This document shows, piece after piece, positions 1 to 64,000 of a DNA stretch of 64,000 bases. Within the stretch, counting starts at the first letter, position 1, and the number at the start of each line of letters is the position of its first letter. The notes under the pieces are model-generated. The model saw nothing but the letters and a program-made list of their open reading frames with translations. It did not search any database and was not told the DNA's origin. Source of the stretch: Candidatus Daviesbacteria bacterium RIFCSPLOWO2_01_FULL_39_23 (GTDB taxonomy: Bacteria; Patescibacteriota; Microgenomatia; Daviesbacterales; UBA10151); NCBI GenBank assembly GCA_001776935.1, contig MFDN01000001.1:293449-357448 (forward strand), written 5' to 3'. The translations under genes were made by a program, and so were the position numbers.

Positions 1-973
1 CAAATTTTTATTTTTTTATTACAAATACACCTATATGCTTGTTTAATAAGATTTATGGCATATTCAATCTCGTCTTCGGATGTTACATTAAATACTCTAT
101 CAAAAGCCCAGGCTGGGGTTCTTTTAATAACTCTTGAAATACCTTTTTCGTCTCTAAATTCATGACTACATTTTAAGTGGATCTCTAAAGAATCAGGGAG
201 GAATCTAATTGTGCAAAAATTTTTTAGAGGTGATGTTTGATAGGTAATCCAATTCTTCCTCGATTTTTGAGACACACCTGAGATTGAGCAAATTTCAGAG
301 TTCAGCATTGAAAACACCTTTTTAAAATCTCCTTTACCTTTTTCAAGGTGCTTTTCTACAGGAATCGTGCTCCATTTGAAAGTCCATTTTTTGGATTCAT
401 TCTCAAAAGCCTCTTTTGTAAAAGTAGTAAATTTAAAAATCTTATTATTTTGATCTGTATACATCTCGAATGGAACAGCAAGCACATCTGTCCCGTCTTG
501 CGAAAGCATATTAACTATTTCAACTAATTGTTCAGAGATATTGTCAATTAATATGGCTATACCAAAGTTTTTTCCGATTAGATTTTGAATGTCCGCTAAG
601 CTTGCTCTTTTCGAATTATTTTCTGTGATCTTTTTATGAAAGTCTTGAGCTAGACTCTCTTTAAGGTCAGGATTGTTCATAGCAACCTTAAAACGAATTA
701 ACTGATTTGAGATATGGCGGATTATGTCATGGGAGCTTAATTCAACTTCGACAATAAAAAGTTTATTTCTTTCAAAGTCCAACAAAAATCCATCAGGAAT
801 ACCGGAAATACCTTTAACGCTGGTTATTTTTCTTTTGAGGTTAATATAAACAGAATTCTTTCCAAATATATCTGGTGTGTATTGTGTAACAATTTCCTCC
901 AACTCTTTTTCCGATTGATAGGAATGCAGATGAAACTTTTTATTATTCTGGATAATTAATGGAATGCCTACCA
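1..973 (-). CDS. Partial hypothetical protein (runs past window start); possible PD-(D/E)XK-like nuclease motif
   Basis: Manual reverse-complement translation from ATG at 973 has no stop down to position 1 (>=324 aa). It is absent from the ORF track because it is truncated. Contains 'DGFLLDF...LFIVEVELSS', reminiscent of a restriction-endonuclease-fold D...(D/E)xK core (third residue S, not K). Confidence 0.35.
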
Positions 974-983
974 TATTTTATTT

Positions 984-1478
984 TTAATTTTGACTAAAAT
1001 GTTTATAGGTATCCTGCAACATCTGATTTACGCACCACTTGGCATATATTCTGCCGAACAAATACCCTAACCATCTGGTTCTAAATGATCCCGGGAGCTC
1101 ATAATCAATATATACCTTAAATTTGGACTCATTATTCTCAGGGTTAATTTCCAAACCCATCTTGTAATGACCAATAACCAAAAGACTTAAATCTCCCACC
1201 GTTTGCCACGCTTTCCTAAAAGGATGTTCGTGAACTGTCACAAACTCATCAAGATATAGGTTAATTCCTAGGATCTTCCCTTTTAACCTAATATGAGAGC
1301 CAACTTTTTGTCCCTTTCCTTCATCTACTTGAGTTTCCATTTTTCCACCAGCCATCATCCAGGAGGACTTACTCATATGTGCAGAAAAATTAGCATGATT
1401 ATCTGCATACTCAAAGATCTCCTGCGGAGAAGCCTTGATGTTCGCGCTTTTCTCAAAATGCCGCATTTCTTTATTCAT
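984..1478 (-). CDS. SRPBCC (START/Bet v1-like) fold protein, hypothetical
   Basis: 164-aa ORF. Size and hydrophobic pattern fit polyketide-cyclase/activator-like proteins; no catalytic motif seen. Confidence 0.35.
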   Translation of the reverse strand: MNKEMRHFEKSANIKASPQEIFEYADNHANFSAHMSKSSWMMAGGKMETQVDEGKGQKVGSHIRLKGKILGINLYLDEFVTVHEHPFRKAWQTVGDLSLLVIGHYKMGLEINPENNESKFKVYIDYELPGSFRTRWLGYLFGRIYAKWCVNQMLQDTYKHFSQN

Positions 1479-1499
1479 CGGAAATAGAAAAATTTGATT

Positions 1500-2366
1500 T
1501 CATACTATTGACACCTTTTGCATCTGTGAAGATCTGCATAACTGTTCAACTTCATCCTTGAGCTTTTCCATTTGGCTAACAGGCAGGTTAAGGTATGTAA
1601 GAATGTTAGACCTAATATTCAAGAGGTCTTTGCACAAAACAATGTCGTGAGAAAGTAATATTTGTTTCTGGGTAGCCGATAAAGAAGAAAGGCAAGTTAT
1701 AGGATGTAAACCTGAATCTTCTATTAAATCCCTTAAAGAGCCTTTATTTGGGTAATTCCAGCCTATTAATTTCATCCCTGCGCACTCACCATATTGGATA
1801 GCATCTGAAGTTAATTTAGTGTTGGTTACAAGCCATGCCTGATGGAATTTTGTCTGATGACCTACTTTTTCCCTCCAGACTGCTGCAATATCATCAAAGC
1901 GAGCCTTAACATACAGAGTTACCTTAACGTCAGAGTAGCCTCCCGGTTGGTTATGGAATTTACATTCCACCATGAAATGCTGGTTATCTTTTTCTGCCAC
2001 TACATCAACCTCATGGTTTACACACTTTCCAAAAACATTAGCTCCGACTTCAATCGTATAGCCGTTATGTTTAAGTAGTGCTCCAATAAATTTTTCAAAG
2101 GGATAGCCTGTTGGCCCCAATTCCATAATGGCTCTTTTAAGATTAAATTTACCAAGAAGCAGGGGGTTTTCTTTTTTGAGAGACTCAAAAATACCTGAGT
2201 AAATTTTATTTGTGGGTATACCATCGTAAAGCTCATTTTTAAGCTGAGTAAGTATTGTTTTTGTCAAATTTTGATCAACACTTGCTCTTTTCAATGAAAG
2301 TATGACTTTTTCTTCACTGAATGGTTCTAATTGCCCGGAAGCTTTTTTAACTTGAATAATATCCAT
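1500..2366 (-). CDS. ATP-cone domain fused to Mrr-like (PD-(D/E)XK) restriction endonuclease catalytic domain
   Basis: N-terminus 'IQVKKASGQLEPFSEEKVILSLKRASV...' resembles the ATP-cone of NrdR/RNR. Central 'GANVFGKCVNHEVDVVAEKDNQHFMVECKFHNQP' matches the Mrr_cat pattern (G..D...V.CK). Confidence 0.55.
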   Translation of the reverse strand: MDIIQVKKASGQLEPFSEEKVILSLKRASVDQNLTKTILTQLKNELYDGIPTNKIYSGIFESLKKENPLLLGKFNLKRAIMELGPTGYPFEKFIGALLKHNGYTIEVGANVFGKCVNHEVDVVAEKDNQHFMVECKFHNQPGGYSDVKVTLYVKARFDDIAAVWREKVGHQTKFHQAWLVTNTKLTSDAIQYGECAGMKLIGWNYPNKGSLRDLIEDSGLHPITCLSSLSATQKQILLSHDIVLCKDLLNIRSNILTYLNLPVSQMEKLKDEVEQLCRSSQMQKVSIV

Positions 2367-2374
2367 ATTAAACC

Positions 2375-2403
2375 TTGACAGACACCCCCTGGGGGTATAA
2401 CAT
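2375..2403 (+). promoter_or_regulatory. Sigma70-like promoter (TTGACA ... TATAAC) overlapping a GC-rich inverted repeat ACACCCCCTGGGGGTAT (2382-2398), candidate CsoR operator
   Basis: -35 TTGACA at 2375-2380. A 17-nt near-perfect palindrome sits between the -35 and -10 elements, directly upstream of csoR (ATG 2412). CsoR-family operators are GC-rich pseudo-palindromes of the TACCC..GGGTA type. Confidence 0.45.
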
Positions 2404-2411
2404 TAGCTTAT

Positions 2412-2681
2412 ATGAAAAATGATAAAGATGTCAAGGGTCAGTCCAGGAAAAGGATTAATATTATCAAAGGTCAACTTGATGGTTTGCTTAAAATGATTGA
2501 GGAAGATGAATATTGTATAGATCTGCTCAATCAAAGTCTAGCTATCCAGAATTCCATTAAAAGCCTTGATGCTCTTATATTCGAGAAGCACTTAAAAACA
2601 CATGTTGTGGATCAATTCCAAAACAAACAGGACAAAGCGATTGAAGAACTGCTAAGATTATTTAAGAGAATACATCAATAA
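2412..2681 (+). CDS. csoR: CsoR/RcnR/FrmR-family metal-sensing transcriptional repressor
   Basis: 89 aa, all-helical. Conserved C..H..H ligand pattern ('EYCIDL...EKHLKTHVV'). Lies immediately upstream of the copper ATPase. Confidence 0.75.
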
Positions 2682-2692
2682 ATAAATTATCT

Positions 2693-4930
2693 ATGAAAAT
2701 GTATACCTGTCCAATGCACCCTGAAGTACAGAGTGACAAGCCGGGAAAATGCCCTAAATGTGGGATGACTTTGATTGAGAAGGATGAGCAATCACATCGT
2801 GGAACGGAATCCATGCAACACACCTCTCATACACCTAAAGAAAATACTAATCATGGTCAGGGAGTTCTTTATACCTGTCCCATGGATCCTGACGTTATGC
2901 AGGATGCTCCTGGCAATTGCCCGAAGTGCGGGATGAAACTTGTGCCTATGACTTCAGAACATGAAGGACATGAGGACCATGCTTCAATGGAGCGGGATTT
3001 TAAGAGACGTTTTTTCATTACTCTTCCATTTGTTATTTTGTCCATTTTACTCTCAAGAATGATTCAGATGTGGCTTGGCCTTGATCTTGCTATTCCGGGA
3101 CAGGAGTTACTACTGTTTGCTATTGGAACCTTTATTTTCTTTTTCGGCGGGTTACCTTTTTTCAAAGGCGCTAAAGGTGAATTGTCACGCAGAAACCCGG
3201 GGATGATGACTTTAGTGGCTTTTGCCATAACGATTGGGTATACTTTTTCTGTAGCTGCTACATTTCTTTTTCCCGGAGAATCATTATATTGGGAAATTTC
3301 CACTCTTATTTCTGTCTTTCTACTCGGCCACTGGTTAGAGATGCGGGCTGTCAGAGGCGCAACAGGCGCTTTGGCAGAGCTTGCCAAACTTATCCCCCCC
3401 TCTGCCCATCTTTTGAAAGATGGAAATGTGGTAGATGTTCAAACTAGTGAGCTAAAAATTAGCGACGGAGTTTTAGTAAAACCGGGAGAGAAAATCCCGG
3501 TTGATGGAGTGGTAATTGATGGAGAAAGTTCCGTTAATGAATCAATGGTGACAGGTGAATCAAGGCCCATAAGTAAGAAAAAAGGTGACAAAGTAATTGG
3601 GGGTACGATCAACCAGGATGGGTCTTTGACAATTGAGGTATCTAAAACCGGAGCCGATACGGCCATCTCCCAGATTATGAAGCTGATAAGAGAAGCCCAG
3701 GCCTCAAAACCTAATGTACAGCATTTAGCTGATCAGGCCGCAGCTGTTTTGTTTTATGTAGCGGTGGTTGCCGGAGCATCCTCATTTGCTTATTGGATGT
3801 TTATTTCTCCACAAGGTGCGGTCTTTGCTGCAACAGTTGCCGTAGCTGCTGTTGTTGTCGCCTGTCCTCATGCTTTAGGTCTGGCTATTCCCACAGTTAC
3901 TACTATTACTTCTACTCTAGGCGCTAAAAATGGAATTTTAATAAAAGACATGAAGGGTTTGGAAATTGCCAGAAAAATCAGTTATGTAGTGTTTGATAAG
4001 ACCGGTACTTTGACCAAAGGCGAATTTGGGGTAACGGATATCATTCTAAATCCAGATGCAGGTATTAAGGATCAGGGTGAATTATTGAGATTGGCTTCAT
4101 CAGTGGAGGTTCAATCACAGCATTCTATAGCCCAAGGAATTGTTAATGATGCTAAAAACAAAAAACTGGAGATTCCCAGTGTCAAAGAATTTAAATCCTT
4201 CCCGGGTAAAGGAGCAGTTGGAAGCGTTGAAGGTAAAAAGGTTGCTGCTGGTAATAAAACTTTGATGGAAGAATTGAAAGTAGAGATAGATAATTTGAAG
4301 ATGGAACAAAAGGCTAATACGCCGGTTTACATTGCTATAAATAATAAATTAGCAGGGATCATTCTCCTTGCTGACATCATCAGAGAAGAATCCAAAGAGG
4401 CTGTTAAAAGGCTTCACGATATGGGAATAAAAACTGCCATGCTCACAGGAGATACCCAGGATGTTGCCAATGAGGTAGGTAAACAGCTTGATATGGATAC
4501 TGTCTTTGCCCAGGTTCTACCAGAAGATAAGGTAAATAAGATAAAAGAGCTGCAGGAAAAAGGCAATGTGGTGGCGATGGTGGGAGATGGAGTTAATGAC
4601 GCACCATCTTTAACCCAATCACATGTCGGTATTGCCATCGGTGCAGGTACAGATGTGGCAGTTGAATCGGCAGGTATAGTGCTGATGAAAAACGATCCCA
4701 TGGATGTAGTCAAAGCAATCTCCTTAAGCCGTAAAACTAATACTAAAATGGTTCAAAACCTTATTTGGGCAACCGGATACAATATCTTTGCTATCCCAAC
4801 TGCTGCAGGAGTACTATATCCTGCATTTGGTATCGTTCTTAGGCCTGAATGGGCAGCTTTACTTATGAGCGCATCCTCGATTATTGTTGTCTTTAATGCC
4901 TTGCTTTTAAGAAGAGCAAAACTTGATTAA
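2693..4930 (+). CDS. copB: Copper-translocating P1B-type ATPase (CPH-type, CopB-like) with two N-terminal CxxC..CPKCGM metal-binding repeats
   Basis: Shows DKTGTLT phosphorylation motif, [12 protein letters not shown] and transmembrane 'CPH' ('[13 protein letters not shown]'). Has duplicated 'YTCPM.P.V....PG.CPKCGM' N-terminal heavy-metal-binding domains. Confidence 0.9.
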
Positions 4931-4951
4931 ACTACGAAAGGAGGTAAAAGT

Positions 4952-5167
4952 ATGTTTGGATTATTTAGTAAAGTTACAGACCCAGTTTGTAGAATGAAAG
5001 TAGATAAAAACAAAGCTAAATATTCTTCAGAACATAAAGGCGAGAAGTACTATCTTTGTTCTGAAAATTGTAAGAAAAGTTTTGATGAAGAACCAGGAAA
5101 ATATGCCCAGCAAGAAAACATTCCCACAAAGAACTGCTGCCAGCAAAACACTAAATCCTGCTGTTAA
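4952..5167 (+). CDS. YHS/TRASH-domain small metal-binding protein
   Basis: 'DPVCRMKVDKNKAKY...GEKYYLCSENCKKSFDEEPGKY' matches the YHS motif. Strong RBS 'aaggaggt' upstream. Confidence 0.7.
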   Translation: MFGLFSKVTDPVCRMKVDKNKAKYSSEHKGEKYYLCSENCKKSFDEEPGKYAQQENIPTKNCCQQNTKSCC

Positions 5168-6573
5168 ACACAACAACTCAATTTGGAGATATCTTTAGTA
5201 AAAGATAACGCAACTATCTTTAGAGCCTCAGAAAGGGTTGGAAACATCGGCAAAGAGGAAACTACATCGTCAACAGTATTTTTATTTTTAACTAACCACA
5301 TAGCTTGAGCAACTAGGTCACCTGCATTAGGAGACAGAATATGCACCCCAAGAATTACTTTTGTCTCAGGATGAATAATCATTTTAATTAACCCTTCTGT
5401 TCTGCCAATGATATGAGCTTTGGGAACATCGGCAAATGAAACAGTACGGCAAAGACAACTTCCTATTTGTTTTATCTCTTGTTCCTCAGTTAAACCGACT
5501 CCGGCAAGCTGCGGGTCAGTAAAGATAGTCCAAGGTACAGAATGATAATCAATACTATTTTGTGCATTCTTTAGGGCATTTTCTGCTGCTAATGTACCTT
5601 CCCTGCCAGCAGTTGGTTCTTGCCTAATTAGTAAATTTGTTACATCACCTACTGCAAAAATGTTGGCTTGAGATGATTGAAAACCGGGACTTACCTTTAT
5701 AGCTTGTTTCTCATCCACCTCAACATCTGCTTTATCAAGAGCTAATCTTTCGGTATTGGGAGTTTTACCTGTTGCGAGTAATATTTCATCCGCTGATACC
5801 TCTTCTTGTTTATCGTCAACTATGTAAGTAAGTATCTTTTTATCTCCTTCTCTACGGGCAGACTGCACTTGTACACCAGTTCTAATAATTATTCCTTCAT
5901 TGGTAAGAATTTCTGTTAATTTATCAGTTAGTTCTCTTTCTGCCGGAGGGAAAATAGAATCACTTCTTTGTAGAATTGTTACTTTAGTGCCGAATCTTGA
6001 ATACATTTGTGCAAACTCTAAACCTAATGGTCCTGCACCAACTACAATCAGTTCCTTAGGCTGTTTTTTAATTTGCAATGCTTCAATATGAGTTAAATAT
6101 CCTACTTTTTTAATACCATCTATTGGTGGTACAGTTGCAGTAGAACCTGCAGCAATAATAAATTTTTTGGCTTGAAATTTTTGTCCGTCGACTTCTATCT
6201 CGTTAGGGGAAACAAAGGCAGCTTTACCTTCTATATGAGCAATATTTTCTAAACCATTTAAGACTTTCTCGTATTTTTCAGTTCTTAGTTTGGCTACTAA
6301 ATCAAGCTCATGCTGAACAACTTGTGAAAAATCAAAATCTTTAACTTCGATATTAACTCCCGGAATACTGTGGTTCTTGGCAAGATGCATTACCTCACCT
6401 GCCCAAAGAAGTGTTTTTGAGGGAACACAACCAACATTCACACAAGTGCCACCCAAAGGCAACCCTTTATTTACCATCAATGTTTTTGCGCCCAGTTCGT
6501 TGGCTTTAATAGCAGCAGCAAATGCTCCTGCTCCACCACCGACAATAATTAAATCAAATACCTGCATACTCAT
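5164..6573 (-). CDS. merA: Class I pyridine nucleotide-disulfide oxidoreductase, mercuric reductase (MerA)-like core
   Basis: FAD motif 'IVGGGAGAFAAA'. Redox-active 'GGTCVNVGCVPSK'. C-terminal vicinal cysteines '...KLSCCV', typical of MerA rather than Lpd. No NmerA (HMA) domain. Confidence 0.65.
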   Translation of the reverse strand: MSMQVFDLIIVGGGAGAFAAAIKANELGAKTLMVNKGLPLGGTCVNVGCVPSKTLLWAGEVMHLAKNHSIPGVNIEVKDFDFSQVVQHELDLVAKLRTEKYEKVLNGLENIAHIEGKAAFVSPNEIEVDGQKFQAKKFIIAAGSTATVPPIDGIKKVGYLTHIEALQIKKQPKELIVVGAGPLGLEFAQMYSRFGTKVTILQRSDSIFPPAERELTDKLTEILTNEGIIIRTGVQVQSARREGDKKILTYIVDDKQEEVSADEILLATGKTPNTERLALDKADVEVDEKQAIKVSPGFQSSQANIFAVGDVTNLLIRQEPTAGREGTLAAENALKNAQNSIDYHSVPWTIFTDPQLAGVGLTEEQEIKQIGSCLCRTVSFADVPKAHIIGRTEGLIKMIIHPETKVILGVHILSPNAGDLVAQAMWLVKNKNTVDDVVSSLPMFPTLSEALKIVALSFTKDISKLSCCV

Positions 6574-6602
6574 ATAAGTATAAAACAGAAATTAACAAAA
6601 GT

Positions 6603-6821
6603 TTAGCAATTTGCTTCTGCATATTGATAAGGGTTCTTATCAAACTCGGCTTTACAATTTTCAGAGCAGAAACCATATTCTTTGCCCTCGTAAGTGCTTT
6701 TATATTTTGTCTTTTCCAAATTAACCTTCATCCCACAAATTGGGTCTTTAACTTCATTTATTTCTTCATCAACCTTTTTGGCAATATTTTTTACAATCTT
6801 AGGTATCTTCAAAGGTTTCAC
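6603..6821 (-). CDS. YHS/TRASH-domain small metal-binding protein
   Basis: 'DPICGMKVNLEKTKYKSTYEGKEYGFCSENCKAEFDKNP'. Confidence 0.7.
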   Translation of the reverse strand: MKPLKIPKIVKNIAKKVDEEINEVKDPICGMKVNLEKTKYKSTYEGKEYGFCSENCKAEFDKNPYQYAEANC

Positions 6822-6833
6822 CTCCTCTATGAA

Positions 6834-7508
6834 CTATAATTTATCTATCTCTGTCGATAGCTCGTTATTTCTTACAGCCATAGTAACATCATCCCTGACA
6901 AACTTTATAATCCCTTCCTTATTGATTATTACATAAGTATGTCCAGGGAATTGGCCTTTATGCATTGATGAAGGAAGAGTTAAAACTCCATATTTTTGGG
7001 AAATCTGCCTGTTGCTGTCAAAAAGTACAGTTGCCCCCGCAAGCTCGGGCATTTTATCTATAGCTTGTTTCCAATTATTTTTTGGATCAGCTGTAATATT
7101 GAAAATAACTGCCTTTTTAGCCAGTTCTGTATCCTTACCAAAAGCTGCGATTTGGTTCCAGCAAGCCGGATAGCACATTAACCCTTCATTAAAAAAGAGA
7201 ATGACATTTTTGCCCTTTAATTCACTCAAGATGATCTTTTTCCCACTATAGTCTTCTAGAGTAAAGTCGGGAGCAATCTTGCCAAGTAAACTATTAAAAA
7301 TAGTAGCATCAGCGGGAGTCCCTCCTCCGTGATGACTGGCCATAGAGTTAGCTTGTGCATTCTGGTTTGTTTGAGTAGTTGGTTGGTTGGCAGAAACCTC
7401 ATCTCCCTTAGTATTTATATTTATCTGGATATTAAAATTACTAACAAGTAAGATTAAAGCTAATACTACCCCTGTTCCTAAAATTGCAATAAGTCCATTT
7501 TTGTTCAT
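6834..7508 (-). CDS. Membrane-anchored thioredoxin-fold protein (redoxin/SCO-like, CxxxC)
   Basis: N-terminal TM segment, Q/T-rich linker, then 'LKGKNVILFFNEGLMCYPACWNQIAAF' (CxxxC in a thioredoxin-like context). Paralog of 8383-8994. Confidence 0.55.
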   Translation of the reverse strand: MNKNGLIAILGTGVVLALILLVSNFNIQININTKGDEVSANQPTTQTNQNAQANSMASHHGGGTPADATIFNSLLGKIAPDFTLEDYSGKKIILSELKGKNVILFFNEGLMCYPACWNQIAAFGKDTELAKKAVIFNITADPKNNWKQAIDKMPELAGATVLFDSNRQISQKYGVLTLPSSMHKGQFPGHTYVIINKEGIIKFVRDDVTMAVRNNELSTEIDKL

Positions 7509-7512
7509 AGTT

Positions 7513-8379
7513 TCACCTCCTTTTCTTCAAAGAGATAAATTGTTTAACAGCAAGATAAACAATAGATAAGGCAATGCCAACGAAAATAACTGCCCAACCT
7601 ATTTCGGGAATAATCTGAGTAAACTGGCTGATAGATTTTATGAATTTTGTCATATAGATATTTAGTGCCACCTGATACGAATTATGGGAAGTGAGTTGGC
7701 TGGTTCTTGCGAGATAGATGATAACAACTCCTAAAATCAGAAACATTAACCCTGAGAAAAGATTAGCAAAGGTAAGACTAATCTTTTGACCCAACACGGT
7801 ATAAGAGATGCTTTTCCTGAAAGCAAAAAACTTCTTGGTAAAGTCAACTTTGTCCAAGAAAAGGGCAATGAGGAAGAGAGGAAGAACCATTCCCAGCACA
7901 TAAGCCAGAGTATAAACTCCTCCCAAGAAAACTGAACCAGGAAGCATTGATAAGGTCAGTACTCCTGCCAGCACCGGAGCGCAACAAGTAGTAGCAATGG
8001 CAGAAAATATACCCAGGACGTACACCGATATAAAATCCTGCCTCTTTAACTCCGGATGAACACTAAAAGGTAGCGAAAATTGTTGTCCTAAAAGTAAAGT
8101 CATACCCAGGAAGAGCAAGAAAACTCCACCTACAAGAAAGATTACGTCATGATACTGACTGAAAATTTGAGTGAGCAACGATACGCCAAGACCAATTGGA
8201 AGAAAAATAGTTAAGATACCCAGGAAATAAACAAAGGTCATCAAAAATACTGTGGCTTTTTGTTTAAAGATGGAAGCAAAATAGCTTGGCAAAAGCACAG
8301 TGATACAACAGGGTGCAAAGAGCGCGGCAATCCCTGCCACAAATGAAGCTATAAATGATGCACTAACTAAAAGATCCAT
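7513..8379 (-). CDS. ccdA: CcdA/DsbD-family transmembrane thiol-disulfide electron transporter (cytochrome c biogenesis protein CcdA-like)
   Basis: Multi-TM protein with 'FAPCC' and 'TTCCAPV' transmembrane cysteine motifs typical of CcdA/DsbD beta-domain. Confidence 0.7.
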   Translation of the reverse strand: MDLLVSASFIASFVAGIAALFAPCCITVLLPSYFASIFKQKATVFLMTFVYFLGILTIFLPIGLGVSLLTQIFSQYHDVIFLVGGVFLLFLGMTLLLGQQFSLPFSVHPELKRQDFISVYVLGIFSAIATTCCAPVLAGVLTLSMLPGSVFLGGVYTLAYVLGMVLPLFLIALFLDKVDFTKKFFAFRKSISYTVLGQKISLTFANLFSGLMFLILGVVIIYLARTSQLTSHNSYQVALNIYMTKFIKSISQFTQIIPEIGWAVIFVGIALSIVYLAVKQFISLKKRR

Positions 8380-8382
8380 AAT

Positions 8383-8994
8383 TTAAAGTTTTTCAATCTC
8401 TGCTATTAACTCTTGGTTTCTTGTTCCCATCTGAGGATCGTCTTTAACGAAACGGACAATTCCATCTTTATCAACAATTATATAAGTATGACCAGGGAGC
8501 TGACCTTTATGCATTGAAGAAGGTAGGGTGAGCACGTTATACAAGATAGAAGTCTTTTTGTCAGTATCTAATAGAACAGTTGATTGAGCTAATTCCGGCA
8601 TCTTGTCAATTGCTCCTTTCCAGTCATCTTTTTTGTCATTAACAATTGATAGTACAACAGTATTTTTGTCAGTAAAATCTTTAGCTTGTCCAAAGGCAGC
8701 AATCTGATTCCAGCAGGCCGGATAGCATACTAAGCCTTCATTGAAAAAGAGAATGACATTTTTACCTTTAAGACTGCTCAGAGTAATTTTATCGCCGGTG
8801 TAACTCTCCAGGGTAAAATCAGGAGCAGGTTTACCAATTAAATCATTAAGTGGAGTACTTGCATTTTGATTAGTAGAAGAACCTTGATTACTGCTGCCGC
8901 TTAGTAAAAAGACCCCACCAACAAGTATGGCAACTGTGACTAACACACCAATCATAATAATTATCTTATCTTTACCCATATTTTTTAGTGGCAA
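8383..8994 (-). CDS. Membrane-anchored thioredoxin-fold protein (redoxin/SCO-like, CxxxC), paralog of 6834-7508
   Basis: 'LKGKNVILFFNEGLVCYPACWNQIAAF' is almost identical to the motif in 6834-7508. Confidence 0.55.
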   Translation of the reverse strand: MPLKNMGKDKIIIMIGVLVTVAILVGGVFLLSGSSNQGSSTNQNASTPLNDLIGKPAPDFTLESYTGDKITLSSLKGKNVILFFNEGLVCYPACWNQIAAFGQAKDFTDKNTVVLSIVNDKKDDWKGAIDKMPELAQSTVLLDTDKKTSILYNVLTLPSSMHKGQLPGHTYIIVDKDGIVRFVKDDPQMGTRNQELIAEIEKL

Positions 8995-9212
8995 GACTTA
9001 CCATCTTGCTTAGTATTATCCTTTCCTTCCTGATTATGATCCCCATGGCCTTTCATCATGAATATATGCATCAAAGGGCAGGCCAGAAAAATACCAAAGT
9101 AGAGCAAGCTTCCAAAAGGGACTTTAAAAATTGTGACAGCTATAATTGTCCCCGCAAGAACTACTAAACAACCTAGCAACAATTTACCCTTAGTAAGTTT
9201 CAAAGATCCCAT
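8985..9212 (-). CDS. Small membrane protein with His-rich tail (DUF2933-like)
   Basis: Two predicted TM helices then 'MKGHGDHNQEGKD...KSCH'. This family is frequent in copper-resistance loci. Confidence 0.35.
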   Translation of the reverse strand: MGSLKLTKGKLLLGCLVVLAGTIIAVTIFKVPFGSLLYFGIFLACPLMHIFMMKGHGDHNQEGKDNTKQDGKSCH

Positions 9213-9679
9213 TTAAAGCTCCTTTCAACAACTCCGCCTACATTTTTAATTTTTAACTCCAGCGACCTAGGTTTTGGTGAAATTGGATTAAATTTCAGAA
9301 CACCATTACGATGATGACCACCGGGGGGCGAGCCGTCCCAAGAGGTAGGTTTATATGCCTTTCCTTGATCATCCAAAAGTTCAGAAACAGCGACCAAGTC
9401 TTCACTAAGCTCTTCTGAATGAGTATTTAAGGTGATATCAAAATCCCAACTGGAAGAACCACTTTCTAAACTGCGTGGAGTGACGGCAACAGTAACAGGC
9501 CCCTCACTACTCTCTTTTGTTTTTTGGTTGCTATTACTATTTGTGTTTTGGGTTGGGTTAGCTGTATTAGTAGATATGCTTGGATTTTTTGGGCCTATGT
9601 TTATAGAAAAATTATCCTTAAGATTAACCACAAAAATTACAAGTAATATAACAATAAAGATAATAGTTAAGTTTTTCAT
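9200..9679 (-). CDS. Secreted hypothetical protein
   Basis: Signal/anchor sequence, N/T/Q-rich linker, ~100-aa C-terminal domain. No recognisable motif. Confidence 0.4.
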   Translation of the reverse strand: MKNLTIIFIVILLVIFVVNLKDNFSINIGPKNPSISTNTANPTQNTNSNSNQKTKESSEGPVTVAVTPRSLESGSSSWDFDITLNTHSEELSEDLVAVSELLDDQGKAYKPTSWDGSPPGGHHRNGVLKFNPISPKPRSLELKIKNVGGVVERSFKWDL

Positions 9680-10173
9680 TGTTGAGAAAGTTTTAATACC
9701 TTACTTCCTATGTAAAATATCCCTAAAAGATTAAAAAATAAGCCAATCCAAAAAAATTGAACCTGATATTGACCAATAAAAGTAATTATCCCCGTTACGC
9801 CAAGAATCGGTAATATATTAGTTAAATAATGAGCACAACAGGAAATCATGGTAGCGGTGGAAGTGGTCCCTGTTGTAGCTAATACCTGTCCGGTAGCCTG
9901 TTGTTTAATAGCACCCTTAAGATAGCTGTAAAGGGTAACTTGAACTCCAAAACCTAAAGCAAGACTTATAACGTAATACCAAAATTGGGCGAATTGATCC
10001 CAGGCAAACTTCCACCCAGAAATAAGCGTAATAATCAAAAAATATACAGATAAAAGAATAGAAAAGGCTAACAATCCCTTTAGCAAGGATTTCTTCAAAA
10101 TATCCACATTTACAGTTAAATTATTCATCTTGATTAAGTCTAGCATAAAAGATACTACAATGTGTAGTACCAT
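9676..10173 (-). CDS. Integral membrane protein, hypothetical
   Basis: Four or more hydrophobic helices. Stop/start overlaps with neighbours suggest an operon. Confidence 0.4.
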   Translation of the reverse strand: MVLHIVVSFMLDLIKMNNLTVNVDILKKSLLKGLLAFSILLSVYFLIITLISGWKFAWDQFAQFWYYVISLALGFGVQVTLYSYLKGAIKQQATGQVLATTGTTSTATMISCCAHYLTNILPILGVTGIITFIGQYQVQFFWIGLFFNLLGIFYIGSKVLKLSQQ

Positions 10174-10184
10174 TTAAATGGTTA

Positions 10185-10448
10185 CTATCTATGTCCTTTC
10201 TTGAAAATAAGCAGCATTTCTTGAAACTGCTGATCTTTATTTTCACCACCTAATATTTTCTTGACGCATCTTTTTAAATGACCCGACAGAATCTCCTCGT
10301 CAGACATCCTGAGATATTTTTGGACTACCTGGGATTCGTGAATAATATCAAGGTAGTATCTTCTCTGTTCGACCATCTTTAAGACTTTGCGCAGGTGCTG
10401 CGCGGCAGTTTTTAATAGTTTTAGTGCTTTTCTCTCGTTATTACTCAT
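10185..10448 (-). CDS. Second CsoR/RcnR/FrmR-family metalloregulator
   Basis: 87 aa. 'LKLLKTAAQHLRKVLKMVEQRRYYLDIIHESQVVQKY...GHLKRCV' has the helical signature and an H..H..C ligand pattern. Confidence 0.6.
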   Translation of the reverse strand: MSNNERKALKLLKTAAQHLRKVLKMVEQRRYYLDIIHESQVVQKYLRMSDEEILSGHLKRCVKKILGGENKDQQFQEMLLIFKKGHR

Positions 10449-10459
10449 GTTCTTTTTTT

Positions 10460-11110
10460 CTAACGTTTTCCATAAGCTAATATTAATTTAAACGATTTGG
10501 CTGACGGTAAAAAGGCAGGTGTATTTTTAAGGTAATGTTGATACTCTGGGTGTTTTAGCAAAACTTCTCTTTCTTCCTTTCGGGACAGCCTGATATACAT
10601 AAAAGTTAAAACTGGTGCCATAATCAAAGTTGGAAGTGTTGGCCATTGCATTAAGAACCCTAAAATAATCACTACAAAACCAACGTATTGCGGATGCCTG
10701 ATGTATTTATAAGGACCGGTTCTGGCAATCGTCTGTCTCCTCGTGGCTTGATAAAGGATCTTCCAAGAAGCACTGATTAAGATTAATCCCCCGATAATTA
10801 ATATATAGCTTAAAATATGTAAAATACTAAAATGTGGATCTCCTGTATTTCCCAATAAATCTTCCCATAAATGACCGGAATTATGAGAGAAGTTAATTTG
10901 TGGAAACCTATTTCCTAACCAGGAAGAGAGTAGGTATATGGTTAAGGGAAAACCATACATTTCAGTAAAAAGGGCAATGATAAAGGCAGAGAAAGCCCCG
11001 AATGACCGCCAGTCAACCCCTGTCCTAGGTTTGAAGGACTGATAAGCAAATACAAGAAAAACCACGCTTAATGTTATTGCAACAAACCAATTTCCATATG
11101 CGTACTCCAT
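10460..11110 (-). CDS. Isoprenylcysteine carboxyl methyltransferase (ICMT/PEMT)-family membrane methyltransferase
   Basis: Multi-TM protein with C-terminal 'GPYKYIRHPQYVGFVVIILGF' (RHPxY motif). Confidence 0.6.
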   Translation of the reverse strand: MEYAYGNWFVAITLSVVFLVFAYQSFKPRTGVDWRSFGAFSAFIIALFTEMYGFPLTIYLLSSWLGNRFPQINFSHNSGHLWEDLLGNTGDPHFSILHILSYILIIGGLILISASWKILYQATRRQTIARTGPYKYIRHPQYVGFVVIILGFLMQWPTLPTLIMAPVLTFMYIRLSRKEEREVLLKHPEYQHYLKNTPAFLPSAKSFKLILAYGKR

Positions 11111-11177
11111 AATGATTTTCCCGACTTTAATTATATGAAACGTTCATGAAGGTTTAATGAAGATTTTAGGGATTAAA

Positions 11178-11203
11178 AAACACCCTCAGTTGAGGGTGTT
11201 TTC
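11178..11203 (-). terminator. Rho-independent terminator hairpin (stem CACCCTCA/TGAGGGTG, flanked by A- and T-tracts; could act bidirectionally)
   Basis: 8-bp perfect stem with 2-nt loop. On the minus strand it is followed by TTTTTTAA. Lies downstream of the HK/RR operon. Confidence 0.6.
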
Positions 11204-11498
11204 ATCTACTAATACAGATTAGTTAAGTAGGACTGCGAATTGGGCTTTGGCAACAACTCGTAAGCATCACCTCCTTAAAAATTAGGTGCTTTAAGGGTAG
11301 GGCCGCGGAGTCTAGGACTTTAAGAATTCATAAACCTTTTAGTAGGTATTCCACTTCCCCTGACTTCCCAGCAAGGGTTCTAAATGACCATTCCTACCCC
11401 AAAGCTGACTTTAAGTTAAACTTAACTTAAAGATAGTGCTAATCATACAAAAAGCGCCATGAAACCGTAGTGAAGAGCCTATGAAGATTTATTCATTT

Positions 11499-12911
11499 TT
11501 AAGTAGAAAAAGCTTTTACCAGAGGAAGTGCGATAGTAATTGTAGTTCCTTTCCCAATTTTACTATTAGCTTCAATTGTTCCCCGATGGGCCTTTATAAC
11601 CCCTAAAACGATTGCCAAACCTAAACCTGACCCAAAAACTTTATCGGCTTTAGAACCCCGATAGAACCTTTCAAAAATGTGAGGTAAATCTACCGGAGCT
11701 ATTCCTATTCCGGTATCTTTTACATAAATCATAGCTTTACTACCTTTTTTATGAAGAGATAAAGTTACCTTGCCCGGGGTAGGGGTATATTTGATAGCAT
11801 TATCAATAAGATTAAGCATGGCTCTATAGAGTTTATCCTGTTTACCTAAAATAGTAATATTTTGTTCGACTACACCCTCAACTGTAATGTGTTTGGAAGT
11901 AGCCATTTTTGATGCCACATCCTTTAATTCTTCAATAAGTTCCGAAAGATTTATTTCATCAGGTTTCATTCTGCCAGAATCTGCCTCTGACCAAGCTAAA
12001 TCCAGAATATTTTTGAGTGTGGAAATAACCCTGTTGGTATCAATAAAGGCTTCCTTAAGGACACCTTTGTATTCTTCCTTTGTTCGCTCTTTCGATATTG
12101 CCACTTCAATATCATTATGCAGGGTAGATAGGGGAGTTTTTAGCTCGTGAGCTACATCACCAATAAATTGTCTTTCCCTGTTAAAAGTCAGACGCAGTCT
12201 CTCCAGTAGACTATTAAAGGTTACTGCCAATTCTTCTATTTCATCACCAGTTTGAGGATTTGATACCTGCTCATCCAAATTAAGGTTTTCAGAGTTTATT
12301 CTGCGAAGCTGCGAAGACATAGTACTAATAGGCCGAATCGCCCGATTTGCCAGAAAATACCCACCTCCCACGGTTGGAATTGATAAAACGAGAAAGGTGA
12401 CAACTAGAACTAAAAGCAACGTATTAAGTGATTTTTGAATTACATCAATAGGATGCCCTATCATAACTGCACCGGCAAATTGGTTTTGAATGTTAAGCGG
12501 TACGGTATAGAACCGCATTGCAACCGACCCAACTTGCTCATCACGAAAAAACGGCTTTTGTAACTGTAGAGTTTCCTGGTAGAGACGGGTAAATACCTGA
12601 TCACCGGAGTTTATAGTATACGAGCTGTTTAAGACCTCCCCTTGATTGTTTATTAAGACAACAAACATTCCAGGCAAATCATTGAATTCATTAATAAATG
12701 CTTCTTTTTGCATCGCCTGACGCATATCGGTACTTTGGCGTAACATGACCTCTGCCACCTTATCTCCATGAGAGGTAAGAATCTGATCAGTATGAGTAAA
12801 AAGAACCTGACGGGTAACAAAATAAAAAGCTGCAAACACTAAAATTGTAGCTGCAAATAAAGCGCAGCTATACCAAATAATAAGCTGAAAACGGATTCCT
12901 TTTTTTCTCAT
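11499..12911 (-). CDS. Sensor histidine kinase (two TM segments, HAMP, HisKA/HATPase_c)
   Basis: H-box 'VAHELKTPLSTL', N-box 'NLIDNAIKYT', G-boxes 'DTGIGI', 'GSGLGLAI'. Confidence 0.85.
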   Translation of the reverse strand: MRKKGIRFQLIIWYSCALFAATILVFAAFYFVTRQVLFTHTDQILTSHGDKVAEVMLRQSTDMRQAMQKEAFINEFNDLPGMFVVLINNQGEVLNSSYTINSGDQVFTRLYQETLQLQKPFFRDEQVGSVAMRFYTVPLNIQNQFAGAVMIGHPIDVIQKSLNTLLLVLVVTFLVLSIPTVGGGYFLANRAIRPISTMSSQLRRINSENLNLDEQVSNPQTGDEIEELAVTFNSLLERLRLTFNRERQFIGDVAHELKTPLSTLHNDIEVAISKERTKEEYKGVLKEAFIDTNRVISTLKNILDLAWSEADSGRMKPDEINLSELIEELKDVASKMATSKHITVEGVVEQNITILGKQDKLYRAMLNLIDNAIKYTPTPGKVTLSLHKKGSKAMIYVKDTGIGIAPVDLPHIFERFYRGSKADKVFGSGLGLAIVLGVIKAHRGTIEANSKIGKGTTITIALPLVKAFST

Positions 12912-13609
12912 GCATCGGCGCTGATTTTACCTTTATCAAGCGGCAAGCCTATTTTATATCCTACTCCATGAACAGTATGGATAAGTTTAACTTTGGCTCC
13001 TCGGTCAACCTTTCGTCTGATAGCAGCTATAAAGGCATCAACAATATTACTCATCCCTTCAAAATTATAATCCCAAACATGCTCAATAATCATAGTTCTA
13101 GTCAGTACTTCATCTTTGTGTCTCAATAAGTATTCTAGTATGGCAAATTCCTTGGATGTAAGTGTGATTAAGTTGTCTGAACGCTTTACTATATGTTTCA
13201 GGGGATCAATTTCAAGATCAGCGATTTTTAAAACCAGAGTGGCTTCCTGCTTACTTCTTCTAATAAGTGCTTGAATTCTGGATCTAAGTTCCAAAAAGGA
13301 AAATGGTTTTGTCAGGTAGTCATCTGCACCACCATCCAATCCGGCAATCCTATCTTCGATATTTGACTTTGCCGTCAGCATAATAATTGGGGTTTTAATA
13401 TTTTTACTACGAAGTTCTTTACAAACCGTTACTCCATCAACTTTCGGCAGCATAACATCTAAAACAATCAAATCGTACTCCTCAGTTTCAGCCATATACT
13501 GGCCTTCTTCACCATCATAAGCCACATCAACTGCAAACCCTTCCTCAGCTAGACCCTTTTTAACACTATTAGCCAAACGGTGTTCGTCATCAACAACCAA
13601 AATACGCAT
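12908..13609 (-). CDS. OmpR/PhoB-family response regulator
   Basis: Receiver domain 'MRILVVDDE...DLIVLDVMLP'. C-terminal winged-helix 'VHTVHGVGYK'. 4-nt overlap with the kinase gene. Confidence 0.9.
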   Translation of the reverse strand: MRILVVDDEHRLANSVKKGLAEEGFAVDVAYDGEEGQYMAETEEYDLIVLDVMLPKVDGVTVCKELRSKNIKTPIIMLTAKSNIEDRIAGLDGGADDYLTKPFSFLELRSRIQALIRRSKQEATLVLKIADLEIDPLKHIVKRSDNLITLTSKEFAILEYLLRHKDEVLTRTMIIEHVWDYNFEGMSNIVDAFIAAIRRKVDRGAKVKLIHTVHGVGYKIGLPLDKGKISADA

Positions 13610-13693
13610 AAATCACCTTATAAGTAGCATTCTACAATAAAAAGGTTAAGATATTATGAAGATTCTATTGGTCTTAGTCAAATTGAAGGTGAA

Positions 13694-14050
13694 TTAAGGA
13701 AGCAAAGGCCCGCCCTGGTAATTAGGAATCCACCAGGGAAGAAAGACATAAATCATGAAAGCAATACCAAAAATTATAGAAAAAGCAATGTATAAAATAA
13801 TGCTTAGGGTATGGTCACCAAAAGTTTTATAACCTTTTTCTTTACAACATTTACCATGGTGATGATGCCACCATAAAAATAATCCTCCCAAAAGAAGAAT
13901 GGGAATTAGCAGCGTCTTATTTCTTCCTTCGTTGGTTAGTACTAACAAATACCCTGAGGAGATCAAGAAAAACAGCAATGCACCACAACAAAGTACATGG
14001 AAAAACAAAAAGGGGATGGTTGTTCCGGCAAACTTTTTGATTACATTCAC
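13694..14050 (-). CDS. Small membrane protein with HHHHGKCC motif
   Basis: Three hydrophobic helices. 'WWHHHHGKCCKEKG' loop could be a metal-binding site. Confidence 0.4.
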   Translation of the reverse strand: MNVIKKFAGTTIPFLFFHVLCCGALLFFLISSGYLLVLTNEGRNKTLLIPILLLGGLFLWWHHHHGKCCKEKGYKTFGDHTLSIILYIAFSIIFGIAFMIYVFLPWWIPNYQGGPLLP

Positions 14051-14107
14051 TGGATTAAATTATATGTAAAAAAGATTAAGAATTCATGAATACCATTAAA
14101 CTCCTGC

Positions 14108-14353
14108 TTACCCATGCTCATAGATAAATTCACTTGCATATTTCTCTGGACAGTCTTCAAAACGTTGTAAACAATCTTCTGAGCAAAAATAATACAACTT
14201 TCCTTTGTGATATGATCTATACTCTGTTTCGTAAGGTTGAAGTTCTAATTCGCAAATCGGATCTATAACAAATTCTTCTTCGTCAATGGGCACTTCCAAA
14301 TCATCAGAAACTTGTTGTCCAATTACTTTAGAAAACTTCATTTTAATGCTCAT
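14108..14353 (-). CDS. YHS/TRASH-domain small metal-binding protein
   Basis: 'DPICELELQPYETEYRSYHKGKLYYFCSEDCLQRFEDCPEKY'. Confidence 0.65.
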   Translation of the reverse strand: MSIKMKFSKVIGQQVSDDLEVPIDEEEFVIDPICELELQPYETEYRSYHKGKLYYFCSEDCLQRFEDCPEKYASEFIYEHG

Positions 14354-14415
14354 ATTACTAAAGATTGATGAATATTTAATGAATATTAGGGGGTGGAAGT
14401 AATCTTATATTTCCT

Positions 14416-14943
14416 CTAGCATTGTTCACTGACTCTGCAAATATAATCTGTTAACTGTTGCTTATCCAAAAAGCCGTAAGCAGGAGATTTTTCTATCCCT
14501 TTAGCATCAAAAATAAACGTAGGGACTCCCGAGATTTTATATTTTTGAGCCTCCTCACCACAAGAATCCAGCCCATACCATTCCCCGTAAAAGTGATCTC
14601 CATGCTCAGGTAGTATTTGATCCAAAACTTTATTTTGGGCAACACAATAAGGACAGGTTTCCGATTCAAAGACTTTAAACTTTAAAGGAGCAGCGGGATT
14701 ACCAGCTTTAATATTAGGACAGTTTTTTTCACCTAACTCAATTTTCTTACTAAACTCAGCCGCAACCATCCTCGGAGGTTTATTTGCAGCTTTCTCAATT
14801 TGAGTAATTTCCTGGCTAGTATTTTTAATTCCTAAGTTTAGGTAAACATTAAAACCAATAAACAGTGTTACTAACACCACTAAAAATAAAGGTGTTTTTT
14901 TAAAAATCTGTTGGTCTGTCCAAACAATTTTTGGTAAGCTCAT
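14416..14943 (-). CDS. Membrane-anchored thioredoxin/DsbA-like thiol-disulfide oxidoreductase
   Basis: N-terminal TM segment. 'ETCPYCVAQ' CxxC in a thioredoxin-like context. Confidence 0.55.
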   Translation of the reverse strand: MSLPKIVWTDQQIFKKTPLFLVVLVTLFIGFNVYLNLGIKNTSQEITQIEKAANKPPRMVAAEFSKKIELGEKNCPNIKAGNPAAPLKFKVFESETCPYCVAQNKVLDQILPEHGDHFYGEWYGLDSCGEEAQKYKISGVPTFIFDAKGIEKSPAYGFLDKQQLTDYICRVSEQC

Positions 14944-15617
14944 ATTGAAATTACTTGTAACGCTAAATAAATTAAATAAATTCCGGCCAAAATAATCAAT
15001 ACTCCTGCGCTTTTCTGCAATGTTCCCATATACCTTGTTAAAAACTTATGCATGGCGCTTTTTGACAAAGATGAGATGAGAGAAAATAGGATCATCAGGG
15101 ACGACATAGCTAAAGCATAAACTGCAAAATTAATTACTCCTCCAAACATTCCCTTCTGGGCTAATGATTGAAAAATCACCAACAAAAAAATTGGTAAAGT
15201 ACACCCTATCGCCCCAAAAGCATAAGCTACGCCAAAAAGATAGAACCTTCTTCCGCCATTAGTTCTAGTTTGGATAACAAGAGGCGGTCTGACGGCGAAT
15301 TCATAGCCAAGCAGTGTTGATGACCCCATAAATAAAAGGAGTCCGCCGGTAACCAATTCTATCCAGGGAAAAATTGGAGCAATAAGGCGCCCAAAAAGAG
15401 CCAGAATGATGCCAAAGACAATATAAACACTGATAAGTCCTAAGCTGGCTAAGCTGCCAGCCTTAAGGCCAAAAAGAAGCTGTTGTATTTTATTGTTATC
15501 TCCCGTTTCCTGCTTAACATAGTACCCGACGTACGCCGGAATTAAGGCAATACTACATGGAGCAAAGAAAGCCTGCAGACCTGCCAGAAACGAGAAGGAA
15601 ACTAAAACTAGATCCAT
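14940..15617 (-). CDS. ccdA: CcdA/DsbD-family transmembrane thiol-disulfide transporter
   Basis: 'FFAPCSIALIPAY' and 'FGAIGCTLPIF' TM cysteine motifs. 4-nt overlap with the downstream thioredoxin gene. Confidence 0.7.
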   Translation of the reverse strand: MDLVLVSFSFLAGLQAFFAPCSIALIPAYVGYYVKQETGDNNKIQQLLFGLKAGSLASLGLISVYIVFGIILALFGRLIAPIFPWIELVTGGLLLFMGSSTLLGYEFAVRPPLVIQTRTNGGRRFYLFGVAYAFGAIGCTLPIFLLVIFQSLAQKGMFGGVINFAVYALAMSSLMILFSLISSLSKSAMHKFLTRYMGTLQKSAGVLIILAGIYLIYLALQVISI

Positions 15618-15620
15618 ACT

Positions 15621-16205
15621 CTAGAGTGGTGCTTTTTCAGGACCCCGGTCTTCATTTGTTTCCATGAAAGTTTTGATTCGATCCTCATCAATTGTTTGGA
15701 GCTTAAGTAACCTGCCCCATGAAGTTAAAGCAATTGGAACATCAAGGCTGTCCCTTGGGATCATAATCTTTTTACTAACTGAAACAGATCCAAAAATTTG
15801 TTTTAACCTGTCAATATCTTGCTCAGATAAACCATTTGTCTTTGCTGATTCCGTTCCTTCTGTTACTTGATTATCTGTGCCACTGGATGGTTTGTACCAA
15901 AGTATAACGGCTCCGTGTTCCATGCTGTGTATTAGATTCCCATCCGGGATAGGTTTGTCATAGATACCAGCAGGTTGGGAGTTGGCATAATGGGGACCTG
16001 ATGTTGGCGGATTCGTGCTATATTCTTCTTTTGTACTTTCTGGTACATGATTTGCACCCTGACTGGCAATGGCCTCTCCTATTAAAGGTTGGTTTAATTT
16101 TGCCTGATCCTTGGCGCCTTGGATGTTTAGAAACCAGATGCCTCCACCAAGAATAATAACAGTGGCTATTACAACTCCTATAATAATTTTAGTTTCTGTC
16201 GTCAT
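15621..16205 (-). CDS. Secreted protein, DUF3105-like
   Basis: Signal anchor then a domain with 'HSMEHGAVILWYKP'. Family assignment is from memory and is low confidence. Confidence 0.35.
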   Translation of the reverse strand: MTTETKIIIGVVIATVIILGGGIWFLNIQGAKDQAKLNQPLIGEAIASQGANHVPESTKEEYSTNPPTSGPHYANSQPAGIYDKPIPDGNLIHSMEHGAVILWYKPSSGTDNQVTEGTESAKTNGLSEQDIDRLKQIFGSVSVSKKIMIPRDSLDVPIALTSWGRLLKLQTIDEDRIKTFMETNEDRGPEKAPL

Positions 16206-16212
16206 ATATTTC

Positions 16213-16560
16213 TCATTTTTTTGTAACAGTAATATTTATATTGAAAAGTTTGCTCAAAAAACCGGAAGAATTCATCCTCCACATTAGGAATTGGTTAAAT
16301 AAAAATGCTCCAATAATTACGATTAAAAGGATCACACTCAACTTTTTCATTAAAGCCTGCGAGTCAGTATTTTTTAGGCTTATGGGAAATATGATTTGTG
16401 TGACCGGCGCTTGCTTTGAAATTTTAAGCTTAGATATCTCTTCTTCCGATATGAAAATATTTTGCAAAGAATGGCGAAACAGGAAGTAAAGTATGCCTCC
16501 GATTATCAGGACGCTACCCAGAAATAGAAAAAAATCATTGTAGTCGGTCAAATTAATCAT
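16213..16560 (-). CDS. Small membrane protein, hypothetical
   Basis: Two hydrophobic helices. Overlaps the next gene by 4 nt. Confidence 0.3.
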   Translation of the reverse strand: MINLTDYNDFFLFLGSVLIIGGILYFLFRHSLQNIFISEEEISKLKISKQAPVTQIIFPISLKNTDSQALMKKLSVILLIVIIGAFLFNQFLMWRMNSSGFLSKLFNINITVTKK

Positions 16561-17840
16561 CTTGCAATTCCATGCCTTCCATCAGAACCTGCGCCACCAT
16601 GTGACTCATGTGGGAGGGCGCTGTCGTTCCCGGTTGCTAACAGATAATCTTCCAGCATTCCTTTTGGATACCACAGGGCATACCAACGATGAGATTCGCC
16701 AACAAGTTGCTCATCTGAATATTTATCGCCGAAATTTGTGATCATAAAGCGGTAAAAGCCCCTGACTGCTTTTGCATGGGCACATCCGCAGTTTTTATTC
16801 ATTGTCACATTATTAGCGCTGCCGCAACAGTAGCTACAAGTCATCATAGTAGAGATCAGCTTTTGATATCTTGTCTCTTGCTCGGTTGAAAGTTTTATGG
16901 AAGTTTCAAATACCCCCCACTTTTTTTGGGCATTGATAGGATCATCAAAAGCAACATCATCAGGAGCATAAAAAGGTTTACCGGTTGCAATCATTACCAC
17001 TTTGGCATCAGCGAGTGCGTTTCCTGAATTTGGGTTGGCAGATACTTCCGTGATTGTCGGCCATTCAAACAAGGAAGTGGTTTTTCCATCAGGATTTATT
17101 TTAGGTGCGATAATAGTGTAGGTGGATTTAGTTTGGATACCAAGTAGCTTTGCTACAAATCCTTTATTTGAAGTCATACCCATTGTAGCAGCAACCTGAG
17201 ACATCAAAAGCTGGTTTACAAGGAAAAGTCCTGCCAAAGAAAAAACAAAAATATTTTGTAGTGGTAAAATGACAAATCGTTTTTGTGCCCCTTGTTTTGC
17301 AACGGAACTTTTAAGATTGTGAGATATATCGTTACACTCCTTGCAATGAATAGCTGCCTTAACTTTGCTAATGCCATAGAGCAATGATCCGATCAAAAGG
17401 ATTAAACTTAAAAATTTAAGTTCTAAACCTTGCAAGGGGAATACAGCTAATCCACCCGCTACACCGATTGCTGATAATAGAAATGCCCCGCAAACAGGGC
17501 AACCCATACTAAAAGCAGCTGCTAATAAACCCCCGAAATTTGCACTGATGTTCTTAGTTTGACTCAACCTGGAATGACGATAAAGCCAAAGGGCAGTGGC
17601 TACGCTTACACCGGATAAAAGAATTATCAAGATTGATGTAGCTATATAGGTGATACCATACAAAACGCTGTATGAACCAAAGTCTCCGCTCTTCATGTTT
17701 TGTAAGAAAGTTTGGATAGTTGTGGTTTTATAAAACAGCCAGTAAGAAAGATAAGAAAATGCCAGAGTTGTATAGAAGGTTACATATCTGTAAAAAGATT
17801 CCCTAAATATAATTTTTAATGATGTTAATATTGTATACAT
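16557..17840 (-). CDS. Polytopic membrane protein with intramembrane CPxC and Cys-rich extracytoplasmic C-terminal domain
   Basis: 'SMGCPVCGAFLLSAIG' (MerT/CcdA-like intramembrane CxxC), 'CKECND', and a C-terminal soluble domain with 'TCSYCCGS...NKNCGCAHAK'. Confidence 0.45.
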   Translation of the reverse strand: MYTILTSLKIIFRESFYRYVTFYTTLAFSYLSYWLFYKTTTIQTFLQNMKSGDFGSYSVLYGITYIATSILIILLSGVSVATALWLYRHSRLSQTKNISANFGGLLAAAFSMGCPVCGAFLLSAIGVAGGLAVFPLQGLELKFLSLILLIGSLLYGISKVKAAIHCKECNDISHNLKSSVAKQGAQKRFVILPLQNIFVFSLAGLFLVNQLLMSQVAATMGMTSNKGFVAKLLGIQTKSTYTIIAPKINPDGKTTSLFEWPTITEVSANPNSGNALADAKVVMIATGKPFYAPDDVAFDDPINAQKKWGVFETSIKLSTEQETRYQKLISTMMTCSYCCGSANNVTMNKNCGCAHAKAVRGFYRFMITNFGDKYSDEQLVGESHRWYALWYPKGMLEDYLLATGNDSALPHESHGGAGSDGRHGIAR

Positions 17841-17842
17841 AA

Positions 17843-19063
17843 TTATTGTTGCGCTCCGCTTGGCGTGGCTGATGGTGTAGCTGACTGAACCTTACCCACT
17901 ATCTGATTAGTTGTTAAATCCTTATAAACGACACCTCTCAGTTGTTGCATTTCCCTAAACACATACCAGCCGTCTGTTTCCACTGTCCCCACATTTTTCC
18001 AAACATTCTTCAAATTCGTATACTGATCTGATTCGGGTGACGTAAGAATAGTAGGAATTTTGGTAATCTTATACTTGCTAATCAAACCCTGTCCCTCACC
18101 TGAAGACACATCAACAGTCCGTTCAGACCGGATACCTACACCATATCCTTGTTTAAGAATAGGTTTTTGAACCGCATCTGCTTTATAACAATCGCTACAG
18201 TTAGAGTCAGTTAAATAGATTAAATCAACTAAACCTAAGATTTGATTCTTCTCTAAATCTCTATATGGTAAAAATAAATTGCGTGCTACGTAAGTTTTAT
18301 CTTGCTCAACCGTACCAATATTTGCCCAGCTTGATTTAACATTGTCGTAGAAATCTATATCAGATGAAAGAACGAAAGTTGGCAGCTTGGTAATTTTGTA
18401 CTGATTGATAATTCTTTGTCCCTCAAAGGAATTCCATACGATTTCTTTTTGATCCACGATTTTTATTCCGGATTTTTTGAAACTCTCTAATGTTAACTTA
18501 GGATCGATACACTCCGTGCAAGACGGATCAGTCAGTATAGTTGCAATTACCTTACCCACTTCTTGTTTGCTGTCAGTATCAATAAAAACAGGAGTAACTT
18601 TGGTAAAGACAAAATTATTATTTTTTATCTCACCATTGTTTTTAACAAAACCCTCAAGATTGCTTTTGGTTACTTCTCCTGAAACAATATAAGCTGGAAT
18701 TCTTTTAATAGCTAACTCTTTAATAGAGGCGCTGGCTTCCGGTGAATCAAAGTTTAATGTAATTTCGTCTTCTACTTTAACATTTTGCTTCTTAAAGTCA
18801 TTGACAGCAGCATCAATGTTAAAGCAGTCCTGACAACCAGGTACAGAAATTTTAACAATTTTGACATTGGCTGGTCGGGCTGCTTCTTTTGCAGCAGCAA
18901 TATTTTTATTGACAGCAACAAGGGTTTTAGTAGAAACAAGCGCTCCTATAACAGTGGCGGTAAGCGTGACAATCAAAATTATCTTTGGCCATGTAATATT
19001 TAGCTTCTTTTTCTTGCTACTTAACCTCGAGCCGATACTAGATACAACATCTTTCCTGTTCAT
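17843..19063 (-). CDS. Membrane-anchored protein with three tandem thioredoxin-like CxxC repeats
   Basis: Three ~100-aa repeats each with Cx[DE]C: 'PGCQDCFNIDAAV', 'PSCTECIDPK', 'SNCSDCYKADAV'. Confidence 0.5.
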   Translation of the reverse strand: MNRKDVVSSIGSRLSSKKKKLNITWPKIILIVTLTATVIGALVSTKTLVAVNKNIAAAKEAARPANVKIVKISVPGCQDCFNIDAAVNDFKKQNVKVEDEITLNFDSPEASASIKELAIKRIPAYIVSGEVTKSNLEGFVKNNGEIKNNNFVFTKVTPVFIDTDSKQEVGKVIATILTDPSCTECIDPKLTLESFKKSGIKIVDQKEIVWNSFEGQRIINQYKITKLPTFVLSSDIDFYDNVKSSWANIGTVEQDKTYVARNLFLPYRDLEKNQILGLVDLIYLTDSNCSDCYKADAVQKPILKQGYGVGIRSERTVDVSSGEGQGLISKYKITKIPTILTSPESDQYTNLKNVWKNVGTVETDGWYVFREMQQLRGVVYKDLTTNQIVGKVQSATPSATPSGAQQ

Positions 19064-19087
19064 AATATTTAGACAGTTTGTGCATCA

Positions 19088-19363
19088 CTAGCATCCTCCA
19101 ACCATGGACTGCGGCACGTCCGCATTGCTTCCTGTGCCAGCTCCGCTGTTTGTAGTAGCAGGAGCAGCTTTTACCGTAGACGTACTGGCTTTAGAGCTGA
19201 TACGTACTAATTGAAATGTTTGGAAAAGAGTGATCACAGCTATAAGTCCAAGCACCACAATTTGTAAGTTAGGTTTTGGGACACGCAATACTACAGTATT
19301 ATTGTTTTCTTGACTCGGAGAATGACGTGTTGCGTTTGTTTCTATCCGTTGATTTTCTGTCAT
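19088..19363 (-). CDS. Small membrane-anchored protein, hypothetical
   Basis: 91 aa with a single TM segment, upstream of the thioredoxin-repeat gene. Confidence 0.3.
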   Translation of the reverse strand: MTENQRIETNATRHSPSQENNNTVVLRVPKPNLQIVVLGLIAVITLFQTFQLVRISSKASTSTVKAAPATTNSGAGTGSNADVPQSMVGGC

Positions 19364-19440
19364 AAAGCACCTCCTTTCTAATTAGACTACTACTTAGTGT
19401 AGTAGAATAATCTTTGCTTTGTCAATGAGGAAATGGTTAA

Positions 19441-20565
19441 TTAGTGGCTGGAAAGAGGCACCTGGTATTTAGAAACCTGTGCAGTAAATAGTGTCTGATT
19501 CGTCGAAGATTTAGAATTCAATAAAGACTTGTTTACATCTTCTAGATGGTCATCGCATTTCTTCTCTGGTAAGAATGACGCTCCGTTAGTCTTGCTTCGC
19601 AATAGATGTGCTGGGATATAGTTCGAAGGCTTTTCGGTTTCAGCGTGACACTGCTCTGAACAGGATTGATCTGCCGAACATAGAAAATAGGCAGAAGTTT
19701 CCATTGAATTTGTGTGAAAAGCACTAACGGGGGTTTGAAGTAAAAACCAACTCACGAGAACAAATAAAAAAGTTGTAAGTAAGCTAACTATTGATAGTCT
19801 AAGCTTACATTTTGTTCCCGGATCTATCAGTCGATGAATTCTTATTTCAAAATAATCAGGACCGGAAGCATTAGAGACTGTTGCTAAATTTAGATCCGGT
19901 GCGGCTAAGATTTTTTTGAGTGCACTACGGAGAAATATTGATTTTTGTTGATGGCTTATTGTCCATTGGTCTGCTAAAAGTTCATTAATTGCCTCTATGT
20001 TTTTATGAAGTTCCCTGAAAATAGGCAAGAAGAAAAACATTGAAGAAAATGTTTTTCCTATAAGAACTTTAATCGGATCCCGGCTTATCAGATGAGATTG
20101 TTCATGGAGTAAAACTGCTTCCAATTCTTTATCTGTCAAGGATTTTACAAGACCTGTGCTTACCACAATGAAAGGAGAAAAAATACCGCAACAAAAAGAA
20201 AACAAATTTTTATCTTTAACTAAAATAACTTTTTTTGTGAGATTTAAAGCCACTAAAGTTTTTGCTAAGTCTGAAGAGATGGTAATCTTTTTTATAAGCA
20301 ATCGTCTTAAAAAAATGCGAGTTTTAATAAGTTGTATCAGGAAAGACAAAAAGCCTATTCCTAAAACCGCCCCAACTGCCAAAATAAGCGTATTAGGAAG
20401 CGAGCGGGGGATTTCGAGCATGATGTTGGAAATAAATTTTTGGCACAAGAATAAGGTCTTTGAAGTAAATAGAGGGGAAGCTTTATATAGAAGAGTAGTT
20501 ATAACTAGACTGACAGTTAATGCAGAAAGGATGAGTGCATAAAAGCTAATGTTAATTCTTTTCAT
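19441..20565 (-). CDS. BlaR1/MecR1-family M56 sensor metalloprotease (membrane)
   Basis: Four N-terminal TM helices. HExxH 'LLHEQSHLISRDP'. Extracytoplasmic Cys-rich C-terminus ('CSADQSCSEQCHAE'). Immediately downstream of the BlaI-like repressor gene. Confidence 0.7.
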   Translation of the reverse strand: MKRINISFYALILSALTVSLVITTLLYKASPLFTSKTLFLCQKFISNIMLEIPRSLPNTLILAVGAVLGIGFLSFLIQLIKTRIFLRRLLIKKITISSDLAKTLVALNLTKKVILVKDKNLFSFCCGIFSPFIVVSTGLVKSLTDKELEAVLLHEQSHLISRDPIKVLIGKTFSSMFFFLPIFRELHKNIEAINELLADQWTISHQQKSIFLRSALKKILAAPDLNLATVSNASGPDYFEIRIHRLIDPGTKCKLRLSIVSLLTTFLFVLVSWFLLQTPVSAFHTNSMETSAYFLCSADQSCSEQCHAETEKPSNYIPAHLLRSKTNGASFLPEKKCDDHLEDVNKSLLNSKSSTNQTLFTAQVSKYQVPLSSH

Positions 20566-20591
20566 ATCAATCTTAAACGGTAAAGTCTGTT

Positions 20592-20978
20592 TTAACCTTC
20601 GCTTAGTTTTTTTAACAGATCTTGTCGTTTCTTTGGACTGATTTTTTGAATTTCTTTTATAAAATGAGCAAGTACCTCTTCTCCTAGGGTTGAAACTGCT
20701 GATGAAAAGATACCATGAACAGCTTTTGCGACAAATTGTTCTTTAGAAACTTTAGGTTTATACAGGTAGCTTGGCCCACTCATGTGTCTTACCAGGACAC
20801 CCTTATTTACAAGTCTTGCCATGATAGTCATCACAGTTGTATAAGCAATCTGGCGTCTTTTGCTTAAAATTTCAGTCACACTTTTGACTGAAACTGCACC
20901 CTTTTGACCCCAGATAATTTCCATTACCTCGGATTCCAGATCACCTAAAACCTTACCGGTAACACGTTTCTTGTTCAT
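20592..20978 (-). CDS. BlaI/MecI/CopY-family winged-helix transcriptional repressor
   Basis: 'EVMEIIW...AVSVKSVTEIL...YTTVMTIMARLVNKGVLVR' is the penicillinase-repressor fold signature. Confidence 0.8.
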   Translation of the reverse strand: MNKKRVTGKVLGDLESEVMEIIWGQKGAVSVKSVTEILSKRRQIAYTTVMTIMARLVNKGVLVRHMSGPSYLYKPKVSKEQFVAKAVHGIFSSAVSTLGEEVLAHFIKEIQKISPKKRQDLLKKLSEG

Positions 20979-20997
20979 ACTACTAACTATTGTAGTA
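20978..20997. promoter_or_regulatory. Inverted repeat TACTAC-N8-GTAGTA overlapping the blaI-like start codon; candidate BlaI/CopY operator
   Basis: Perfect 6-bp arms. The related dyad TACTAC-N5-GTAGTA lies upstream of the Met-rich gene. Confidence 0.4.
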
Positions 20998-21029
20998 TCT
21001 TACTCTACATTTAGTCAATTAAAGCATAT

Positions 21030-21719
21030 CTACAATAAGTCTTTTTTCTTCTCTTCAAATTCCTTTTTGTCAATTTCTCCTCTAGCATAACGCTCTTTGA
21101 GAATATCTAGAGAGCTTTTGTCTCCTTTACCTTGTCCAGACCGAGCAAGATAACGGATTAAAGTTACTACACCAAGAATGATAAGAAGCCAAAAGGCAAG
21201 CATGAAAATCCATCCCAAAACTCCAAAACCACTCCAACCATTACCGCTCCAGCCATTCATCATTCCAAATCCCGGACCCATCATAGAATTGCCACCTCCT
21301 TTCATCATCCACATCATAGGCATAAATCCAATCCCATTTGCAGGGAGTTGGGCATCAGGATCACAGCTGCTTAATCTTTTTCCCATAGCGATATGCATTT
21401 GCTCTTCTCCTTCTTCACCCATCATTTGTATCATCATGTTGTTCATTGCCTCGTGAGATGAACCCATCATCTGGCCCATGAAGTACTCGCCAAGAGATCC
21501 GTATTGATTATCTGTAATATTTTTACATTCAAGCTGCTTAGACTGCAGTTTATCCCAAATTTCTTTGCCTTCTGCTTCCTCACGGGCAGTATGACCATTT
21601 GGGGAAACTGCTGATTGAGAACCTGCTTGTAGCGGGTTTATTGATCCTTGAGCAAAAGTATTAACAGGCTGGATAATAATGATAAGTAGTAAAATAATGA
21701 TAGTAAGGAATTTTTTCAT
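21030..21719 (-). CDS. Secreted/membrane Met-rich protein with C-terminal SHOCT domain
   Basis: Met-rich stretches 'MMGSSHEAMNNMMIQMMGEEGEEQMH', 'MPMMWMMKGGGNSMMGPGFGMM' (Cu(I)-binding-like). TM segment. C-terminal 'LDILKERYARGEIDKKEFEEKKKDL' (SHOCT). Confidence 0.55.
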   Translation of the reverse strand: MKKFLTIIILLLIIIIQPVNTFAQGSINPLQAGSQSAVSPNGHTAREEAEGKEIWDKLQSKQLECKNITDNQYGSLGEYFMGQMMGSSHEAMNNMMIQMMGEEGEEQMHIAMGKRLSSCDPDAQLPANGIGFMPMMWMMKGGGNSMMGPGFGMMNGWSGNGWSGFGVLGWIFMLAFWLLIILGVVTLIRYLARSGQGKGDKSSLDILKERYARGEIDKKEFEEKKKDLL

Positions 21720-21747
21720 AAATTGGTGATTGTTATATTGCTAATTA

Positions 21748-21764
21748 TACTACAATAAGTAGTA
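21748..21764. promoter_or_regulatory. Perfect palindrome TACTACAATAAGTAGTA upstream of the Met-rich/BlaI/BlaR1 operon; candidate repressor operator
   Basis: 6-bp arms with 5-nt spacer. Shares the 11-mer CTACAATAAGT with 21030-21040. Confidence 0.4.
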
Positions 21765-21805
21765 GGAGATAAACTACGTTTGTTGCTGGCGTAATAAATA
21801 CGTGA

Positions 21806-22399
21806 ATGAAGAAAAAACTACTTTTTATCTGTTTAGGCTTAATTTCTATAGCAGTAATACTTTATTGGTTAAAGGTCCCACATCTTCTTATTGGTCGATA
21901 TCTTGCTCCCTCAGATAATTTATCCCGAGCTGATGCAATAGTGGTTGTTAGTGGAGATAGTGACCGAATGAGACAAGCGATAGATTTATATAAGCAAGGT
22001 TACGCTCCAAAACTAATCCTCTCGGGTGCTGCAAGAGATGGGATAACCTCGAATGCTTTAGCTATGCATATTGAAGCATCTCAATCAGGAATACCTAACG
22101 AAGCAGTAATTTTGGAAGAAAAAGCAAATAATACCTATGAAAACGCTTTGTACACGAAAGAAATAGTACTTTCCCAAGGAATGCAAAATATTATTTTAGT
22201 TACCTCTCCTTATCATCAAAGGAGAGTATATGAAACTTTTAAAAATGTGTTTAAAGGATCAAAGGTTAAGTTACAAAATAGTCCCTCAATTTATTCCAGT
22301 TGGAAGCCTGATAACTGGTGGAATAGAGAAAGAGAATTACACCTCACTCAAGAGGAAACCATAAAAGTTCTGTGGTCTAGTATTACGGGAAGTTACTGA
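21806..22399 (+). CDS. DUF218/YdcF (ElyC)-family protein
   Basis: N-terminal TM segment. 'ADAIVVVSGDS' and 'YHQRR' are characteristic of the family. Confidence 0.6.
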   Translation: MKKKLLFICLGLISIAVILYWLKVPHLLIGRYLAPSDNLSRADAIVVVSGDSDRMRQAIDLYKQGYAPKLILSGAARDGITSNALAMHIEASQSGIPNEAVILEEKANNTYENALYTKEIVLSQGMQNIILVTSPYHQRRVYETFKNVFKGSKVKLQNSPSIYSSWKPDNWWNRERELHLTQEETIKVLWSSITGSY

Positions 22400-22417
22400 T
22401 AGCTTAAGAAGCTTACT

Positions 22418-23395
22418 TCATCTAAGATATTTGTCAAAGAAATCAATAGTCCTCGGTGAAATTACATCCCAGCCCAAATTTCTGAAATTGTGATCCTGAT
22501 CTTCGTATTCAAAATACTCAACAGATTTACCTTCTCTTTTCAGAGCCTCATTTAACTCTTTGGACCATTCCGGCCTTACTTCGGTATCTGCTAACCCCTG
22601 GTGCAGACTGATTGGAGTTGTAATGTATTTTAGATAATTGATCGGTGATACATCTTCAAGATTAGGACTTGAAGGTCCTGGAGTGCCTCTTCTTCCACCA
22701 TAGAAAGCAGCATTATCAGAAGACCTTCCACTGGTTGGTGCCCAAAGAACCAGAGCTTTTACTCTACTTGTGACCTCAATTGTTCTTAAAGATACCTCAC
22801 CTCCCATGCTGTGTCCCCACATACCAATTTTATTTTGATCAGCTTTAGGCAAACTTTTTAGTGAGGCAATCAAATTTAATATATCTATAGCATAATTGGG
22901 ATTGTGTCCTCGTGATCCTAGGCCATCATTTTCCGATTTCCCAAAACCCCGGTAGTCCGAGGCCAAAGTAAGATAACCGTTAGCTGCCAGTATATTGGCT
23001 ATTCCATCTGTGCCGTTACCTGAAATATAAGTGGACTGGTTAAAATAGCCATGGTTTAAAAGAATTACCGAAAATGGACCAACACCCGCGGGAATATTCA
23101 TCTTTCCATAAATTGTTAAATCATCGGAAGGGTAGGAAAAGAGATAGCTGGTGTATAAATTATTGCTCGATATAGTTTCTTCTATTTTAATTTCTCCACC
23201 TTTAAATTCTCTTTTACGCAAATTTTCAATGAATGATTCAGCACCGTTCTCAGCAGTACTCCCTATGTTTTGATTTACCTCCGGATTATTTTGTGCCAAA
23301 GGTAACTTTTTAAAAATATTGCTTTGCCACAACAAAAAAATTATTAATCCTAATATAGTAGCAATTGATAAAATTTTAATAGGTAGTGACTGCAT
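22418..23395 (-). CDS. Alpha/beta hydrolase (prolyl oligopeptidase/dienelactone hydrolase-like), membrane anchored
   Basis: Nucleophile elbow 'GMWGHSMGG' (GxSxG). Acid and His residues downstream. Confidence 0.65.
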   Translation of the reverse strand: MQSLPIKILSIATILGLIIFLLWQSNIFKKLPLAQNNPEVNQNIGSTAENGAESFIENLRKREFKGGEIKIEETISSNNLYTSYLFSYPSDDLTIYGKMNIPAGVGPFSVILLNHGYFNQSTYISGNGTDGIANILAANGYLTLASDYRGFGKSENDGLGSRGHNPNYAIDILNLIASLKSLPKADQNKIGMWGHSMGGEVSLRTIEVTSRVKALVLWAPTSGRSSDNAAFYGGRRGTPGPSSPNLEDVSPINYLKYITTPISLHQGLADTEVRPEWSKELNEALKREGKSVEYFEYEDQDHNFRNLGWDVISPRTIDFFDKYLR

Positions 23396-23416
23396 GTTAT
23401 AAATGGGCTGAGCTGA

Positions 23417-26400
23417 TTAAACTAAATCTTTGAACTCCAGATGGCCTTTCAAAACCAAACTGTTAGCCAAGTCTTTTGCTGTTTGAACTGCATCTCTACG
23501 TTTTGAAGCTAAAACTGCTTTTATTGTTTCTAGAAGCTCGCCTCTCCAAGTTAGAACTCCCCAGCCTTTCTTATCCTGCTCCACCATCTTCTCTGCACAT
23601 CTGATAATTTCTAGAGGATAATGAGAAGTCATCCTAGGTAACTGCTCAAGAATAAGATGGTCTCCCTCCAGCACACATCCCAATGTTAGAATTTCCAGCA
23701 GTTGCTCTAAAACCCACTTCTCATCAAACTTTCCAGAAGCGAACCACCAGCTAAACCCTGCAAGCTCTTGCACATCTTCTGCCCCCTTTGTGCGTTTTAC
23801 AGTACTCAGCCTATTCTCCCATAATAACTTTATGCGTTTTTTTACTTCTTCCGGAAGGGTCGTGTCTTCCTTGAGGTTACGACCAATAAATTCTACTGCT
23901 TCTGCTCTAAGAGAAACCGGAGCATCTCTAAAGAATTGATCCACTAAACCGCCTTTGGAAAGATTTAATTCTCCAACCCAATAAAAAACCATCAAATGTT
24001 GCGCCAGTCTTTGATCAGGACTTTCTAAATGATGTTTTGTATCGGCATGTTTTCCTGCTTCCTTAAGCGCTCTTTTATACTGTTTTCCTAAGATCCTCAG
24101 TAGCTCTTTGAAAGGTTGAACAAAAATGATATAAGCTTCCCAGGCTGCATCAAAGTATGCTTGCTGTTTCTCATCTATGGGGAAAATGGTATCTTCTTTG
24201 CTAATTACCCAACTTTTATCGAGCCAAGTAAGCGTTCCTAGTTTTTCTCCATAAACTGCCCTAATTGCTAACGAAGAATCTTTCTTTATATCTAAATGGG
24301 TATCCAGTACCTTTAAAAGCTCCGGCGCTTTTGCTTGGAATGACCAACTACCCTGAGCTTCTTTGCTTTCAGATTCTTTCAACCATACGCCATATTGAAT
24401 TGCTGCCAACATCGCATCTCCCCGAGTAGAGTTGATAGCCAGAGTAAGAGGATCTTCATGGGATTTAAGGTATTCTTCTTCGTGTTTTGGAGTAGGATCC
24501 GGATCATTTGTAAGCTTTTCAATAAGCCTCCACGCCTGTTCACGAAGAGATGGTGGTAATTTACCTGCATGTCCACTCATTCCTTCACTCAAAAGTTCGA
24601 CAATTGTATTCCTGCACCAACTCCAGTCAGGATCTTCTCCAAAAGGAACTGTTGGTTTTCTTTTTTCCACCTGGATTGGCTTTGACAGTGCAATTTCGCA
24701 TAGTTCAAGAACAGGTTCCCAATCAAAGCTTTTTCCCTGTTTAAGGGCATCGCGATACCCACCAAGCAGTGATCTTACATAGGTAGGGTCTAGTTTGCCA
24801 AAAGACTGAGTAACCTTGCTCCATTTTTCAGGATCAGAAGCTACTTGTTCGGCGAGTTGTCTCCCAGTTCCCTCTCTTGAACGGTCAAGAGGATCGTTTG
24901 CCGGAGGCTCCCATTTCTCAAGAAACTCTACAACTTTTTGAGGCTCCATTTCTTTTAACTGTTCCTGAGAAACAGTACTGTTGGGTCCCCAGCTTCCACC
25001 ACTAGACCAGGACCTAAAAGAAGGAAATTCTGGTTCTCCCACCAAAGCAACTATCTCGTCAAAATATTTCTTCCACTTGGGATCAATATCCTTAAAAGGC
25101 ATGAGATGATACATTTGCCAGTTCTTAATATACTTTTCAATCTCTGCCTGGGTGGTTTTATGACCATTTTGAGCACGCCATTTTTTATAACTTTCTACAT
25201 CAGCTCCATTCATAATCCAAGACCAAACCTGCTCTTTTTGTTCTTTGTTTAGTAGACTTCCATGAGCCTCTGCCAGGAGGAAATATTCATGGGTAACTCT
25301 AGACTCTCCTTGAAATTCCTCCTTATTCAGTAATTCCTGAGCAATTTTTTCCTCGGCACCTTTGGGAAAAAGCCTAAGCAAGTGAAGGGATAAACGCTTG
25401 AAAATGCTCAACTTCTTTGACTCAAGTTCTTTTACCATTACTAAAATCTGATCCGGATGAGAGCGCAAGAATTGCTCACAAGCATCCCTAAGCCCTGTAA
25501 CCAGCAGGTCTCTTACTCCAAATTTATGGTTTTGGGAGTTGTCTTCAATGGCAGGTCTCCAGATATAGGAATAATCATCCTTTGAACCTGATTTTCTTCC
25601 CTCATCTGAAAGATTTACATAGTCCTGGATTAAATCGACCAAGACTTTTACTGCCTCCATGCCGGTTTGATCAACAAACCCTGGGTAATTTTCATTAAGA
25701 ATCTTCTCGTAGTGCCAGTCATCAAAGAAGGCTATCGGATCATGAGAGAAAGTATGACCCTCTATTACAGTCGGTTTTCGAGGATCTGGTTTAACAGCCA
25801 ATACTTTCCTTGCCAGGGTAAGTGCTTCGCTTGAAAATCCTTCTTTAGCCAAATAAACTATGAGTGCTCCATATTTTTCTGGATGAAACCAAGAGTTAAT
25901 TTGATCTAACTTGCTGTAAGATTTCTCAACGATTTGGATGGACATTTTCCCAGGCAGGTTTAGTGCTACCTCAAGCAACTCCGCCTGCGTCCTGATGTTA
26001 TCCGTTTCTATTCCCAAACAAATCTCCAAAACCTTCTTCTGCGCAGAGGGGATCTTGGACATCTTGACCAGATAAGTCAGCTGTGGCCAATAAGGATAAC
26101 TTATACCACCATCCGGATGCTCAAGAGGAGGGGTGGGATCATCGAAGAAGCCTTTCTCTAATAAAGTATTCAGACAGTCTGGTTTATCAAGCCGTTCAAA
26201 AAAGTAGCCTAAAGTAACAGCATTACAAGGTATTTTTTGTTTAAACTCATCCAAATCTTTCTTGGCAATAGCAGGTTTTACAAGTAACTTATCTAAGTAA
26301 TCAACATAATGAACGAAGTTTTTTTCAACGACGTCAATTAAGAAGGCAAACAATATTTGGACCTTATCCCAAAGATAGTCAAACTGCTCATCTGCTGGCC

Positions 26401-26803
26401 TCACCGATAATAGCCCCCTCCTATGCGCCCACCGATGTAGAGCCACATTATCTTTACTTTTGGCTATATCCATCCAAAGTTGAACCGGTTCTTGGTCAGC
26501 CTTTATCTTATAAGTCCGGAGCACCTTTTTAATCTTCTTTTCATTTTTACCATTACCTCTGGGCTTGTAATCAGCAGGAAGTAAAACAGTGGTGAGATCG
26601 CCCAAGATTTCTCTAAGCAAGTGTCCTATCAAGTGAGTTTTTGATTCCAAATCCGCGTCGCCATAGTAAATCTTGCAAGCATCTTTATAAAACGAGGCTG
26701 TAGCCTCGCCGACTCCACGCTTCAAGCCCTCATATACCTTGGTGTTACGAGGATCCTGAAAACTGAACTGCTTAATTTGTTTTAACTTTGGACGAGATGC
26801 CAT
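23417..26803 (-). CDS. Large (1128 aa) hypothetical cytoplasmic protein, no recognisable motif
   Basis: Long uninterrupted ORF. Trp/Lys-rich, alpha-helical appearance. No Walker, HExxH or nuclease motifs found by eye. Confidence 0.5.
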   Translation of the reverse strand: MASRPKLKQIKQFSFQDPRNTKVYEGLKRGVGEATASFYKDACKIYYGDADLESKTHLIGHLLREILGDLTTVLLPADYKPRGNGKNEKKIKKVLRTYKIKADQEPVQLWMDIAKSKDNVALHRWAHRRGLLSVRPADEQFDYLWDKVQILFAFLIDVVEKNFVHYVDYLDKLLVKPAIAKKDLDEFKQKIPCNAVTLGYFFERLDKPDCLNTLLEKGFFDDPTPPLEHPDGGISYPYWPQLTYLVKMSKIPSAQKKVLEICLGIETDNIRTQAELLEVALNLPGKMSIQIVEKSYSKLDQINSWFHPEKYGALIVYLAKEGFSSEALTLARKVLAVKPDPRKPTVIEGHTFSHDPIAFFDDWHYEKILNENYPGFVDQTGMEAVKVLVDLIQDYVNLSDEGRKSGSKDDYSYIWRPAIEDNSQNHKFGVRDLLVTGLRDACEQFLRSHPDQILVMVKELESKKLSIFKRLSLHLLRLFPKGAEEKIAQELLNKEEFQGESRVTHEYFLLAEAHGSLLNKEQKEQVWSWIMNGADVESYKKWRAQNGHKTTQAEIEKYIKNWQMYHLMPFKDIDPKWKKYFDEIVALVGEPEFPSFRSWSSGGSWGPNSTVSQEQLKEMEPQKVVEFLEKWEPPANDPLDRSREGTGRQLAEQVASDPEKWSKVTQSFGKLDPTYVRSLLGGYRDALKQGKSFDWEPVLELCEIALSKPIQVEKRKPTVPFGEDPDWSWCRNTIVELLSEGMSGHAGKLPPSLREQAWRLIEKLTNDPDPTPKHEEEYLKSHEDPLTLAINSTRGDAMLAAIQYGVWLKESESKEAQGSWSFQAKAPELLKVLDTHLDIKKDSSLAIRAVYGEKLGTLTWLDKSWVISKEDTIFPIDEKQQAYFDAAWEAYIIFVQPFKELLRILGKQYKRALKEAGKHADTKHHLESPDQRLAQHLMVFYWVGELNLSKGGLVDQFFRDAPVSLRAEAVEFIGRNLKEDTTLPEEVKKRIKLLWENRLSTVKRTKGAEDVQELAGFSWWFASGKFDEKWVLEQLLEILTLGCVLEGDHLILEQLPRMTSHYPLEIIRCAEKMVEQDKKGWGVLTWRGELLETIKAVLASKRRDAVQTAKDLANSLVLKGHLEFKDLV

Positions 26804-27085
26804 AAAAATATCCTTGTTAAGGGTAGATGATAAAGAATTTTTCTATCAGTCTCTGTCCTTAACTTCAAGAGTAATTATACTCGAATCTCTTTAATTTTGA
26901 CCCCGCAGTTTTGTAACAAATGCTAGAAAATGACAGAAATGTTATTGATGTTATTTGTCTGCTTCCACTAGGATGAAAGCATAAGAAGTTAGCGCCTAAC
27001 GAAACTATCGGGGCTGTGACTTTTGAATATACGCTATGCGTGTGCTTAGAAGTTGCAGCCTTTTTTTATTTATAACAGGAAAAGT

Positions 27086-27412
27086 ATGGACGATATGCAT
27101 ATGAAACAAAATAAACCGCACATGTCAGATCAAGAGCAAAATTCTCATAATGAAGATAAAAACGACTCCTCCCAATCTAGTGAAACGCAGGTTTGGGATA
27201 AAGTAGATGCTGTTTTTGTAGCAGCCCGCAATGCCCTTTATCAAGGACAGTCCAATTTCCTGGAAGTTTTGGACAGTCTTATTGCTACCCTTCAAGATAT
27301 GAGAGAAAACGAAGTCCGCCCTTTGGGTGGTTTAGGTACCGCAGAATCCAAAATGAAAATTCAGGAGCCATCTGAGTCAGAAGAAGAAATTCCTGAGGAT
27401 CAAAATACATGA
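27086..27412 (+). CDS. Phage acidic hypothetical protein
   Basis: ORF track 27053-27412. Internal ATG at 27086 preceded by AGGAAAAG is the more likely start. Confidence 0.35.
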   Translation: MDDMHMKQNKPHMSDQEQNSHNEDKNDSSQSSETQVWDKVDAVFVAARNALYQGQSNFLEVLDSLIATLQDMRENEVRPLGGLGTAESKMKIQEPSESEEEIPEDQNT

Positions 27413-27663
27413 TGGATACAGTTGATGAAAAGCTTGAACGAAGCAGAGCTGTTTGGGAAATGACCCAGACTGAAGGATGGCAAATCATTAAAGGGTTGAT
27501 CGATCGGGAGATAGAAATTGAGACTAATGATTTACTGGAGTGTCCAGTAGCAGAAGATCTTGAGCATAAACAAATGATCAAAGCATATAAAAGAATTTTA
27601 AACACTGTTGAGAGCTTACTTAAAGAACGTGAGGAAATTTCTAAAGATTTACAAAAAGAATAA
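27409..27663 (+). CDS. Phage hypothetical protein
   Basis: 84 aa. 4-nt overlap with the previous gene. Confidence 0.4.
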   Translation: MMDTVDEKLERSRAVWEMTQTEGWQIIKGLIDREIEIETNDLLECPVAEDLEHKQMIKAYKRILNTVESLLKEREEISKDLQKE

Positions 27664-27692
27664 ACAAGTTTGTTACTTACGTAATAACAAAT

Positions 27693-27893
27693 ATGCCATA
27701 CGGACCAGAAACAACAAACAAAGATGGAACTCTCAATGAAGTAGGCCAAAAGGTCGAACGTTGTGTAGCTCAGGTAATGAAGGATCCAAATTTTAAACCT
27801 AAAACAGGACAAGATAAAAAAGAAGCCGCTATCGCAGTTTGTAAAGCTTCAATTATTCGTGCAGAAGAAGTTAATAAACAATTGCAAAAATAG
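27693..27893 (+). CDS. Phage hypothetical small protein
   Basis: 66 aa, basic. Confidence 0.35.
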   Translation: MPYGPETTNKDGTLNEVGQKVERCVAQVMKDPNFKPKTGQDKKEAAIAVCKASIIRAEEVNKQLQK

Positions 27894-27904
27894 GAGTAAA
27901 AACT

Positions 27905-28825
27905 ATGGAGGATGATAAGTTAAAAGACAAAGAACAGGAAGAATTAAGAGCACTGCTGGATACCCCAGATGAGGGTACTTTTTCAGATGAAGATGATCAG
28001 GATAATAAAGGCGATCAGGATGAAGATAAAAGTTCTTCTGAATACGATGACACTGGTGATGATACTTCTTCCAAGAACACAAAAAACAATCCTGAAGCTG
28101 GTAATGGTTCTGAAGATAATAAAGATAAAGCTAAAAGCGATACCGCTTCCGGCGAGGAGGATGAAGATAAGGACAATAAAGACCGCTGGCATGGTAAAAG
28201 CAGAGAGGAAGTTATAAAAGCTTATGAGTCTTTGGAAGCTCGTATCATTGCTTTGGAAAATAAGGCTGATTCAGAAAATAAAACTGACAAGGACGACACT
28301 GCCACCGACGAGAAGGCAGACGAGAAAACCGAAAGCGATGAAAACGAAGATAATAATCCTGGGATTCCCTCTGCTGATGAACTTCAAAAAATGACTCCGA
28401 CTGATTTTGCAAAATGGGTTTTGGGACGAATTGACGAAGGAGTCAAGCGCACTATCGAAACGCAGGAGAAAATCCGTGATGCTGTTCATCAGGAAATTTC
28501 TGATGCCAGGAAAGAGCATCCACTGCAAGATCCCGACTATCGAAAAATGGTCCTGGCAATTATTGATTCTGCCAGCGCTAAGGGGACAACTATTCCACTC
28601 AAAGATGCCTGCAGCCAAGTTGATTCCTTCTTAGGCAAACATAAAGGACAATCCGAAAATTTATCAGACGAAGAAAAGAGCCGCCTTAAAAAAGCAAAAG
28701 CTCAAGTTGAGAGTGGAGCGGGCGCTCCGACTCAACCCGATGGCTCGGATGCCGAGACAAAACGCATCCAGAAAGCTCTCGCCGGAAGCGGGTCAAAAAG
28801 CCCATTGGGAGGGTTAGGAATCTAA
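27905..28825 (+). CDS. Putative capsid scaffolding protein (highly acidic, coiled-coil)
   Basis: D/E/K-rich low-complexity N-terminal half and helical C-terminal half. Positioned immediately before the capsid gene. Confidence 0.45.
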   Translation: MEDDKLKDKEQEELRALLDTPDEGTFSDEDDQDNKGDQDEDKSSSEYDDTGDDTSSKNTKNNPEAGNGSEDNKDKAKSDTASGEEDEDKDNKDRWHGKSREEVIKAYESLEARIIALENKADSENKTDKDDTATDEKADEKTESDENEDNNPGIPSADELQKMTPTDFAKWVLGRIDEGVKRTIETQEKIRDAVHQEISDARKEHPLQDPDYRKMVLAIIDSASAKGTTIPLKDACSQVDSFLGKHKGQSENLSDEEKSRLKKAKAQVESGAGAPTQPDGSDAETKRIQKALAGSGSKSPLGGLGI

Positions 28826-28864
28826 CCTCCTGTATTTTCAAAAGGAGGGAGGTGAAAAAATATT

Positions 28865-30034
28865 ATGCCAGCATCAACAACAGGAATTAGAGGTTCAGGT
28901 AGCTTAGGGGTAACACGCAGATATGACGTGTCTGATGTTGTATCGCTTTTGGATGTTAACCGATATCCGCTTATTGCGATACTAACTAACGCTGGTAAAG
29001 ATCCTGCAACCGGCGAAGGAGAAGCTCTAAAAAAGAAGGAAGCAACTGATCCGGAATTCAAGTGGTTTGAAGATGAATTTGGTAAAAGACAACTAACCGG
29101 TTCAGGAACTGTTGATCCGGACGGGGGTAACTTAACCATCACAGGACAATCACAATATCTGCAGGTCGGTGACATCATTCTAGTCTCATCCCAGAAATGG
29201 GTTTTTCAGGTTACTGCTATCGTTGACGCCAATACCGTCACAGTAGGAGCAGAGCTAGGGGGCGCAACAGGTGTAGCGGCAGATGCAACAGGAGATGTGT
29301 GGTTAATCGGAAATGCCAATGAAGAAGGCGCAGGTCTAAGGGACATTAAATCCACAACTATTGCGGAAGTATCAAATTATTGTCAGATTTTCAGAACTCC
29401 GGTAGGTATTACGGAAACTGCCAGAAACACACAAGGATGGGTTAAGGAAAATGATTTCGATTACCAGAGACGCAAAAAAGGTATTGAGCATTATGTCGAT
29501 ATCGAACGGACGTTTATTTTCGGCAAGAAAGGGATTATCACAAGTGGTACTCATCCTAAGAGATTCACCAGTGGGGTTTTAGGAAGAATTGCTACATATG
29601 CTACTGCCAACGTTGATACGGAATCTGAATTTGACTCATGGTTGGAGAGTTTATTTGCTCACGGAAACACAGAAAAATACCTTTTTGCTTCAGCTGCGGT
29701 AGTCTCTATGGTTAACAGCTGGGCTAAGGGTAAGCTTCAGGTGGTGAATCCTACCAAAGCCTACGGGCTCAGGATTGTCACTTATGATTCACCGCACGGA
29801 ACGCTACACATTATTAAGCATCCACTTTTGATTGGAACAACCTATGGGAATTATGCCATCGGTTTGGATATGGAAGCTTTGACATACCGCTATTTGACTA
29901 ACAGAGATACGAAGCTTTTGACCAACCGCCAAAATCCCGGTGAAGACAGTCAGGTTGACGAGTATCTCACTGAATGCGGATTGCAGATGGAACAGGAGCA
30001 ACGCCATGCCATCATGAGCGTCGGTGCCCTTTAA
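28865..30034 (+). CDS. Putative major capsid protein
   Basis: 389 aa with strong RBS 'aaaaggagggaggtg'. Follows the scaffold-like gene and is followed by a stable hairpin. Composition and size fit HK97-fold MCPs. Call rests on context. Confidence 0.5.
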   Translation: MPASTTGIRGSGSLGVTRRYDVSDVVSLLDVNRYPLIAILTNAGKDPATGEGEALKKKEATDPEFKWFEDEFGKRQLTGSGTVDPDGGNLTITGQSQYLQVGDIILVSSQKWVFQVTAIVDANTVTVGAELGGATGVAADATGDVWLIGNANEEGAGLRDIKSTTIAEVSNYCQIFRTPVGITETARNTQGWVKENDFDYQRRKKGIEHYVDIERTFIFGKKGIITSGTHPKRFTSGVLGRIATYATANVDTESEFDSWLESLFAHGNTEKYLFASAAVVSMVNSWAKGKLQVVNPTKAYGLRIVTYDSPHGTLHIIKHPLLIGTTYGNYAIGLDMEALTYRYLTNRDTKLLTNRQNPGEDSQVDEYLTECGLQMEQEQRHAIMSVGAL

Positions 30035-30121
30035 GAGAGTTTATTACTGAAAATACTTTATGAACGAAATCACAAACATCGGAAGTCACTGCACACTTTC
30101 TTACTCAGTGTAGTCGCCTGT

Positions 30122-30147
30122 GAAGGGGTGAGCGTTATCACCCCTTC
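30122..30147 (+). promoter_or_regulatory. Stable hairpin GAAGGGGTGA-gcgtta-TCACCCCTTC after the capsid gene (terminator/processing or stability element; no clear T-tract)
   Basis: Perfect 10-bp GC-rich stem, 6-nt loop. Confidence 0.45.
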
Positions 30148-30175
30148 AATTTAAACGGAAAGCGGGGTGAAAAAT

Positions 30176-30763
30176 ATGACAGATGAAGTTAAAAAATCAT
30201 TAGAAGAAATGTCTATGCCAGAACTTTGGAGTGAAGCTAAACGATTAGGTATTTCAAAAGACGGCAGGAAAGAGGAACTAATTATACGTATTAAAGAGGC
30301 CCAGGAAGAAGAGGACAACACTGAGCAGCCTAAGAATAGTAAATCTGAGGTATTAAAGGAAACTATTTATATCTCCAGGTATTACGAGCTTAAATTGGTA
30401 ATGAGCCCATCATACTTAAAAGAGGTTGGAGGCAAAGTGCTTATTATCCGAGGCACATATATTCAGTTCCATGATGGTGCATATAAAACCAGTAATCCTG
30501 AAGAAATTGAATTTCTCGACAATCACCCCAACTTAGGCAGCGTTTTTAGGAAGATAGAAAGATCCGATCTAAGTGGAGGTAAAAGCATTGAACAGATATA
30601 CCAGGATAAATTTAAAACCTTGGAGGAGCGCGAAAAAGAATTGGCTGCCAGAGAAGAATTACTTCGCAAAAAAAAGATTGAGCTAAAAGGGTCAGAAGAA
30701 GGTGCTCCGCAGCAAGAAACGGTTACCGGTATCAGAAGTACAACTGACCGACCAAAGTTTTAA
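30176..30763 (+). CDS. Phage protein with N-terminal SAP/HeH-like motif
   Basis: 'MSMPELWSEAKRLGISKDGRKEELIIRIKEA' matches the SAP/Rho-N helix-extension-helix pattern. ATG at 30176 with GGGGTG RBS preferred over GTG at 30167. Confidence 0.5.
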   Translation: MTDEVKKSLEEMSMPELWSEAKRLGISKDGRKEELIIRIKEAQEEEDNTEQPKNSKSEVLKETIYISRYYELKLVMSPSYLKEVGGKVLIIRGTYIQFHDGAYKTSNPEEIEFLDNHPNLGSVFRKIERSDLSGGKSIEQIYQDKFKTLEEREKELAAREELLRKKKIELKGSEEGAPQQETVTGIRSTTDRPKF

Positions 30764-30775
30764 AGAGGTAAAAAT

Positions 30776-31066
30776 ATGACAAGCAGGCCAGCATTTACAA
30801 CAGCAAATGTCACCTTAACTCTTGCGGACACATGGTACCCTCTGCCATCTATCCAGGTTGGCGAAGGGTGCGATGTGGTTATAAAGTCCAAAAACGGAAA
30901 CACTGCAGCAATTAAAGTAGCTCATGACGATGCAGACAGTAAAGCAGCGCCATTTTTACTCGATAACCCGGGAGACAGTGTCAGGCTAAAAATAAAAGGT
31001 ACCGAACAGGTGGTACTAAGCTCAGGTACAGCAGGACAGATAGCAGAAGTTATAACGGAAAAATAA
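30776..31066 (+). CDS. Phage hypothetical protein
   Basis: 96 aa. Confidence 0.4.
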   Translation: MTSRPAFTTANVTLTLADTWYPLPSIQVGEGCDVVIKSKNGNTAAIKVAHDDADSKAAPFLLDNPGDSVRLKIKGTEQVVLSSGTAGQIAEVITEK

Positions 31067-31070
31067 AACT

Positions 31071-31658
31071 ATGGCTAAATTTGAACCATCTTTTGTAAAC
31101 ATTAGGAGAATGCTCTCAAAGTATAGAATACTTGTTAACACTGATGATGGAGAGGAAGATTACGATACAACCTGGTATCCTAATGGTTTTTCCGGTAATC
31201 AAATCTCAATTGGCAATGACGGCACAGGCAGCAACGATGCGGGGCTACGATTCTTAAGGGTTCCAATACCTAACAACGTTAAAATTACCAAAGCTGTCTT
31301 GAGAGTTAAATCAGCAGTTAACTCTACCAAACGGCCCACTCTTATTATTAAAGGTATTAAACAGCCCAGTGCCTTAAGCTACGATTCGACTAACCGCCCA
31401 TCGACAAAACCAAAAACAACAAACACTGTTGCATGGAATATAACCCAAGATTGGGTGATTAACACCTGGTATGAGAGTCCTGATGTCAAAGCAATCATCC
31501 AGGAAATTATCGACCAGACGGAATTTACTAATAAGGCAATCGGCATTGTAATTGAGGACAATGCCAGTCCAGTAAATCAGTATGAAAACATCTGGGATTT
31601 TAACAGCGGAGCAACTAATACAGCACAATTGGTGCTGACGCTGGAACCGGACATATAA
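31071..31658 (+). CDS. Phage protein; first copy of a ~190-aa domain repeated in 31921-33606
   Basis: 'DGEEDYDTTWYPNGF.GNQI..G.DG......AG......PIP......NRPST..KT......WN......ESP..K.IIQEIID' recurs twice in the next large ORF. Confidence 0.5.
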   Translation: MAKFEPSFVNIRRMLSKYRILVNTDDGEEDYDTTWYPNGFSGNQISIGNDGTGSNDAGLRFLRVPIPNNVKITKAVLRVKSAVNSTKRPTLIIKGIKQPSALSYDSTNRPSTKPKTTNTVAWNITQDWVINTWYESPDVKAIIQEIIDQTEFTNKAIGIVIEDNASPVNQYENIWDFNSGATNTAQLVLTLEPDI

Positions 31659-31685
31659 AGATAAAAGCAAAGGAGGTGGTAAAGA

Positions 31686-31997
31686 ATGCAAGGAAGCGAT
31701 GCAGTGTTACTGGAAACAATCATAAAAGCTATCGTCGAAAATTCGCAGTCAGTAAAAGTAAACCGCAAGGTCGATGAGATGGGAGTACTTCTGATAGTTG
31801 CTATGGATGAAAAGGACGCAGGAGCAGTAATTGGTAAGGATGGATCAACCATTCAGTCAATTAGAAAAATTATGAAAATTGTTGGTATGAAGAATAACGC
31901 CAGAATCAATGTCAAATTAGATGTTCCCAAATGGAGCAAAAAACATCATGTTGAACCAAGTCTTAAAGATCAAAACGAAGATACAACAAAACTCTGA
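31686..31997 (+). CDS. KH-domain (type II, KhpA-like) RNA-binding protein
   Basis: 'GVLLIVAMDEKDAGAVIGKDGSTIQSIRKIMKIVG' has the KH GxxG-loop pattern. C-terminal tail overlaps the next gene and may be an over-extension. Confidence 0.45.
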   Translation: MQGSDAVLLETIIKAIVENSQSVKVNRKVDEMGVLLIVAMDEKDAGAVIGKDGSTIQSIRKIMKIVGMKNNARINVKLDVPKWSKKHHVEPSLKDQNEDTTKL

Positions 31998-33606
31998 TGA
32001 CGGCAGAGAAATTGGTACTGCAACTTGGGATAAAGACGGCAATACTTCACAAATAATTACCTTTGGAAACTACACCGGAGCACAAAATGTGGCTTTCAGA
32101 TTCCGTGGGATCGATATTCCCAGATTATCAAAAATACTGCTTGCGCGGATGAGGCTACGTCCTGCATTCACTGACGCCGTAGACTTTACTGTAAATTTAA
32201 AAATAAAAGGGATTAAGGAGCCTGACCCCCAGCCTTTCAGTCAAAACACAAGACCTTCTACCAGGTCGAAAACTGTTAATTTAATAGATTGGGATATCTT
32301 AAAAAAGTGGAATGTCCACGAATGGGTTCAAACCCCAAATTTGAATTTAATCGTGGAAGAACTGGTAGCTCAAACCACCTGGAAACCAGGCAATTCGATG
32401 GCGTTTGTTATTGAAGATGACAGTAGTTTAGCTGATAATTCAAAAACCTGTTGGGATTTCAGCCATGGGGACGGTTATCAGGCAGAACTTGAGGTTTATT
32501 ATCTTCCACAGGGCCTGCATGAGCAAATAACCATAGGACTCCTTCAGGGTAATGATCGTGATGGCGAAGAAGATTATAAAACTACTTGGTATCCTAACGG
32601 CTTTGCTAATAACCAAATAACCTTTGGTGATGATGGCAGTTTATCTCCGAATGAGTCCGCAAATGATGCAGGCTTTATATTAAGCCCGATAAATATTCCC
32701 AGAGGAGCAGAAATCATCTCTGCCAGTCTTCTTATACCAAGCCCCATTCAAAACAACGGCATGCCCAATGTCTTAATTAAGGGCTTTGCAGAAGACAATG
32801 CTGCAGTTTTTGCATCAGACGGCTCAAACAGACCTTCAACCAGAACAAAGACACAAGCTCAAGTTCAATGGAACTTAGGGCATGCAGAGGCAGGAGTGCT
32901 AATTGGTGACCACTGGACAGCAGAAAGCTACTACGAATCCCCGGAGATAAAGGAAATCATACAGGAAATAATTGACAAACCAGGCTGGGCAAAAAGCAAA
33001 CTTGGCATTGTTATAGAAAACTACAACTCAGGGCAAGGTAATGTGAAATACTGCTGGGATTATAACCAGGATGCAGGAGCGCATAGAGCAAAGCTTCTTA
33101 TTGCTTGGACTAATATCCGAAGGGTAATAACCCGAACAAAAGATACCGAATCATTCAACAAGGCCAACTATCCCGAATACATCATTGTCCACCACTCCGC
33201 TACTCCACGAGATACCACTAGGTTTGAAACCATCAAAAAGTCACATATTGGTTTTGGCTGGGATGATATCGGATACCACAGATGGGTATCCGGAGCGCTC
33301 GATGGAGACGGAGTGCTTATTTTAGGCAGAAAAGACAACATGATAGGTGCTCACACAGACACCAACAAAATGAATTACAGATCTTTAGGGATAGTCCTCT
33401 GCGGAAATTTTCAGAACTCCGAAACTCCGACAACAGCACAGCTTGCAACATTACAGACAGTTTTAGATGACCTTCGTGTTGAGCGGGGTATTCCAAGGGA
33501 AAGAGTCCTCGGACATAAGGAAGTGCCGGAATCGGCAACCGATTGCCCAGGCAACGCTCTGCTTCCCTATGTTCAAAACTACAGGAGGACCGGTCAACTT
33601 CAGTAG
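31921..33606 (+). CDS. Phage cell-wall hydrolase: two N-terminal repeat domains plus C-terminal N-acetylmuramoyl-L-alanine amidase (PGRP/amidase_2)
   Basis: C-terminus 'YIIVHHSATPRD...IGYHRWV...GAHTDTNKMNYRSLGIVLCGNF...ATDCPG' matches zinc amidase_2. Alternative start at 31948 (MLNQ...). Confidence 0.65.
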   Translation: MFPNGAKNIMLNQVLKIKTKIQQNSDDGREIGTATWDKDGNTSQIITFGNYTGAQNVAFRFRGIDIPRLSKILLARMRLRPAFTDAVDFTVNLKIKGIKEPDPQPFSQNTRPSTRSKTVNLIDWDILKKWNVHEWVQTPNLNLIVEELVAQTTWKPGNSMAFVIEDDSSLADNSKTCWDFSHGDGYQAELEVYYLPQGLHEQITIGLLQGNDRDGEEDYKTTWYPNGFANNQITFGDDGSLSPNESANDAGFILSPINIPRGAEIISASLLIPSPIQNNGMPNVLIKGFAEDNAAVFASDGSNRPSTRTKTQAQVQWNLGHAEAGVLIGDHWTAESYYESPEIKEIIQEIIDKPGWAKSKLGIVIENYNSGQGNVKYCWDYNQDAGAHRAKLLIAWTNIRRVITRTKDTESFNKANYPEYIIVHHSATPRDTTRFETIKKSHIGFGWDDIGYHRWVSGALDGDGVLILGRKDNMIGAHTDTNKMNYRSLGIVLCGNFQNSETPTTAQLATLQTVLDDLRVERGIPRERVLGHKEVPESATDCPGNALLPYVQNYRRTGQLQ

Positions 33607-33623
33607 AAAGGAGAGATAAATAT

Positions 33624-34328
33624 ATGCAATTACAAGAATTCAGACAAGATTTAAATGCCAGGATAGCAGCAGCCAAAGTATCAGGTTTCTGGAAAGATGC
33701 AGATAAAGACCGCTGGATTAATAAGGCAATAATCAGAGCATGCAATTATGCCCGTTTCAAATTTTTAAGCAAACATGCAACCCAGCTTACGGAATTACTG
33801 CCAGATGGAACAGGCAGAGAATCCTACTTCCTGCCCTTTGATTACAAGCCAGGAGGAATGATTTATCTGTCTGTAGACGGAGAAGAATATCACAAGGTAA
33901 GCGAGGAAGCATTCTTAAGCCGAAAATCAGATGACAAAATAGGAGTGCTGATCAGTCCGCAGCAGGATATTCTTCACTCAGGATCTAATACAGACTGGAG
34001 ATGGAACAAAATATATGCCGTTATAGGCGATGAGTACTTTATAAACCCGGTATCTGCAGAGGAAGGATTAGTAATTGATTTGTTTTACAAACGCCGTCCC
34101 GTAAGGCTGGTTGAAGACACAGACGAACCGATAACCCCGGAAGAAATGGATGAGCCAATTCTTAAGCTGGCACTGGCAACCTGTCTGGCAAAAGAGCCAG
34201 GTAAAAAAGGTGATGCAGAAAAGGAAGTTATAGAAGCCCATGCATTGCTTCAGCAGATAAAAGAGCGGGAAGATGAAGAACCGAATGCTGTCTTTAAGGG
34301 GCAGGCAACAAGCACAAGGTGGCAGTAA
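33624..34328 (+). CDS. Phage hypothetical (tail/baseplate-associated?) protein
   Basis: ORF track 33543-34328. ATG at 33624 follows the upstream stop and the RBS GAAAGGAGAG. Confidence 0.45.
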   Translation: MQLQEFRQDLNARIAAAKVSGFWKDADKDRWINKAIIRACNYARFKFLSKHATQLTELLPDGTGRESYFLPFDYKPGGMIYLSVDGEEYHKVSEEAFLSRKSDDKIGVLISPQQDILHSGSNTDWRWNKIYAVIGDEYFINPVSAEEGLVIDLFYKRRPVRLVEDTDEPITPEEMDEPILKLALATCLAKEPGKKGDAEKEVIEAHALLQQIKEREDEEPNAVFKGQATSTRWQ

Positions 34329-34332
34329 ATAT

Positions 34333-35784
34333 ATGAATGCATACAAAGTACAGGGATACAGAGGAGGCATTGCAGACGATCCATATTCAGGAGTGCGGGA
34401 AGCATTCCGTTTCGGCTATGGCTTGAATATCAGAGGCGAAACCAATGTCCTTAAATGCAATCAGAAATTAAAAGTGGACCTGGGTAATGAGGTAATTGTT
34501 GACCTGATTCTTTTCTATATTCCGGCATCAAACGGAATTCTCTATGGCTTTGGAGACACCGGAAAAATCTACAGAAAAAACGGCGTTGATGGAACATGGG
34601 AGGTAGTTTATACCGATGCAAACGGCAAAATAACCGGAGCTGCAGAATACACAAACAATGATGGTGTTGATAACTACATCCCCTATCTTTACTGGGCAAC
34701 CGAAACAAAAGTAAGCAGAATAAAACTCTCCGGCATTTGGCCGACAGATGTAGAGCATGACTGGGGAACTCTAAACGGAGATCCCTCCTGGCATACAATG
34801 GCAGAAGCGCTGGGAGTATTGCTTATTTGTGACGGTAAAGATCTGGCAATGGTTGACTACGAAGGAGCATTCGCTGCCGGAGCAAATCCAGCTCTCGATT
34901 TACCCAGAGGCCATCGGAATAAATGTCTTTTAGGATTGGATCAACTGGTTGTATTCGGCTCAACTAAGGGAGATAAAGTCGAAGAAGGCTGGCTCTGGAC
35001 CTGGGACAAAATCCAGCCCTCCTGGATACAAAGAAGAATGATCGCAGAAAGAGGTATAAACGCAATCCTGCAGGGCGAGTTTATGGCAATCCAGGCAGGC
35101 GTAAAAGGCGGGCTTTACTTCTGGGATACATCTTCTCTTATAAGAATCAAGAAATTTCCAGGGGAATTCGGATGGGTTAACCCAGGAGGTGTGACAATCA
35201 TGGGGGGTCTTCCCTTATTTGGTTTGAACGGTTCAAATAAATGCGGGGTTTATTCCTACGGCAGGCTAACTAAAAACGACCCTTATGCTTTGAACCTCGA
35301 ATACATTCCCTCTCACGAAAAGATGGAAAATGTAAATATTGGAGCTTTAACAATGTATGGAGATGTCTTGCATGTCTCCTGGAAGGATGGCATAGAGTTT
35401 GGAGTAGACCGGATTGATGCGGATAACAAAGCTGAGGGCAGATATGAAGGTATGGTTTTTGATGGAGGCGAACCTTTCACTCAGAAATCCTTCAGAACTA
35501 TAAAACTCGTCACGAAAAAACTTCCCAAAGATACCAGCGTAGAAGTGTTCTACAGAGTAAATGAAGATGATGAGTGGCAAACAGCCGCCATGCAGGATAG
35601 TTCAGAATCGTTTGATAAAGAAGGAAAAACAAAAGCTATTTTTTCCATTGAAACAGGCGGAGATGAGGACGAACCGGGACAAGGGGAAGAATATGAAGTA
35701 GCGCTTAACATTCATCCAAGCGGAAACAATACACCGGAAGTTAAATCAGTAACCTCCTACTTTGAACCAGTAGGAATTTTATAA
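34333..35784 (+). CDS. Phage structural hypothetical protein
   Basis: ORF track 34273-35784. ATG at 34333 preceded by AAGGTGG just after the upstream stop. Confidence 0.45.
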   Translation: MNAYKVQGYRGGIADDPYSGVREAFRFGYGLNIRGETNVLKCNQKLKVDLGNEVIVDLILFYIPASNGILYGFGDTGKIYRKNGVDGTWEVVYTDANGKITGAAEYTNNDGVDNYIPYLYWATETKVSRIKLSGIWPTDVEHDWGTLNGDPSWHTMAEALGVLLICDGKDLAMVDYEGAFAAGANPALDLPRGHRNKCLLGLDQLVVFGSTKGDKVEEGWLWTWDKIQPSWIQRRMIAERGINAILQGEFMAIQAGVKGGLYFWDTSSLIRIKKFPGEFGWVNPGGVTIMGGLPLFGLNGSNKCGVYSYGRLTKNDPYALNLEYIPSHEKMENVNIGALTMYGDVLHVSWKDGIEFGVDRIDADNKAEGRYEGMVFDGGEPFTQKSFRTIKLVTKKLPKDTSVEVFYRVNEDDEWQTAAMQDSSESFDKEGKTKAIFSIETGGDEDEPGQGEEYEVALNIHPSGNNTPEVKSVTSYFEPVGIL

Positions 35785-35788
35785 ACAT

Positions 35789-37114
35789 ATGTTAACCAAC
35801 TTAATCAAAAAAATATTTATAAATAAGGAAACACCGGATGTCCCGTTTCCGGAGATAGCCCCACATAGCCACAATTCTGTGGATTCTCCTCCGCTTGCTC
35901 CTAGCAGTGTAGATGGTGTGAACATTAAGCCAGGAGCTATCGGAGATACAAAAATTGCTGACTTTTCAGTAACAGAACAGAAGCTAGCAGATACAGCAGT
36001 AGCGACACAGAAAATAAAAGATGATGCCATAACCGCAGCTAAAGTCTGGAAAGGTGGAAATGTTATAACCCTCTCTGCTCAAATTGCAGATGCCACTATT
36101 CTTTCAGCTCACATAGGCGCACTTCAGGTAGGAAACAGCAAGATTATGGACGCTGCTATCTCAACAGCAAAGATACAGGATCTCGCAGTCACAAACGCTG
36201 AAATAGCAGATGCAGCGATAACTAACGCCAAAATCGGCATGCTGGAAGTAGGAAACTCCCGAATAGCTAACGCAGCAATAAGTACAGCTAAGATACAAGA
36301 TCTGGCAGTGACCGATGCTGAAATCGCCAATCTGAATGCAGGAAAGATCAATGCGGGAATAATGACTGGAAGAACAGTAAGGACCGCAGATTCGGGTGCC
36401 AGGGTACAAATGAGTGGCTTGGATAACAGATTCGAGGTTTATAACAGTATAACTCTAGCAGGTTATATTCAAACCTACAGTGATAACATTGGCATTATTT
36501 CCGGTATTAACTACCAGATCGTTCTCTCTGCCACTAATTATGTGCATTTATTTGATTGTAATTTGGATGTTGATGGTGATTTAAACGTTGGCGGAACAAA
36601 GAACTTCAAAATTCCTCATCCTTTAAATCCAAAGCGCTGGATTGTTTATTCAGGCATTGAAAGCAACGGAGTATTTTTGGATATTCATGGAGAGGTGGTT
36701 ATTAAAAATAATAGAGCAAAAATAAACTTCCCTGTCTATCACATTGCAGTTACTTCAGGAACACCAATAATTCAGCTGACAAAAGTCGGCTGGTTTGGAG
36801 ATTTATATGTAGAAAGTCCAGACGAACAAGGCTTTGGTATTGTGGCGCAAAACGCTCCGGATGGCGCAAAAGTCAACTGGTATGCACGAAGCGTCAGAAA
36901 AGGCTATGAGGATGTGGAGATAGAACCACTTCTGGAAGAAGGAACAGCCAGAAATGAAATGGCCTTTCTTGCTGGCAAGCTCCACCCTAAGAATAAAGGG
37001 CTTTATAAACAGATTGATGTTCAAAAAGCACAAGATGAAATGTTCAAAAAGAAAAAACAAATTCAAGATTTCCAGAAAAGTATACAAAGAAAGTACAGAG
37101 AGAGGGGTGAATAG
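35789..37114 (+). CDS. Putative tail fibre / receptor-binding protein with 40-aa tandem repeats
   Basis: Repeats 'VGNS.I..AAISTAKIQDLAVT.AEIA...' and degenerate upstream copies '(I/V)xDxA(I/V)TxAK(I/V)'. Fibre-like C-terminal globular region. Confidence 0.5.
   Translation: MLTNLIKKIFINKETPDVPFPEIAPHSHNSVDSPPLAPSSVDGVNIKPGAIGDTKIADFSVTEQKLADTAVATQKIKDDAITAAKVWKGGNVITLSAQIADATILSAHIGALQVGNSKIMDAAISTAKIQDLAVTNAEIADAAITNAKIGMLEVGNSRIANAAISTAKIQDLAVTDAEIANLNAGKINAGIMTGRTVRTADSGARVQMSGLDNRFEVYNSITLAGYIQTYSDNIGIISGINYQIVLSATNYVHLFDCNLDVDGDLNVGGTKNFKIPHPLNPKRWIVYSGIESNGVFLDIHGEVVIKNNRAKINFPVYHIAVTSGTPIIQLTKVGWFGDLYVESPDEQGFGIVAQNAPDGAKVNWYARSVRKGYEDVEIEPLLEEGTARNEMAFLAGKLHPKNKGLYKQIDVQKAQDEMFKKKKQIQDFQKSIQRKYRERGE
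36131..36370 (+). repeat. Two ~120-nt direct tandem repeats inside the tail-fibre gene
   Basis: 'ggaaacagcaagattatggacgctgctatctcaacagcaaagatacaggatctcgcagtcac...' recurs at 36251 as 'ggaaactcccgaatagctaacgcagcaataagtacagctaagatacaagatctggcagtgac...'. Confidence 0.7.
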
Positions 37115-37116
37115 AT

Positions 37117-37350
37117 ATGTTTAATAAAACCAAAAAACTAGACAAGGCAGATCTTGAGGAGTTTAGGGAAAAAGAAAAACTAATTAAACAGCATCTTGCC
37201 ATAGCCCAGGCATTGGAGATGCAAAAGAACACATGGCTTATCAGCAAGTTTTCCAAATATGGCCTTGATGGTAATAAAGAATGGAGTTTTAGCCTTAAAA
37301 CAGGCGAAATTACAGAAGTAAAGCAACCAAAGAAGGGAGGTGGCGAATAA
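37117..37350 (+). CDS. Phage hypothetical small protein
   Basis: 77 aa. Stop overlaps the next start (ATAATG). Confidence 0.4.
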   Translation: MFNKTKKLDKADLEEFREKEKLIKQHLAIAQALEMQKNTWLISKFSKYGLDGNKEWSFSLKTGEITEVKQPKKGGGE

Positions 37351-38426
37351 TGGCAGACAAACAATACGGCGGATGGTACTGGCAGCCTGAACAAAATAAG
37401 GCACTTCGCTGGTGGGGTGCTGATACCAGTGGTAAGGATATTTATACCGAAGGCGAAGAACCCAACAAGCGGCAATCAGTTACCAGTTTATCAAGTGGGC
37501 TTTCGGGTATAGGAAGTGACAGTGTGCTCGGTTTTGACTTGGGGACATTAAATACCCGGTTTCAGGACACCTACAGCAAAGTAGGTTCTCTGCAAAATGA
37601 TCTTCAGGGATACCAATCCAGAAAATACGAAGGAGAATACGGAAAGGCAGGACTTGGGAAAATAAAGGATGAAATTTCTCTTTTAGACAGCAGTATCGCA
37701 GGTGAGAAAAATACCCGGGATGAGTCAGTCAGTAAAGTCAGGAAAAACCCAGGGTACTCCGCAGCAACCATTACAGGTGAAACCGGAGAGATTCAAAGAC
37801 TGGCCAATGCCAAGATTAATAATTTAATAGAAGAAAGAAATACAAAAGCACAGAGTTATAACGCAGGACTAGGTGAAATTACCCAGAAAGTAGCAACGGA
37901 AACAAAAGATAAAGAATTTGAGCTAAACAATTTAAGATATGACCTGCAATTTTTAGGCGGACTTCTGGATAGCTACAATAAAGTAAGATCAGCAGAACTT
38001 GCCTCACAGAAAGAAGCAGAACGTTGGGAGAAAGAATTCGGGCTTCAGCTTTACAATGCCCAGACATCCAGAATTAATACTACCAGTTCAGGTGGTGGAG
38101 CAAAAACCTACAGCAAAGAATCGGTCAAAGATGCATTCGGAAATGTAGTCGGATACTTCGACCCAGGTACAGGACAGACAAATTACTACCAAACACCAGA
38201 GTCACAGCAATCCCAGAAAACTACAGTTAAAGAAGGTGACCTAAGAACAGAAATCAGATCATCATGGAAAGACGGTTACCAACCGGACCAGCTCAAGAAA
38301 AACTTAGCAAATGTCACAACTGATAAGGGCAAAAGTGCAGCAGCAATAGTCGATGAGGAATGGCAGTTAAAAACTCAGCCAGGAGTCATGGGCTTCCTGA
38401 GAAGGTTATTTACACCAGGAGTATAG
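37350..38426 (+). CDS. Phage structural hypothetical protein
   Basis: 358 aa, Gly/Ser/Thr-rich with a coiled-coil segment. Confidence 0.45.
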   Translation: MADKQYGGWYWQPEQNKALRWWGADTSGKDIYTEGEEPNKRQSVTSLSSGLSGIGSDSVLGFDLGTLNTRFQDTYSKVGSLQNDLQGYQSRKYEGEYGKAGLGKIKDEISLLDSSIAGEKNTRDESVSKVRKNPGYSAATITGETGEIQRLANAKINNLIEERNTKAQSYNAGLGEITQKVATETKDKEFELNNLRYDLQFLGGLLDSYNKVRSAELASQKEAERWEKEFGLQLYNAQTSRINTTSSGGGAKTYSKESVKDAFGNVVGYFDPGTGQTNYYQTPESQQSQKTTVKEGDLRTEIRSSWKDGYQPDQLKKNLANVTTDKGKSAAAIVDEEWQLKTQPGVMGFLRRLFTPGV

Positions 38427-38428
38427 AT

Positions 38429-41400
38429 ATGAACGATTTTCTAAAACAGTTAGGACAAAATGTCAGTTCAGCTGCAAATCAGGTGAGTAAAAATATTGGG
38501 GATTTCTTCTCCAATACCCAGCGTGGAGTTTCAGAAAGCATTTCTTCATTGGTTAAAGGAACGCAAAAAAACATTTTTGAGCCAATCGGGAAACTCATGC
38601 CTGAACAATATGATATTGAAATAGAGGGACCTTCAGGACAAAAGTACAAAGCATTTAAAAACCTATATGTCGAAACAGCAGCGCAAGCACTCGGTCTTGG
38701 AGGCAGAGATACTGATGTTTTGGAAAGACTTCCCAGCGCCACTATCGGGGCATTCAAAGGAGCAACTGACGGACTGGCACAATCGCTCACCTTTGGCTGG
38801 TGGAATCCGGAGATAAAGTATGCCAACGACATCGAAGAACAGGCTGGCAAAATGACAGAGGTTGAATTCAATGTCATCGGAACTGTAGGTACATTTCTCG
38901 TAGGAGGTGGGCTTGTGGCGGGCGCACTAAAAGGAATTCCTCTTCTTGCCAGAGCAGCAACAATAGCTCCGAGAACATTCAGCTTACTATCAAACGGTCT
39001 TACCTTTGCAGGTCTTACCCAGGTCCAGAAAGACGAAGCCCAAAAAGATGCTGGCCAAAGAGCAAAGGACTTTGTTAGTGATTTTGCATTAGGTGGAGCA
39101 TTTTCAATAGCAGGGATGAAACCTTCATTCTTTAAATCCTCTGCAATTATTGGACCGGCAACTTATGTGACTTCACTTCTTAAAGGAGATTCAAATGAAG
39201 ATGCATTAAAAAACACAGCAGCCATGATGGGACTTCATTCTCTCAATTTTGCTGTAGCTAAATACCTTCCATATGGAGGCAACCCCCAGAAACAAATGGA
39301 GAAAGCCACTGGAGAACAACTAAATATAACAAAGCAGGAGGCACTGAAATATCTAGGTGTGGAAGAAAAAGCCACTGCAGAACAAATCAAACAAGCCTGG
39401 AAAAATAAAGTAGTAGAAATTACCAAAGCATTTCCAGCTCAGGCGAAACAAACCCCTCAAAAGATGGGGCAATTCAATCAAGCTTGGAATACAGCAAATC
39501 GCGCATATGAATTTATAACAAAAGCGAGCAATCCGGCAGGATATACAGGCAAATCATTCCGCCAGGAATTTCAGGATCTTTACTATGAACTCTGGCAGAC
39601 AGTACCAGACAAAAGAGCGTTAATTGTAATAACGATCCGCAATTTGCCTGCAGGATTATCAGTAAGAGCAACCCTGGAAGATTCTCAAAGAAATGAAATT
39701 ATCACAGCATTAGGTGGAGAAAATGCAAAAACCCGACTCGGCAGAGTTGCAGAATTAACAGATGCAGACTTAGTGGCAGTAGCAATGGAGAACAACATCA
39801 AGGTAAGTCCATCAAAAGGAATACTAGAACAGGCAATTGCCGAGGCAGCAAAAACACCCAAAGCAACCCAGCCAACAGTTGAAAGAACAGAGATTTGGAA
39901 TGTGCCAGGCGATCTTATGCCAGTCAAAGGCAAACCTACCTGGAAGCATAGCAAGATGCTCTGGAATACCATGCGCAATCAATACGGCATGACCAACACC
40001 TGGGGCAAAGATATAACAAAAAATAAAGGAGCGGTCTTCTGGATTATCGACACCCTAGAAAACGGACTGGCAAGCAAAAAAGACTTAATGGCCGAAGCCA
40101 GAAAAACAAAAGGGGTACACATGGACAGATACCAGTATAAAAAACTCTATGCAATGTTTAAATCCCACGACTATGATATTGAAGGCTACAAAAAAGTAAT
40201 GGCAACTTTAAAAGGATTAAAACCTGCGGTAATAGAAAAAACCCAGGAGTTTGCTGCTAAAGCTCAGTCACCAGCACAACCTGTTTCTATCTCTGAACCT
40301 GAAGTGAAACCGGCAGAGGGTTTTCAATTTGATCCCAATTCAACAGTAAATCAGGGCAAAGTGATAGTCAAAGACTCAAGCATCTTCGAGAAAGGAACGT
40401 TCTTCCGACAGAAAGGAAAAGATACTGGAGTGTCCTACTTAATGGGTAAGAATACTCAAACCGGGAATACAGAAGTACAGACAATCTATTTTGACAAAAA
40501 GTTATTTGCCGAAGAAAAAGCAGCTAAGTGGTGGACGAAAAATGCAGACAGATTTATAAAACCTTGGAGTGTAAAAGAAGAAAAACTTCCATCTACACCA
40601 GAACCAAAGCATGTGTCTGAGATAACAAAAGAAGGTACAATCCGAGTCGTCCGTTATTCAACAGAAAAAACAGTCAATACCGATGAATTTAGAGGCGGGA
40701 CTTGGTATGCAACACCGGAAAGCAAAACATTTGATTTCAGCAAAGAAGAAGGCATTGGAGGAAATCTAAAAACTGAAACAGCGGTAGAAGTTAAAAATCC
40801 TCTTGTGATTAAGGGAGCAAACACAGAAGATGGTTCGTTTGCTGTGGTGAACGAAGGTTATGAAAACTTCCTGCCAGAGCAACAGAAAAACCTTGCAAAT
40901 GAATTATGGGAAAGAATTCATACACCTGAAGAAATCCCAGACGAAACGGAAACAGAAGGGATCATAAGTGATATCTTAATCAGAAATGGAGACGGTAAAG
41001 ATCAGATTGCCAATGTAGTCAAATCATCGAACAAAATCGACGCAGCCATGGATCTGATAATTTCCAAAGGATTAAAAGTGGAGGGTTATGATGCTCTTAT
41101 ACTCACAAACACATATAAGGATCAGGAAATAGATAGACATGTATTTAAGTTTATAAAGGAAACCGAACCTACTGTAAAACCTTTAATAACTGATAAATTT
41201 ACCCCAGCCGAGCAAAAAGCTGCCAGAGCCGAAGAAATCAGGTTGAAATATAGGCCGGAAGAAAAAGAATTGCTCGATGTAGAACGAATCCCTAGTATTG
41301 GTGAAATCATGCGAAGCACAAAATTCAAAGATAGAATCTCCGGAAAGGTAACTGCGCCTGATACACCAAGAGCAGATGAATTAAAAGATGCCCCCTCAGG

Positions 41401-44062
41401 GCAGCCACCTAGATCCCCAGAAGAAACACCCTTATCAGGTTCAACTCCTCCGCCTGAAGGCAGTGCACTTAGTGCAATAGATGCGATGGTGGGCAAAAAG
41501 TCCGCAGTAAGGAATATTGGTGAAATGATAACAGGAGCAATCAGATCATTCCCCCGTTTGTTTACTGATAGGTTTGCGGCTATCAGAAAATTTGAAGATG
41601 ATGTCAGTAAACTGCAAGGACAACCAATAGATATAAACTCCAGTCCTTACGTAGCAGCCAGAATGTATGCCGGAAGGTTTGGTATTGTGGAAGGAAGTTT
41701 TCGAGATTTACAAAAAATATTAGAGTCAGTAAGAAAGCTGCGGCCAGATTTCACAAGGTTCGTATTAGCACAACGTGCCATTGAAAGGGGTGAGAGAGGA
41801 TTTCAAAACCCAGCTGGAGTAACTCAGGAGACTGCCAAACAAGCACTTGAAGAACTAAGAGCAAAGGTCGGCGAAAAAGTATACCAACAATTTGAACAAG
41901 CTGGGCAAAATATCCAGGACTGGTCCATAAACACAATCCTAAAACCTATGAAGAATGCAGGTATTCTTAGTAACGAAGCATTCAACGCGATAACCGAAAA
42001 GAATAAGCACTGGATGCCCTTCCATGTTCTCGATTACCTGCCAAGTCCGGAACAGGCAGACAAGATACCAATTGGCAGTGAAACCTTTTCAGTGAGTAAA
42101 CAAGGAGTAGTAAAAGCGCTGGAAGGAACAGAGAAAATTATCAGAGATCCTTTCGAGTCTATTCTCGACAACCTGACAAAAGCAGTATCGCTAACCAAAA
42201 GAAATGAAGTAGCTCGTAAGTTAATAGACTTGAGGAACGTTCATCCGGAAGCAAAAGAGTTTATTAAATTCCTGCCAGGAGATCAAAGACCACAAGAAGG
42301 ATGGGACAGCATCTCTGTATTTATAAAAGGTAAAGCAATCCGCTGGGCATTACCAAACGAACTCTCAGAAGCAATGCATGCTATGACTCCGCCGGAAGCA
42401 AACCTTCTTGGGAAAATGATTCTGTTGTCCTCCAAAGCATTCAAAGCGGGTACAACTACTCTCTATTTTCCATTCACTCTGTCCAATGCAATCAGGGACT
42501 ACCAGACAGCCACAATGGTATCTAAATGGGGCTTTAATCCGGCAGTCTGGCTCTCAGGTTTTGGAGATGGACTCAAAGGTGCATTCAAATGGGAGTCAAA
42601 AGCCTATGACGAATTCATGAGAAATGAGGGTGGCTATGGAGGCTATATACAATCTGCCAAAGGACTCGCTATAGCGTCAAAAGAATTATTCGCACCCCAA
42701 TGGATGCAAAGAACAAAAGCAGTCCTTAATCCATTTGAATTGATAAGTAATTTTTCAGAAGCAATAGAACTGGCTCCCCGTCTTGGAATTTACAAAAAAG
42801 GAATAGGCAAAGAGGGAGTAACACCTCTGGAAGCAGCATTTGAGGCAAGAAACGTCACAGTCGACTTTGCCAAAGCAGGTATAGAAGGAAGGCTTATTAA
42901 TATGTGGATTCCATTCGTAAATGCCAGATGGCAGGGGTTACTCAACGTAGGGCGTGTAATGAAGGACAATCCGCTAAGAACTGCAGCAAGAGCGCTGGCA
43001 ATGACTGTTCTGCCAGGAGTAGCAACCTATTTTTATAACGTCATGAATCATGAGGAACTTTGGGATGATATTCCACAATGGGCAAAAGACACCTACTTCA
43101 TCATTATCGTAGGAGAAGAAAAAGATAAAGACGGCAATACAGTACCAAAAGTGGTGCAAATTCCAAAAGGAGATATCGGCGCAATTTTCTTCAATCCAAT
43201 CATGTACGCACTGGAATATGTAAGAAAGCAAGAACCGCAAAACCTCTTCGCGCTGGGGTTGGAATGGACCAGCCAGCTCTCGCCTGTGCCATTTACCAGA
43301 GATGGTGAATTATCAGCGCAGGCATTTTTGGGAGGCGCTCTTCCTCCGGCATTAAAAACACCAATAGAGCTGGCAACCAATACAAACTTCTTTACAGGCT
43401 TTCCTGTAGTGCCAAGAAAGCTGGAAAAGGTAGCACCCTCTGAGCAATATGATGAAAGAACTCCGGAACTGGCAATAACAGTAGGCAGAGCATCGGGAGT
43501 AAGTCCTATGAAACTGACTCACGCAATCTACGGCTTAACAGGCAGTTTCTCCAAAGAATTAATCAATCCGACAGATATCCTCGGAATGACAGCGCAGCGC
43601 TTTTACAGGGCATCAGGTGGCGAGAAACAACGCCTTGCGTGGGATTTGAAGTATGACACCGAAGTTGGCTACAACACGACCCGCTTGCAAATTCAGAAAG
43701 CCATGCAGGAAGGTAATATGCAGGAAGCACAACGGATCGCTACAGAGTGGAATACAAAAGCTGCACAAATTGTACCCGTTATAGTTCCGCTTCTTATGAA
43801 AGATGATCCTAAAGAAGCTGCCAGTTTTCAGAAAAGCGTCACATTCGGTAATGACGATATACAGAGACTACTGAAATTAAATCCTCCTGCAGAAAACACA
43901 AGTCAACCGAAAGGCTCAGAGATTAGAGGTATTAAAAATTTATTAAGAGGTAGCCAACCGCCTGCAGGTGCATCTCAAGCACAACCAACAATGGGTCAAT
44001 TTTTCCCGGGTAATAAACAAAGCGGAGATGATCAAACCATTAAAAACTTAATTTATCGATAA
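38429..44062 (+). CDS. Giant (approx. 1877-1900 aa) virion-associated protein (internal/ejection or tail-associated), function unknown
   Basis: ORF track 38360-44062. In-frame ATG at 38429 follows the upstream stop and an AGGAG RBS. N-terminal Gly-rich hydrophobic segments, Pro/acidic linker near residue 1000, no catalytic motif recognised. Confidence 0.5.
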   Translation: MNDFLKQLGQNVSSAANQVSKNIGDFFSNTQRGVSESISSLVKGTQKNIFEPIGKLMPEQYDIEIEGPSGQKYKAFKNLYVETAAQALGLGGRDTDVLERLPSATIGAFKGATDGLAQSLTFGWWNPEIKYANDIEEQAGKMTEVEFNVIGTVGTFLVGGGLVAGALKGIPLLARAATIAPRTFSLLSNGLTFAGLTQVQKDEAQKDAGQRAKDFVSDFALGGAFSIAGMKPSFFKSSAIIGPATYVTSLLKGDSNEDALKNTAAMMGLHSLNFAVAKYLPYGGNPQKQMEKATGEQLNITKQEALKYLGVEEKATAEQIKQAWKNKVVEITKAFPAQAKQTPQKMGQFNQAWNTANRAYEFITKASNPAGYTGKSFRQEFQDLYYELWQTVPDKRALIVITIRNLPAGLSVRATLEDSQRNEIITALGGENAKTRLGRVAELTDADLVAVAMENNIKVSPSKGILEQAIAEAAKTPKATQPTVERTEIWNVPGDLMPVKGKPTWKHSKMLWNTMRNQYGMTNTWGKDITKNKGAVFWIIDTLENGLASKKDLMAEARKTKGVHMDRYQYKKLYAMFKSHDYDIEGYKKVMATLKGLKPAVIEKTQEFAAKAQSPAQPVSISEPEVKPAEGFQFDPNSTVNQGKVIVKDSSIFEKGTFFRQKGKDTGVSYLMGKNTQTGNTEVQTIYFDKKLFAEEKAAKWWTKNADRFIKPWSVKEEKLPSTPEPKHVSEITKEGTIRVVRYSTEKTVNTDEFRGGTWYATPESKTFDFSKEEGIGGNLKTETAVEVKNPLVIKGANTEDGSFAVVNEGYENFLPEQQKNLANELWERIHTPEEIPDETETEGIISDILIRNGDGKDQIANVVKSSNKIDAAMDLIISKGLKVEGYDALILTNTYKDQEIDRHVFKFIKETEPTVKPLITDKFTPAEQKAARAEEIRLKYRPEEKELLDVERIPSIGEIMRSTKFKDRISGKVTAPDTPRADELKDAPSGQPPRSPEETPLSGSTPPPEGSALSAIDAMVGKKSAVRNIGEMITGAIRSFPRLFTDRFAAIRKFEDDVSKLQGQPIDINSSPYVAARMYAGRFGIVEGSFRDLQKILESVRKLRPDFTRFVLAQRAIERGERGFQNPAGVTQETAKQALEELRAKVGEKVYQQFEQAGQNIQDWSINTILKPMKNAGILSNEAFNAITEKNKHWMPFHVLDYLPSPEQADKIPIGSETFSVSKQGVVKALEGTEKIIRDPFESILDNLTKAVSLTKRNEVARKLIDLRNVHPEAKEFIKFLPGDQRPQEGWDSISVFIKGKAIRWALPNELSEAMHAMTPPEANLLGKMILLSSKAFKAGTTTLYFPFTLSNAIRDYQTATMVSKWGFNPAVWLSGFGDGLKGAFKWESKAYDEFMRNEGGYGGYIQSAKGLAIASKELFAPQWMQRTKAVLNPFELISNFSEAIELAPRLGIYKKGIGKEGVTPLEAAFEARNVTVDFAKAGIEGRLINMWIPFVNARWQGLLNVGRVMKDNPLRTAARALAMTVLPGVATYFYNVMNHEELWDDIPQWAKDTYFIIIVGEEKDKDGNTVPKVVQIPKGDIGAIFFNPIMYALEYVRKQEPQNLFALGLEWTSQLSPVPFTRDGELSAQAFLGGALPPALKTPIELATNTNFFTGFPVVPRKLEKVAPSEQYDERTPELAITVGRASGVSPMKLTHAIYGLTGSFSKELINPTDILGMTAQRFYRASGGEKQRLAWDLKYDTEVGYNTTRLQIQKAMQEGNMQEAQRIATEWNTKAAQIVPVIVPLLMKDDPKEAASFQKSVTFGNDDIQRLLKLNPPAENTSQPKGSEIRGIKNLLRGSQPPAGASQAQPTMGQFFPGNKQSGDDQTIKNLIYR

Positions 44063-44067
44063 AAACT

Positions 44068-45141
44068 ATGGCAGATATCATACGATCAATAGAACCATTT
44101 GAACTGACACAGGGATTCGGAGACAACCCTCAGGCTTACGCCCGTTTTGGACTAAAAGGTCATAACGGTTGGGATTTAAGAACTCAATATCCGGATACTC
44201 CTAAAGGCTTCAGGAACATACTGACTTCATGGTTGAGCAAATTTTATACCCAAGGAAACGAAGGAAACGATGGTTTCGGGCTCTATTTTGAAGTTATTGT
44301 ACAACTTTATAACACATATAAACTCACTTACGCACATTGCAATTCGATAGAAAACTTTCAAACAAAAAACGAAGGTGAAGCAATGGGCATAAGTGATAAC
44401 ACTGGAAACAGTACCGGCAGTCACCTTCATCTGACAGTAAAAAGAGGTTCACTCCAAAATGGAAAGTTTATAAGCGATAACTACAATAACGGCTACTTCG
44501 GAGCAATTGAACCACAAGAATTCTATGATGAATTAAGACAGTATAAAAAAGAGAAAGGTACAACACAAAACCCAGAAGGCTGTCTTGTCCCCAACACTCT
44601 AGAATGGAGGCAAAAGTACGAAGAAATTGTAAGTAGCGCTAATAAATGGGCAGAAACGCTAAAGATTTTAGAGATAACTGATGACCCTAACACTACCCCT
44701 CCCGATAGAATTAAAAGCACCATCGCTGGGTATAAAAGTAGGGAAACAGACTTAAACAACAAGCTAAATGAGAAACAACAACAGATTGATGTTGCCAACA
44801 GAGAACTAGAGAATAGAAAAGAACAAGTTAGCAGAATGGAAAAAGGACTGCTAGATAAGGAAAAGTATTACAAGTCCCAAATAGACGCACTAAATAAACA
44901 GATTAAAAACGGCTCTGAATCTCTACCCTTGGCACAGGCTAGGATAGGGGTACTGGAAAAGGAACTTGACGAAGCTAATAAAGCAAAAGGGGGAGCGTTA
45001 CTGGGAGCTGAAGAATATAAAACAAAGTTCGAGTCATCCCAAAAAGGCACACTAATACCTACTCCGCAAATTATCTTCTCGTTAATTATTCAGTACATAG
45101 GAAATAGTCTCAAACCAAAAGGGGGTGATAAGCATGGATAA
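44068..45141 (+). CDS. M23-family peptidase (endolysin-like) with C-terminal coiled-coil and hydrophobic tail
   Basis: 'GHNGWDLR' (HxxxD) and 'GSHLHLTV' (HxH) zinc-ligand motifs. Coiled-coil 'NKLNEKQQQIDVANRELENRKEQVSRME'. Confidence 0.65.
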   Translation: MADIIRSIEPFELTQGFGDNPQAYARFGLKGHNGWDLRTQYPDTPKGFRNILTSWLSKFYTQGNEGNDGFGLYFEVIVQLYNTYKLTYAHCNSIENFQTKNEGEAMGISDNTGNSTGSHLHLTVKRGSLQNGKFISDNYNNGYFGAIEPQEFYDELRQYKKEKGTTQNPEGCLVPNTLEWRQKYEEIVSSANKWAETLKILEITDDPNTTPPDRIKSTIAGYKSRETDLNNKLNEKQQQIDVANRELENRKEQVSRMEKGLLDKEKYYKSQIDALNKQIKNGSESLPLAQARIGVLEKELDEANKAKGGALLGAEEYKTKFESSQKGTLIPTPQIIFSLIIQYIGNSLKPKGGDKHG

Positions 45142-45397
45142 TCTCTATCCCGAATGGAAAAAAGTAGCCTGGCGATTTATTCGTGTTTTTATATCCGCCT
45201 TCCTTTTTACAGGATCACTGGTTCTTATGAATGCACAGCCAGAATCTCTCACTAATGAGGATAAATTCCTAAATACATTAATAATGCCTTTCTTTTTATC
45301 AGGGGCAATTGCAGGAATTAATGCCGTTGGAAAGCTGTTGCGTGATCTATTAGGTTCAAAGGGAAAGGATGGTTTAGTAGATAAACTGCCATTCTAG
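45125..45397 (+). CDS. Holin-like small membrane protein
   Basis: 90 aa, two hydrophobic helices, charged C-terminus. Overlaps the peptidase gene end. Confidence 0.4.
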   Translation: MISMDNLYPEWKKVAWRFIRVFISAFLFTGSLVLMNAQPESLTNEDKFLNTLIMPFFLSGAIAGINAVGKLLRDLLGSKGKDGLVDKLPF

Positions 45398-45402
45398 AAA
45401 CT

Positions 45403-45654
45403 ATGGAAAAAAGCGGACCAGTAAATACTATAAACATGCTTGAAAGAGTAGCCAAACTCGAAGAGCGGGTTGATGGCGGGTTCAGCTATGTCGAGAAAGA
45501 ACTGACGGAAATAAAGGAAAATCACTTGCAACATCTGCAGGCAGATGTGAGTGAGCTAAAAATCCAGGTTAATACATTGGCTGTAAAAATAAGCATTGCT
45601 GTGGCAATAGCGACTATCATTGTGGATATTGCCTTCCGCTTTTTCTTTAGATGA
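45403..45654 (+). CDS. XhlA-like (phage haemolysin/lysis accessory) protein
   Basis: 83 aa. N-terminal coiled-coil 'LERVAKLEERVDGG...LQADVSELKIQVNTL' plus C-terminal TM 'ISIAVAIATIIVDIAF', as in XhlA-family proteins. Confidence 0.4.
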   Translation: MEKSGPVNTINMLERVAKLEERVDGGFSYVEKELTEIKENHLQHLQADVSELKIQVNTLAVKISIAVAIATIIVDIAFRFFFR

Positions 45655-45659
45655 AGGTA

Positions 45660-45947
45660 TTATTTACCCTTCTTCTTTTCTTTGGTAGGAAGTGGTTCGT
45701 GACCCAGAAGATTTTGGAGATCCTTTGTAAAGCCTTCAAAGGCATTGGCATTCAAAACAGTGAAGTAATTTGTATCAGGTACACCTGTAAATATAAGTGT
45801 ATCGCCGGGCTGGATATTTTGTGCCTTTCTTAATTTTGCAGGAATAACCAACTGGCCTCTAGAACTTACTGGAGATGTTCCATAAACAACAGTTTTTGCC
45901 TCTTTTCTTACTGCTTTGCCCTCTTTTTGCTTTGTTTTGTTTTTCAT
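45660..45947 (-). CDS. AbrB/MazE (SpoVT_AbrB swapped-hairpin) family small DNA-binding protein
   Basis: 'GQLVIPAKLRKAQNIQPGDTLIF' matches the looped-hinge-helix motif. Confidence 0.5.
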   Translation of the reverse strand: MKNKTKQKEGKAVRKEAKTVVYGTSPVSSRGQLVIPAKLRKAQNIQPGDTLIFTGVPDTNYFTVLNANAFEGFTKDLQNLLGHEPLPTKEKKKGK

Positions 45948-46247
45948 ATATTGAAACTAAATTTTGGGCAGTGTAAAATCTTAGATAAGAGAAATCTTAA
46001 ATCTCTTAAGTTTATTAGAATGTATTATACAATAAACGTGGATAAAATACGCAAGGAAGATGCTATAATAAAAACGTTAGCTGGGAGAAGCAAAAGATTT
46101 TATACCCATGTGGTCTTTAAGAGATTGGAGCTGTAGCTGGAGATCTAGTGTGATATAGTCCCTGAGGCTAAATAGGTCCGAGCCAATTACGCTCCCCCGC
46201 TCACAAGTCTTAACTTGCTTTAAGTGTATTTACAAATTTGTGTAATT

Positions 46248-47960
46248 TTACCGACTGGATTCTTGTAGATGATAGACCTGCATTTTTCGTAATAGATCAA
46301 ACAGTTGTTCTGATAATTCTTTCTCAGTTTGCAGCTGTCCGGCCTCTTGGGAACTTTTCATAAATCTTTTTTTTATTTCTTCAAATCCAGCAGGACTGAG
46401 TAATTGCCGGGCGTTTTCAACTTGAATTCTTGCTCTGTTTCTACTTCTCAGCCAACGTGCTGCTAATTCATTATTCCATTGATCGATAGTGCCATCAACA
46501 AACACATGCCATTCTTGTCCAACTAATATTGCACCCGCAAATATGGAATTAAAATCTGTCAATCCCATATCTTCTTCTATTGCTTGCCTGCTTCTGTGAA
46601 CTAAGCCCTCATAAGAGGGTAAATTATTCACATACCAACCCGAACTTTCTGATACAGCAAATAATTGCTCAATTAGAAATGATCCCGGCCGTTTATAGTT
46701 GCCTTCTACCAGCAATAAGCCTGCTTGGGTAACAGAGGGGATAACTCTATAATCTGGATAGCCCATTCGCTCAAGTTTTCGTTTAGCCAATTCAGCAACT
46801 TTCTGCGGACTTTCTTCACTTTTCTCCTTGCATACTGCCAGCTGGTCTCTATGACAGTAGGCAGAACAGACGGATTCAAACTTTGGTTTTGTATCGCCCG
46901 ACCAATGTGCCAATCTATCCGGTGTGGGCTGATGATATTTTAATGTCATCAGCTGTGAAACAGCGCAACTTGTGTTATTGTGCACTGGGGTGCTGATCCC
47001 CATATCTGATGCGACTTGTCTAACAAGTTTTTTTATACCGTCGGGTAAAATTTTTGCTACAGGATAATCAATCGCAGTGTATTCGGGTGGTAACGGATAC
47101 CCGGCTTTACTAAAAGCTTCTGCTGTAACACCCCGATATACAAAAAGACCTCCAACCGTATAAATATCGGCAAATTGTTGCGTATCATGAATAGTTTCTT
47201 TAATTTTACCTTCAGTTGCATTAATTCCTGTGATCATAGGACGCATAGAAACAATAACCGGAATGCCTGCATTGTGCATTTGCTCCATTGTTTTTAAGCG
47301 TGCTTTTCCGTTTATTGGTTCAATTTCCTGTGGCATTCCGCTGTAGGTTACAATGCAGATAGGCCTTCCTCCCATTTCTTTCACTTTTCTTATTTGTTCT
47401 GCATAGTTTGGAGTAATGCCCATTTTTGTAATAAACAAAATTGGCCCGGTGTGTTGTAACTCGGTTACCATTCTTTTCATGATTTCAACAGTTTTGCCCC
47501 AATCCATTCCAGGATCATTGAAGTTTTCCAATATAACTGAAGAGCTTGTTTCGTAGTATGGATATTGCCCTATTGCATTTATTAAATCATCTGCGGCAAT
47601 TTCTTGATCTATTTTGTTGCCAACCATGAGTCTGGAATTAACTGATATGCCTCCGTCCACCCCACAGGACAAATATCCGGCTATTTTATCTCCATTTGTG
47701 TTTTTATCTAAAGAGATTTGGTTGCAATAAATACATCCGACTGCGCATCCGGGACCGCTTTCTCCAGCATGAACAATTCCGGTTTTTTTCCAAAGAGCAG
47801 TCGGACGCAAGCTCTGGTCAATGTGTTCAGAAAATATGAGATCTGCAGAAGGTAAGCTTACGCCTTCCAGAGGTGTAAACGTTCCAAAAACAGGATTGCC
47901 TTCTGCTTCTCGTCCCATTGGGCGGACGTATTTATTAGAATTATTTGATTCTATTGACAT
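46248..47960 (-). CDS. Radical SAM protein (570 aa) with C-terminal extension, function unknown
   Basis: 'ESGPGCAVGCIYCNQ' gives CxxxCxxC after a Gly-rich stretch. The ~200-aa C-terminal extension has no recognised motif. Confidence 0.65.
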   Translation of the reverse strand: MSIESNNSNKYVRPMGREAEGNPVFGTFTPLEGVSLPSADLIFSEHIDQSLRPTALWKKTGIVHAGESGPGCAVGCIYCNQISLDKNTNGDKIAGYLSCGVDGGISVNSRLMVGNKIDQEIAADDLINAIGQYPYYETSSSVILENFNDPGMDWGKTVEIMKRMVTELQHTGPILFITKMGITPNYAEQIRKVKEMGGRPICIVTYSGMPQEIEPINGKARLKTMEQMHNAGIPVIVSMRPMITGINATEGKIKETIHDTQQFADIYTVGGLFVYRGVTAEAFSKAGYPLPPEYTAIDYPVAKILPDGIKKLVRQVASDMGISTPVHNNTSCAVSQLMTLKYHQPTPDRLAHWSGDTKPKFESVCSAYCHRDQLAVCKEKSEESPQKVAELAKRKLERMGYPDYRVIPSVTQAGLLLVEGNYKRPGSFLIEQLFAVSESSGWYVNNLPSYEGLVHRSRQAIEEDMGLTDFNSIFAGAILVGQEWHVFVDGTIDQWNNELAARWLRSRNRARIQVENARQLLSPAGFEEIKKRFMKSSQEAGQLQTEKELSEQLFDLLRKMQVYHLQESSR

Positions 47961-48452
47961 TTATCCTCCGGTTATAGATCTATTGGGAAGGTTTAAAGAA
48001 TTATTTAGCCGCTCCAGTGCTTCTGTAATGATTCCCGGGACTTGTGGTAATGTGGGCAATCTTTTTAGGGCATCTAAAGGCACCCAAGTAAAAGCAGAGG
48101 ATTCATGATTAGCGCCTATATTGATATCTTCATTTGCCAAATCAATAATATAAGCAAACATAAGCCGGTGATAGGAAATTACTTTCCCGTCCGGCTGTTG
48201 CTTTTGAAAAGTTGATGAACGGATAATCGGCCCGGGAATGATAATCCTTGCGTCCGAGTTAAGTTCTTCTCCTATTTCCCTTTTTAATGTATCTTCCGGA
48301 TGCTCTCCAAATTCCAAAGCGCCCCCGGGCAATTGCCACTTATTATGTTCCTCAGGATTGTCTGGTTGATAACGTTTGGTTAACAACACCTGATTATCTT
48401 TATTGAATGCAACTCCTAATACACCAGCAATAAGTACTTCTGCTTTTGACAT
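47961..48452 (-). CDS. NUDIX hydrolase
   Basis: Nudix box 'GGALEFGEHPEDTLKREIGEELN' (Gx5Ex7REUxEExGU). Directly abuts the radical SAM gene. Confidence 0.75.
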   Translation of the reverse strand: MSKAEVLIAGVLGVAFNKDNQVLLTKRYQPDNPEEHNKWQLPGGALEFGEHPEDTLKREIGEELNSDARIIIPGPIIRSSTFQKQQPDGKVISYHRLMFAYIIDLANEDINIGANHESSAFTWVPLDALKRLPTLPQVPGIITEALERLNNSLNLPNRSITGG

Positions 48453-48685
48453 TTTATTATAGTATTATATTTCCCACACAAATATAAATAATAACAAAAA
48501 AATAGGAAATAGTCAAAACTATAGGGTTAACTGTGCAAAAGTCCTGCAAGGGTTATTTTCCGATATTGGGAAAACAAGCATCTAATTCATAAGGTGTGGG
48601 TTTAACAATGCAGGCCCTTGATGGGAATTCTACCTTACTGATGCTGCAGACATTGTTAGATAATTTAAGGTGCAAGCCAAGGATT

Positions 48686-48895
48686 CTATTTAACTGCAAT
48701 AGATATTAATTTTTCGTGATATTCCGGCTTTATTGTAGTATCCACTCCATATAAAACTATTTCTGTAATATCAAATGTCCAACTTACTTTTTTAAGTCTG
48801 GAAGTTAATTCTGCCTTGGAAGCTTTAAATACAATTTGAGCCTCCGGATCTCCTACCCAACAGAAGTATATCAAAATTTGCTTCTGTAAATACAT
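48686..48895 (-). CDS. Small hypothetical protein
   Basis: 69-aa ORF overlapping the nuclease gene end. Coding status uncertain. Confidence 0.2.
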   Translation of the reverse strand: MYLQKQILIYFCWVGDPEAQIVFKASKAELTSRLKKVSWTFDITEIVLYGVDTTIKPEYHEKLISIAVK

Positions 48896-49524
48896 AAACT
48901 ACAAGTTTTTGAAACTGCAGGCAAATCTCCGTTTAACAAAGTTGAAATTTCGCGGATTAAGTTATGGAAGCTTTCCGTATCTTCTTCTACCGGATGATAT
49001 TTTGGAGTGGTAGTAAAAATTACTTTTCCATCTACTAATTTCATTTCATCAGGGTTAATACTTACAATACCCATTTTTGAAACTTTAATCGGTTTTCCGC
49101 TGCTTGGGTTTTCCAGCGCAAATTTATATGCGTGTAGTTGACTTATATATTTGGATATTTTTTCGCTGTCCGGAGTGGTTATTTTAAAATCTATTATTGC
49201 AAAAGTGCCATCATCAAGCTTACTTAAAATATCAAACCTGCCGCTAAGATAGCAGTTTGTACCGTCAATAGTTATTGATTTCATATAGCCTTCCTGAATT
49301 TCTATAATTCCGCTTGGCAAGTCCGGGTGAATATCGGATAAATTCATTCCCATGATTGAATCCTGCAATAATTTATTAATCCGGCCAAACATGGAGGGGA
49401 ATATACCGGAGTGGAAGACACCCAGTTTTACTTTTTGGTAATAGCAATGTTTACAGTCATTCCAAAGGTAAGCAAAATCCGAAGGACTCAGTTTATATAA
49501 TTTATCATCTTTAGATTGCGGCAC
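48871..49524 (-). CDS. Cas4/RecB-like PD-(D/E)XK nuclease with Fe-S cysteine cluster (stand-alone, no CRISPR nearby)
   Basis: N-terminal 'CKHC'. 'GRFDIL'/'AIIDFK' core. 'QLHAY' (QxxxY motif of RecB-family nucleases). C-terminal 'CSLC'. Confidence 0.5.
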   Translation of the reverse strand: MPQSKDDKLYKLSPSDFAYLWNDCKHCYYQKVKLGVFHSGIFPSMFGRINKLLQDSIMGMNLSDIHPDLPSGIIEIQEGYMKSITIDGTNCYLSGRFDILSKLDDGTFAIIDFKITTPDSEKISKYISQLHAYKFALENPSSGKPIKVSKMGIVSINPDEMKLVDGKVIFTTTPKYHPVEEDTESFHNLIREISTLLNGDLPAVSKTCSLCIYRSKF

Positions 49525-49636
49525 ATATTCAGACTATGATAAAAATTAATCTGAAGTCAAGAGTAATTTTTATACAAAAGTTTTTGCGTCTTTGGTACCT
49601 TACACACAACGGTGTTGGTTTAAACGTAGAATTTTC

Positions 49637-50026
49637 TTATTTGGGTTTTAATTCTAAATCTTCTTTTTGAAGATCGAACTTCACAACGAACTTATCAAAA
49701 AATCCTTTTTGTCCAACAATTCCATAAGCTGAACTTCTCATAGACATAAATCCAGCTTCTGTTTTATATTCCAAGCCTCCTACCTTTATCAGAATTTCAT
49801 GGAGATAGTAGAATTCCGGAAAACCAGTTAATCCCGAAACTTGTTGGCGTTCTCCTTTGAGTATATCTATTCCTAAAATCTCGGCTATGTGTGCGTCAAA
49901 AATACAAAGATCTGCTCCTGAATCCACTAAAACTTCATATGGTACTTCTACACTATTTTTAATAATTTCAATTGGAATCACAGGACGAAGCACTCTAGGG
50001 CCGTATTTTTTATACCTAAATTTCAT
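49637..50026 (-). CDS. Retropepsin-like (clan AA) aspartic protease
   Basis: 'VLVDSGADLCIFD' D(S/T)GA active-site motif in a 129-aa protein. Confidence 0.55.
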   Translation of the reverse strand: MKFRYKKYGPRVLRPVIPIEIIKNSVEVPYEVLVDSGADLCIFDAHIAEILGIDILKGERQQVSGLTGFPEFYYLHEILIKVGGLEYKTEAGFMSMRSSAYGIVGQKGFFDKFVVKFDLQKEDLELKPK

Positions 50027-50226
50027 TGATGAGAGCCAACGTATGAGGTAAGTTTGGAAGGGAATTTAGTTAAAATTGGTTTATTATAACCCAATTTTCG
50101 TGCCTTATCCCACACTGATTTAGCAGTTCTACCGCTTGCTAAAACAGTCTTTTCATCATTTTTTAAAGCCACCCAGAGGCCTTTATATTTTTTATAGATT
50201 TGCGTCCAATCTATTGCCATAAACAA
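50023..50226 (-). CDS. Small partner protein of the aspartic protease (DUF5678-like)
   Basis: 67 aa. 4-nt overlap with the protease gene. Such small proteins recurrently precede stand-alone retropepsin-like genes (recalled, not verified). Confidence 0.3.
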   Translation of the reverse strand: MFMAIDWTQIYKKYKGLWVALKNDEKTVLASGRTAKSVWDKARKLGYNKPILTKFPSKLTSYVGSHQ

Positions 50227-50623
50227 ATAATATCATAGTTTTGTAAGTTTTCTGCAAGTAATTTTATCTTCCATTTCTCCTTCTTACCCCTCATAGTTTC
50301 GTATTGTGGAGGCATGGATTTATCCAGGATGCAGTCAAAAAATTTCCGAAATCCCCAAGTGTCCTCTCTGATCCACTCCCCAGGTGGGATGGGATTGTGT
50401 TTTTTGACGCTTTTTCAGTCAATGCCAACACGAATATGCCAACAAGAATGATAAGAACAAGCAAAAAAGAATTGCAAAATGCAGGTTCCACAATTGCAAT
50501 TTCAGATCCTTTGATATGACTATGAAACAGTCGGCCGAGTTTGTCCTATACCATCAGGTGCGGGATTATAAATATTACGCAAAAATTTTCAAAAAGCTTT
50601 CCAAAAAATTTATTTGTCTTAGG

Positions 50624-51193
50624 CTATAACAAATTTAATCCTTCTAGCTTCAAATCATTAATGATCTCTCTATAATTAGGGATTGTTCTGCTAACTAGAT
50701 TCCAAAATTTTGATGAATGATTGAATTCTTTCAAATGACATAATTCGTGAACAATAATGTAATCTTGCAATTCAGTAGGAAGTAAAGCAATTTTAAAGTT
50801 GAAGTTAAGGTTCTTTTTCTTTGAACAGCTTCCCCAACGTGTTCTCTGATTTTTAATAGCAAGCTTATTAAATTTGTACCTATATATCTTATTAAAGTGT
50901 TCGATTCGTACGCTAGTAATCTGTAATGCTATTTCTTTATGCTGAATATAAGCTTTGGATGTTAGTTTGAAAGTTTTAGATAAAGACGCATTTTTAAAGA
51001 AATCTAGTTTTGATAATACCCACTTTGATTTCCCAATAATGTATTTCTCTGCTGTAGTCTCATTTAGCCCTTTAGGCAGCGTAACTACAAAATTACCATC
51101 GCAATAGACAGCTAATCTCATCCGTTTTGCTTTTCTACTTCGACGGATTAAGTAAGTTACGATTCGATTATGCAAGGTAATCTTTCGTTTCAT
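50624..51193 (-). CDS. YgjP-like/DUF45 (M48-related, WLM-like) zinc metallopeptidase
   Basis: 'YIIVHELCHLKEFNHSSKFW' matches the YgjP HExxH...NHS..FW signature. Start overlaps the hsdR stop. Confidence 0.75.
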   Translation of the reverse strand: MKRKITLHNRIVTYLIRRSRKAKRMRLAVYCDGNFVVTLPKGLNETTAEKYIIGKSKWVLSKLDFFKNASLSKTFKLTSKAYIQHKEIALQITSVRIEHFNKIYRYKFNKLAIKNQRTRWGSCSKKKNLNFNFKIALLPTELQDYIIVHELCHLKEFNHSSKFWNLVSRTIPNYREIINDLKLEGLNLL

Positions 51194-54129
51194 TAGAATT
51201 TTTTGATCACAATATCAACAAGTCTATTTAAGAATTTTGGGAAATCCTCAACTTGTATTCTATCCTTATACTCTTTGAGAAGGAGTTCTTGGACAATTTG
51301 CTTTACACCTTTGAGAAATTCCTCACGTTTTGATGAATTTTGCCAGCCCTCGTCAAGAATAGACTGCAATCTTTTTGAAAGGTCTTTTGACAAAGTTAGC
51401 AGGAGTGGTTGATCTGTTTTTGGTAAAAACTCTTGAGAAATCACAAATAATCCATACTCTCTCAAATTAAGTCCTAAGTCTTTTGCTTCATCTGCCTTGC
51501 TCTTGATATCATTCATTAAATCAAAGTAACGTTTGATTCTTTCGGAAAGATCAATTTGGTGCTGTTCAAACTCCTTGCGAATGGCAGTTAATCTTTCGCT
51601 AAACTTTTGAAAAATAGGATTAGTATCAATATTAATAGAAATTTCCTGCTTAAGCATTTTTTCAAGATTTAACGCTTTTTCTTCATCGTCCATTTTGTCT
51701 AATCGTTCAAGAGTATAAATATCGTTGATTTTTAACTCTCTAAAATTTTTAGTAATTCCTTCGTAGTCAATTTGTTCTTGAATCAATTTCTTAACTTTCT
51801 CCCCATATTGTCCAAAGGTTGGTATATCGCCAGTGCGGAAGGCTTCCATTGCAATATTTTCTGCACGGAAATCATTAAGGAAGGCAATATAAACACTGGT
51901 AATCCATTCAAACGCTCGAATGTAGTCCGCGAGGAATGGATCTGGTGACAAAACCTCAAATAATAATTTTAATCGACTATACTTATCAGTAAAATAACGT
52001 TGTTTTCCTTCGTTATCAATAAAGATCTTAAGGCAAGTCCTCAAGTTTTCGATAGATGGATCTTCTTGATTAATGCCAATAAAAATATCTTTAATTTCGG
52101 TTAATATTTCTAGGAATTCCTTTTTTAGGTGATCAAGGTCTATAAGTGCTGAGTCAATTATGCTTTCATCAAAATTTAAGGCTTCATAGAGGTTTCTAGT
52201 AATACCATAATAATCAATAATTTTTCCACATCCCTTGTTCGGGTAAACCCTGTTCGTACGAGCTATGGCTTGCAGCAAATTATGATCTCTCAAAGGCTTG
52301 TCAAGATACATTGCTTGTTCAATCTGAGCATCAAAACCTGTTAGGAGCATGTCGCATACCAATAGTAATCTCAAAGGACTTCTGTGGTCTTTGAACTTAT
52401 CAATAATCTTTTCTCTTTGAGCTTTGCTAGTATTATATTTTTTTAGATTATCAGCATCAGTGTTAGGATCACCAGATGAATAAATAACTTCTGTCCAATC
52501 AGCAGGGATTAACTCGTCAAAAAGCTCCTTGAATCTGGCTGTGGCTTCCCGATCATAACAAACAACCTGGGCTTTAAAGCCATTCGGCTCAATGTAAAGC
52601 CTGTAATGATCAACAATATCTTGAGCAACAGCCCTCATTCGTTTATCCAGCTTTATTAGCGCCTCTTTCTTACCATATCTACGCATAACTAGTTGCTTTT
52701 GTTCAGGAGAAAGATCAGTTGTCATCTCATCAAATTGCTGATCAATTTTTTCTTCATCAATAAAGAATTTCGAAAGACGAGCTTCATATGTTACAGGTAA
52801 TGTTGCACCATCATCAATTGCTTGTTGAATCGAATAGTAATCAAGATATCTTTCGCCTTCTTGGCCAAAGTTTCGGTGAGTATTTAAGGTTGTTTTATCA
52901 ATTGGTGTGCCTGTAAATCCAAAGAAAAAGGCTCTTTGCATTGAATCTCGCAATTTTATCCCAGCCACACCTTCGTTTGATCGATGAGCTTCATCTGAAA
53001 GGATAATGACGTTTTCATTAGGATTCTCAAGGTGTAGCGGAAGCTCGTTGAACTTCTCGATAGTTGAAATAAAGATTCCTCTTTCATCATTGGTGATTTT
53101 TTTCTCAAGGTCTCGACAAGAAGTAACCCTGATTACGTTTTTACCGCCCGCATTGACGAATGTATCATGAATCTGATCATCAAGATCAATACGATCAACA
53201 AGGACAAACACCTTTGGATTCCTGAGCGTCTTATCAAATCTAAGTTTCCATGCTGTAAAGAACATTGTTAAAGATTTTCCAGATCCTTGTGTATGCCAGA
53301 TTAAGCCTTTTCTCTTTTCTCGATCCTGTACTCGTTCAACAATTTTATTGGTTGCACGAAGCTGTTGATAGCGGGCGATCTTTTTGACTCGACCATCTTT
53401 TGTCTGCTCAAAGACAATAAAGTTTTTGACTATGTCTAACAATCTTTTTTTCTCAAGTAAGGATGTCAGGGTCATTTCAAGCTGTCCGTCAAGTTTTTTT
53501 TCAAGTTTTTCATCTTTCCACTGCAAGAAATACTGCTCTGGAGCATAAGTGGTTGCATAAACAGTTTTTAAGCCATCTGTCGCAACATTAAAGCAGTTCG
53601 GCCAATACAGCTTCATTGCAACTCGTTCATAACGTTTTATTTGGCCAATTGCATTTTCGTAACTAACGCTTGTTGATGCGGTAGGGCTTTTTGCTTCTAT
53701 ATCAGCAATGGGGACACCATTAAGAAAGATCAAAATATCAGGGCGTATATTTTCCAGATTGCCTTCAAAGTAGAATTGATTTGTGACTATAAAGTGATTA
53801 TTTTCAGGATTGTCGTAATCAACAATCATATAGTCACGCATTTTGCCTGTTTCTGAATCCTTTAGATTTATGCCATTACGGAGCATATTCAAAAAACCTT
53901 CGTTTGTATCAATTTTCTTTATTTCTCGGATAACACTTTGTACTTCTGTATCATCTGTAATGTTATTGATTCGCTTTATAGCTTCCGCAAGATGAGAATT
54001 GATCAGATATTCATTTTCTAATTCTCTCAAAAGCGCAAATTTTTCAGGAGTAATGTACTCATAGCCCAGATTTTGGGATAAGAATTTGATGATATGTTTT
54101 TCAACTGTATATTGTTCGTTAAATTTCAT
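51193..54129 (-). CDS. hsdR: Type I restriction enzyme R subunit (HsdR)
   Basis: 978 aa. Walker A 'TQGSGKSLTMF', DEAH box 'ILSDEAHRS', helicase motif VI region. N-terminal nuclease-like region. Confidence 0.9.
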   Translation of the reverse strand: MKFNEQYTVEKHIIKFLSQNLGYEYITPEKFALLRELENEYLINSHLAEAIKRINNITDDTEVQSVIREIKKIDTNEGFLNMLRNGINLKDSETGKMRDYMIVDYDNPENNHFIVTNQFYFEGNLENIRPDILIFLNGVPIADIEAKSPTASTSVSYENAIGQIKRYERVAMKLYWPNCFNVATDGLKTVYATTYAPEQYFLQWKDEKLEKKLDGQLEMTLTSLLEKKRLLDIVKNFIVFEQTKDGRVKKIARYQQLRATNKIVERVQDREKRKGLIWHTQGSGKSLTMFFTAWKLRFDKTLRNPKVFVLVDRIDLDDQIHDTFVNAGGKNVIRVTSCRDLEKKITNDERGIFISTIEKFNELPLHLENPNENVIILSDEAHRSNEGVAGIKLRDSMQRAFFFGFTGTPIDKTTLNTHRNFGQEGERYLDYYSIQQAIDDGATLPVTYEARLSKFFIDEEKIDQQFDEMTTDLSPEQKQLVMRRYGKKEALIKLDKRMRAVAQDIVDHYRLYIEPNGFKAQVVCYDREATARFKELFDELIPADWTEVIYSSGDPNTDADNLKKYNTSKAQREKIIDKFKDHRSPLRLLLVCDMLLTGFDAQIEQAMYLDKPLRDHNLLQAIARTNRVYPNKGCGKIIDYYGITRNLYEALNFDESIIDSALIDLDHLKKEFLEILTEIKDIFIGINQEDPSIENLRTCLKIFIDNEGKQRYFTDKYSRLKLLFEVLSPDPFLADYIRAFEWITSVYIAFLNDFRAENIAMEAFRTGDIPTFGQYGEKVKKLIQEQIDYEGITKNFRELKINDIYTLERLDKMDDEEKALNLEKMLKQEISINIDTNPIFQKFSERLTAIRKEFEQHQIDLSERIKRYFDLMNDIKSKADEAKDLGLNLREYGLFVISQEFLPKTDQPLLLTLSKDLSKRLQSILDEGWQNSSKREEFLKGVKQIVQELLLKEYKDRIQVEDFPKFLNRLVDIVIKKF

Positions 54130-54776
54130 ATAGTTTTAAGAAAATCAAAGTCCTTTTCTGAAATATATTTATTTGTTCTCTTGAATAACAGTTCTGTCTT
54201 TGTTAATGGTTTAGACTGGATTTTGATTGAAGCTTCGAATGTTTTTTTATACTTAGTAATAATATCGTTTGCAAAATCATCTATTGAGTTAACTACATCA
54301 TAATAAAACGTATTCGCGTCTAACATCAACACGTTATCAATAAATACTAGATGATTTCCAGCCTGTACTTCTTGCGGATTATTTTGATTTCCGATTGTAA
54401 ATTGTAGACCGATTACTTTCTTTTTGTAACTAAAGCATTTTGGTTCATGCTGATGGAGCAAACCATGCCGATACACAAAAACCATAAAAGCTGCAACTTC
54501 TTTATAACGTGATCTTTTAATACCCATGACTTCTGATAAATAGGTCTTAATATTTAATCCAGTTGAGTGAGGATTTCCAGTTATATAAGAACCCAACCCA
54601 TCAATCTCAGGAAAAAGCATTCTAGGAATGGCATAAAAACCAGCTCCACCGGTTTGATCGATTTGACTAGACCAACCTTCAAAAGCTCCGCCCACATCAT
54701 TTATAATTGATTGTTTAATGCGGTTAATTAAATAACTTTTAATTTGATCGTCTGTGTATTTATTTTTAAGTTTCAT
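54126..54776 (-). CDS. Hypothetical protein embedded in the Type I R-M operon; possible HEPN-like Rx4H motif
   Basis: 216 aa, soluble. 'VFVYRHGLLHQHEP' fits Rx4-6H. 4-nt overlap with the hsdR start. Confidence 0.35.
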   Translation of the reverse strand: MKLKNKYTDDQIKSYLINRIKQSIINDVGGAFEGWSSQIDQTGGAGFYAIPRMLFPEIDGLGSYITGNPHSTGLNIKTYLSEVMGIKRSRYKEVAAFMVFVYRHGLLHQHEPKCFSYKKKVIGLQFTIGNQNNPQEVQAGNHLVFIDNVLMLDANTFYYDVVNSIDDFANDIITKYKKTFEASIKIQSKPLTKTELLFKRTNKYISEKDFDFLKTI

Positions 54777-54783
54777 AGTTAAA

Positions 54784-55413
54784 TTACTTTAATGGACAAA
54801 TTAGAAATGATGATAGTAAAAGTAAAATTCCAACTACAGATAAAATAAGAATCACTCTATGGGGAGGTATTTCATCCTTCTGTTCTTTTTTTCTTCCAAT
54901 GAATTCAAGGATTTTATTGTTCTTTTCTGAAATAGCCAACATATTAGATTTTTTTAATGTTTGACTGTTCATGTAATCTTTACTTATTTCCAAGTAGACC
55001 TTGTCTCGATCTTTATACAACTCAGAAACTGTATTTGATGATTTTTGTATTGCTGAAAGATTGGATTCGTAAAAGCGTTTTAACCACCATAAACCGACAA
55101 GGATTGACGATACCAACATTGCCTCTCCAGTTAGAAAGATGTAAAGGTTTTTTACTCTGTCTATCGCTGTAAACCCAAAACCTGCAAAAATGCCAACAAT
55201 TGAAAGCATCTGGTAAGTAAAGCCAATAAAGCGATATAACAAATCTATTTCATTCTTTCCGTACTCTGCCATCGCTTCACCCTCCGTCTTCAAACCCTTT
55301 GAAAAGACTCCCTCGTAAAGCTCTCTATAATCCTGCTCTGATAGTTTTATTGTGTCGTTATTCATATCAGTTAATTTGTACTTTCTGACTAAAAATATCT
55401 TGCATAAGTCCAT
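54784..55413 (-). CDS. Hypothetical membrane protein embedded in the Type I R-M operon
   Basis: 209 aa. Two central and one C-terminal hydrophobic helices ('IVGIFAGFGFTAI', 'LVSSILVGLWWL', 'VILILSVVGILLLLSSFLI'). Start overlaps the hsdS end. Confidence 0.4.
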   Translation of the reverse strand: MDLCKIFLVRKYKLTDMNNDTIKLSEQDYRELYEGVFSKGLKTEGEAMAEYGKNEIDLLYRFIGFTYQMLSIVGIFAGFGFTAIDRVKNLYIFLTGEAMLVSSILVGLWWLKRFYESNLSAIQKSSNTVSELYKDRDKVYLEISKDYMNSQTLKKSNMLAISEKNNKILEFIGRKKEQKDEIPPHRVILILSVVGILLLLSSFLICPLK

Positions 55414-56548
55414 TTTTTAGGTCTTTTAAAATAGCTATTTGTTTAATTTCCGAGTAATGCTTCAAGTCTAACGTTTTTAATTGACATACGATCTTTAACT
55501 GTTCGTCTTGTGGAAGAATTGGAATTAACAAATTCTTCAAACTTCCAATCGGGAGTTGTGGTTGCGCTGAACCAGACCCAAGTTGGATATAACGTTCCTT
55601 AAAGAGCGGACTCTTTAACAGGTAGTACAGGAACTCTGGAGCAATTGATTTTCCTGCACGAAATATCAACATCCCAGAGTTAATGCGAATATGGTCATAA
55701 ATTATTGAATCGTCATAAATTGCAACATTTCCTACTGTTCCTCTAGTTGTAAGTATCACATCCCATCTGTTTAACTTTCCTTTCCGCAATTGCTTGTCTT
55801 TTTCCTGAGAAATAAAGATAGGCTCACTAAAGTCAAAAGAGTCATTGCGGATATTTCTATTACTTAAAAATAAACAAAATCCTTCTGAGTAAAATTCATG
55901 CTGTTTTGGATAATTTACACCACGATCACCATCTATTATTTCAATATCAGATTCCAACATAGAGCTAACGCTCCATTCTTCAGGAATATCTCCGATTTTT
56001 GTTTTCTTAAACTTTTTATGTCCAATTCCTTTTGTAAGTAACTCTCGCATCAATCCTTGCTTCAAACTTTCAGTTTTCTGGATAATCTGATCAGTCTTTT
56101 GGATTGCTTCATCAATAGAAGATAAGATTTCAACAATTTTTTTCTGACCTTCGTATCTAGGTAGACTAAGTGGAAAATTTTGCAACATATAAAGTCGTAA
56201 AGACTTCACTGTTGAACCAACAGCCATTTTTAAAAAGTATCTTTTATTGTAATCTATCCAATAATAAAGGAATTTTATACTTATCTGATTTTTTTTCTTC
56301 GAGAAAATAGCGTATGCACGTTGATGTAAATCAAACTTACCAAAATAGTATTGAGGGATAAATTCCTTACCCTCACCTGGAATAATGATGGCTTCTGTAT
56401 CAAACAAGTATTTATTACTGTGCTTTATTTCTGTTGAGCGATCAAATAAAGGATAGGCTCCATCTACTACAGCGTCATCCGTATTCGTTTTGCCATTAGT
56501 AACTTCAAAAGAATCACCAATTTTCTGCTGAATCCACTTATTTGTCAT
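55367..56548 (-). CDS. hsdS: Type I restriction-modification specificity subunit (HsdS), two target-recognition domains
   Basis: 393 aa with an internal repeat architecture and conserved central/C-terminal coiled-coil spacers. Overlaps the hsdM stop. Confidence 0.8.
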   Translation of the reverse strand: MTNKWIQQKIGDSFEVTNGKTNTDDAVVDGAYPLFDRSTEIKHSNKYLFDTEAIIIPGEGKEFIPQYYFGKFDLHQRAYAIFSKKKNQISIKFLYYWIDYNKRYFLKMAVGSTVKSLRLYMLQNFPLSLPRYEGQKKIVEILSSIDEAIQKTDQIIQKTESLKQGLMRELLTKGIGHKKFKKTKIGDIPEEWSVSSMLESDIEIIDGDRGVNYPKQHEFYSEGFCLFLSNRNIRNDSFDFSEPIFISQEKDKQLRKGKLNRWDVILTTRGTVGNVAIYDDSIIYDHIRINSGMLIFRAGKSIAPEFLYYLLKSPLFKERYIQLGSGSAQPQLPIGSLKNLLIPILPQDEQLKIVCQLKTLDLKHYSEIKQIAILKDLKNGLMQDIFSQKVQIN

Positions 56549-58220
56549 ATCCCAGCTCCTTCATAAATCCTGAAACTTTAGACATAGATGTGTCCCGCTC
56601 TCTTTCTATACCTTGAAGCTCGTTCCAGATATTTTTGACATCAATTTCCTTCTGCTCATCACTTGAATCAATATATCTTTTCACGCTTAGATTGTAATCA
56701 TTTTTCTCAATTTCTTTTACATCTACCACACGGGCATATTTTTCGATATCCTGGTATTGGTCATAAGCCTTAATAATTTTGTCTATGTCCTGTTTTCTGA
56801 GGGTGTTTTGGTTTTTACCTTCAAGAAAATCACGCTCGGCATCAATTATCAAAACTTTACCTTTTTTATTTTCTAGCTTATTTCTATTAAAAATAAGAAT
56901 AGCTGCTGGAATACCAGTTCCGTAGAAAAGTTTTGGAGGAAGTCCAACGACTGCTTCCAGAAGATCATTTTTAATAATCTGTTCTCGAATTCTGCCCTCA
57001 CTCCCACTTCTAAATAGCACACCATGAGGCAACACAATGCCAGCACGACCATTTACATTTAATGACTTGAGTATGTGAAGTACGAAAGCATAGTCGGCAT
57101 TTTTTTGTGGAGGCTGGTCATAACCTGCGGTACGGCCATATTTGTCGTTTTTAAATAGTTCAAACTCCCAGTCCTTAATTGAGTAGGGTGGATTCGCCAC
57201 TACGATGTCAAAAGTTTGCAAATTGCCTATGTTGTTCAAAAACTGTGGATTGGCTAATGTATCACCGCGCCGTATATCCGCACTATCTAAACCATGTAAA
57301 AACATATTGATCTTGGCAATGGCAAAAGTGCTGATGTTAATTTCCTGCCCATAAAAATATAATGTTCGCGCAACGTGCTCGCTCGATTTATCTTTAAGAT
57401 AGTTATATGCCTCAAGGAGAAAACCACCCGATCCCACTGCAGGATCATATACATGGTCTTTTTGATGAGGTTTAACAATCCCGATGATGATTCGTTCAAC
57501 TTCTCGTGGGGTATAAAATTCCCCGCCCTTTTTTCCAGCATCTGCGGCAAATTGCTTTATTAAATATTCATAAGCATCACCTAAAAGATCAGAGCTAATG
57601 TAATTACTGCCAAAATTATATTGCGAGAAATGGTTTATCAATCTTTGTATGGTTTCATTAGGGAACCGGTCTTTATTAGCAAAATCCAGATCATCAAAAA
57701 TCTTGTCTAATTTGGGGCTATTTACGTTAGTTATTTTGTCAAAAATATCATTAAGTCTTTGACCAATATTCTCCGAGGTCTCAGAAATGACGGACCATTT
57801 ACAATCTTTGGGCACTTGGAATCTGTGGTTATAATCAGCCTCCGCAAGAGTTTTGTCTTTATATTCATCAATGACTTTTTTGTATTCCTCATCCCAAACA
57901 TCGCTTATTCTCTTGTAAAAAAGTAGGCCAAAGATATATTTTTTATAGTCCGAACTGTCAATTTTACCTCGTAAAATATCTGCACTTTTCCATAAAAATT
58001 GCTCAAGTTGAGCCAAGGTAAGCTTGCTTCCCATTTCATCAGCTAAAATTTGAATATCTTCTCTTCGATATTTACGATCTTGTCTTGGCCCAACTCTCAA
58101 AGGAGTCAACTTTCCGGCTTTTTCCCAGTTTCGGAGGGTATCACGATGAATTTGAAATAACTTGGATACCTCACCAATGGTCAGAAGATCGGTAGATGTA
58201 ATAAATTGGTTTATTTTCAT
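56538..58220 (-). CDS. hsdM: Type I R-M N6-adenine DNA methyltransferase (HsdM)
   Basis: N-terminal HsdM_N helical domain. Motif I 'DPAVGSGGFL'. Motif IV 'VVANPPYS'. Confidence 0.9.
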   Translation of the reverse strand: MKINQFITSTDLLTIGEVSKLFQIHRDTLRNWEKAGKLTPLRVGPRQDRKYRREDIQILADEMGSKLTLAQLEQFLWKSADILRGKIDSSDYKKYIFGLLFYKRISDVWDEEYKKVIDEYKDKTLAEADYNHRFQVPKDCKWSVISETSENIGQRLNDIFDKITNVNSPKLDKIFDDLDFANKDRFPNETIQRLINHFSQYNFGSNYISSDLLGDAYEYLIKQFAADAGKKGGEFYTPREVERIIIGIVKPHQKDHVYDPAVGSGGFLLEAYNYLKDKSSEHVARTLYFYGQEINISTFAIAKINMFLHGLDSADIRRGDTLANPQFLNNIGNLQTFDIVVANPPYSIKDWEFELFKNDKYGRTAGYDQPPQKNADYAFVLHILKSLNVNGRAGIVLPHGVLFRSGSEGRIREQIIKNDLLEAVVGLPPKLFYGTGIPAAILIFNRNKLENKKGKVLIIDAERDFLEGKNQNTLRKQDIDKIIKAYDQYQDIEKYARVVDVKEIEKNDYNLSVKRYIDSSDEQKEIDVKNIWNELQGIERERDTSMSKVSGFMKELGYDK

Positions 58221-58221
58221 T

Positions 58222-58941
58222 TTAAAAATGGAACTGTGTACTAAGCCAGGTTAATAACGCAATCGTTGGTGTGGCAACTGCGGTAATGTCGGCAAGAAAA
58301 GCAATATTATCTTTAGCTTTTTGAAGTATGCCGGTGTCAGGCTGCTGTTTTGCTAGTTGGCTTTTAATTGTCTCAAGGTCACTTTGAATTGAGATTTTTT
58401 GCTCGTCGGGTAACTCACCAAGGGCATTTACTCGACGCCGGAGATCCTCTGCAAGCTTATGTCCTTCCACAAACTGGGCGTTTGCAATATTTGCAATTGT
58501 ATTTTGATTTCCAATAATAATGTTATTGCCATCTCCTGTTATATCACCTATGCCTGCGAAGACGTTACTCTTGTCAAATTTTGATCCATGTTCAAAGTAT
58601 GCAAGACCCTCTTTAGTAAGGCAATATTTATATGAGGGCTTAGAATTACCAAATTTATTATTTGCAAAATAATTTTCTATTGCCTCTTCTTTTACAAATT
58701 CATTTTCTATAAGAAACCGTGTATTTGAGAATACTTCGTTTTCCTTTATTTTTGGTAAATCTTTTTTAACTTCTTGAGTGAGGTCTCTGATACCAACAAG
58801 TAATGACTTTTTTCCCCGTGCTTTGTTATGGATGCGGTAAAGTGCTTCAAGAATTTTTTCTCGGATATAATCTGAATCCATATTTGTGTGTTGGCAGTAA
58901 GAATATACTAATGGCATCAATTTGTCAAGTTTTTCTTTCAT
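58222..58941 (-). CDS. Hypothetical protein, first gene of the hsdM operon
   Basis: 239 aa. Stop is 2 nt before the hsdM start. Gly/Asn-rich 'GDITGDGNNIIIGNQNTIANIANAQ' and a C-terminal hydrophobic helix. Confidence 0.4.
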   Translation of the reverse strand: MKEKLDKLMPLVYSYCQHTNMDSDYIREKILEALYRIHNKARGKKSLLVGIRDLTQEVKKDLPKIKENEVFSNTRFLIENEFVKEEAIENYFANNKFGNSKPSYKYCLTKEGLAYFEHGSKFDKSNVFAGIGDITGDGNNIIIGNQNTIANIANAQFVEGHKLAEDLRRRVNALGELPDEQKISIQSDLETIKSQLAKQQPDTGILQKAKDNIAFLADITAVATPTIALLTWLSTQFHF

Positions 58942-59245
58942 AGGTTTTCATAGGTTGTCAGGTTGAGCGGAATTAGTAGCAGGAGAGTATTTGGAGATAT
59001 TGGGAATAAGTGGAACAAGTTTCTTAAAGGAGGTTATTTCTTTAATTTCAATTGCATTATTTTCTGCTTTCATTTTAACTCTGAATGTATGGAAAAGCTA
59101 GACTGATTAGTAGTAAGTAGTAAGTAGGGGTAGCTGGGATGATACTAGGTGTCAGTTATGTTCAATAAAGGCCTTATAACCAGTCAACTGTTTATTATTC
59201 CCTGAACCGGAATAGATATTTTTAGTTCCAAAGGTAAAGGAAATA

Positions 59246-60229
59246 TTATTTTTGGACGATTCTGTAGTATCTACCACGGGTTTTCCCGCTTGTTTCTATT
59301 AAACCTTTGTCAACTAGGCTTTTCAGATCATACCGCAGGGTTCTCCCGGGGATTTTTGGAAATCTTCTTCTTATCATATCAAAAGATATAACTTTATGGT
59401 CTTTCATAATATTAACTATTTCCTCTTGTCTTGGGGCAAGAAACCTTTGTTTATTTGCAATTTCTTCCTCAAGTTGGTTTTTTAATGTTTCCAGTTGATC
59501 AAGATAAGCCTCCAGCATAAACTCAAGGTATTCATTTGTATTCTGCAATCCTTTATCCAGATGAAAATAGTAGTCACTTTTGTGGGCATCGAGATATTCT
59601 TCAAACGGGACCGCAAAGGCAAAGTTCCATCCGTAAGACTTTAAAACAGCTGATATCAGGAGCCTGCCTACTCTGCCGTTCCCATCCAGGAACGGGTGGA
59701 TTTTCTCAAAGATAAGATGGCTAAGGAACGCCGTTACAAGAGGAAACCCTTCTTTTTTGGAATTGATAAATTGAAGTAATTGGTTCAAAAGGGGATTAAT
59801 TTGTGAGGGGCGGGGTGGTAAATATACCGCAACATTGGCCTGATTAAAAATTACACTTACTTCGGTCCGGATTTGTCCGGCATCAGGACTTAAATCTTTA
59901 AGCACTACAAGGTGTAATTTTAAAAGAATGTTTTTAGAAAGAGGTTCATCGACCTTTATCCGGTTAATTAAATTTGCCGCATCTATAAGGTTAAAAATTT
60001 CTTTTTTCTTTTGTTTTTCCGTATTCTTAGATTCCAGATCAGAAATCTCAAGAGTATTTCCTTCGATACGGGCAGAGTAAAGAGAGCTTTTTAAGAGACT
60101 TATTCTTTTGATTTTATCCATGATTTTGGGAGGAAGATTGGCAGAAGAGAAGTGTATTCTTAAGACTTCGATTTTTGTTATAAGAGAGATTATCCTGTTG
60201 GTTGTAGTGTATAAAGGAGGGATCCACAT
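59246..60229 (-). CDS. Fic/Doc-family protein with C-terminal winged-helix domain
   Basis: Fic motif 'HPFLDGNGRVGRLL' (HPFx[DE]GNGR). C-terminal 'RTLRYDLKSLVDKGLI'. Confidence 0.8.
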   Translation of the reverse strand: MWIPPLYTTTNRIISLITKIEVLRIHFSSANLPPKIMDKIKRISLLKSSLYSARIEGNTLEISDLESKNTEKQKKKEIFNLIDAANLINRIKVDEPLSKNILLKLHLVVLKDLSPDAGQIRTEVSVIFNQANVAVYLPPRPSQINPLLNQLLQFINSKKEGFPLVTAFLSHLIFEKIHPFLDGNGRVGRLLISAVLKSYGWNFAFAVPFEEYLDAHKSDYYFHLDKGLQNTNEYLEFMLEAYLDQLETLKNQLEEEIANKQRFLAPRQEEIVNIMKDHKVISFDMIRRRFPKIPGRTLRYDLKSLVDKGLIETSGKTRGRYYRIVQK

Positions 60230-60287
60230 AACCCTATTTTACCAAATATTGCCGAATCTTGCCATATGTTGCCAAATATTGCTTAAA

Positions 60288-61469
60288 TCAGGTTGAGAAA
60301 ATATAGAGTTCTTCTTCGGCTCTTGTGACAGCAGTATAAAGCCATCTGCGCCAGATATCATCTGTCATTTGTTTAAATCTTTCCTCAAATAAAATCACTT
60401 TTTTTGATTGCGACCCCTGTGCTTTGTGCACAGTTAAGGCATACCCAAAATCAAATAAATCCCCTGCCATAATTTGTGAGCGCTTTTCCGTAAAATTTAA
60501 GGGTTTATCAGAGTTAAACTGCATAACAGAAATAAGCCCCTCATAATTTTTGTCTTCATCATCCATACAAATTTCTGCTTCATACCAGCTGTTGTCTTTT
60601 TTCTTTATATTGATAATTGTTCCCAGCATGCCGTTTGCGATATTTTTTTTGTGATTATTCCGCAGGCAGATCACCCTGTCTCCTGATTGTGGTTCGGGTG
60701 ATTCAAATCCTAAGATGTTTCTTATATGATTATTTAATTTTCTGCGGGTGGAGTTGTAACCGCAGAGGATCAGGGTATCTGTTTGAAAATTTGCAAGCAT
60801 TTCTCCCATTTCTTCCCGGGCATCCGGATCATCAGGAGAAAATTTTTTGACACCGGAGGAATATTTGCCCGGACGGATTAAGCCGTGTTCTCTTGCCTGA
60901 ATAGATAATCCGATTATCGGGTTTTGCCTTGCCTGACGGTGTATTTCTTCCAAACGCAAATTGGGATCCTCCATTAAATTAAAATTTCCTTTAATCGGGG
61001 GAAGCTGACCATGATCGCCAACTACAATAATCGGTACATGATAACCCAGGAGATGATTCCAGATTGTTTCATCTACCATGGAGGCCTCATCTATGATAAT
61101 TAAGTTGCATTCAATTTCATCTTTTGTCTGCCAGCCGATAATTTCTTCTTTTTCATTAACAATAGGGGAGTAAATTAAGGAATGAATCGTGCTGACTGTA
61201 TCTTTTTTTAAGATGACATTTTGCATTTTTAGTTTATTTTTCAAAACCCGGGCTGCTTTGCCGGTGTATGATGCAAACCCCACTTTTAAGTTTTTATTTT
61301 CTTTGGCAAGTTTTTGCCTTAAAATGGCAATTAAAGTAGTTTTGCCGGTGCCTGCATATCCTCCCAGGGTGATGAATTGCTTTTTTTCTTTTTCTTTTTT
61401 CCGCCAGCCGGCAGACCAGGCCAAAATTGAATCCAAAACATTTTGCTGGTCTTTTGAGAGATTAATCAT
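60288..61469 (-). CDS. RecD/Dda-like SF1 DNA helicase (AAA_30 + UvrD_C_2)
   Basis: Walker A 'GGYAGTGKTT'. Walker B 'LIIIDEASMV'. C-terminal 'YALTVHKAQGSQ'. Confidence 0.75.
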   Translation of the reverse strand: MINLSKDQQNVLDSILAWSAGWRKKEKEKKQFITLGGYAGTGKTTLIAILRQKLAKENKNLKVGFASYTGKAARVLKNKLKMQNVILKKDTVSTIHSLIYSPIVNEKEEIIGWQTKDEIECNLIIIDEASMVDETIWNHLLGYHVPIIVVGDHGQLPPIKGNFNLMEDPNLRLEEIHRQARQNPIIGLSIQAREHGLIRPGKYSSGVKKFSPDDPDAREEMGEMLANFQTDTLILCGYNSTRRKLNNHIRNILGFESPEPQSGDRVICLRNNHKKNIANGMLGTIINIKKKDNSWYEAEICMDDEDKNYEGLISVMQFNSDKPLNFTEKRSQIMAGDLFDFGYALTVHKAQGSQSKKVILFEERFKQMTDDIWRRWLYTAVTRAEEELYIFST

Positions 61470-61508
61470 ACCTGTGAATTTTAATACTAAATATGGTAAT
61501 GTAGGAAT

Positions 61509-62045
61509 ATGTCAGATACACAAGAGATTTGTCCCAAATGCGGCTCAAGCTTAGGCGAGGTTGTGCAAACTGCTACCGGTAAAAAGCTTAGGAGGTGTTC
61601 TGCCGGAGCCTGGAACCCCCAGACCAAAAAAAATGAGGGATGCGAATATGTTTTATGGCTTGCTGTTGAACCGCAAAATTTGGATGAAAAATGCCCCAAA
61701 TGCGGTGCAGGATTGATTTTGCAGACCACGCGTTTTGGCAAGAAAATGAAAAAGTGCGCTAGTGGCGGCTGGGATAAAGAGGCCAAAAAAGCAACGGGTT
61801 GTGATTTTGTTGAGTGGATAAACGGCAGTTCTGAGCCTTTGGATGAAAAATGTCCTGACTGCGGGGAGTCTTTGGTTTTATATACAACAGCAGCAGGTAA
61901 AAAGATGAAGAAATGTTCAACGGCAGGCTGGGACAGGGAAGCAAGGAAAGCAACAGGTTGTACATATGTCCAGTGGCTAAAACCAGGGGAAATCCCCCAA
62001 ACTCCAAGCAGTGCAGGAGAGGAATTTTTACCCCCGGAAAAATAG
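61509..62045 (+). CDS. YrdD-like protein: three tandem topoisomerase-IA-type C4 zinc ribbons
   Basis: Three repeats of 'CPKCG..L......GKK..(K/R)C...GW....KK..GC.(Y/F)V.W'. Confidence 0.65.
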   Translation: MSDTQEICPKCGSSLGEVVQTATGKKLRRCSAGAWNPQTKKNEGCEYVLWLAVEPQNLDEKCPKCGAGLILQTTRFGKKMKKCASGGWDKEAKKATGCDFVEWINGSSEPLDEKCPDCGESLVLYTTAAGKKMKKCSTAGWDREARKATGCTYVQWLKPGEIPQTPSSAGEEFLPPEK

Positions 62046-62053
62046 ATTGATGT

Positions 62054-62653
62054 ATGGAAAATGCCGGCGTAGAAATTAACCAAAACGCAAAAAAGAGCCT
62101 TGAAGACATTTTAAAAGAGGCGGATGAAAAGTCTGAGGGTAGTCAGGGAATAAAAGTTTCTGAGGCCTGGAGATATCGGGAAGCAGTCCGGGTCAAATAC
62201 GGCTTGCCGGAATGCGGCTACAGGTGGGAGGATCCGATAAGGTATATCAGCGAAGCGGAAGGCTTGCTGAAAGAAAACGGAGTACAGGTAAGAGGGAAAC
62301 ATGAATTTTCCACCTTCTTTAAGGAAAACCCAGGCGCTATTGCATTACATTCCGGTCCTAATGTTTTTAGAGATTCAACTGTTGCGGTAGAAGAGGCTTC
62401 TGACGGGGAATGGTTTAAGCTTAGAGCCCGCGCTAATCAGTTAGCTCATGAGTCGGTTCACGCTTTTCAAGATATCAAATATCCAAGAATGCCGGATGAG
62501 GAAGCTGAAAGAGAAGCATTTTATTACCAGATGCTAACACCCCAGCAGATTGTTAGCCATAAAGATGATCCCGAATTTTTATATAGCCTGGTAAATGATG
62601 TAATAGAAGGTAATGTTCAGTGTTCAGTTTCGATTGATCAGAAAATTAATTAG
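62054..62653 (+). CDS. Small putative zinc metallopeptidase (HExxH)
   Basis: 199 aa with 'LAHESVHAF'. 8-nt gap to the zinc-ribbon gene suggests co-transcription. Confidence 0.4.
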   Translation: MENAGVEINQNAKKSLEDILKEADEKSEGSQGIKVSEAWRYREAVRVKYGLPECGYRWEDPIRYISEAEGLLKENGVQVRGKHEFSTFFKENPGAIALHSGPNVFRDSTVAVEEASDGEWFKLRARANQLAHESVHAFQDIKYPRMPDEEAEREAFYYQMLTPQQIVSHKDDPEFLYSLVNDVIEGNVQCSVSIDQKIN

Positions 62654-63733
62654 TTATTTAACTAAATTTTGGCTTTGCACTTTCATAGCTTCAAGAATTT
62701 TTATTTTTTCTTCCCCTTCCAAAAAGTGCGGTTGTCCAAAATCTTCTATTTGAATAGGAAAAAATTCCGCATCAATTAAAGTTTTATCATAAAAAGTATA
62801 TTTTCCCACAACTCCCTGCTTGGTTTTTAAACTCCACTCCTGATCAAAAATAAAATTCCCGTGAGCGTAAGTAATTAATTTATTTTTGTATACTTCAACG
62901 GGCTGGATCCAGTGCGGGTGATTGCCGATGATTAAATCTGCCCCGGCATCTATTGCAAAACGGGCTAAATATTTTTGTCTCTCATCCGGCTGGTCCTGAT
63001 ATTCAACACCCCAGTGGAAAGCAACTATGACTACATCAGCGATTTTCTTTGCCTTAAGAATTTCAGATTTTATTTTTTCTTCATCTGCATTGGAAATACC
63101 CGGCTGGGGTTTGGTTATATCGTTATACCCTAAAAAGGCAAATTTTAGTCCCCGGATATCCATAACAACCGGCCCGTTTACTCCGGTTACCAGGACCCTG
63201 TTTTTTACCAGAAGGTCATATGTTTTTTGCACGCCCTCTTTACCAAAATTTCCGGCATGGTTGTTGGCCAAAGAGGCAATATCAACTCCGCTGTATTTTA
63301 AGCCTTCTAAATTCCCGGCATCTCCGCAAAAAATCATTCCCTCATTGGTTAAAGGACAATTTGGAAAAAGCGGAGTTTCCAGATTTATGAAAGTAATATC
63401 AGCGCTTTTTAAAATTTGAGCAGTTTCCAGGTACGGCCATTTAAAATCTTTTCTAATATTGGCCTGAAAATTCACCGAGCGGGCAGGAATAATGTCTCCT
63501 GTTGCAATAATGGTTCTTAGTTTTTCTTTGGGAAAAGAGGAAATTTGATTATGACCGGGGCTAAATATTTGATCAATTGCGGGTATTTTTTCAATATAGG
63601 AGGGTTTTTCCGGTTTAGTAATTATATTTTTACCTTCAAGGAATACAGGTTTGATAATTTCTAAAGGCTTTTTAGGAAGCAGGAAAAAAACCAGCCCGGC
63701 AATTAATACTAAGGCAAGAATTAATTTGACCAT
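62654..63733 (-). CDS. capA: CapA/PGA_cap-family metallophosphatase-fold protein (poly-gamma-glutamate capsule synthesis-like)
   Basis: N-terminal TM segment. 'GNHPHWIQPVEVY...HGNFIFDQ'. Calcineurin-like layout. Confidence 0.7.
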   Translation of the reverse strand: MVKLILALVLIAGLVFFLLPKKPLEIIKPVFLEGKNIITKPEKPSYIEKIPAIDQIFSPGHNQISSFPKEKLRTIIATGDIIPARSVNFQANIRKDFKWPYLETAQILKSADITFINLETPLFPNCPLTNEGMIFCGDAGNLEGLKYSGVDIASLANNHAGNFGKEGVQKTYDLLVKNRVLVTGVNGPVVMDIRGLKFAFLGYNDITKPQPGISNADEEKIKSEILKAKKIADVVIVAFHWGVEYQDQPDERQKYLARFAIDAGADLIIGNHPHWIQPVEVYKNKLITYAHGNFIFDQEWSLKTKQGVVGKYTFYDKTLIDAEFFPIQIEDFGQPHFLEGEEKIKILEAMKVQSQNLVK

Positions 63734-63737
63734 GTTT

Positions 63738-64000
63738 TTAATGATATACTAAAGAATAGTAACTTATGACAGGGATATTTTCTTTTTTTTGCAATTGGCC
63801 GGAATTTGTATGATACAAAAGGTCCATTCCGGTTGTTCCCAGATTCTGCATTGTTTTTAAAAGTACGGTAATCGAAGGGGGGCTGTCCAGGTAGTCGCTG
63901 TTTAGCAGGTACAATTTTTGGAAATTAAATTCTTCAATTGCTCCTAATGTTATTTTGTCTTTTTCTTTGGCCTGCGTGCTTTTAAGATAGTGGGAAAAAT
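63738..64000 (-). CDS. Partial hypothetical protein (start beyond window end)
   Basis: Manual reverse-strand translation is open from the window end to the stop at 63738-63740 (>=87 aa). Confidence 0.3.
   Translation of the reverse strand, partial: FSHYLKSTQAKEKDKITLGAIEEFNFQKLYLLNSDYLDSPPSITVLLKTMQNLGTTGMDLLYHTNSGQLQKKENIPVISYYSLVYH

Follow-up and report, generated by a model that had tools for sequence, protein, structure and literature searches.

The interval between positions 45660 and 50226 of the window, the whole 64,000-nt stretch of Candidatus Daviesbacteria DNA that was analysed, raises the question whether its genes form one defence system or are unrelated units that lie side by side. 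A check of the ORF translations placed all of its ORFs on the minus strand at the coordinates given in the original prediction and, with profile searches, bore out the domain calls; the compact gene spacing within the 4.6 kb is likewise evident from the ORF list. As had been proposed, the interval lies between a phage-like module (major head protein, amidase and tail fibre) and a Type I R-M operon. A YgjP-like (DUF45) metallopeptidase (50624..51193, minus strand; PF01863, 7.4e-41) lies outside the interval. Its start abuts the stop of hsdR (HsdR, 51193-54129; PADLOC REase_I, 1.4e-132), and it is part of that Type I R-M operon.

Units of the interval

Rather than a single system, the interval is a mosaic built of four unrelated gene units, the nuclease and the protease pair each being widespread with different neighbours. 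The four units are an AbrB-like regulator, a NUDIX->radical-SAM operon, a RecB/Cas4-like nuclease and a DUF5678/retropepsin cassette. The NUDIX/radical-SAM operon is the informative one.

The AbrB/SpoVT (MazE-fold) DNA-binding protein of 95 aa (45660..45947, minus strand; PF04014, 7.6e-7; TIGR01439, 5e-8), named 'transcriptional regulator, AbrB family' in GenBank, has Lys-rich tails and is probably a small regulator. Its gene is solitary, with no toxin partner present, and the neighbourhood comparison did not find it adjoining the radical-SAM gene at other radical-SAM loci.

The PD-(D/E)XK (RecB/Cas4-like) nuclease of 217 aa (48871..49524, minus strand; PADLOC Cas4, 3e-7; PF12705 in its homologues) carries, as read from the translation, the motifs GRFD, IIDFK and QLHAY and four Cys arranged 2+2 (C24xxC27 ... 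C208xxC211). The RecB-type motifs (D, (D/E)XK, QxxxY) and the four Cys are shared with the Cas4/AddB-type nucleases, in which, however, the Cys are arranged 1+3; unlike those types, the nuclease is conserved at 68-90% identity across Microgenomates and stands as a lone gene in differing surroundings. It has 944 homologues, the best 120 of the 944 at 67-100% identity, and its neighbours vary between genomes (UvrA/UvrC or RusA, for example). Because of this high identity across hundreds of genomes and the unrelated neighbours, it is a highly conserved core (housekeeping) gene of Microgenomates and not a defence gene, and the defence role first proposed for it falls. The absence of a CRISPR context holds: there is no CRISPR array in the 64,000-nt window, and there are no cas genes. 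A 69-aa ORF without a family match (48686..48895, minus strand) overlaps the 3' end of the nuclease gene. Its 90% cluster contains same-species sequences only, loci L014 and L015 lack it downstream of their nuclease genes, and its status as a gene is doubtful.

The last unit consists of a single-domain retropepsin-like aspartyl protease of 129 aa with the catalytic D35-S-G-A (49637..50026, minus strand; PF13650, 5.7e-6) and its upstream partner, a small DUF5678 protein of 67 aa (50023..50226, minus strand; PF18929, 3.5e-9), the two genes overlapping by 4 bp. In Patescibacteria the protease has 883 homologues, which are 60-85% identical and all have the DSGA motif. Distant CPR lineages also carry the pair, and in the Colwellbacteria loci L034-L039 its genes likewise overlap by 4 bp; it is indeed a conserved two-gene cassette. 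Its architecture is toxin-antitoxin-like: a small upstream gene, a 4-bp overlap with the downstream enzyme gene and varied genomic contexts recall the Type II cassettes. Unlike these, it is unusually highly conserved (60-85% identity across CPR), and neither protein is in a known toxin or antitoxin family. In PADLOC the cassette matches PDC-M08B weakly (8e-5), and DUF5678 has no match to PDC-M08A.

The flanks contain real defence genes, namely Type I R-M, SoFic (3.8e-51) and a Dsr1-like protein (7e-59), and for this reason the view of the region as a multi-system defence island is partly supported. It is supported by the surroundings and not by the interval genes, none of which matches a validated defence system in PADLOC; their matches are weak and at the domain level, to the candidates PDC-S07 and PDC-M08B and to Cas4. 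It is extremely improbable that the whole 4.6 kb is one defence system in which radical SAM, NUDIX, nuclease and protease function together. The common strand, the compact spacing and the defence-rich surroundings would fit such a system, but apart from the NUDIX/radical-SAM and DUF5678/retropepsin pairs no genes of the interval co-occur in the other loci examined, the nuclease and the protease pair have hundreds of homologues each in other contexts, and the units are set apart by a 419-bp gap, which holds a promoter-like site, and a 112-bp gap. The neighbourhood comparison contradicts a single system.

The radical-SAM protein and its NUDIX partner

The radical-SAM enzyme of 570 aa (46248..47960, minus strand), annotated in GenBank as 'hypothetical protein', belongs to a rare unnamed family on which a literature search found no paper. 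It is comprised of a disordered N-terminus (1-40), a barrel with a beta-meander insert (~57-330), a Cys-rich segment and a C-terminal domain. The radical-SAM [4Fe-4S] motif C72-x3-C76-x-Y78-C79, followed by N80 and Q81, is encoded at 47724..47747 (minus strand); in the family alignment C72, C76, Y78, C79 and Q81 are invariant in 35/35 members and N80 is present in at least 90%. The AF2 model (pLDDT 89.6) has the radical-SAM barrels HydE, BioB, LipA and LAM as its best PDB matches. The NCBIfam PA0069 radical-SAM family matches the protein weakly (2.3e-7 over residues 71-250), and distant relatives reach PF04055. The radical-SAM call stands on motif, fold, NCBIfam matches and distant relatives; it gains nothing from Pfam Radical_SAM, which does not match the protein even at E 0.1.

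Four further Cys, C332, C365, C369 and C377 (C...CX3CX3QX3C; 46830..46967, minus strand), are invariant in the family. Of 75 distant relatives, 64 retain C332 and roughly half have the CX3C..Q..C motif. Judging only from Cys conservation, these residues probably form an auxiliary Fe-S site. The extension of ~200 aa noted earlier is a family-conserved C-terminal domain of ~190 aa (residues 383-570; 46251..46814, minus strand) with a confidently predicted fold (AF2 pLDDT 95.4), made of two tandem alpha/beta units, long helices and a basic RWxRSRNRxR patch. Foldseek gave weak matches only (E 2e-3 to 5e-2, TM ~0.3), to tandem KH domains (NusA, archaeal CPSF) and T3SS ring-building motifs, and the KH-like match is without the GXXG motif.

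The protein matches no housekeeping family such as RlmN, QueE or MiaB in the NCBIfam profile search. The comparison with viperin and SPL suggested in the original prediction places it in neither family, the SPL/COG1533 branch being nearer. Viperin identity was rejected, there being no PADLOC viperin match and no homology past the superfamily. Among named families, detectable similarity is confined to SPL/COG1533 (PA0069, NF033668; Rv2578c, NF038135), and the PA0069 and Rv2578c models are also matched by distant relatives of ~350-400 aa. CX3CX(Y)C and the core motifs TK, E and RPxxxGxN are common to both groups, but the present family adds the beta-meander insert past the cluster loop, the four invariant Cys and the 190-aa C-terminal domain, and it is accompanied in its operons by nucleotide kinases and phosphohydrolases and not by SOS genes. 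The relation to the SPL/COG1533 branch is only remote.

The NUDIX hydrolase of 163 aa (47961..48452, minus strand; PF00293, 2.9e-18) has, as read from the translation, a Nudix box with intact catalytic residues, G44-x5-E50-x7-R58-E59-I-G-E62-E63 (48255..48323, minus strand). Its closest solved structures are the NTP pyrophosphohydrolases NudI and MutT. The NUDIX stop abuts the radical-SAM start (...GGAGGATAA|ATG) and the Shine-Dalgarno for the latter falls within the last NUDIX codons; the two genes are a translationally coupled operon. A pattern match to a promoter, TTGACT-17-(TG)TATTAT (48488..48516, minus strand), 36 nt upstream of the NUDIX ATG, is possibly the operon's own putative promoter, although it is only suggestive, since matches of this kind are no more numerous in the region than chance would give. 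NUDIX members of the partner clade reach 108-222 bits, whereas the remaining NUDIX proteins at the same loci stay at 25-52 bits; the window's NUDIX belongs to the partner clade, which is dedicated to the radical-SAM family. A partner-clade NUDIX lies immediately upstream of the radical-SAM gene at eight loci (the window, L011, L031, L032, L020, L005, L004 and L003), that is, in 4/4 members of the window's radical-SAM subclade and at four further loci. The pair meeting at 47960/47961 is, as supposed, a real coupled unit.

Gene linkage and distribution of the family

Linkage was assessed in 24 dereplicated radical-SAM loci. A Gmk-like kinase, a dedicated MutT/NudI-like NUDIX or a histidine phosphatase adjoins the radical-SAM gene in 18 of them. 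The kinase lies within ~3 kb in 12/24 loci and in all four relative orientations. These kinases score 37-81 bits against the guanylate-kinase equivalog cut-off of 160 bits and also match the PhnN model at ~1e-7; their best PDB matches are guanylate kinases. His_Phos_1 is immediately downstream of radical SAM in L009, L018 and L029, an isochorismatase gene is present at L009 and L018, an AAA_28 kinase is directly upstream in L016 and PPDK_N is downstream in L011. In L018 the radical-SAM, histidine phosphatase, isochorismatase, Gmk-like and NUDIX genes form a single same-strand run. No kinase is found near radical SAM in the window's own subclade, so that the window lacks the full module.

Six loci (L012, L013, L016, L019, L026 and L033) have none of the partners in the counted positions, and three of the six have an adjoining aspartyl-tRNA synthetase. 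Other neighbours are UvrA or UvrAB, divergently upstream (L018, L019), an HhH-GPD glycosylase (L004), conjugation/T4SS genes with an integrase (L001), AbiEii (L005) and a Fic protein with DUF4172 together with GIY-YIG genes (L003). Many neighbours at other loci are metabolic or detoxifying (acetyltransferases, APH, HIT, isochorismatase, AspRS).

The family comprises ~30 clusters at 50% identity among 1.84 billion proteins, with 4 loci in 185,579 species genomes and 14 in JGI metagenomes; none was found in IMG/VR, nor any counterpart on viral contigs. Its nearest outgroup clade is on contigs of 55% GC labelled Acidobacteria. So tiny and patchy a family suits an accessory, horizontally moved module. 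Homologues in JGI carry the label 'DNA repair photolyase', and one distant relative (P0416) is fused to a TIR domain.

Proposed function and alternatives

The gene partners point to a free nucleotide or ribose phosphate as the substrate class of the radical-SAM enzyme. It is proposed, tentatively and with slightly less than even confidence, that the enzyme transforms such a substrate and that the partners determine how far substrate or product is phosphorylated. It would employ a 5'-deoxyadenosyl radical, probably with a second Fe-S cluster held by the four extra invariant Cys, and would most likely act on a purine/guanine-type nucleotide. The MutT/NudI-like NUDIX would convert NTP to NMP and PPi. 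The majority of other lineages would rely on a divergent guanylate-kinase/PhnN-like kinase, which would raise a monophosphate to the diphosphate, or on a histidine phosphatase, which would strip phosphate. The C-P lyase core combines a triphosphate pyrophosphohydrolase, a radical-SAM step on ribose phosphate and a Gmk-family kinase. The order of chemistry in PhnM -> PhnJ -> PhnP -> PhnN matches, as an analogy only: PhnJ, unlike the present family, is not a canonical CX3CX2C enzyme, and no other phn genes are present. Between a salvaged or sanitised nucleotide, following C-P lyase-like logic, and an antiviral analogue of the viperin or oxetanocin kind, salvage or sanitation may be slightly favoured as the product.

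The antiviral product is a special case of this proposal, in which the operon would be a defence system within the defence island. The enzyme would convert NTP to a chain-terminating or toxic analogue, as in the case of the viperin ddhNTPs, the Gmk-like kinase supplying the substrate and the NUDIX limiting self-poisoning or maturing the product. A precedent is oxetanocin A biosynthesis, in which a radical-SAM enzyme, OxsB, and a nucleotide phosphohydrolase, OxsA, act on (deoxy)adenosine phosphate and yield an antiviral nucleoside. OxsB, however, is cobalamin-dependent, OxsA is an HD-domain protein rather than a NUDIX, and no sequence relationship was detected between OxsB/OxsA and the radical-SAM/NUDIX pair. 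The viperins with a CMPK2-like NMP kinase follow the same logic of a radical SAM linked to a nucleoside-monophosphate kinase in defence-rich regions, but the kinase here is Gmk/PhnN-like, and the NUDIX and histidine phosphatase partners and the putative auxiliary cluster are not viperin features. Kinase linkage at 12 of the 24 loci exceeds the 12% reported for bacterial viperins (bioRxiv 10.1101/2023.09.13.557418). The flanking Type I R-M, SoFic and Dsr1-like genes and adjacent prophage-like module, the T4SS/integrase, AbiEii, Fic/DUF4172 and GIY-YIG neighbours in L001, L005 and L003, the rare, horizontal distribution and the TIR-fused relative also agree with an antiviral role. Nevertheless, this role is rather improbable: the radical-SAM protein has no PADLOC match at E 0.1 and no closer tie to viperin than the superfamily, the NUDIX matches only the unvalidated candidate PDC-S07 at the domain level, many neighbours elsewhere are metabolic or detoxifying, and no counterpart was found on viral contigs.

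A nucleic-acid substrate is favoured by the COG1533 relatives, the KH-likeness with its basic patch and the UvrA/UvrAB and HhH-GPD neighbours. An SPL-like repair or modification enzyme would act directly on a DNA or RNA lesion or base held by the KH-like domain, while the MutT-like NUDIX would clean the nucleotide pool in parallel and the RecB/Cas4-like nuclease would complete a loose repair neighbourhood. The PA0069 and Rv2578c families, the only named ones with any similarity, have links to DNA repair and are LexA/SOS-regulated in several phyla (PMC8565304, PMC3381160), and the JGI label, the tandem KH domains as best fold matches, the conserved Arg-rich patch and the closeness of the NUDIX to MutT and NudI are in keeping with such an enzyme. 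It is nonetheless unlikely, if credible. The PA0069 similarity amounts to 30 bits against a 360-bit cut-off and SPL itself is not matched, the KH-like match is weak, the UvrA adjacency is confined to two loci that are perhaps related, and such an enzyme leaves unexplained why Gmk-like kinases, histidine phosphatases and isochorismatases recur as partners. As a lead to a nucleotide-modifying pathway not yet known, the coupling of the NUDIX to this very rare and unannotated radical-SAM enzyme is a good one.

Family membership and architecture of the radical-SAM protein

The operon, in which the NUDIX gene (47961-48452, minus strand) is followed by the gene of a 570-aa protein (46248-47960, minus strand), belongs to a rare radical-SAM family whose architecture is distinct and whose nucleotide-handling partners are conserved. 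Look-ups of exact sequences assign the window to Candidatus Daviesbacteria (Microgenomates, CPR) from the GW2011 groundwater assemblies. The 570-aa protein, annotated in GenBank as a 'hypothetical protein', contains the sequence C72-AVG-C76-I-Y78-C79, a CX3CX2C motif that has an aromatic residue in front of its third Cys and is invariant in an alignment of 35 family sequences. In the radical SAM superfamily this motif binds the SAM-cleaving [4Fe-4S] cluster. The window protein itself has no match to Pfam PF04055 even at E 0.1. The domain is present in some family members and in distant relatives, and this bridges the family to the superfamily. An AlphaFold (AF2) model built from the family alignment (pLDDT 89.6, pTM 0.88) has HydE, biotin synthase (BioB), lipoyl synthase (LipA) and lysine 2,3-aminomutase (LAM) as its top PDB matches in Foldseek (probability 1.0, E 1e-4 to 4e-3, TMt only 0.4-0.5), and viral or phage radical SAMs as its top matches in BFVD. 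As a route to a specific relative these full-model searches failed, returning only generic radical-SAM barrels; phmmer and profile searches against the PDB sequences gave nothing meaningful. In NCBIfam there is a weak match to PA0069 (2.3e-7, 30.1 bits against a cut-off of 360 bits) and another to Rv2578c (12.9 bits against 430). The motif, the confident model, the barrel matches and the weak PA0069 match together establish that the protein is a radical SAM, and a very divergent one.

By the weak PA0069 match the protein lies near the COG1533/SplB-like branch. Membership in the PA0069 or Rv2578c families of COG1533 was rejected because both scores lie far under the curated cut-offs. The original prediction had proposed a comparison with viperin and with spore photoproduct lyase (SPL). 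Neither was matched, which leaves the COG1533/SplB-like branch as the nearest, weak, relative. There is no match of the protein to any PADLOC model at E 0.1, viperin/pVip included. SPL, which repairs 5-thyminyl-5,6-dihydrothymine in DNA, is missing both from the NCBIfam matches at E 0.1 and from the top 50 structural matches; it is a protein of ~340 aa without extra domains, whereas the window protein has 570 aa, a Cys-rich segment and a C-terminal domain. The housekeeping families RlmN, QueE and MiaB, a match to which was to have counted against the original prediction, are likewise unmatched, and so is MoaA, PA0069 and Rv2578c being the only NCBIfam matches at E 0.1.

The family is extremely rare and has its own architecture; neither Pfam nor NCBIfam includes it as a family. 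When 5.8 billion proteins were searched by a word index, only 50 clusters came back, almost all of full length (about 460-580 aa) and from Patescibacteria metagenomes. Among 1.84 billion representatives, searched exhaustively with a profile, 34 proteins reach E<=1e-30; below these the scores fall steeply to a second tier of radical SAMs of ~350-400 aa with weak PA0069/Rv2578c and PF04055 matches. The core motifs TK, E214, R240-P241...N247 and C332 are common to the family and this second tier, and CX3CX3QX3C is kept in about half of its proteins. Database scans located four loci in 185,579 species-representative genomes and 14 in JGI metagenomes; in the IMG/VR scans, neither the radical SAM nor the retropepsin of the interval had any relatives. 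Fusions occur among the distant relatives: in one of 744 aa (P0416) an N-terminal TIR_2 domain is fused to the second-tier core, and others are joined to a NifS-like cysteine desulfurase or a GT2 glycosyltransferase. The fusions are too mixed to serve as a clue to the substrate.

The family-specific features are a four-strand insert after the cluster loop, four more invariant Cys (C332, C365, C369 and C377), which probably bind an auxiliary Fe-S cluster, and a conserved C-terminal domain (residues ~383-570) with a conserved basic patch, RWxRSRNRxR. When modelled alone (pLDDT 95.4), this domain has as its best Foldseek matches the tandem KH domains of NusA and archaeal CPSF and the ring-building motifs of type III secretion. 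The statistics are weak (E 2e-3 to 5e-2, TM ~0.3), there is no clear structural relative, and the matches were not accepted as a KH/RBM-like domain identity.

Partner genes of the radical-SAM protein

Partners were sought in 24 dereplicated loci, the ORFs of which were searched with HMMs built from the neighbours; further neighbours were identified by Pfam. Several of the contigs are very short, and the partner counts are therefore lower bounds. A divergent guanylate-kinase-like P-loop kinase lies within ~3 kb of the radical SAM, in every relative orientation, in at least 12 of the 24 loci. A NUDIX gene of one distinct clade is directly upstream in at least eight, including all four of the window's subclade (the window and the homologue-bearing contigs L011, L031 and L032). 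The proteins of this clade score 108-222 bits, whereas the remaining NUDIX proteins of the same loci reach 25-52. The pairing proposed in the original prediction is real. A His_Phos_1 phosphatase is found directly downstream in at least three loci (L009, L018, L029), an isochorismatase-family hydrolase in at least two (L009, L018) and a PPDK_N protein downstream in one (L011). At least 18 of the 24 loci have one or more of the kinase, the partner NUDIX and the downstream histidine phosphatase. The kinases score 37-81 bits against the guanylate-kinase cut-off of 160 bits and also match PhnN; their nearest solved structures are guanylate kinases. A tblastn search found no such kinase in the window, and a comparison of the window with all the radical-SAM loci found no shared neighbour other than the NUDIX gene.

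The NUDIX protein matches PF00293 with 66.6 bits (gathering score 21.1) and has an intact Nudix box, G44...R58-E59-x-x-E62-E63, according to the pattern GX5EX7REUXEEXGU. It is nearest to the NTP pyrophosphohydrolases NudI and MutT, and reaches the cut-off of no specific NCBIfam equivalog (MutT, NudI, RppH). At the junction of the two genes, the NUDIX stop and the radical-SAM start read GGAGGATAA immediately followed by ATG. A Shine-Dalgarno sequence consequently lies inside the end of the NUDIX gene, which suggests that the two genes are translationally coupled. The gap of 419 bp between the NUDIX and nuclease genes contains a promoter-like TTGACT-17-TGTTATTAT; the promoter scan overall was not above chance. 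The proposal that the operon is strain-variable, made because the exact protein was seen on one contig, was dropped, since a cluster look-up showed that all the genes of the interval co-occur in the same Daviesbacteria assemblies.

The module is perhaps at its most complete in L018 (5986-11232), as a same-strand run of seven genes: the radical SAM, His_Phos_1, a 276-aa ORF, the isochorismatase, the guanylate-kinase-like kinase, a 202-aa ORF and a NUDIX, with uvrA divergently upstream. The contig of the closest relative, L011, has a larger one-strand operon (1475-7302) of a HemN-like radical SAM of the STM4012 family, the NUDIX, a 579-aa radical SAM and a 708-aa PPDK_N protein (PEP-utilising, ATP-grasp). 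The closest outgroup of the Daviesbacteria subclade (38-39% GC) is a radical-SAM clade in contigs of 55-57% GC labelled Acidobacteria/Terriglobales (L012, L013 and L016), which suggests horizontal transfer between phyla. In these three an aspartyl-tRNA synthetase always follows the radical SAM; an AAA_28 kinase is directly upstream in one locus, L016, and about 4.4 kb upstream in L012, and L013 has no upstream sequence.

Neighbouring genes and the defence-island label

The ORF listing bears out the predicted series of minus-strand genes. Besides the operon it consists of an AbrB/MazE-fold protein (45660-45947), a 69-aa ORF (48686-48895), which is a gene of doubtful status, a PD-(D/E)XK nuclease (48871-49524), a retropepsin-like protease (49637-50026) and the 67-aa DUF5678 partner of the latter (50023-50226). 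Pfam, NCBIfam and PADLOC back the domain calls for AbrB, NUDIX, retropepsin and DUF5678, and the Cas4-like call weakly; over all proteins of the interval, they reveal neither a defence system nor a housekeeping radical SAM. The AbrB-like gene has no partner; in the other loci it shows no linkage with the radical SAM.

The nuclease has the PD-(D/E)XK motifs GRFD, IIDFK and QLHAY, the Cys residues C24, C27, C208 and C211, and a PADLOC Cas4 match of 3.2e-7. It was predicted to lack a CRISPR context, and indeed direct- and tandem-repeat scans found no CRISPR array in the window; no cas genes were found among the scanned window ORFs, all of them beyond the first 22 kb. A role as a CRISPR Cas4 was rejected, as the window has no array, no cas1/cas2 was found among those ORFs, and the homologues in two other contigs (L014 and L015) are solitary. 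The nuclease has 944 homologues. Identity is 67-100% for the best 120, which belong to Daviesbacteria, Levybacteria and Gottesmanbacteria, many with PF12705. The gene stands alone in two contigs with nuclease homologues, L014 and L015, one having UvrA/UvrC as neighbours and the other RusA and a Type I R-M system. Its homologues thus indicate a conserved core gene of Microgenomates, probably with a role in DNA repair or recombination. The prediction of a defence gene fails here on the very counter-evidence it had named, and a false lead is removed.

Across CPR the retropepsin has 883 homologues, which are 60-85% identical and keep the DSGA motif without exception; this conservation argues for strong constraint or recent spread. 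Among 24 sequences of different CPR lineages, 34 positions are invariant, including the N-terminal MKFxYKKY...RPVIP, which is unusual for a small accessory protein. The DUF5678 and retropepsin genes overlap by 4 bp in the window and in L034-L039, which represent one genomic context in Colwellbacteria; there a 65-aa DUF5678 gene precedes the retropepsin among neighbours that differ from those of the window. The two-gene module that had been predicted therefore recurs in another context and, judged by its gene arrangement, is a conserved cassette of toxin-antitoxin-like architecture. In Pfam, the two proteins match Asp_protease_2 and DUF5678 only, and no known toxin or antitoxin family. Assignment to the PADLOC candidate PDC-M08 was rejected: the match to the B component is weak (8e-5, 20.7 bits), and no neighbour matches the A component at E 0.1. 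Nothing relevant was found in the literature on DUF5678.

Phage structural and lysis proteins are encoded on the plus strand from ~27 to 45.6 kb. This module ends with a 1900-aa ORF (38360-44062), after which come an M23 peptidase (44068-45141) and two small proteins, probably of the membrane. The repeat scans found no att-like direct repeats around the module. Upstream of the module, a 1128-aa protein (23417-26803, minus strand) strongly matches PADLOC Dsr1 (7e-59), over model positions 295-1175 of 1227 only, so that the SIR2 effector region at the N-terminus appears to be lacking or exchanged; it has no match in Pfam or PHROG. Downstream of the interval, a YgjP-like peptidase is fused into a complete Type I R-M operon, with two ORFs of 216 and 209 aa between hsdR and hsdS (54126-55413, minus strand) that match nothing in Pfam or PADLOC. 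Further downstream on the minus strand, a Fic-domain protein (59246-60229) matches SoFic over nearly the whole model (3.8e-51) and probably constitutes a genuine one-gene defence system. In contig L003, a distant Fic protein carrying DUF4172 is encoded 1.3 kb from the radical SAM. The partial PDC-M14B match (58222-58941, minus strand, 2.8e-11) and the PDC-M16A/RecD-like match (60288-61469, minus strand, 1.7e-43, N-terminal part only) may represent more defence genes in fragmentary or variant form. With the R-M, SoFic, Dsr1-like and partial PDC matches the region is defence-rich. The interval had been called a multi-system defence island; its pairings are real and its surroundings agree with the name, but the label is overstated, as the nuclease is a housekeeping gene and the interval's own genes match no validated defence system in the PADLOC scan.

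Possible functions of the operon

The strongest evidence on function is the recurrent linkage to nucleotide enzymes that add or remove phosphate, and on this basis the radical SAM is proposed to act, by radical chemistry, on a nucleotide in free form or on a ribose phosphate. The NUDIX would convert NTP to NMP and PPi, the kinase would convert NMP to NDP, and the NUDIX together with the kinase or the phosphatase would set the phosphorylation state. We hold this reading tentatively, its chances falling a little short of even; a version of it that serves defence, counted within the same estimate, is by itself unlikely, the defence-rich region lending it circumstantial support. The same logic, a radical SAM with a phosphate-handling partner, is found in OxsB/OxsA and in the PhnM-PhnJ-PhnN steps of C-P lyase. 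Viperin is similar in that a radical SAM goes with an NMP kinase, which is encoded beside 12% of bacterial viperins (bioRxiv 10.1101/2023.09.13.557418). The main rival, an SPL-like enzyme of nucleic-acid repair, would fit the SOS regulation of COG1533 genes in several phyla (PMC8565304, PMC3381160), the faint KH-likeness of the C-terminal domain and the uvrA or uvrAB genes that adjoin the radical-SAM gene in two loci; we consider it rather unlikely, and it leaves the kinase and phosphatase partners unexplained. A literature search on PA0069, and on radical SAM with guanylate kinase and Nudix, found nothing relevant.

Free-nucleotide chemistry could be carried further, to a radical-SAM antiviral system that is new and has no relation to viperin: the operon, with the kinase in other lineages, would make a modified, probably guanine-type, nucleotide, and the system would be carried mainly by ultra-small CPR bacteria and exchanged with Acidobacteria. 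This is a long shot; if true, nucleotide-analogue immunity would have arisen by a second route, evolved independently. To our knowledge, the radical SAMs acting on free nucleotides are few, namely viperin, MoaA, QueE and OxsB. Each of these opened new chemistry or new immunity. Because the family has its own architecture and is unusually closely tied to nucleotide kinases and phosphohydrolases, a substrate screen would be straightforward, and the operon is a tractable experimental lead. The family is found mostly in CPR bacteria, which as far as we know have no de novo nucleotide synthesis, and a role in salvage or sanitation would thus bear on the episymbiont lifestyle; a role in defence would provide a new system for CPR, a group with poorly known immunity.

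Follow-up and report, generated by a model that had tools for sequence, protein, structure and literature searches.

The anticodon nuclease PrrC is encoded inside the EcoprrI type Ic restriction-modification (R-M) operon, in the position between hsdS and hsdR. PrrC carries an N-terminal ABC-type ATPase regulatory domain, is silenced by the R-M complex and is activated by a phage anti-restriction peptide. In 2013, Anantharaman et al. reportedly linked several stand-alone HEPN families to R-M, including ApeA/BMEI1217, Ymh (PF09509) and Abi2/Swt1-like proteins. Moreover, R-M, Fic/DOC, RhuM and HEPN genes make up the neighbourhood described for PrrC-like genes (PMC3710099), and in type I loci of Campylobacter jejuni the rlo ("restriction-linked ORF") genes lie between hsdS and hsdR and vary from strain to strain (PMC2928727).

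Here we analyse a minus-strand operon in a window of 64,000 nucleotides (the whole stretch of DNA that was studied) from Candidatus Daviesbacteria bacterium RIFCSPLOWO2_01_FULL_39_23. The operon reads orf239, MerR-HsdM, HsdS, orf209, orf216, HsdR and YgjP (Table 1), and this gene order is genuine: the seven ORFs that a first-pass annotation had placed here are all present at the same coordinates and in the same order. The type I R-M system is complete and intact. HsdM matches N6_Mtase (E 4e-110), HsdM_N (E 6e-26) and MerR_1 (E 4e-9) and reaches 287 bits on TIGR00497 against a cut-off of 243; HsdS matches Methylase_S in two stretches (E 2e-28) and PADLOC Specificity_I (E 1e-51); HsdR, at 545 bits on TIGR00348 against a cut-off of 285, contains HSDR_N, SWI2_SNF2, T1R_D3-like and T1RH-like_C domains. 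The R-M translations show legible NPPY, FxGxG, Walker A and DEAH motifs. The R-M operon belongs to a lineage that occurs in Patescibacteria, and the YgjP-like gene likewise lies 3' of hsdR in four other loci (L001, L024, L027, L031).

Table 1. Positions of the operon's genes and of related features, counted from the first nucleotide of the window.
Feature	Position	Strand	Basis
YgjP-like zinc peptidase (DUF45), final operon gene	50624..51193	-	PF01863, E 7e-41
hsdR, restriction/translocase subunit	51193..54129	-	TIGR00348 and domains
orf216, soluble protein (216 aa) with HEPN hallmarks, family without a name	54126..54776	-	homologues, AlphaFold
Rx4H motif codons of orf216, R103-H104-G-L-L-H108	54453..54470	-	family conservation
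orf209, small membrane protein, probably 193 aa from M17 (longest ORF starts at 55413)	54784..55365	-	homologue and NCBI starts
Conserved 3' end of hsdS, upstream edge of the variable cargo slot	55361..55420	-	nucleotide identity
hsdS, specificity subunit with two target-recognition domains	55367..56548	-	Methylase_S, PADLOC
hsdM, type I methyltransferase with N-terminal MerR-type HTH (residues 12-60)	56538..58220	-	profile matches
orf239, probably 219 aa from M21 (longest ORF to 58941)	58222..58881	-	homologue lengths
Promoter-like site TTGACA-17-TATTCT	58900..58928	-	consensus scan, 10/12 matches

Every junction in the operon is an overlap or a gap of at most 7 nt. In fact, hsdM and hsdS overlap by 11 nt, orf216 and hsdR by 4 nt (ATGA, with the hsdR start on the orf216 stop) and hsdR and the YgjP gene by 1 nt, while gaps of 1 nt separate orf239 from hsdM and hsdS from orf209 (the latter with the orf209 start at M17, as against a 47-nt overlap for the longest ORF), and 7 nt separate orf209 from orf216. 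The earlier description of overlaps of 1-47 nt at every junction is thus right about the tightness but not about three junctions, which are gaps of 1, 1 and 7 nt. Its impression of a single transcript is plausible: all junctions are tight enough for one, and a search for internal terminators gave none that was convincing. A TTGACA-17-TATTCT site just upstream of M21 of orf239, inside the longer orf239 ORF, is a candidate operon promoter by pattern match only, and promoter-like sites in the region are no more numerous in total than in shuffled sequence.

The genes orf239, orf209 and orf216 are real, each having many conserved homologues of the same length, and they are, as first proposed, unannotated and defence-associated. 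The orf216 family is large and undescribed and has no name in any curated library: close homologues, conserved and of equal length, form 46 clusters, and the family as a whole comprises 454 representative clusters (50% identity) at E<=1e-3. Searches of orf216 against Pfam, NCBIfam, PADLOC and PHROGs gave no match, including none to a P-loop or ATPase; the HEPN models of Pfam, NCBIfam and PADLOC match neither orf216 nor 132 relatives. When 133 diverse members were compared with Pfam at E<=10, no family recurred, and ten distant or longer members likewise gave nothing. Profile searches with three family alignments against PDB sequences yielded chance matches only (e.g. CapZ, serpin), Foldseek found nothing in the PDB below E 0.8, and hhalign of the orf216 profile with the Ymh protein of locus L011 and with an Rx4H-bearing 314-aa protein of L024 gave no signal, a weak comparison with single-sequence templates.

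Conservation within the family centres on the RHGLLHQH (Rx4H) stretch noticed in the first-pass annotation, which indeed occupies residues 103-110 (window 54447-54470). Among 133 diverse members, R103 is present in 132 and H108 in 131, with a spacing of four; H104 is found in 123 and replaced by N in 8. An acidic residue at position 59 (D/E, 117/133) sits in helix 49-66 and is not followed by K/R four residues on, i.e. it does not take the usual Ex3[KR] form. The AlphaFold model (pLDDT 88.2, pTM 0.86) predicts helices 9-42, 49-66 (which carries D59), 72-87 and 90-102, followed by the motif (103-108) in coil, a large beta-rich insert (113-153) and a helical C-terminal extension. The extra helix 72-87 would correspond to an insert typical of HEPN. 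Model confidence is lowest in the motif region (pLDDT ~67 for residues 101-110).

HEPN proteins are defined in part by a polar residue (N, D or H) after the conserved R (PMC3710099). The orf216 family has both the Rx4-6H motif and this polar residue (H or N in the proportions given above), and in the model, at the low local confidence just noted, the motif appears to lie where the HEPN definition places it relative to the helices. The first-pass description of orf216 as HEPN-like therefore stands as far as the family-wide motif, its position and its neighbouring residues go, but no profile link or Foldseek match in the PDB accompanies it. We consider that orf216 most likely has a putative HEPN-type metal-independent RNase site and that its family is probably a further clade within the superfamily of HEPN RNases.

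Homologues of orf216 recur between hsdS and hsdR in several other type I R-M operons, which fall into at least three R-M lineages. In the lineage of the window, homologues occupy this position in L001, L026, L027/L028 and L031, and L001, L026 and L027 also preserve the overlap of its stop with the hsdR start; in the distant lineage of L010 the order is RhuM, hsdM, Fic, half hsdS, orf216, hsdR. Three further homologue loci (L043, L047, L037) have hsd genes nearby. Altogether, a link to R-M is seen at about 9 of the roughly 21 distinct loci. Over half of the homologue loci lie outside R-M operons, and R-M gating therefore cannot be general for the family. Three distant members are found on short contigs or in ORFan-rich regions, a Ymh gene directly overlaps the start of the homologue in L011, and two scans of viral contigs recovered no family member and hence no sign of phage carriage.

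Comparison of related operons reveals that the junctions of this operon, above all that between hsdS and hsdR, serve as a slot whose small accessory genes are each swapped separately from the others. The 3' end of hsdS retains 83-92% nucleotide identity to L001, L016, L019, L028 and L031, while the adjoining TRD2 cannot be aligned with them. Among operons of this one lineage with hsdR 75-92% identical, the slot holds seven kinds of content: five with two genes (orf209+orf216, TM211+orf216, TM211+orf209, TM133+orf216 and orf216+TM245) and two with one gene (either orf216 or an orf239 homologue by itself). The TM211 that is paired with orf216 and the one paired with orf209 are 91% identical. Such single-gene shuffling in one operon slot marks the slot genes as independent modules.

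Homologues of orf209 form only 8 clusters; they and the NCBI annotation start at M17 (window 55365), so the true product is probably the 193-aa protein, which gave no match in Pfam, NCBIfam, PADLOC or PHROGs. Of the three transmembrane helices first ascribed to it, two are clear hydrophobic segments in a hydropathy scan and the third, judged by eye, is weaker. Homologues of orf239 (78 clusters) are mostly 219 aa long, which places its start at M21 (window 58881) and makes the shorter form the probable product. It consists of an N-terminal winged-helix domain, a G/N-rich linker of low confidence and, C-terminally, four helices with a hydrophobic tail. Its C-terminal 108 residues match PDC-M14B of PADLOC (E 2.8e-11; residues 124-231 of the 239-aa form on profile positions 153-260 of 275), leaving the winged helix uncovered. 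PDC-M14 is a PADLOC candidate system defined by a full-length PDC-M14B match and a PDC-M14A partner; the PDC-M14A model matched none of nine neighbouring proteins, and the likeness, judged from sequence, is limited to the C-terminal part of orf239. A second PDC-M14B-type protein adjoins the orf216 homologue in L003 (E 3e-6). Our literature search found no paper mentioning PDC-M14. A role for orf239 as a dedicated regulator of the operon was rejected, as some of its homologues sit between hsdS and hsdR and others lie away from R-M operons.

The reading that we prefer, at a probability of roughly 0.45, is that of an intact R-M operon of a Patescibacteria lineage with an exchange slot, in which orf216 is cargo encoding a latent HEPN-type RNase and orf209 and orf239 are separate modules. 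In this scheme R103, H104 and H108, together with D59 on the earlier helix, would form a metal-independent HEPN-type RNase site. The RNase would be latent, co-translated with HsdR and silent as long as the restriction complex is intact; a phage that disables restriction would release orf216, which may then cut cellular or phage RNA in an abortive infection. We infer the HEPN fold, the RNase activity, the R-M gating and the defence phenotype, the latency by analogy with PrrC and other R-M-linked HEPN clades; the direct sign of coupling between orf216 and HsdR is translational only, namely the ATGA overlap. The predicted role of orf216 is probably that of a back-up defence against phages, and orf209 and orf239 are cargo in their own right, with probably defence-related roles, and not obligate partners of orf216.

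A dedicated two-component module, in which the HEPN-like protein senses or signals and the membrane protein executes (or the reverse), as in the comparison system Cas13b with Csx28, would account for the 7 nt between orf209 and orf216 and for the fact that orf216 in this lineage usually stands beside a small membrane protein (orf209, TM211, TM133 or TM245), as its homologues in L012 and L013 also do. Yet the pairing implied by the first-pass annotation does not recur: no other locus in either homologue set has both genes. In fact, the gene that immediately precedes hsdR in L016, L017 and L019 is an orf209 homologue, accompanied by TM211 and not by orf216, orf216 homologues lack a membrane neighbour in L001, L010 and L015, and a membrane neighbour is present at only about 8 of 14 loci, near chance level. 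The membrane partners also belong to unrelated families; the idea that they are distant homologues of each other was dropped, as BLASTP detects no similarity and PADLOC and Pfam nothing. The two-component reading is thus already weakened by the combinatorial slot data, and we regard it as very unlikely. A broader proposal takes the hsdS-hsdR junction as a true cassette-exchange site. It would receive, one at a time, small membrane proteins of at least five unrelated kinds, members of the orf216 family (a new HEPN clade of 454 clusters that Pfam lacks) and orf239-type proteins, and each would act as an abortive-infection effector of its own under the control of the restriction complex. This is unlikely as a whole; if true, it would make the membrane proteins a new class of R-M-gated effectors, a coupling not described before.

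Two other accounts change what the cargo does. A metal-dependent enzyme with a DinB-like four-helix bundle, acting on a small molecule or nucleic acid, could use D/E59, H104 and H108 (HxxxH), perhaps with H142 and D160, as ligands, and the conservation of the latter two (each ~92%) could indicate a metal site. The DinB triad consists of a His on an early helix and HxxxH on the last helix, however; here the first ligand would be Asp/Glu, the most conserved residue, R103 (132/133), has no role in that triad, and the change of H104 to N in 8 members is typical of HEPN and poor for a metal ligand. With no Pfam DinB match, and with R-M-embedded cargo known for HEPN proteins but not for DinB-like ones, such an enzyme is distinctly improbable. 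It is equally hard to favour selfish or regulatory passengers, whether they stabilise the R-M island as addiction (toxin-antitoxin-like) modules or tune restriction through assembly, through its alleviation or, in the case of the winged-helix orf239, through control of the operon: orf216 has no conserved antitoxin-like neighbour, HsdM already has its own MerR HTH, and orf239, given the distribution of its homologues, is not a dedicated regulator.

If the latent-RNase reading is correct, the scheme of R-M with a back-up RNase would extend to Patescibacteria, whose immune repertoire is poorly known. The single-gene shuffling provides a clean natural experiment that is useful for defence-island annotation, a warning against taking adjacent unknown genes as one system, and a short list of candidate small membrane effectors. 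It establishes no new principle, as it has been known since 2013 that R-M operons can harbour HEPN genes.

Compared with the known systems, orf216 resembles PrrC in its location within a type I hsd operon, adjacent to hsdR (window, L001, L010, L026, L028, L031), in its Rx4H motif with a polar residue after R and in the Fic/DOC and RhuM genes of its neighbourhoods in L001 and L010. In contrast to PrrC, it is a protein of 216 aa without the ABC-ATPase regulatory domain (the model predicts a helical bundle with a small alpha/beta part), shows no detectable sequence similarity and has many homologues outside R-M operons. HEPN-MNT toxins (PDB 7ae2, 5yep, 8xdj) share 8% sequence identity with orf216, which is ~80 residues longer, and no locus examined has an MNT nucleotidyltransferase neighbour. 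Like the rlo genes, the genes inserted between hsdS and hsdR here are without assigned function and vary by strain; this likeness, to genes of other organisms, is one of position and variability, and shuffling of single-gene modules has not been reported for rlo. With the stand-alone R-M-linked HEPN families orf216 shares the form of a small motif-bearing protein in or near R-M operons and mobile islands, while differing in that their HMMs fail to detect it or its 132 relatives and in its predicted beta-rich insert and helical C-terminal extension. In sum, orf216 adds to the known class of accessory, HEPN-type defence genes embedded in R-M operons, the functional part of this assignment being putative.

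Sequence analysis of the locus bears out the seven closely packed minus-strand ORFs (50624-58941) described in the first-pass annotation, which form a type I restriction-modification (R-M) operon running orf239, hsdM, hsdS, orf209, orf216, hsdR and a YgjP-like gene. By sequence comparison, the three accessory ORFs without annotation are real genes, since conserved, equally long homologues of each recur across many metagenomes (orf216, 46 clusters; orf209, 8; orf239, 78). Identical sequences appear in the annotation of Candidatus Daviesbacteria GW2011_GWB1_39_5 (Patescibacteria). Homologues and the NCBI annotation place the start of orf209 at M17 (55365, 193 aa), and the 47-nt overlap with hsdS reported earlier thereby becomes a 1-nt gap. 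In nearly all homologues orf239 starts at M21 (58881, 219 aa), and a promoter-like site, TTGACA-17-TATTCT (58928-58900), lies within the longer orf239 ORF. Overlaps had been claimed at every junction; those of 11, 4 and 1 nt stand, whereas the other three of the six junctions are gaps of 1-7 nt. These tight junctions, and the lack of any convincing internal terminator in the operon, make a single transcript plausible.

Coordinates of operon genes and neighbouring features in the window
Feature	Position	Strand	Matches and remarks
hsdM	56538-58220	minus	N6_Mtase E 4e-110, HsdM_N; TIGR00497 above curated cut-off; extra N-terminal MerR-type HTH
hsdS	55367-56548	minus	two Methylase_S stretches
hsdR	51193-54129	minus	TIGR00348 545 bits (cut-off 285)
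YgjP-like gene, operon end	50624-51193	minus	E 7e-41
Fic and RecD-like SF1 helicase genes, upstream of operon	59246-61469	minus	PADLOC SoFic E 4e-51; PADLOC candidate PDC-M16A E 2e-43
Block	about 27000-45400	plus	higher G+C, strong AT skew
Polyvalent protein, in block	38360-44062	plus	1900 aa, LPD38 domain
M23 peptidase, in block	44068-45141	plus	coiled coil
Small hydrophobic ORF, in block		plus	90 aa
MazE-like antitoxin gene	45660-45947
DUF5678 and retropepsin-like aspartyl protease genes	49637-50226	minus	67 and 129 aa, overlapping; just downstream of YgjP
Zinc-ribbon protein	61509-62045	plus	178 aa, three topoisomerase-type zinc ribbon repeats
Long antisense ORF	61487-62083		covers the zinc-ribbon gene; probably spurious

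The DNA-binding domain of HsdM (residues 12-60, MerR/HTH_17-type) is also fused to hsdM in two of the compared loci, L001 and L024, and this shared fusion suggests autoregulation of the operon by the methylase in the MerR-hsdM lineage. The Fic gene is separated from orf239 by a 300-nt spacer; together with the helicase matching PDC-M16A, it places the R-M operon in a defence-gene cluster. The plus-strand block resembles a phage or some other mobile element, and the DUF5678 and retropepsin-like genes could be a toxin-antitoxin-like pair.

The orf216 product matched nothing in Pfam, NCBIfam, PADLOC or PHROGs. A profile from 31 close homologues retrieved, at the 50% identity level, 454 representative clusters with E<=1e-3, of which 196 reach E<=1e-10, and no recurring Pfam family was matched among 133 diverse members. 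Near-invariant positions are few across these 133 sequences: Y91 (131/133), R103 (132/133), H104 (123/133, N in 8), H108 (131/133), H142 (122/133), D160 (124/133) and D/E59 (117/133). The Rx4H motif thus reads R103-[H/N]-x3-H108, an arginine and then a polar residue. HEPN proteins are described by an Rx4-6H motif in which N, D or H follows the arginine, by an acidic residue in helix 2 and by insertions that often separate helices 2 and 3 (PMC3710099). AlphaFold, run on the family alignment, gives a model of high overall confidence (pLDDT 88.2, pTM 0.86) that places helices at 9-42, 49-66 (bearing D59), 72-87 (an extra helix) and 90-102, with the motif directly after in coil, followed by a beta-rich insert (113-153) and more helices.

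This predicted fold fits the HEPN description. The HEPN-like character proposed earlier therefore draws support from the model and from family-wide conservation of Rx4H, but the HMM libraries returned no match, and local model confidence drops to its minimum at the motif (pLDDT about 67). A HEPN-like RNase is the best-supported prediction, though not a proven one, and its main rival is a DinB-like metal enzyme. We note that orf216 opens with MKLKNKYT (54753-54776), eight residues that resemble the N-terminus of HsdR, MKFNEQYT (54106-54129), and that when the orf209 region is aligned to L016 by BLASTN the match continues into this stretch; the likeness may be a coincidence of AT-rich DNA or the trace of an insertion event.

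Recurrence of orf216 between hsdS and hsdR was found both in sister operons of the same R-M lineage (L001/L006, L026, L027/L028 and L031; hsdR 75-92% identical) and in a distant lineage, L010 (hsdM 35% identical), ordered RhuM-hsdM-Fic-half hsdS-orf216-hsdR. The orf216/hsdR stop/start overlap is kept in L001, L026 and L027. With the hsd genes near the homologues in L043, L047 and L037 included, R-M linkage extends to about 9 of some 21 separate loci. Elsewhere, homologues occupy a prophage-like region in L003, an integrative element that carries a serine recombinase in L005 and small islands amid housekeeping genes (L012, L013, L015), and distant members in ORFan-rich regions; none was found on the viral contigs scanned. 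In L011 (7286-7999; also L038), a gene of the recognised HEPN family Ymh (PF09509, E 7e-20) overlaps the start of the orf216 homologue, and thus two proteins with HEPN-type motifs are encoded back to back.

The supposed orf209-orf216 cassette dissolves on comparison. The orf209 homologues with context (L016, L017, L019) lie directly upstream of hsdR in the same R-M lineage and are preceded not by orf216 but by the unrelated protein TM211 (211 aa), which is hydrophobic in a segment near its N-terminus. Over its final 60 nt (55361-55420), hsdS shows 83-92% identity among all related operons, although the adjacent target-recognition domain is not alignable; together with the hsdR start, this stretch brackets a slot of variable cargo. 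This slot holds orf209 + orf216 in the window, TM211 + orf216 in L028, TM211 + orf209 in L016, TM218 + TM211 + orf209 in L019, TM133 + orf216 in L026, orf216 + TM245 in L031, orf216 alone in L001 and an orf239 homologue alone in L024. TM211 is 91% identical in its orf216 and orf209 pairings, and the slot membrane proteins show no similarity among themselves or to any library. The hsdM-hsdS junction varies as well, with DUF3800 in L001, a DUF2321 zinc ribbon in L028 and, in the MerR-hsdM operon of L024 (6627-7862), two proteins, one of 95 aa (GIY-YIG) and one of 314 aa that bears an Rx4H-like RDYSAH motif. Slot and junction genes thus behave as modules of one gene each, independent of one another. 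They could plausibly have moved by homologous exchange between the 3' end of hsdS and the 5' end of hsdR, although the hsdS segment is also under structural constraint.

The C-terminal half of orf239 resembles the PADLOC candidate PDC-M14B (E 2.8e-11), and PADLOC detects no PDC-M14A partner among the nine neighbouring proteins. Besides the L024 slot, its homologues (56-89% identical) occur in unrelated islands (L021, L023), one of which encodes a CHAT/TPR protein. In the non-R-M context of L003 (7206-7772; also L004, L008, L034), the gene directly upstream of an orf216 homologue encodes a zinc-finger protein of 188 aa whose C-terminus is PDC-M14B-like (E 3e-6) and ends in a hydrophobic tail, a second co-occurrence mirroring orf239 and orf216 in the window operon.

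In sum, a type I R-M system bearing plug-in second-line modules is the best reading. Beyond anatomy, conservation pattern and context, we infer that the orf216 product would serve as a latent RNase of HEPN type, co-translated with HsdR, silent for as long as restriction functions and set free once a phage has knocked restriction out; orf209 and orf239 would act independently, and may disrupt membranes or sense DNA. HEPN genes within hsd operons are an established theme, with at least 16 R-M-linked clades already known (PMC3710099), as are the 'restriction-linked' rlo genes (PMC2928727). New are the orf216 family itself, a large group without a name that has so far turned up chiefly in Patescibacteria-type metagenomes, the clear shuffling of single genes within one slot and the abundance there of unrelated small membrane proteins. 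PrrC-like HEPN genes match orf216 in position and neighbourhood (R-M, Fic/DOC and RhuM), and the proposed scheme would share the logic of PrrC, the anticodon nuclease of the EcoprrI operon, although orf216 is without an ATPase regulator.
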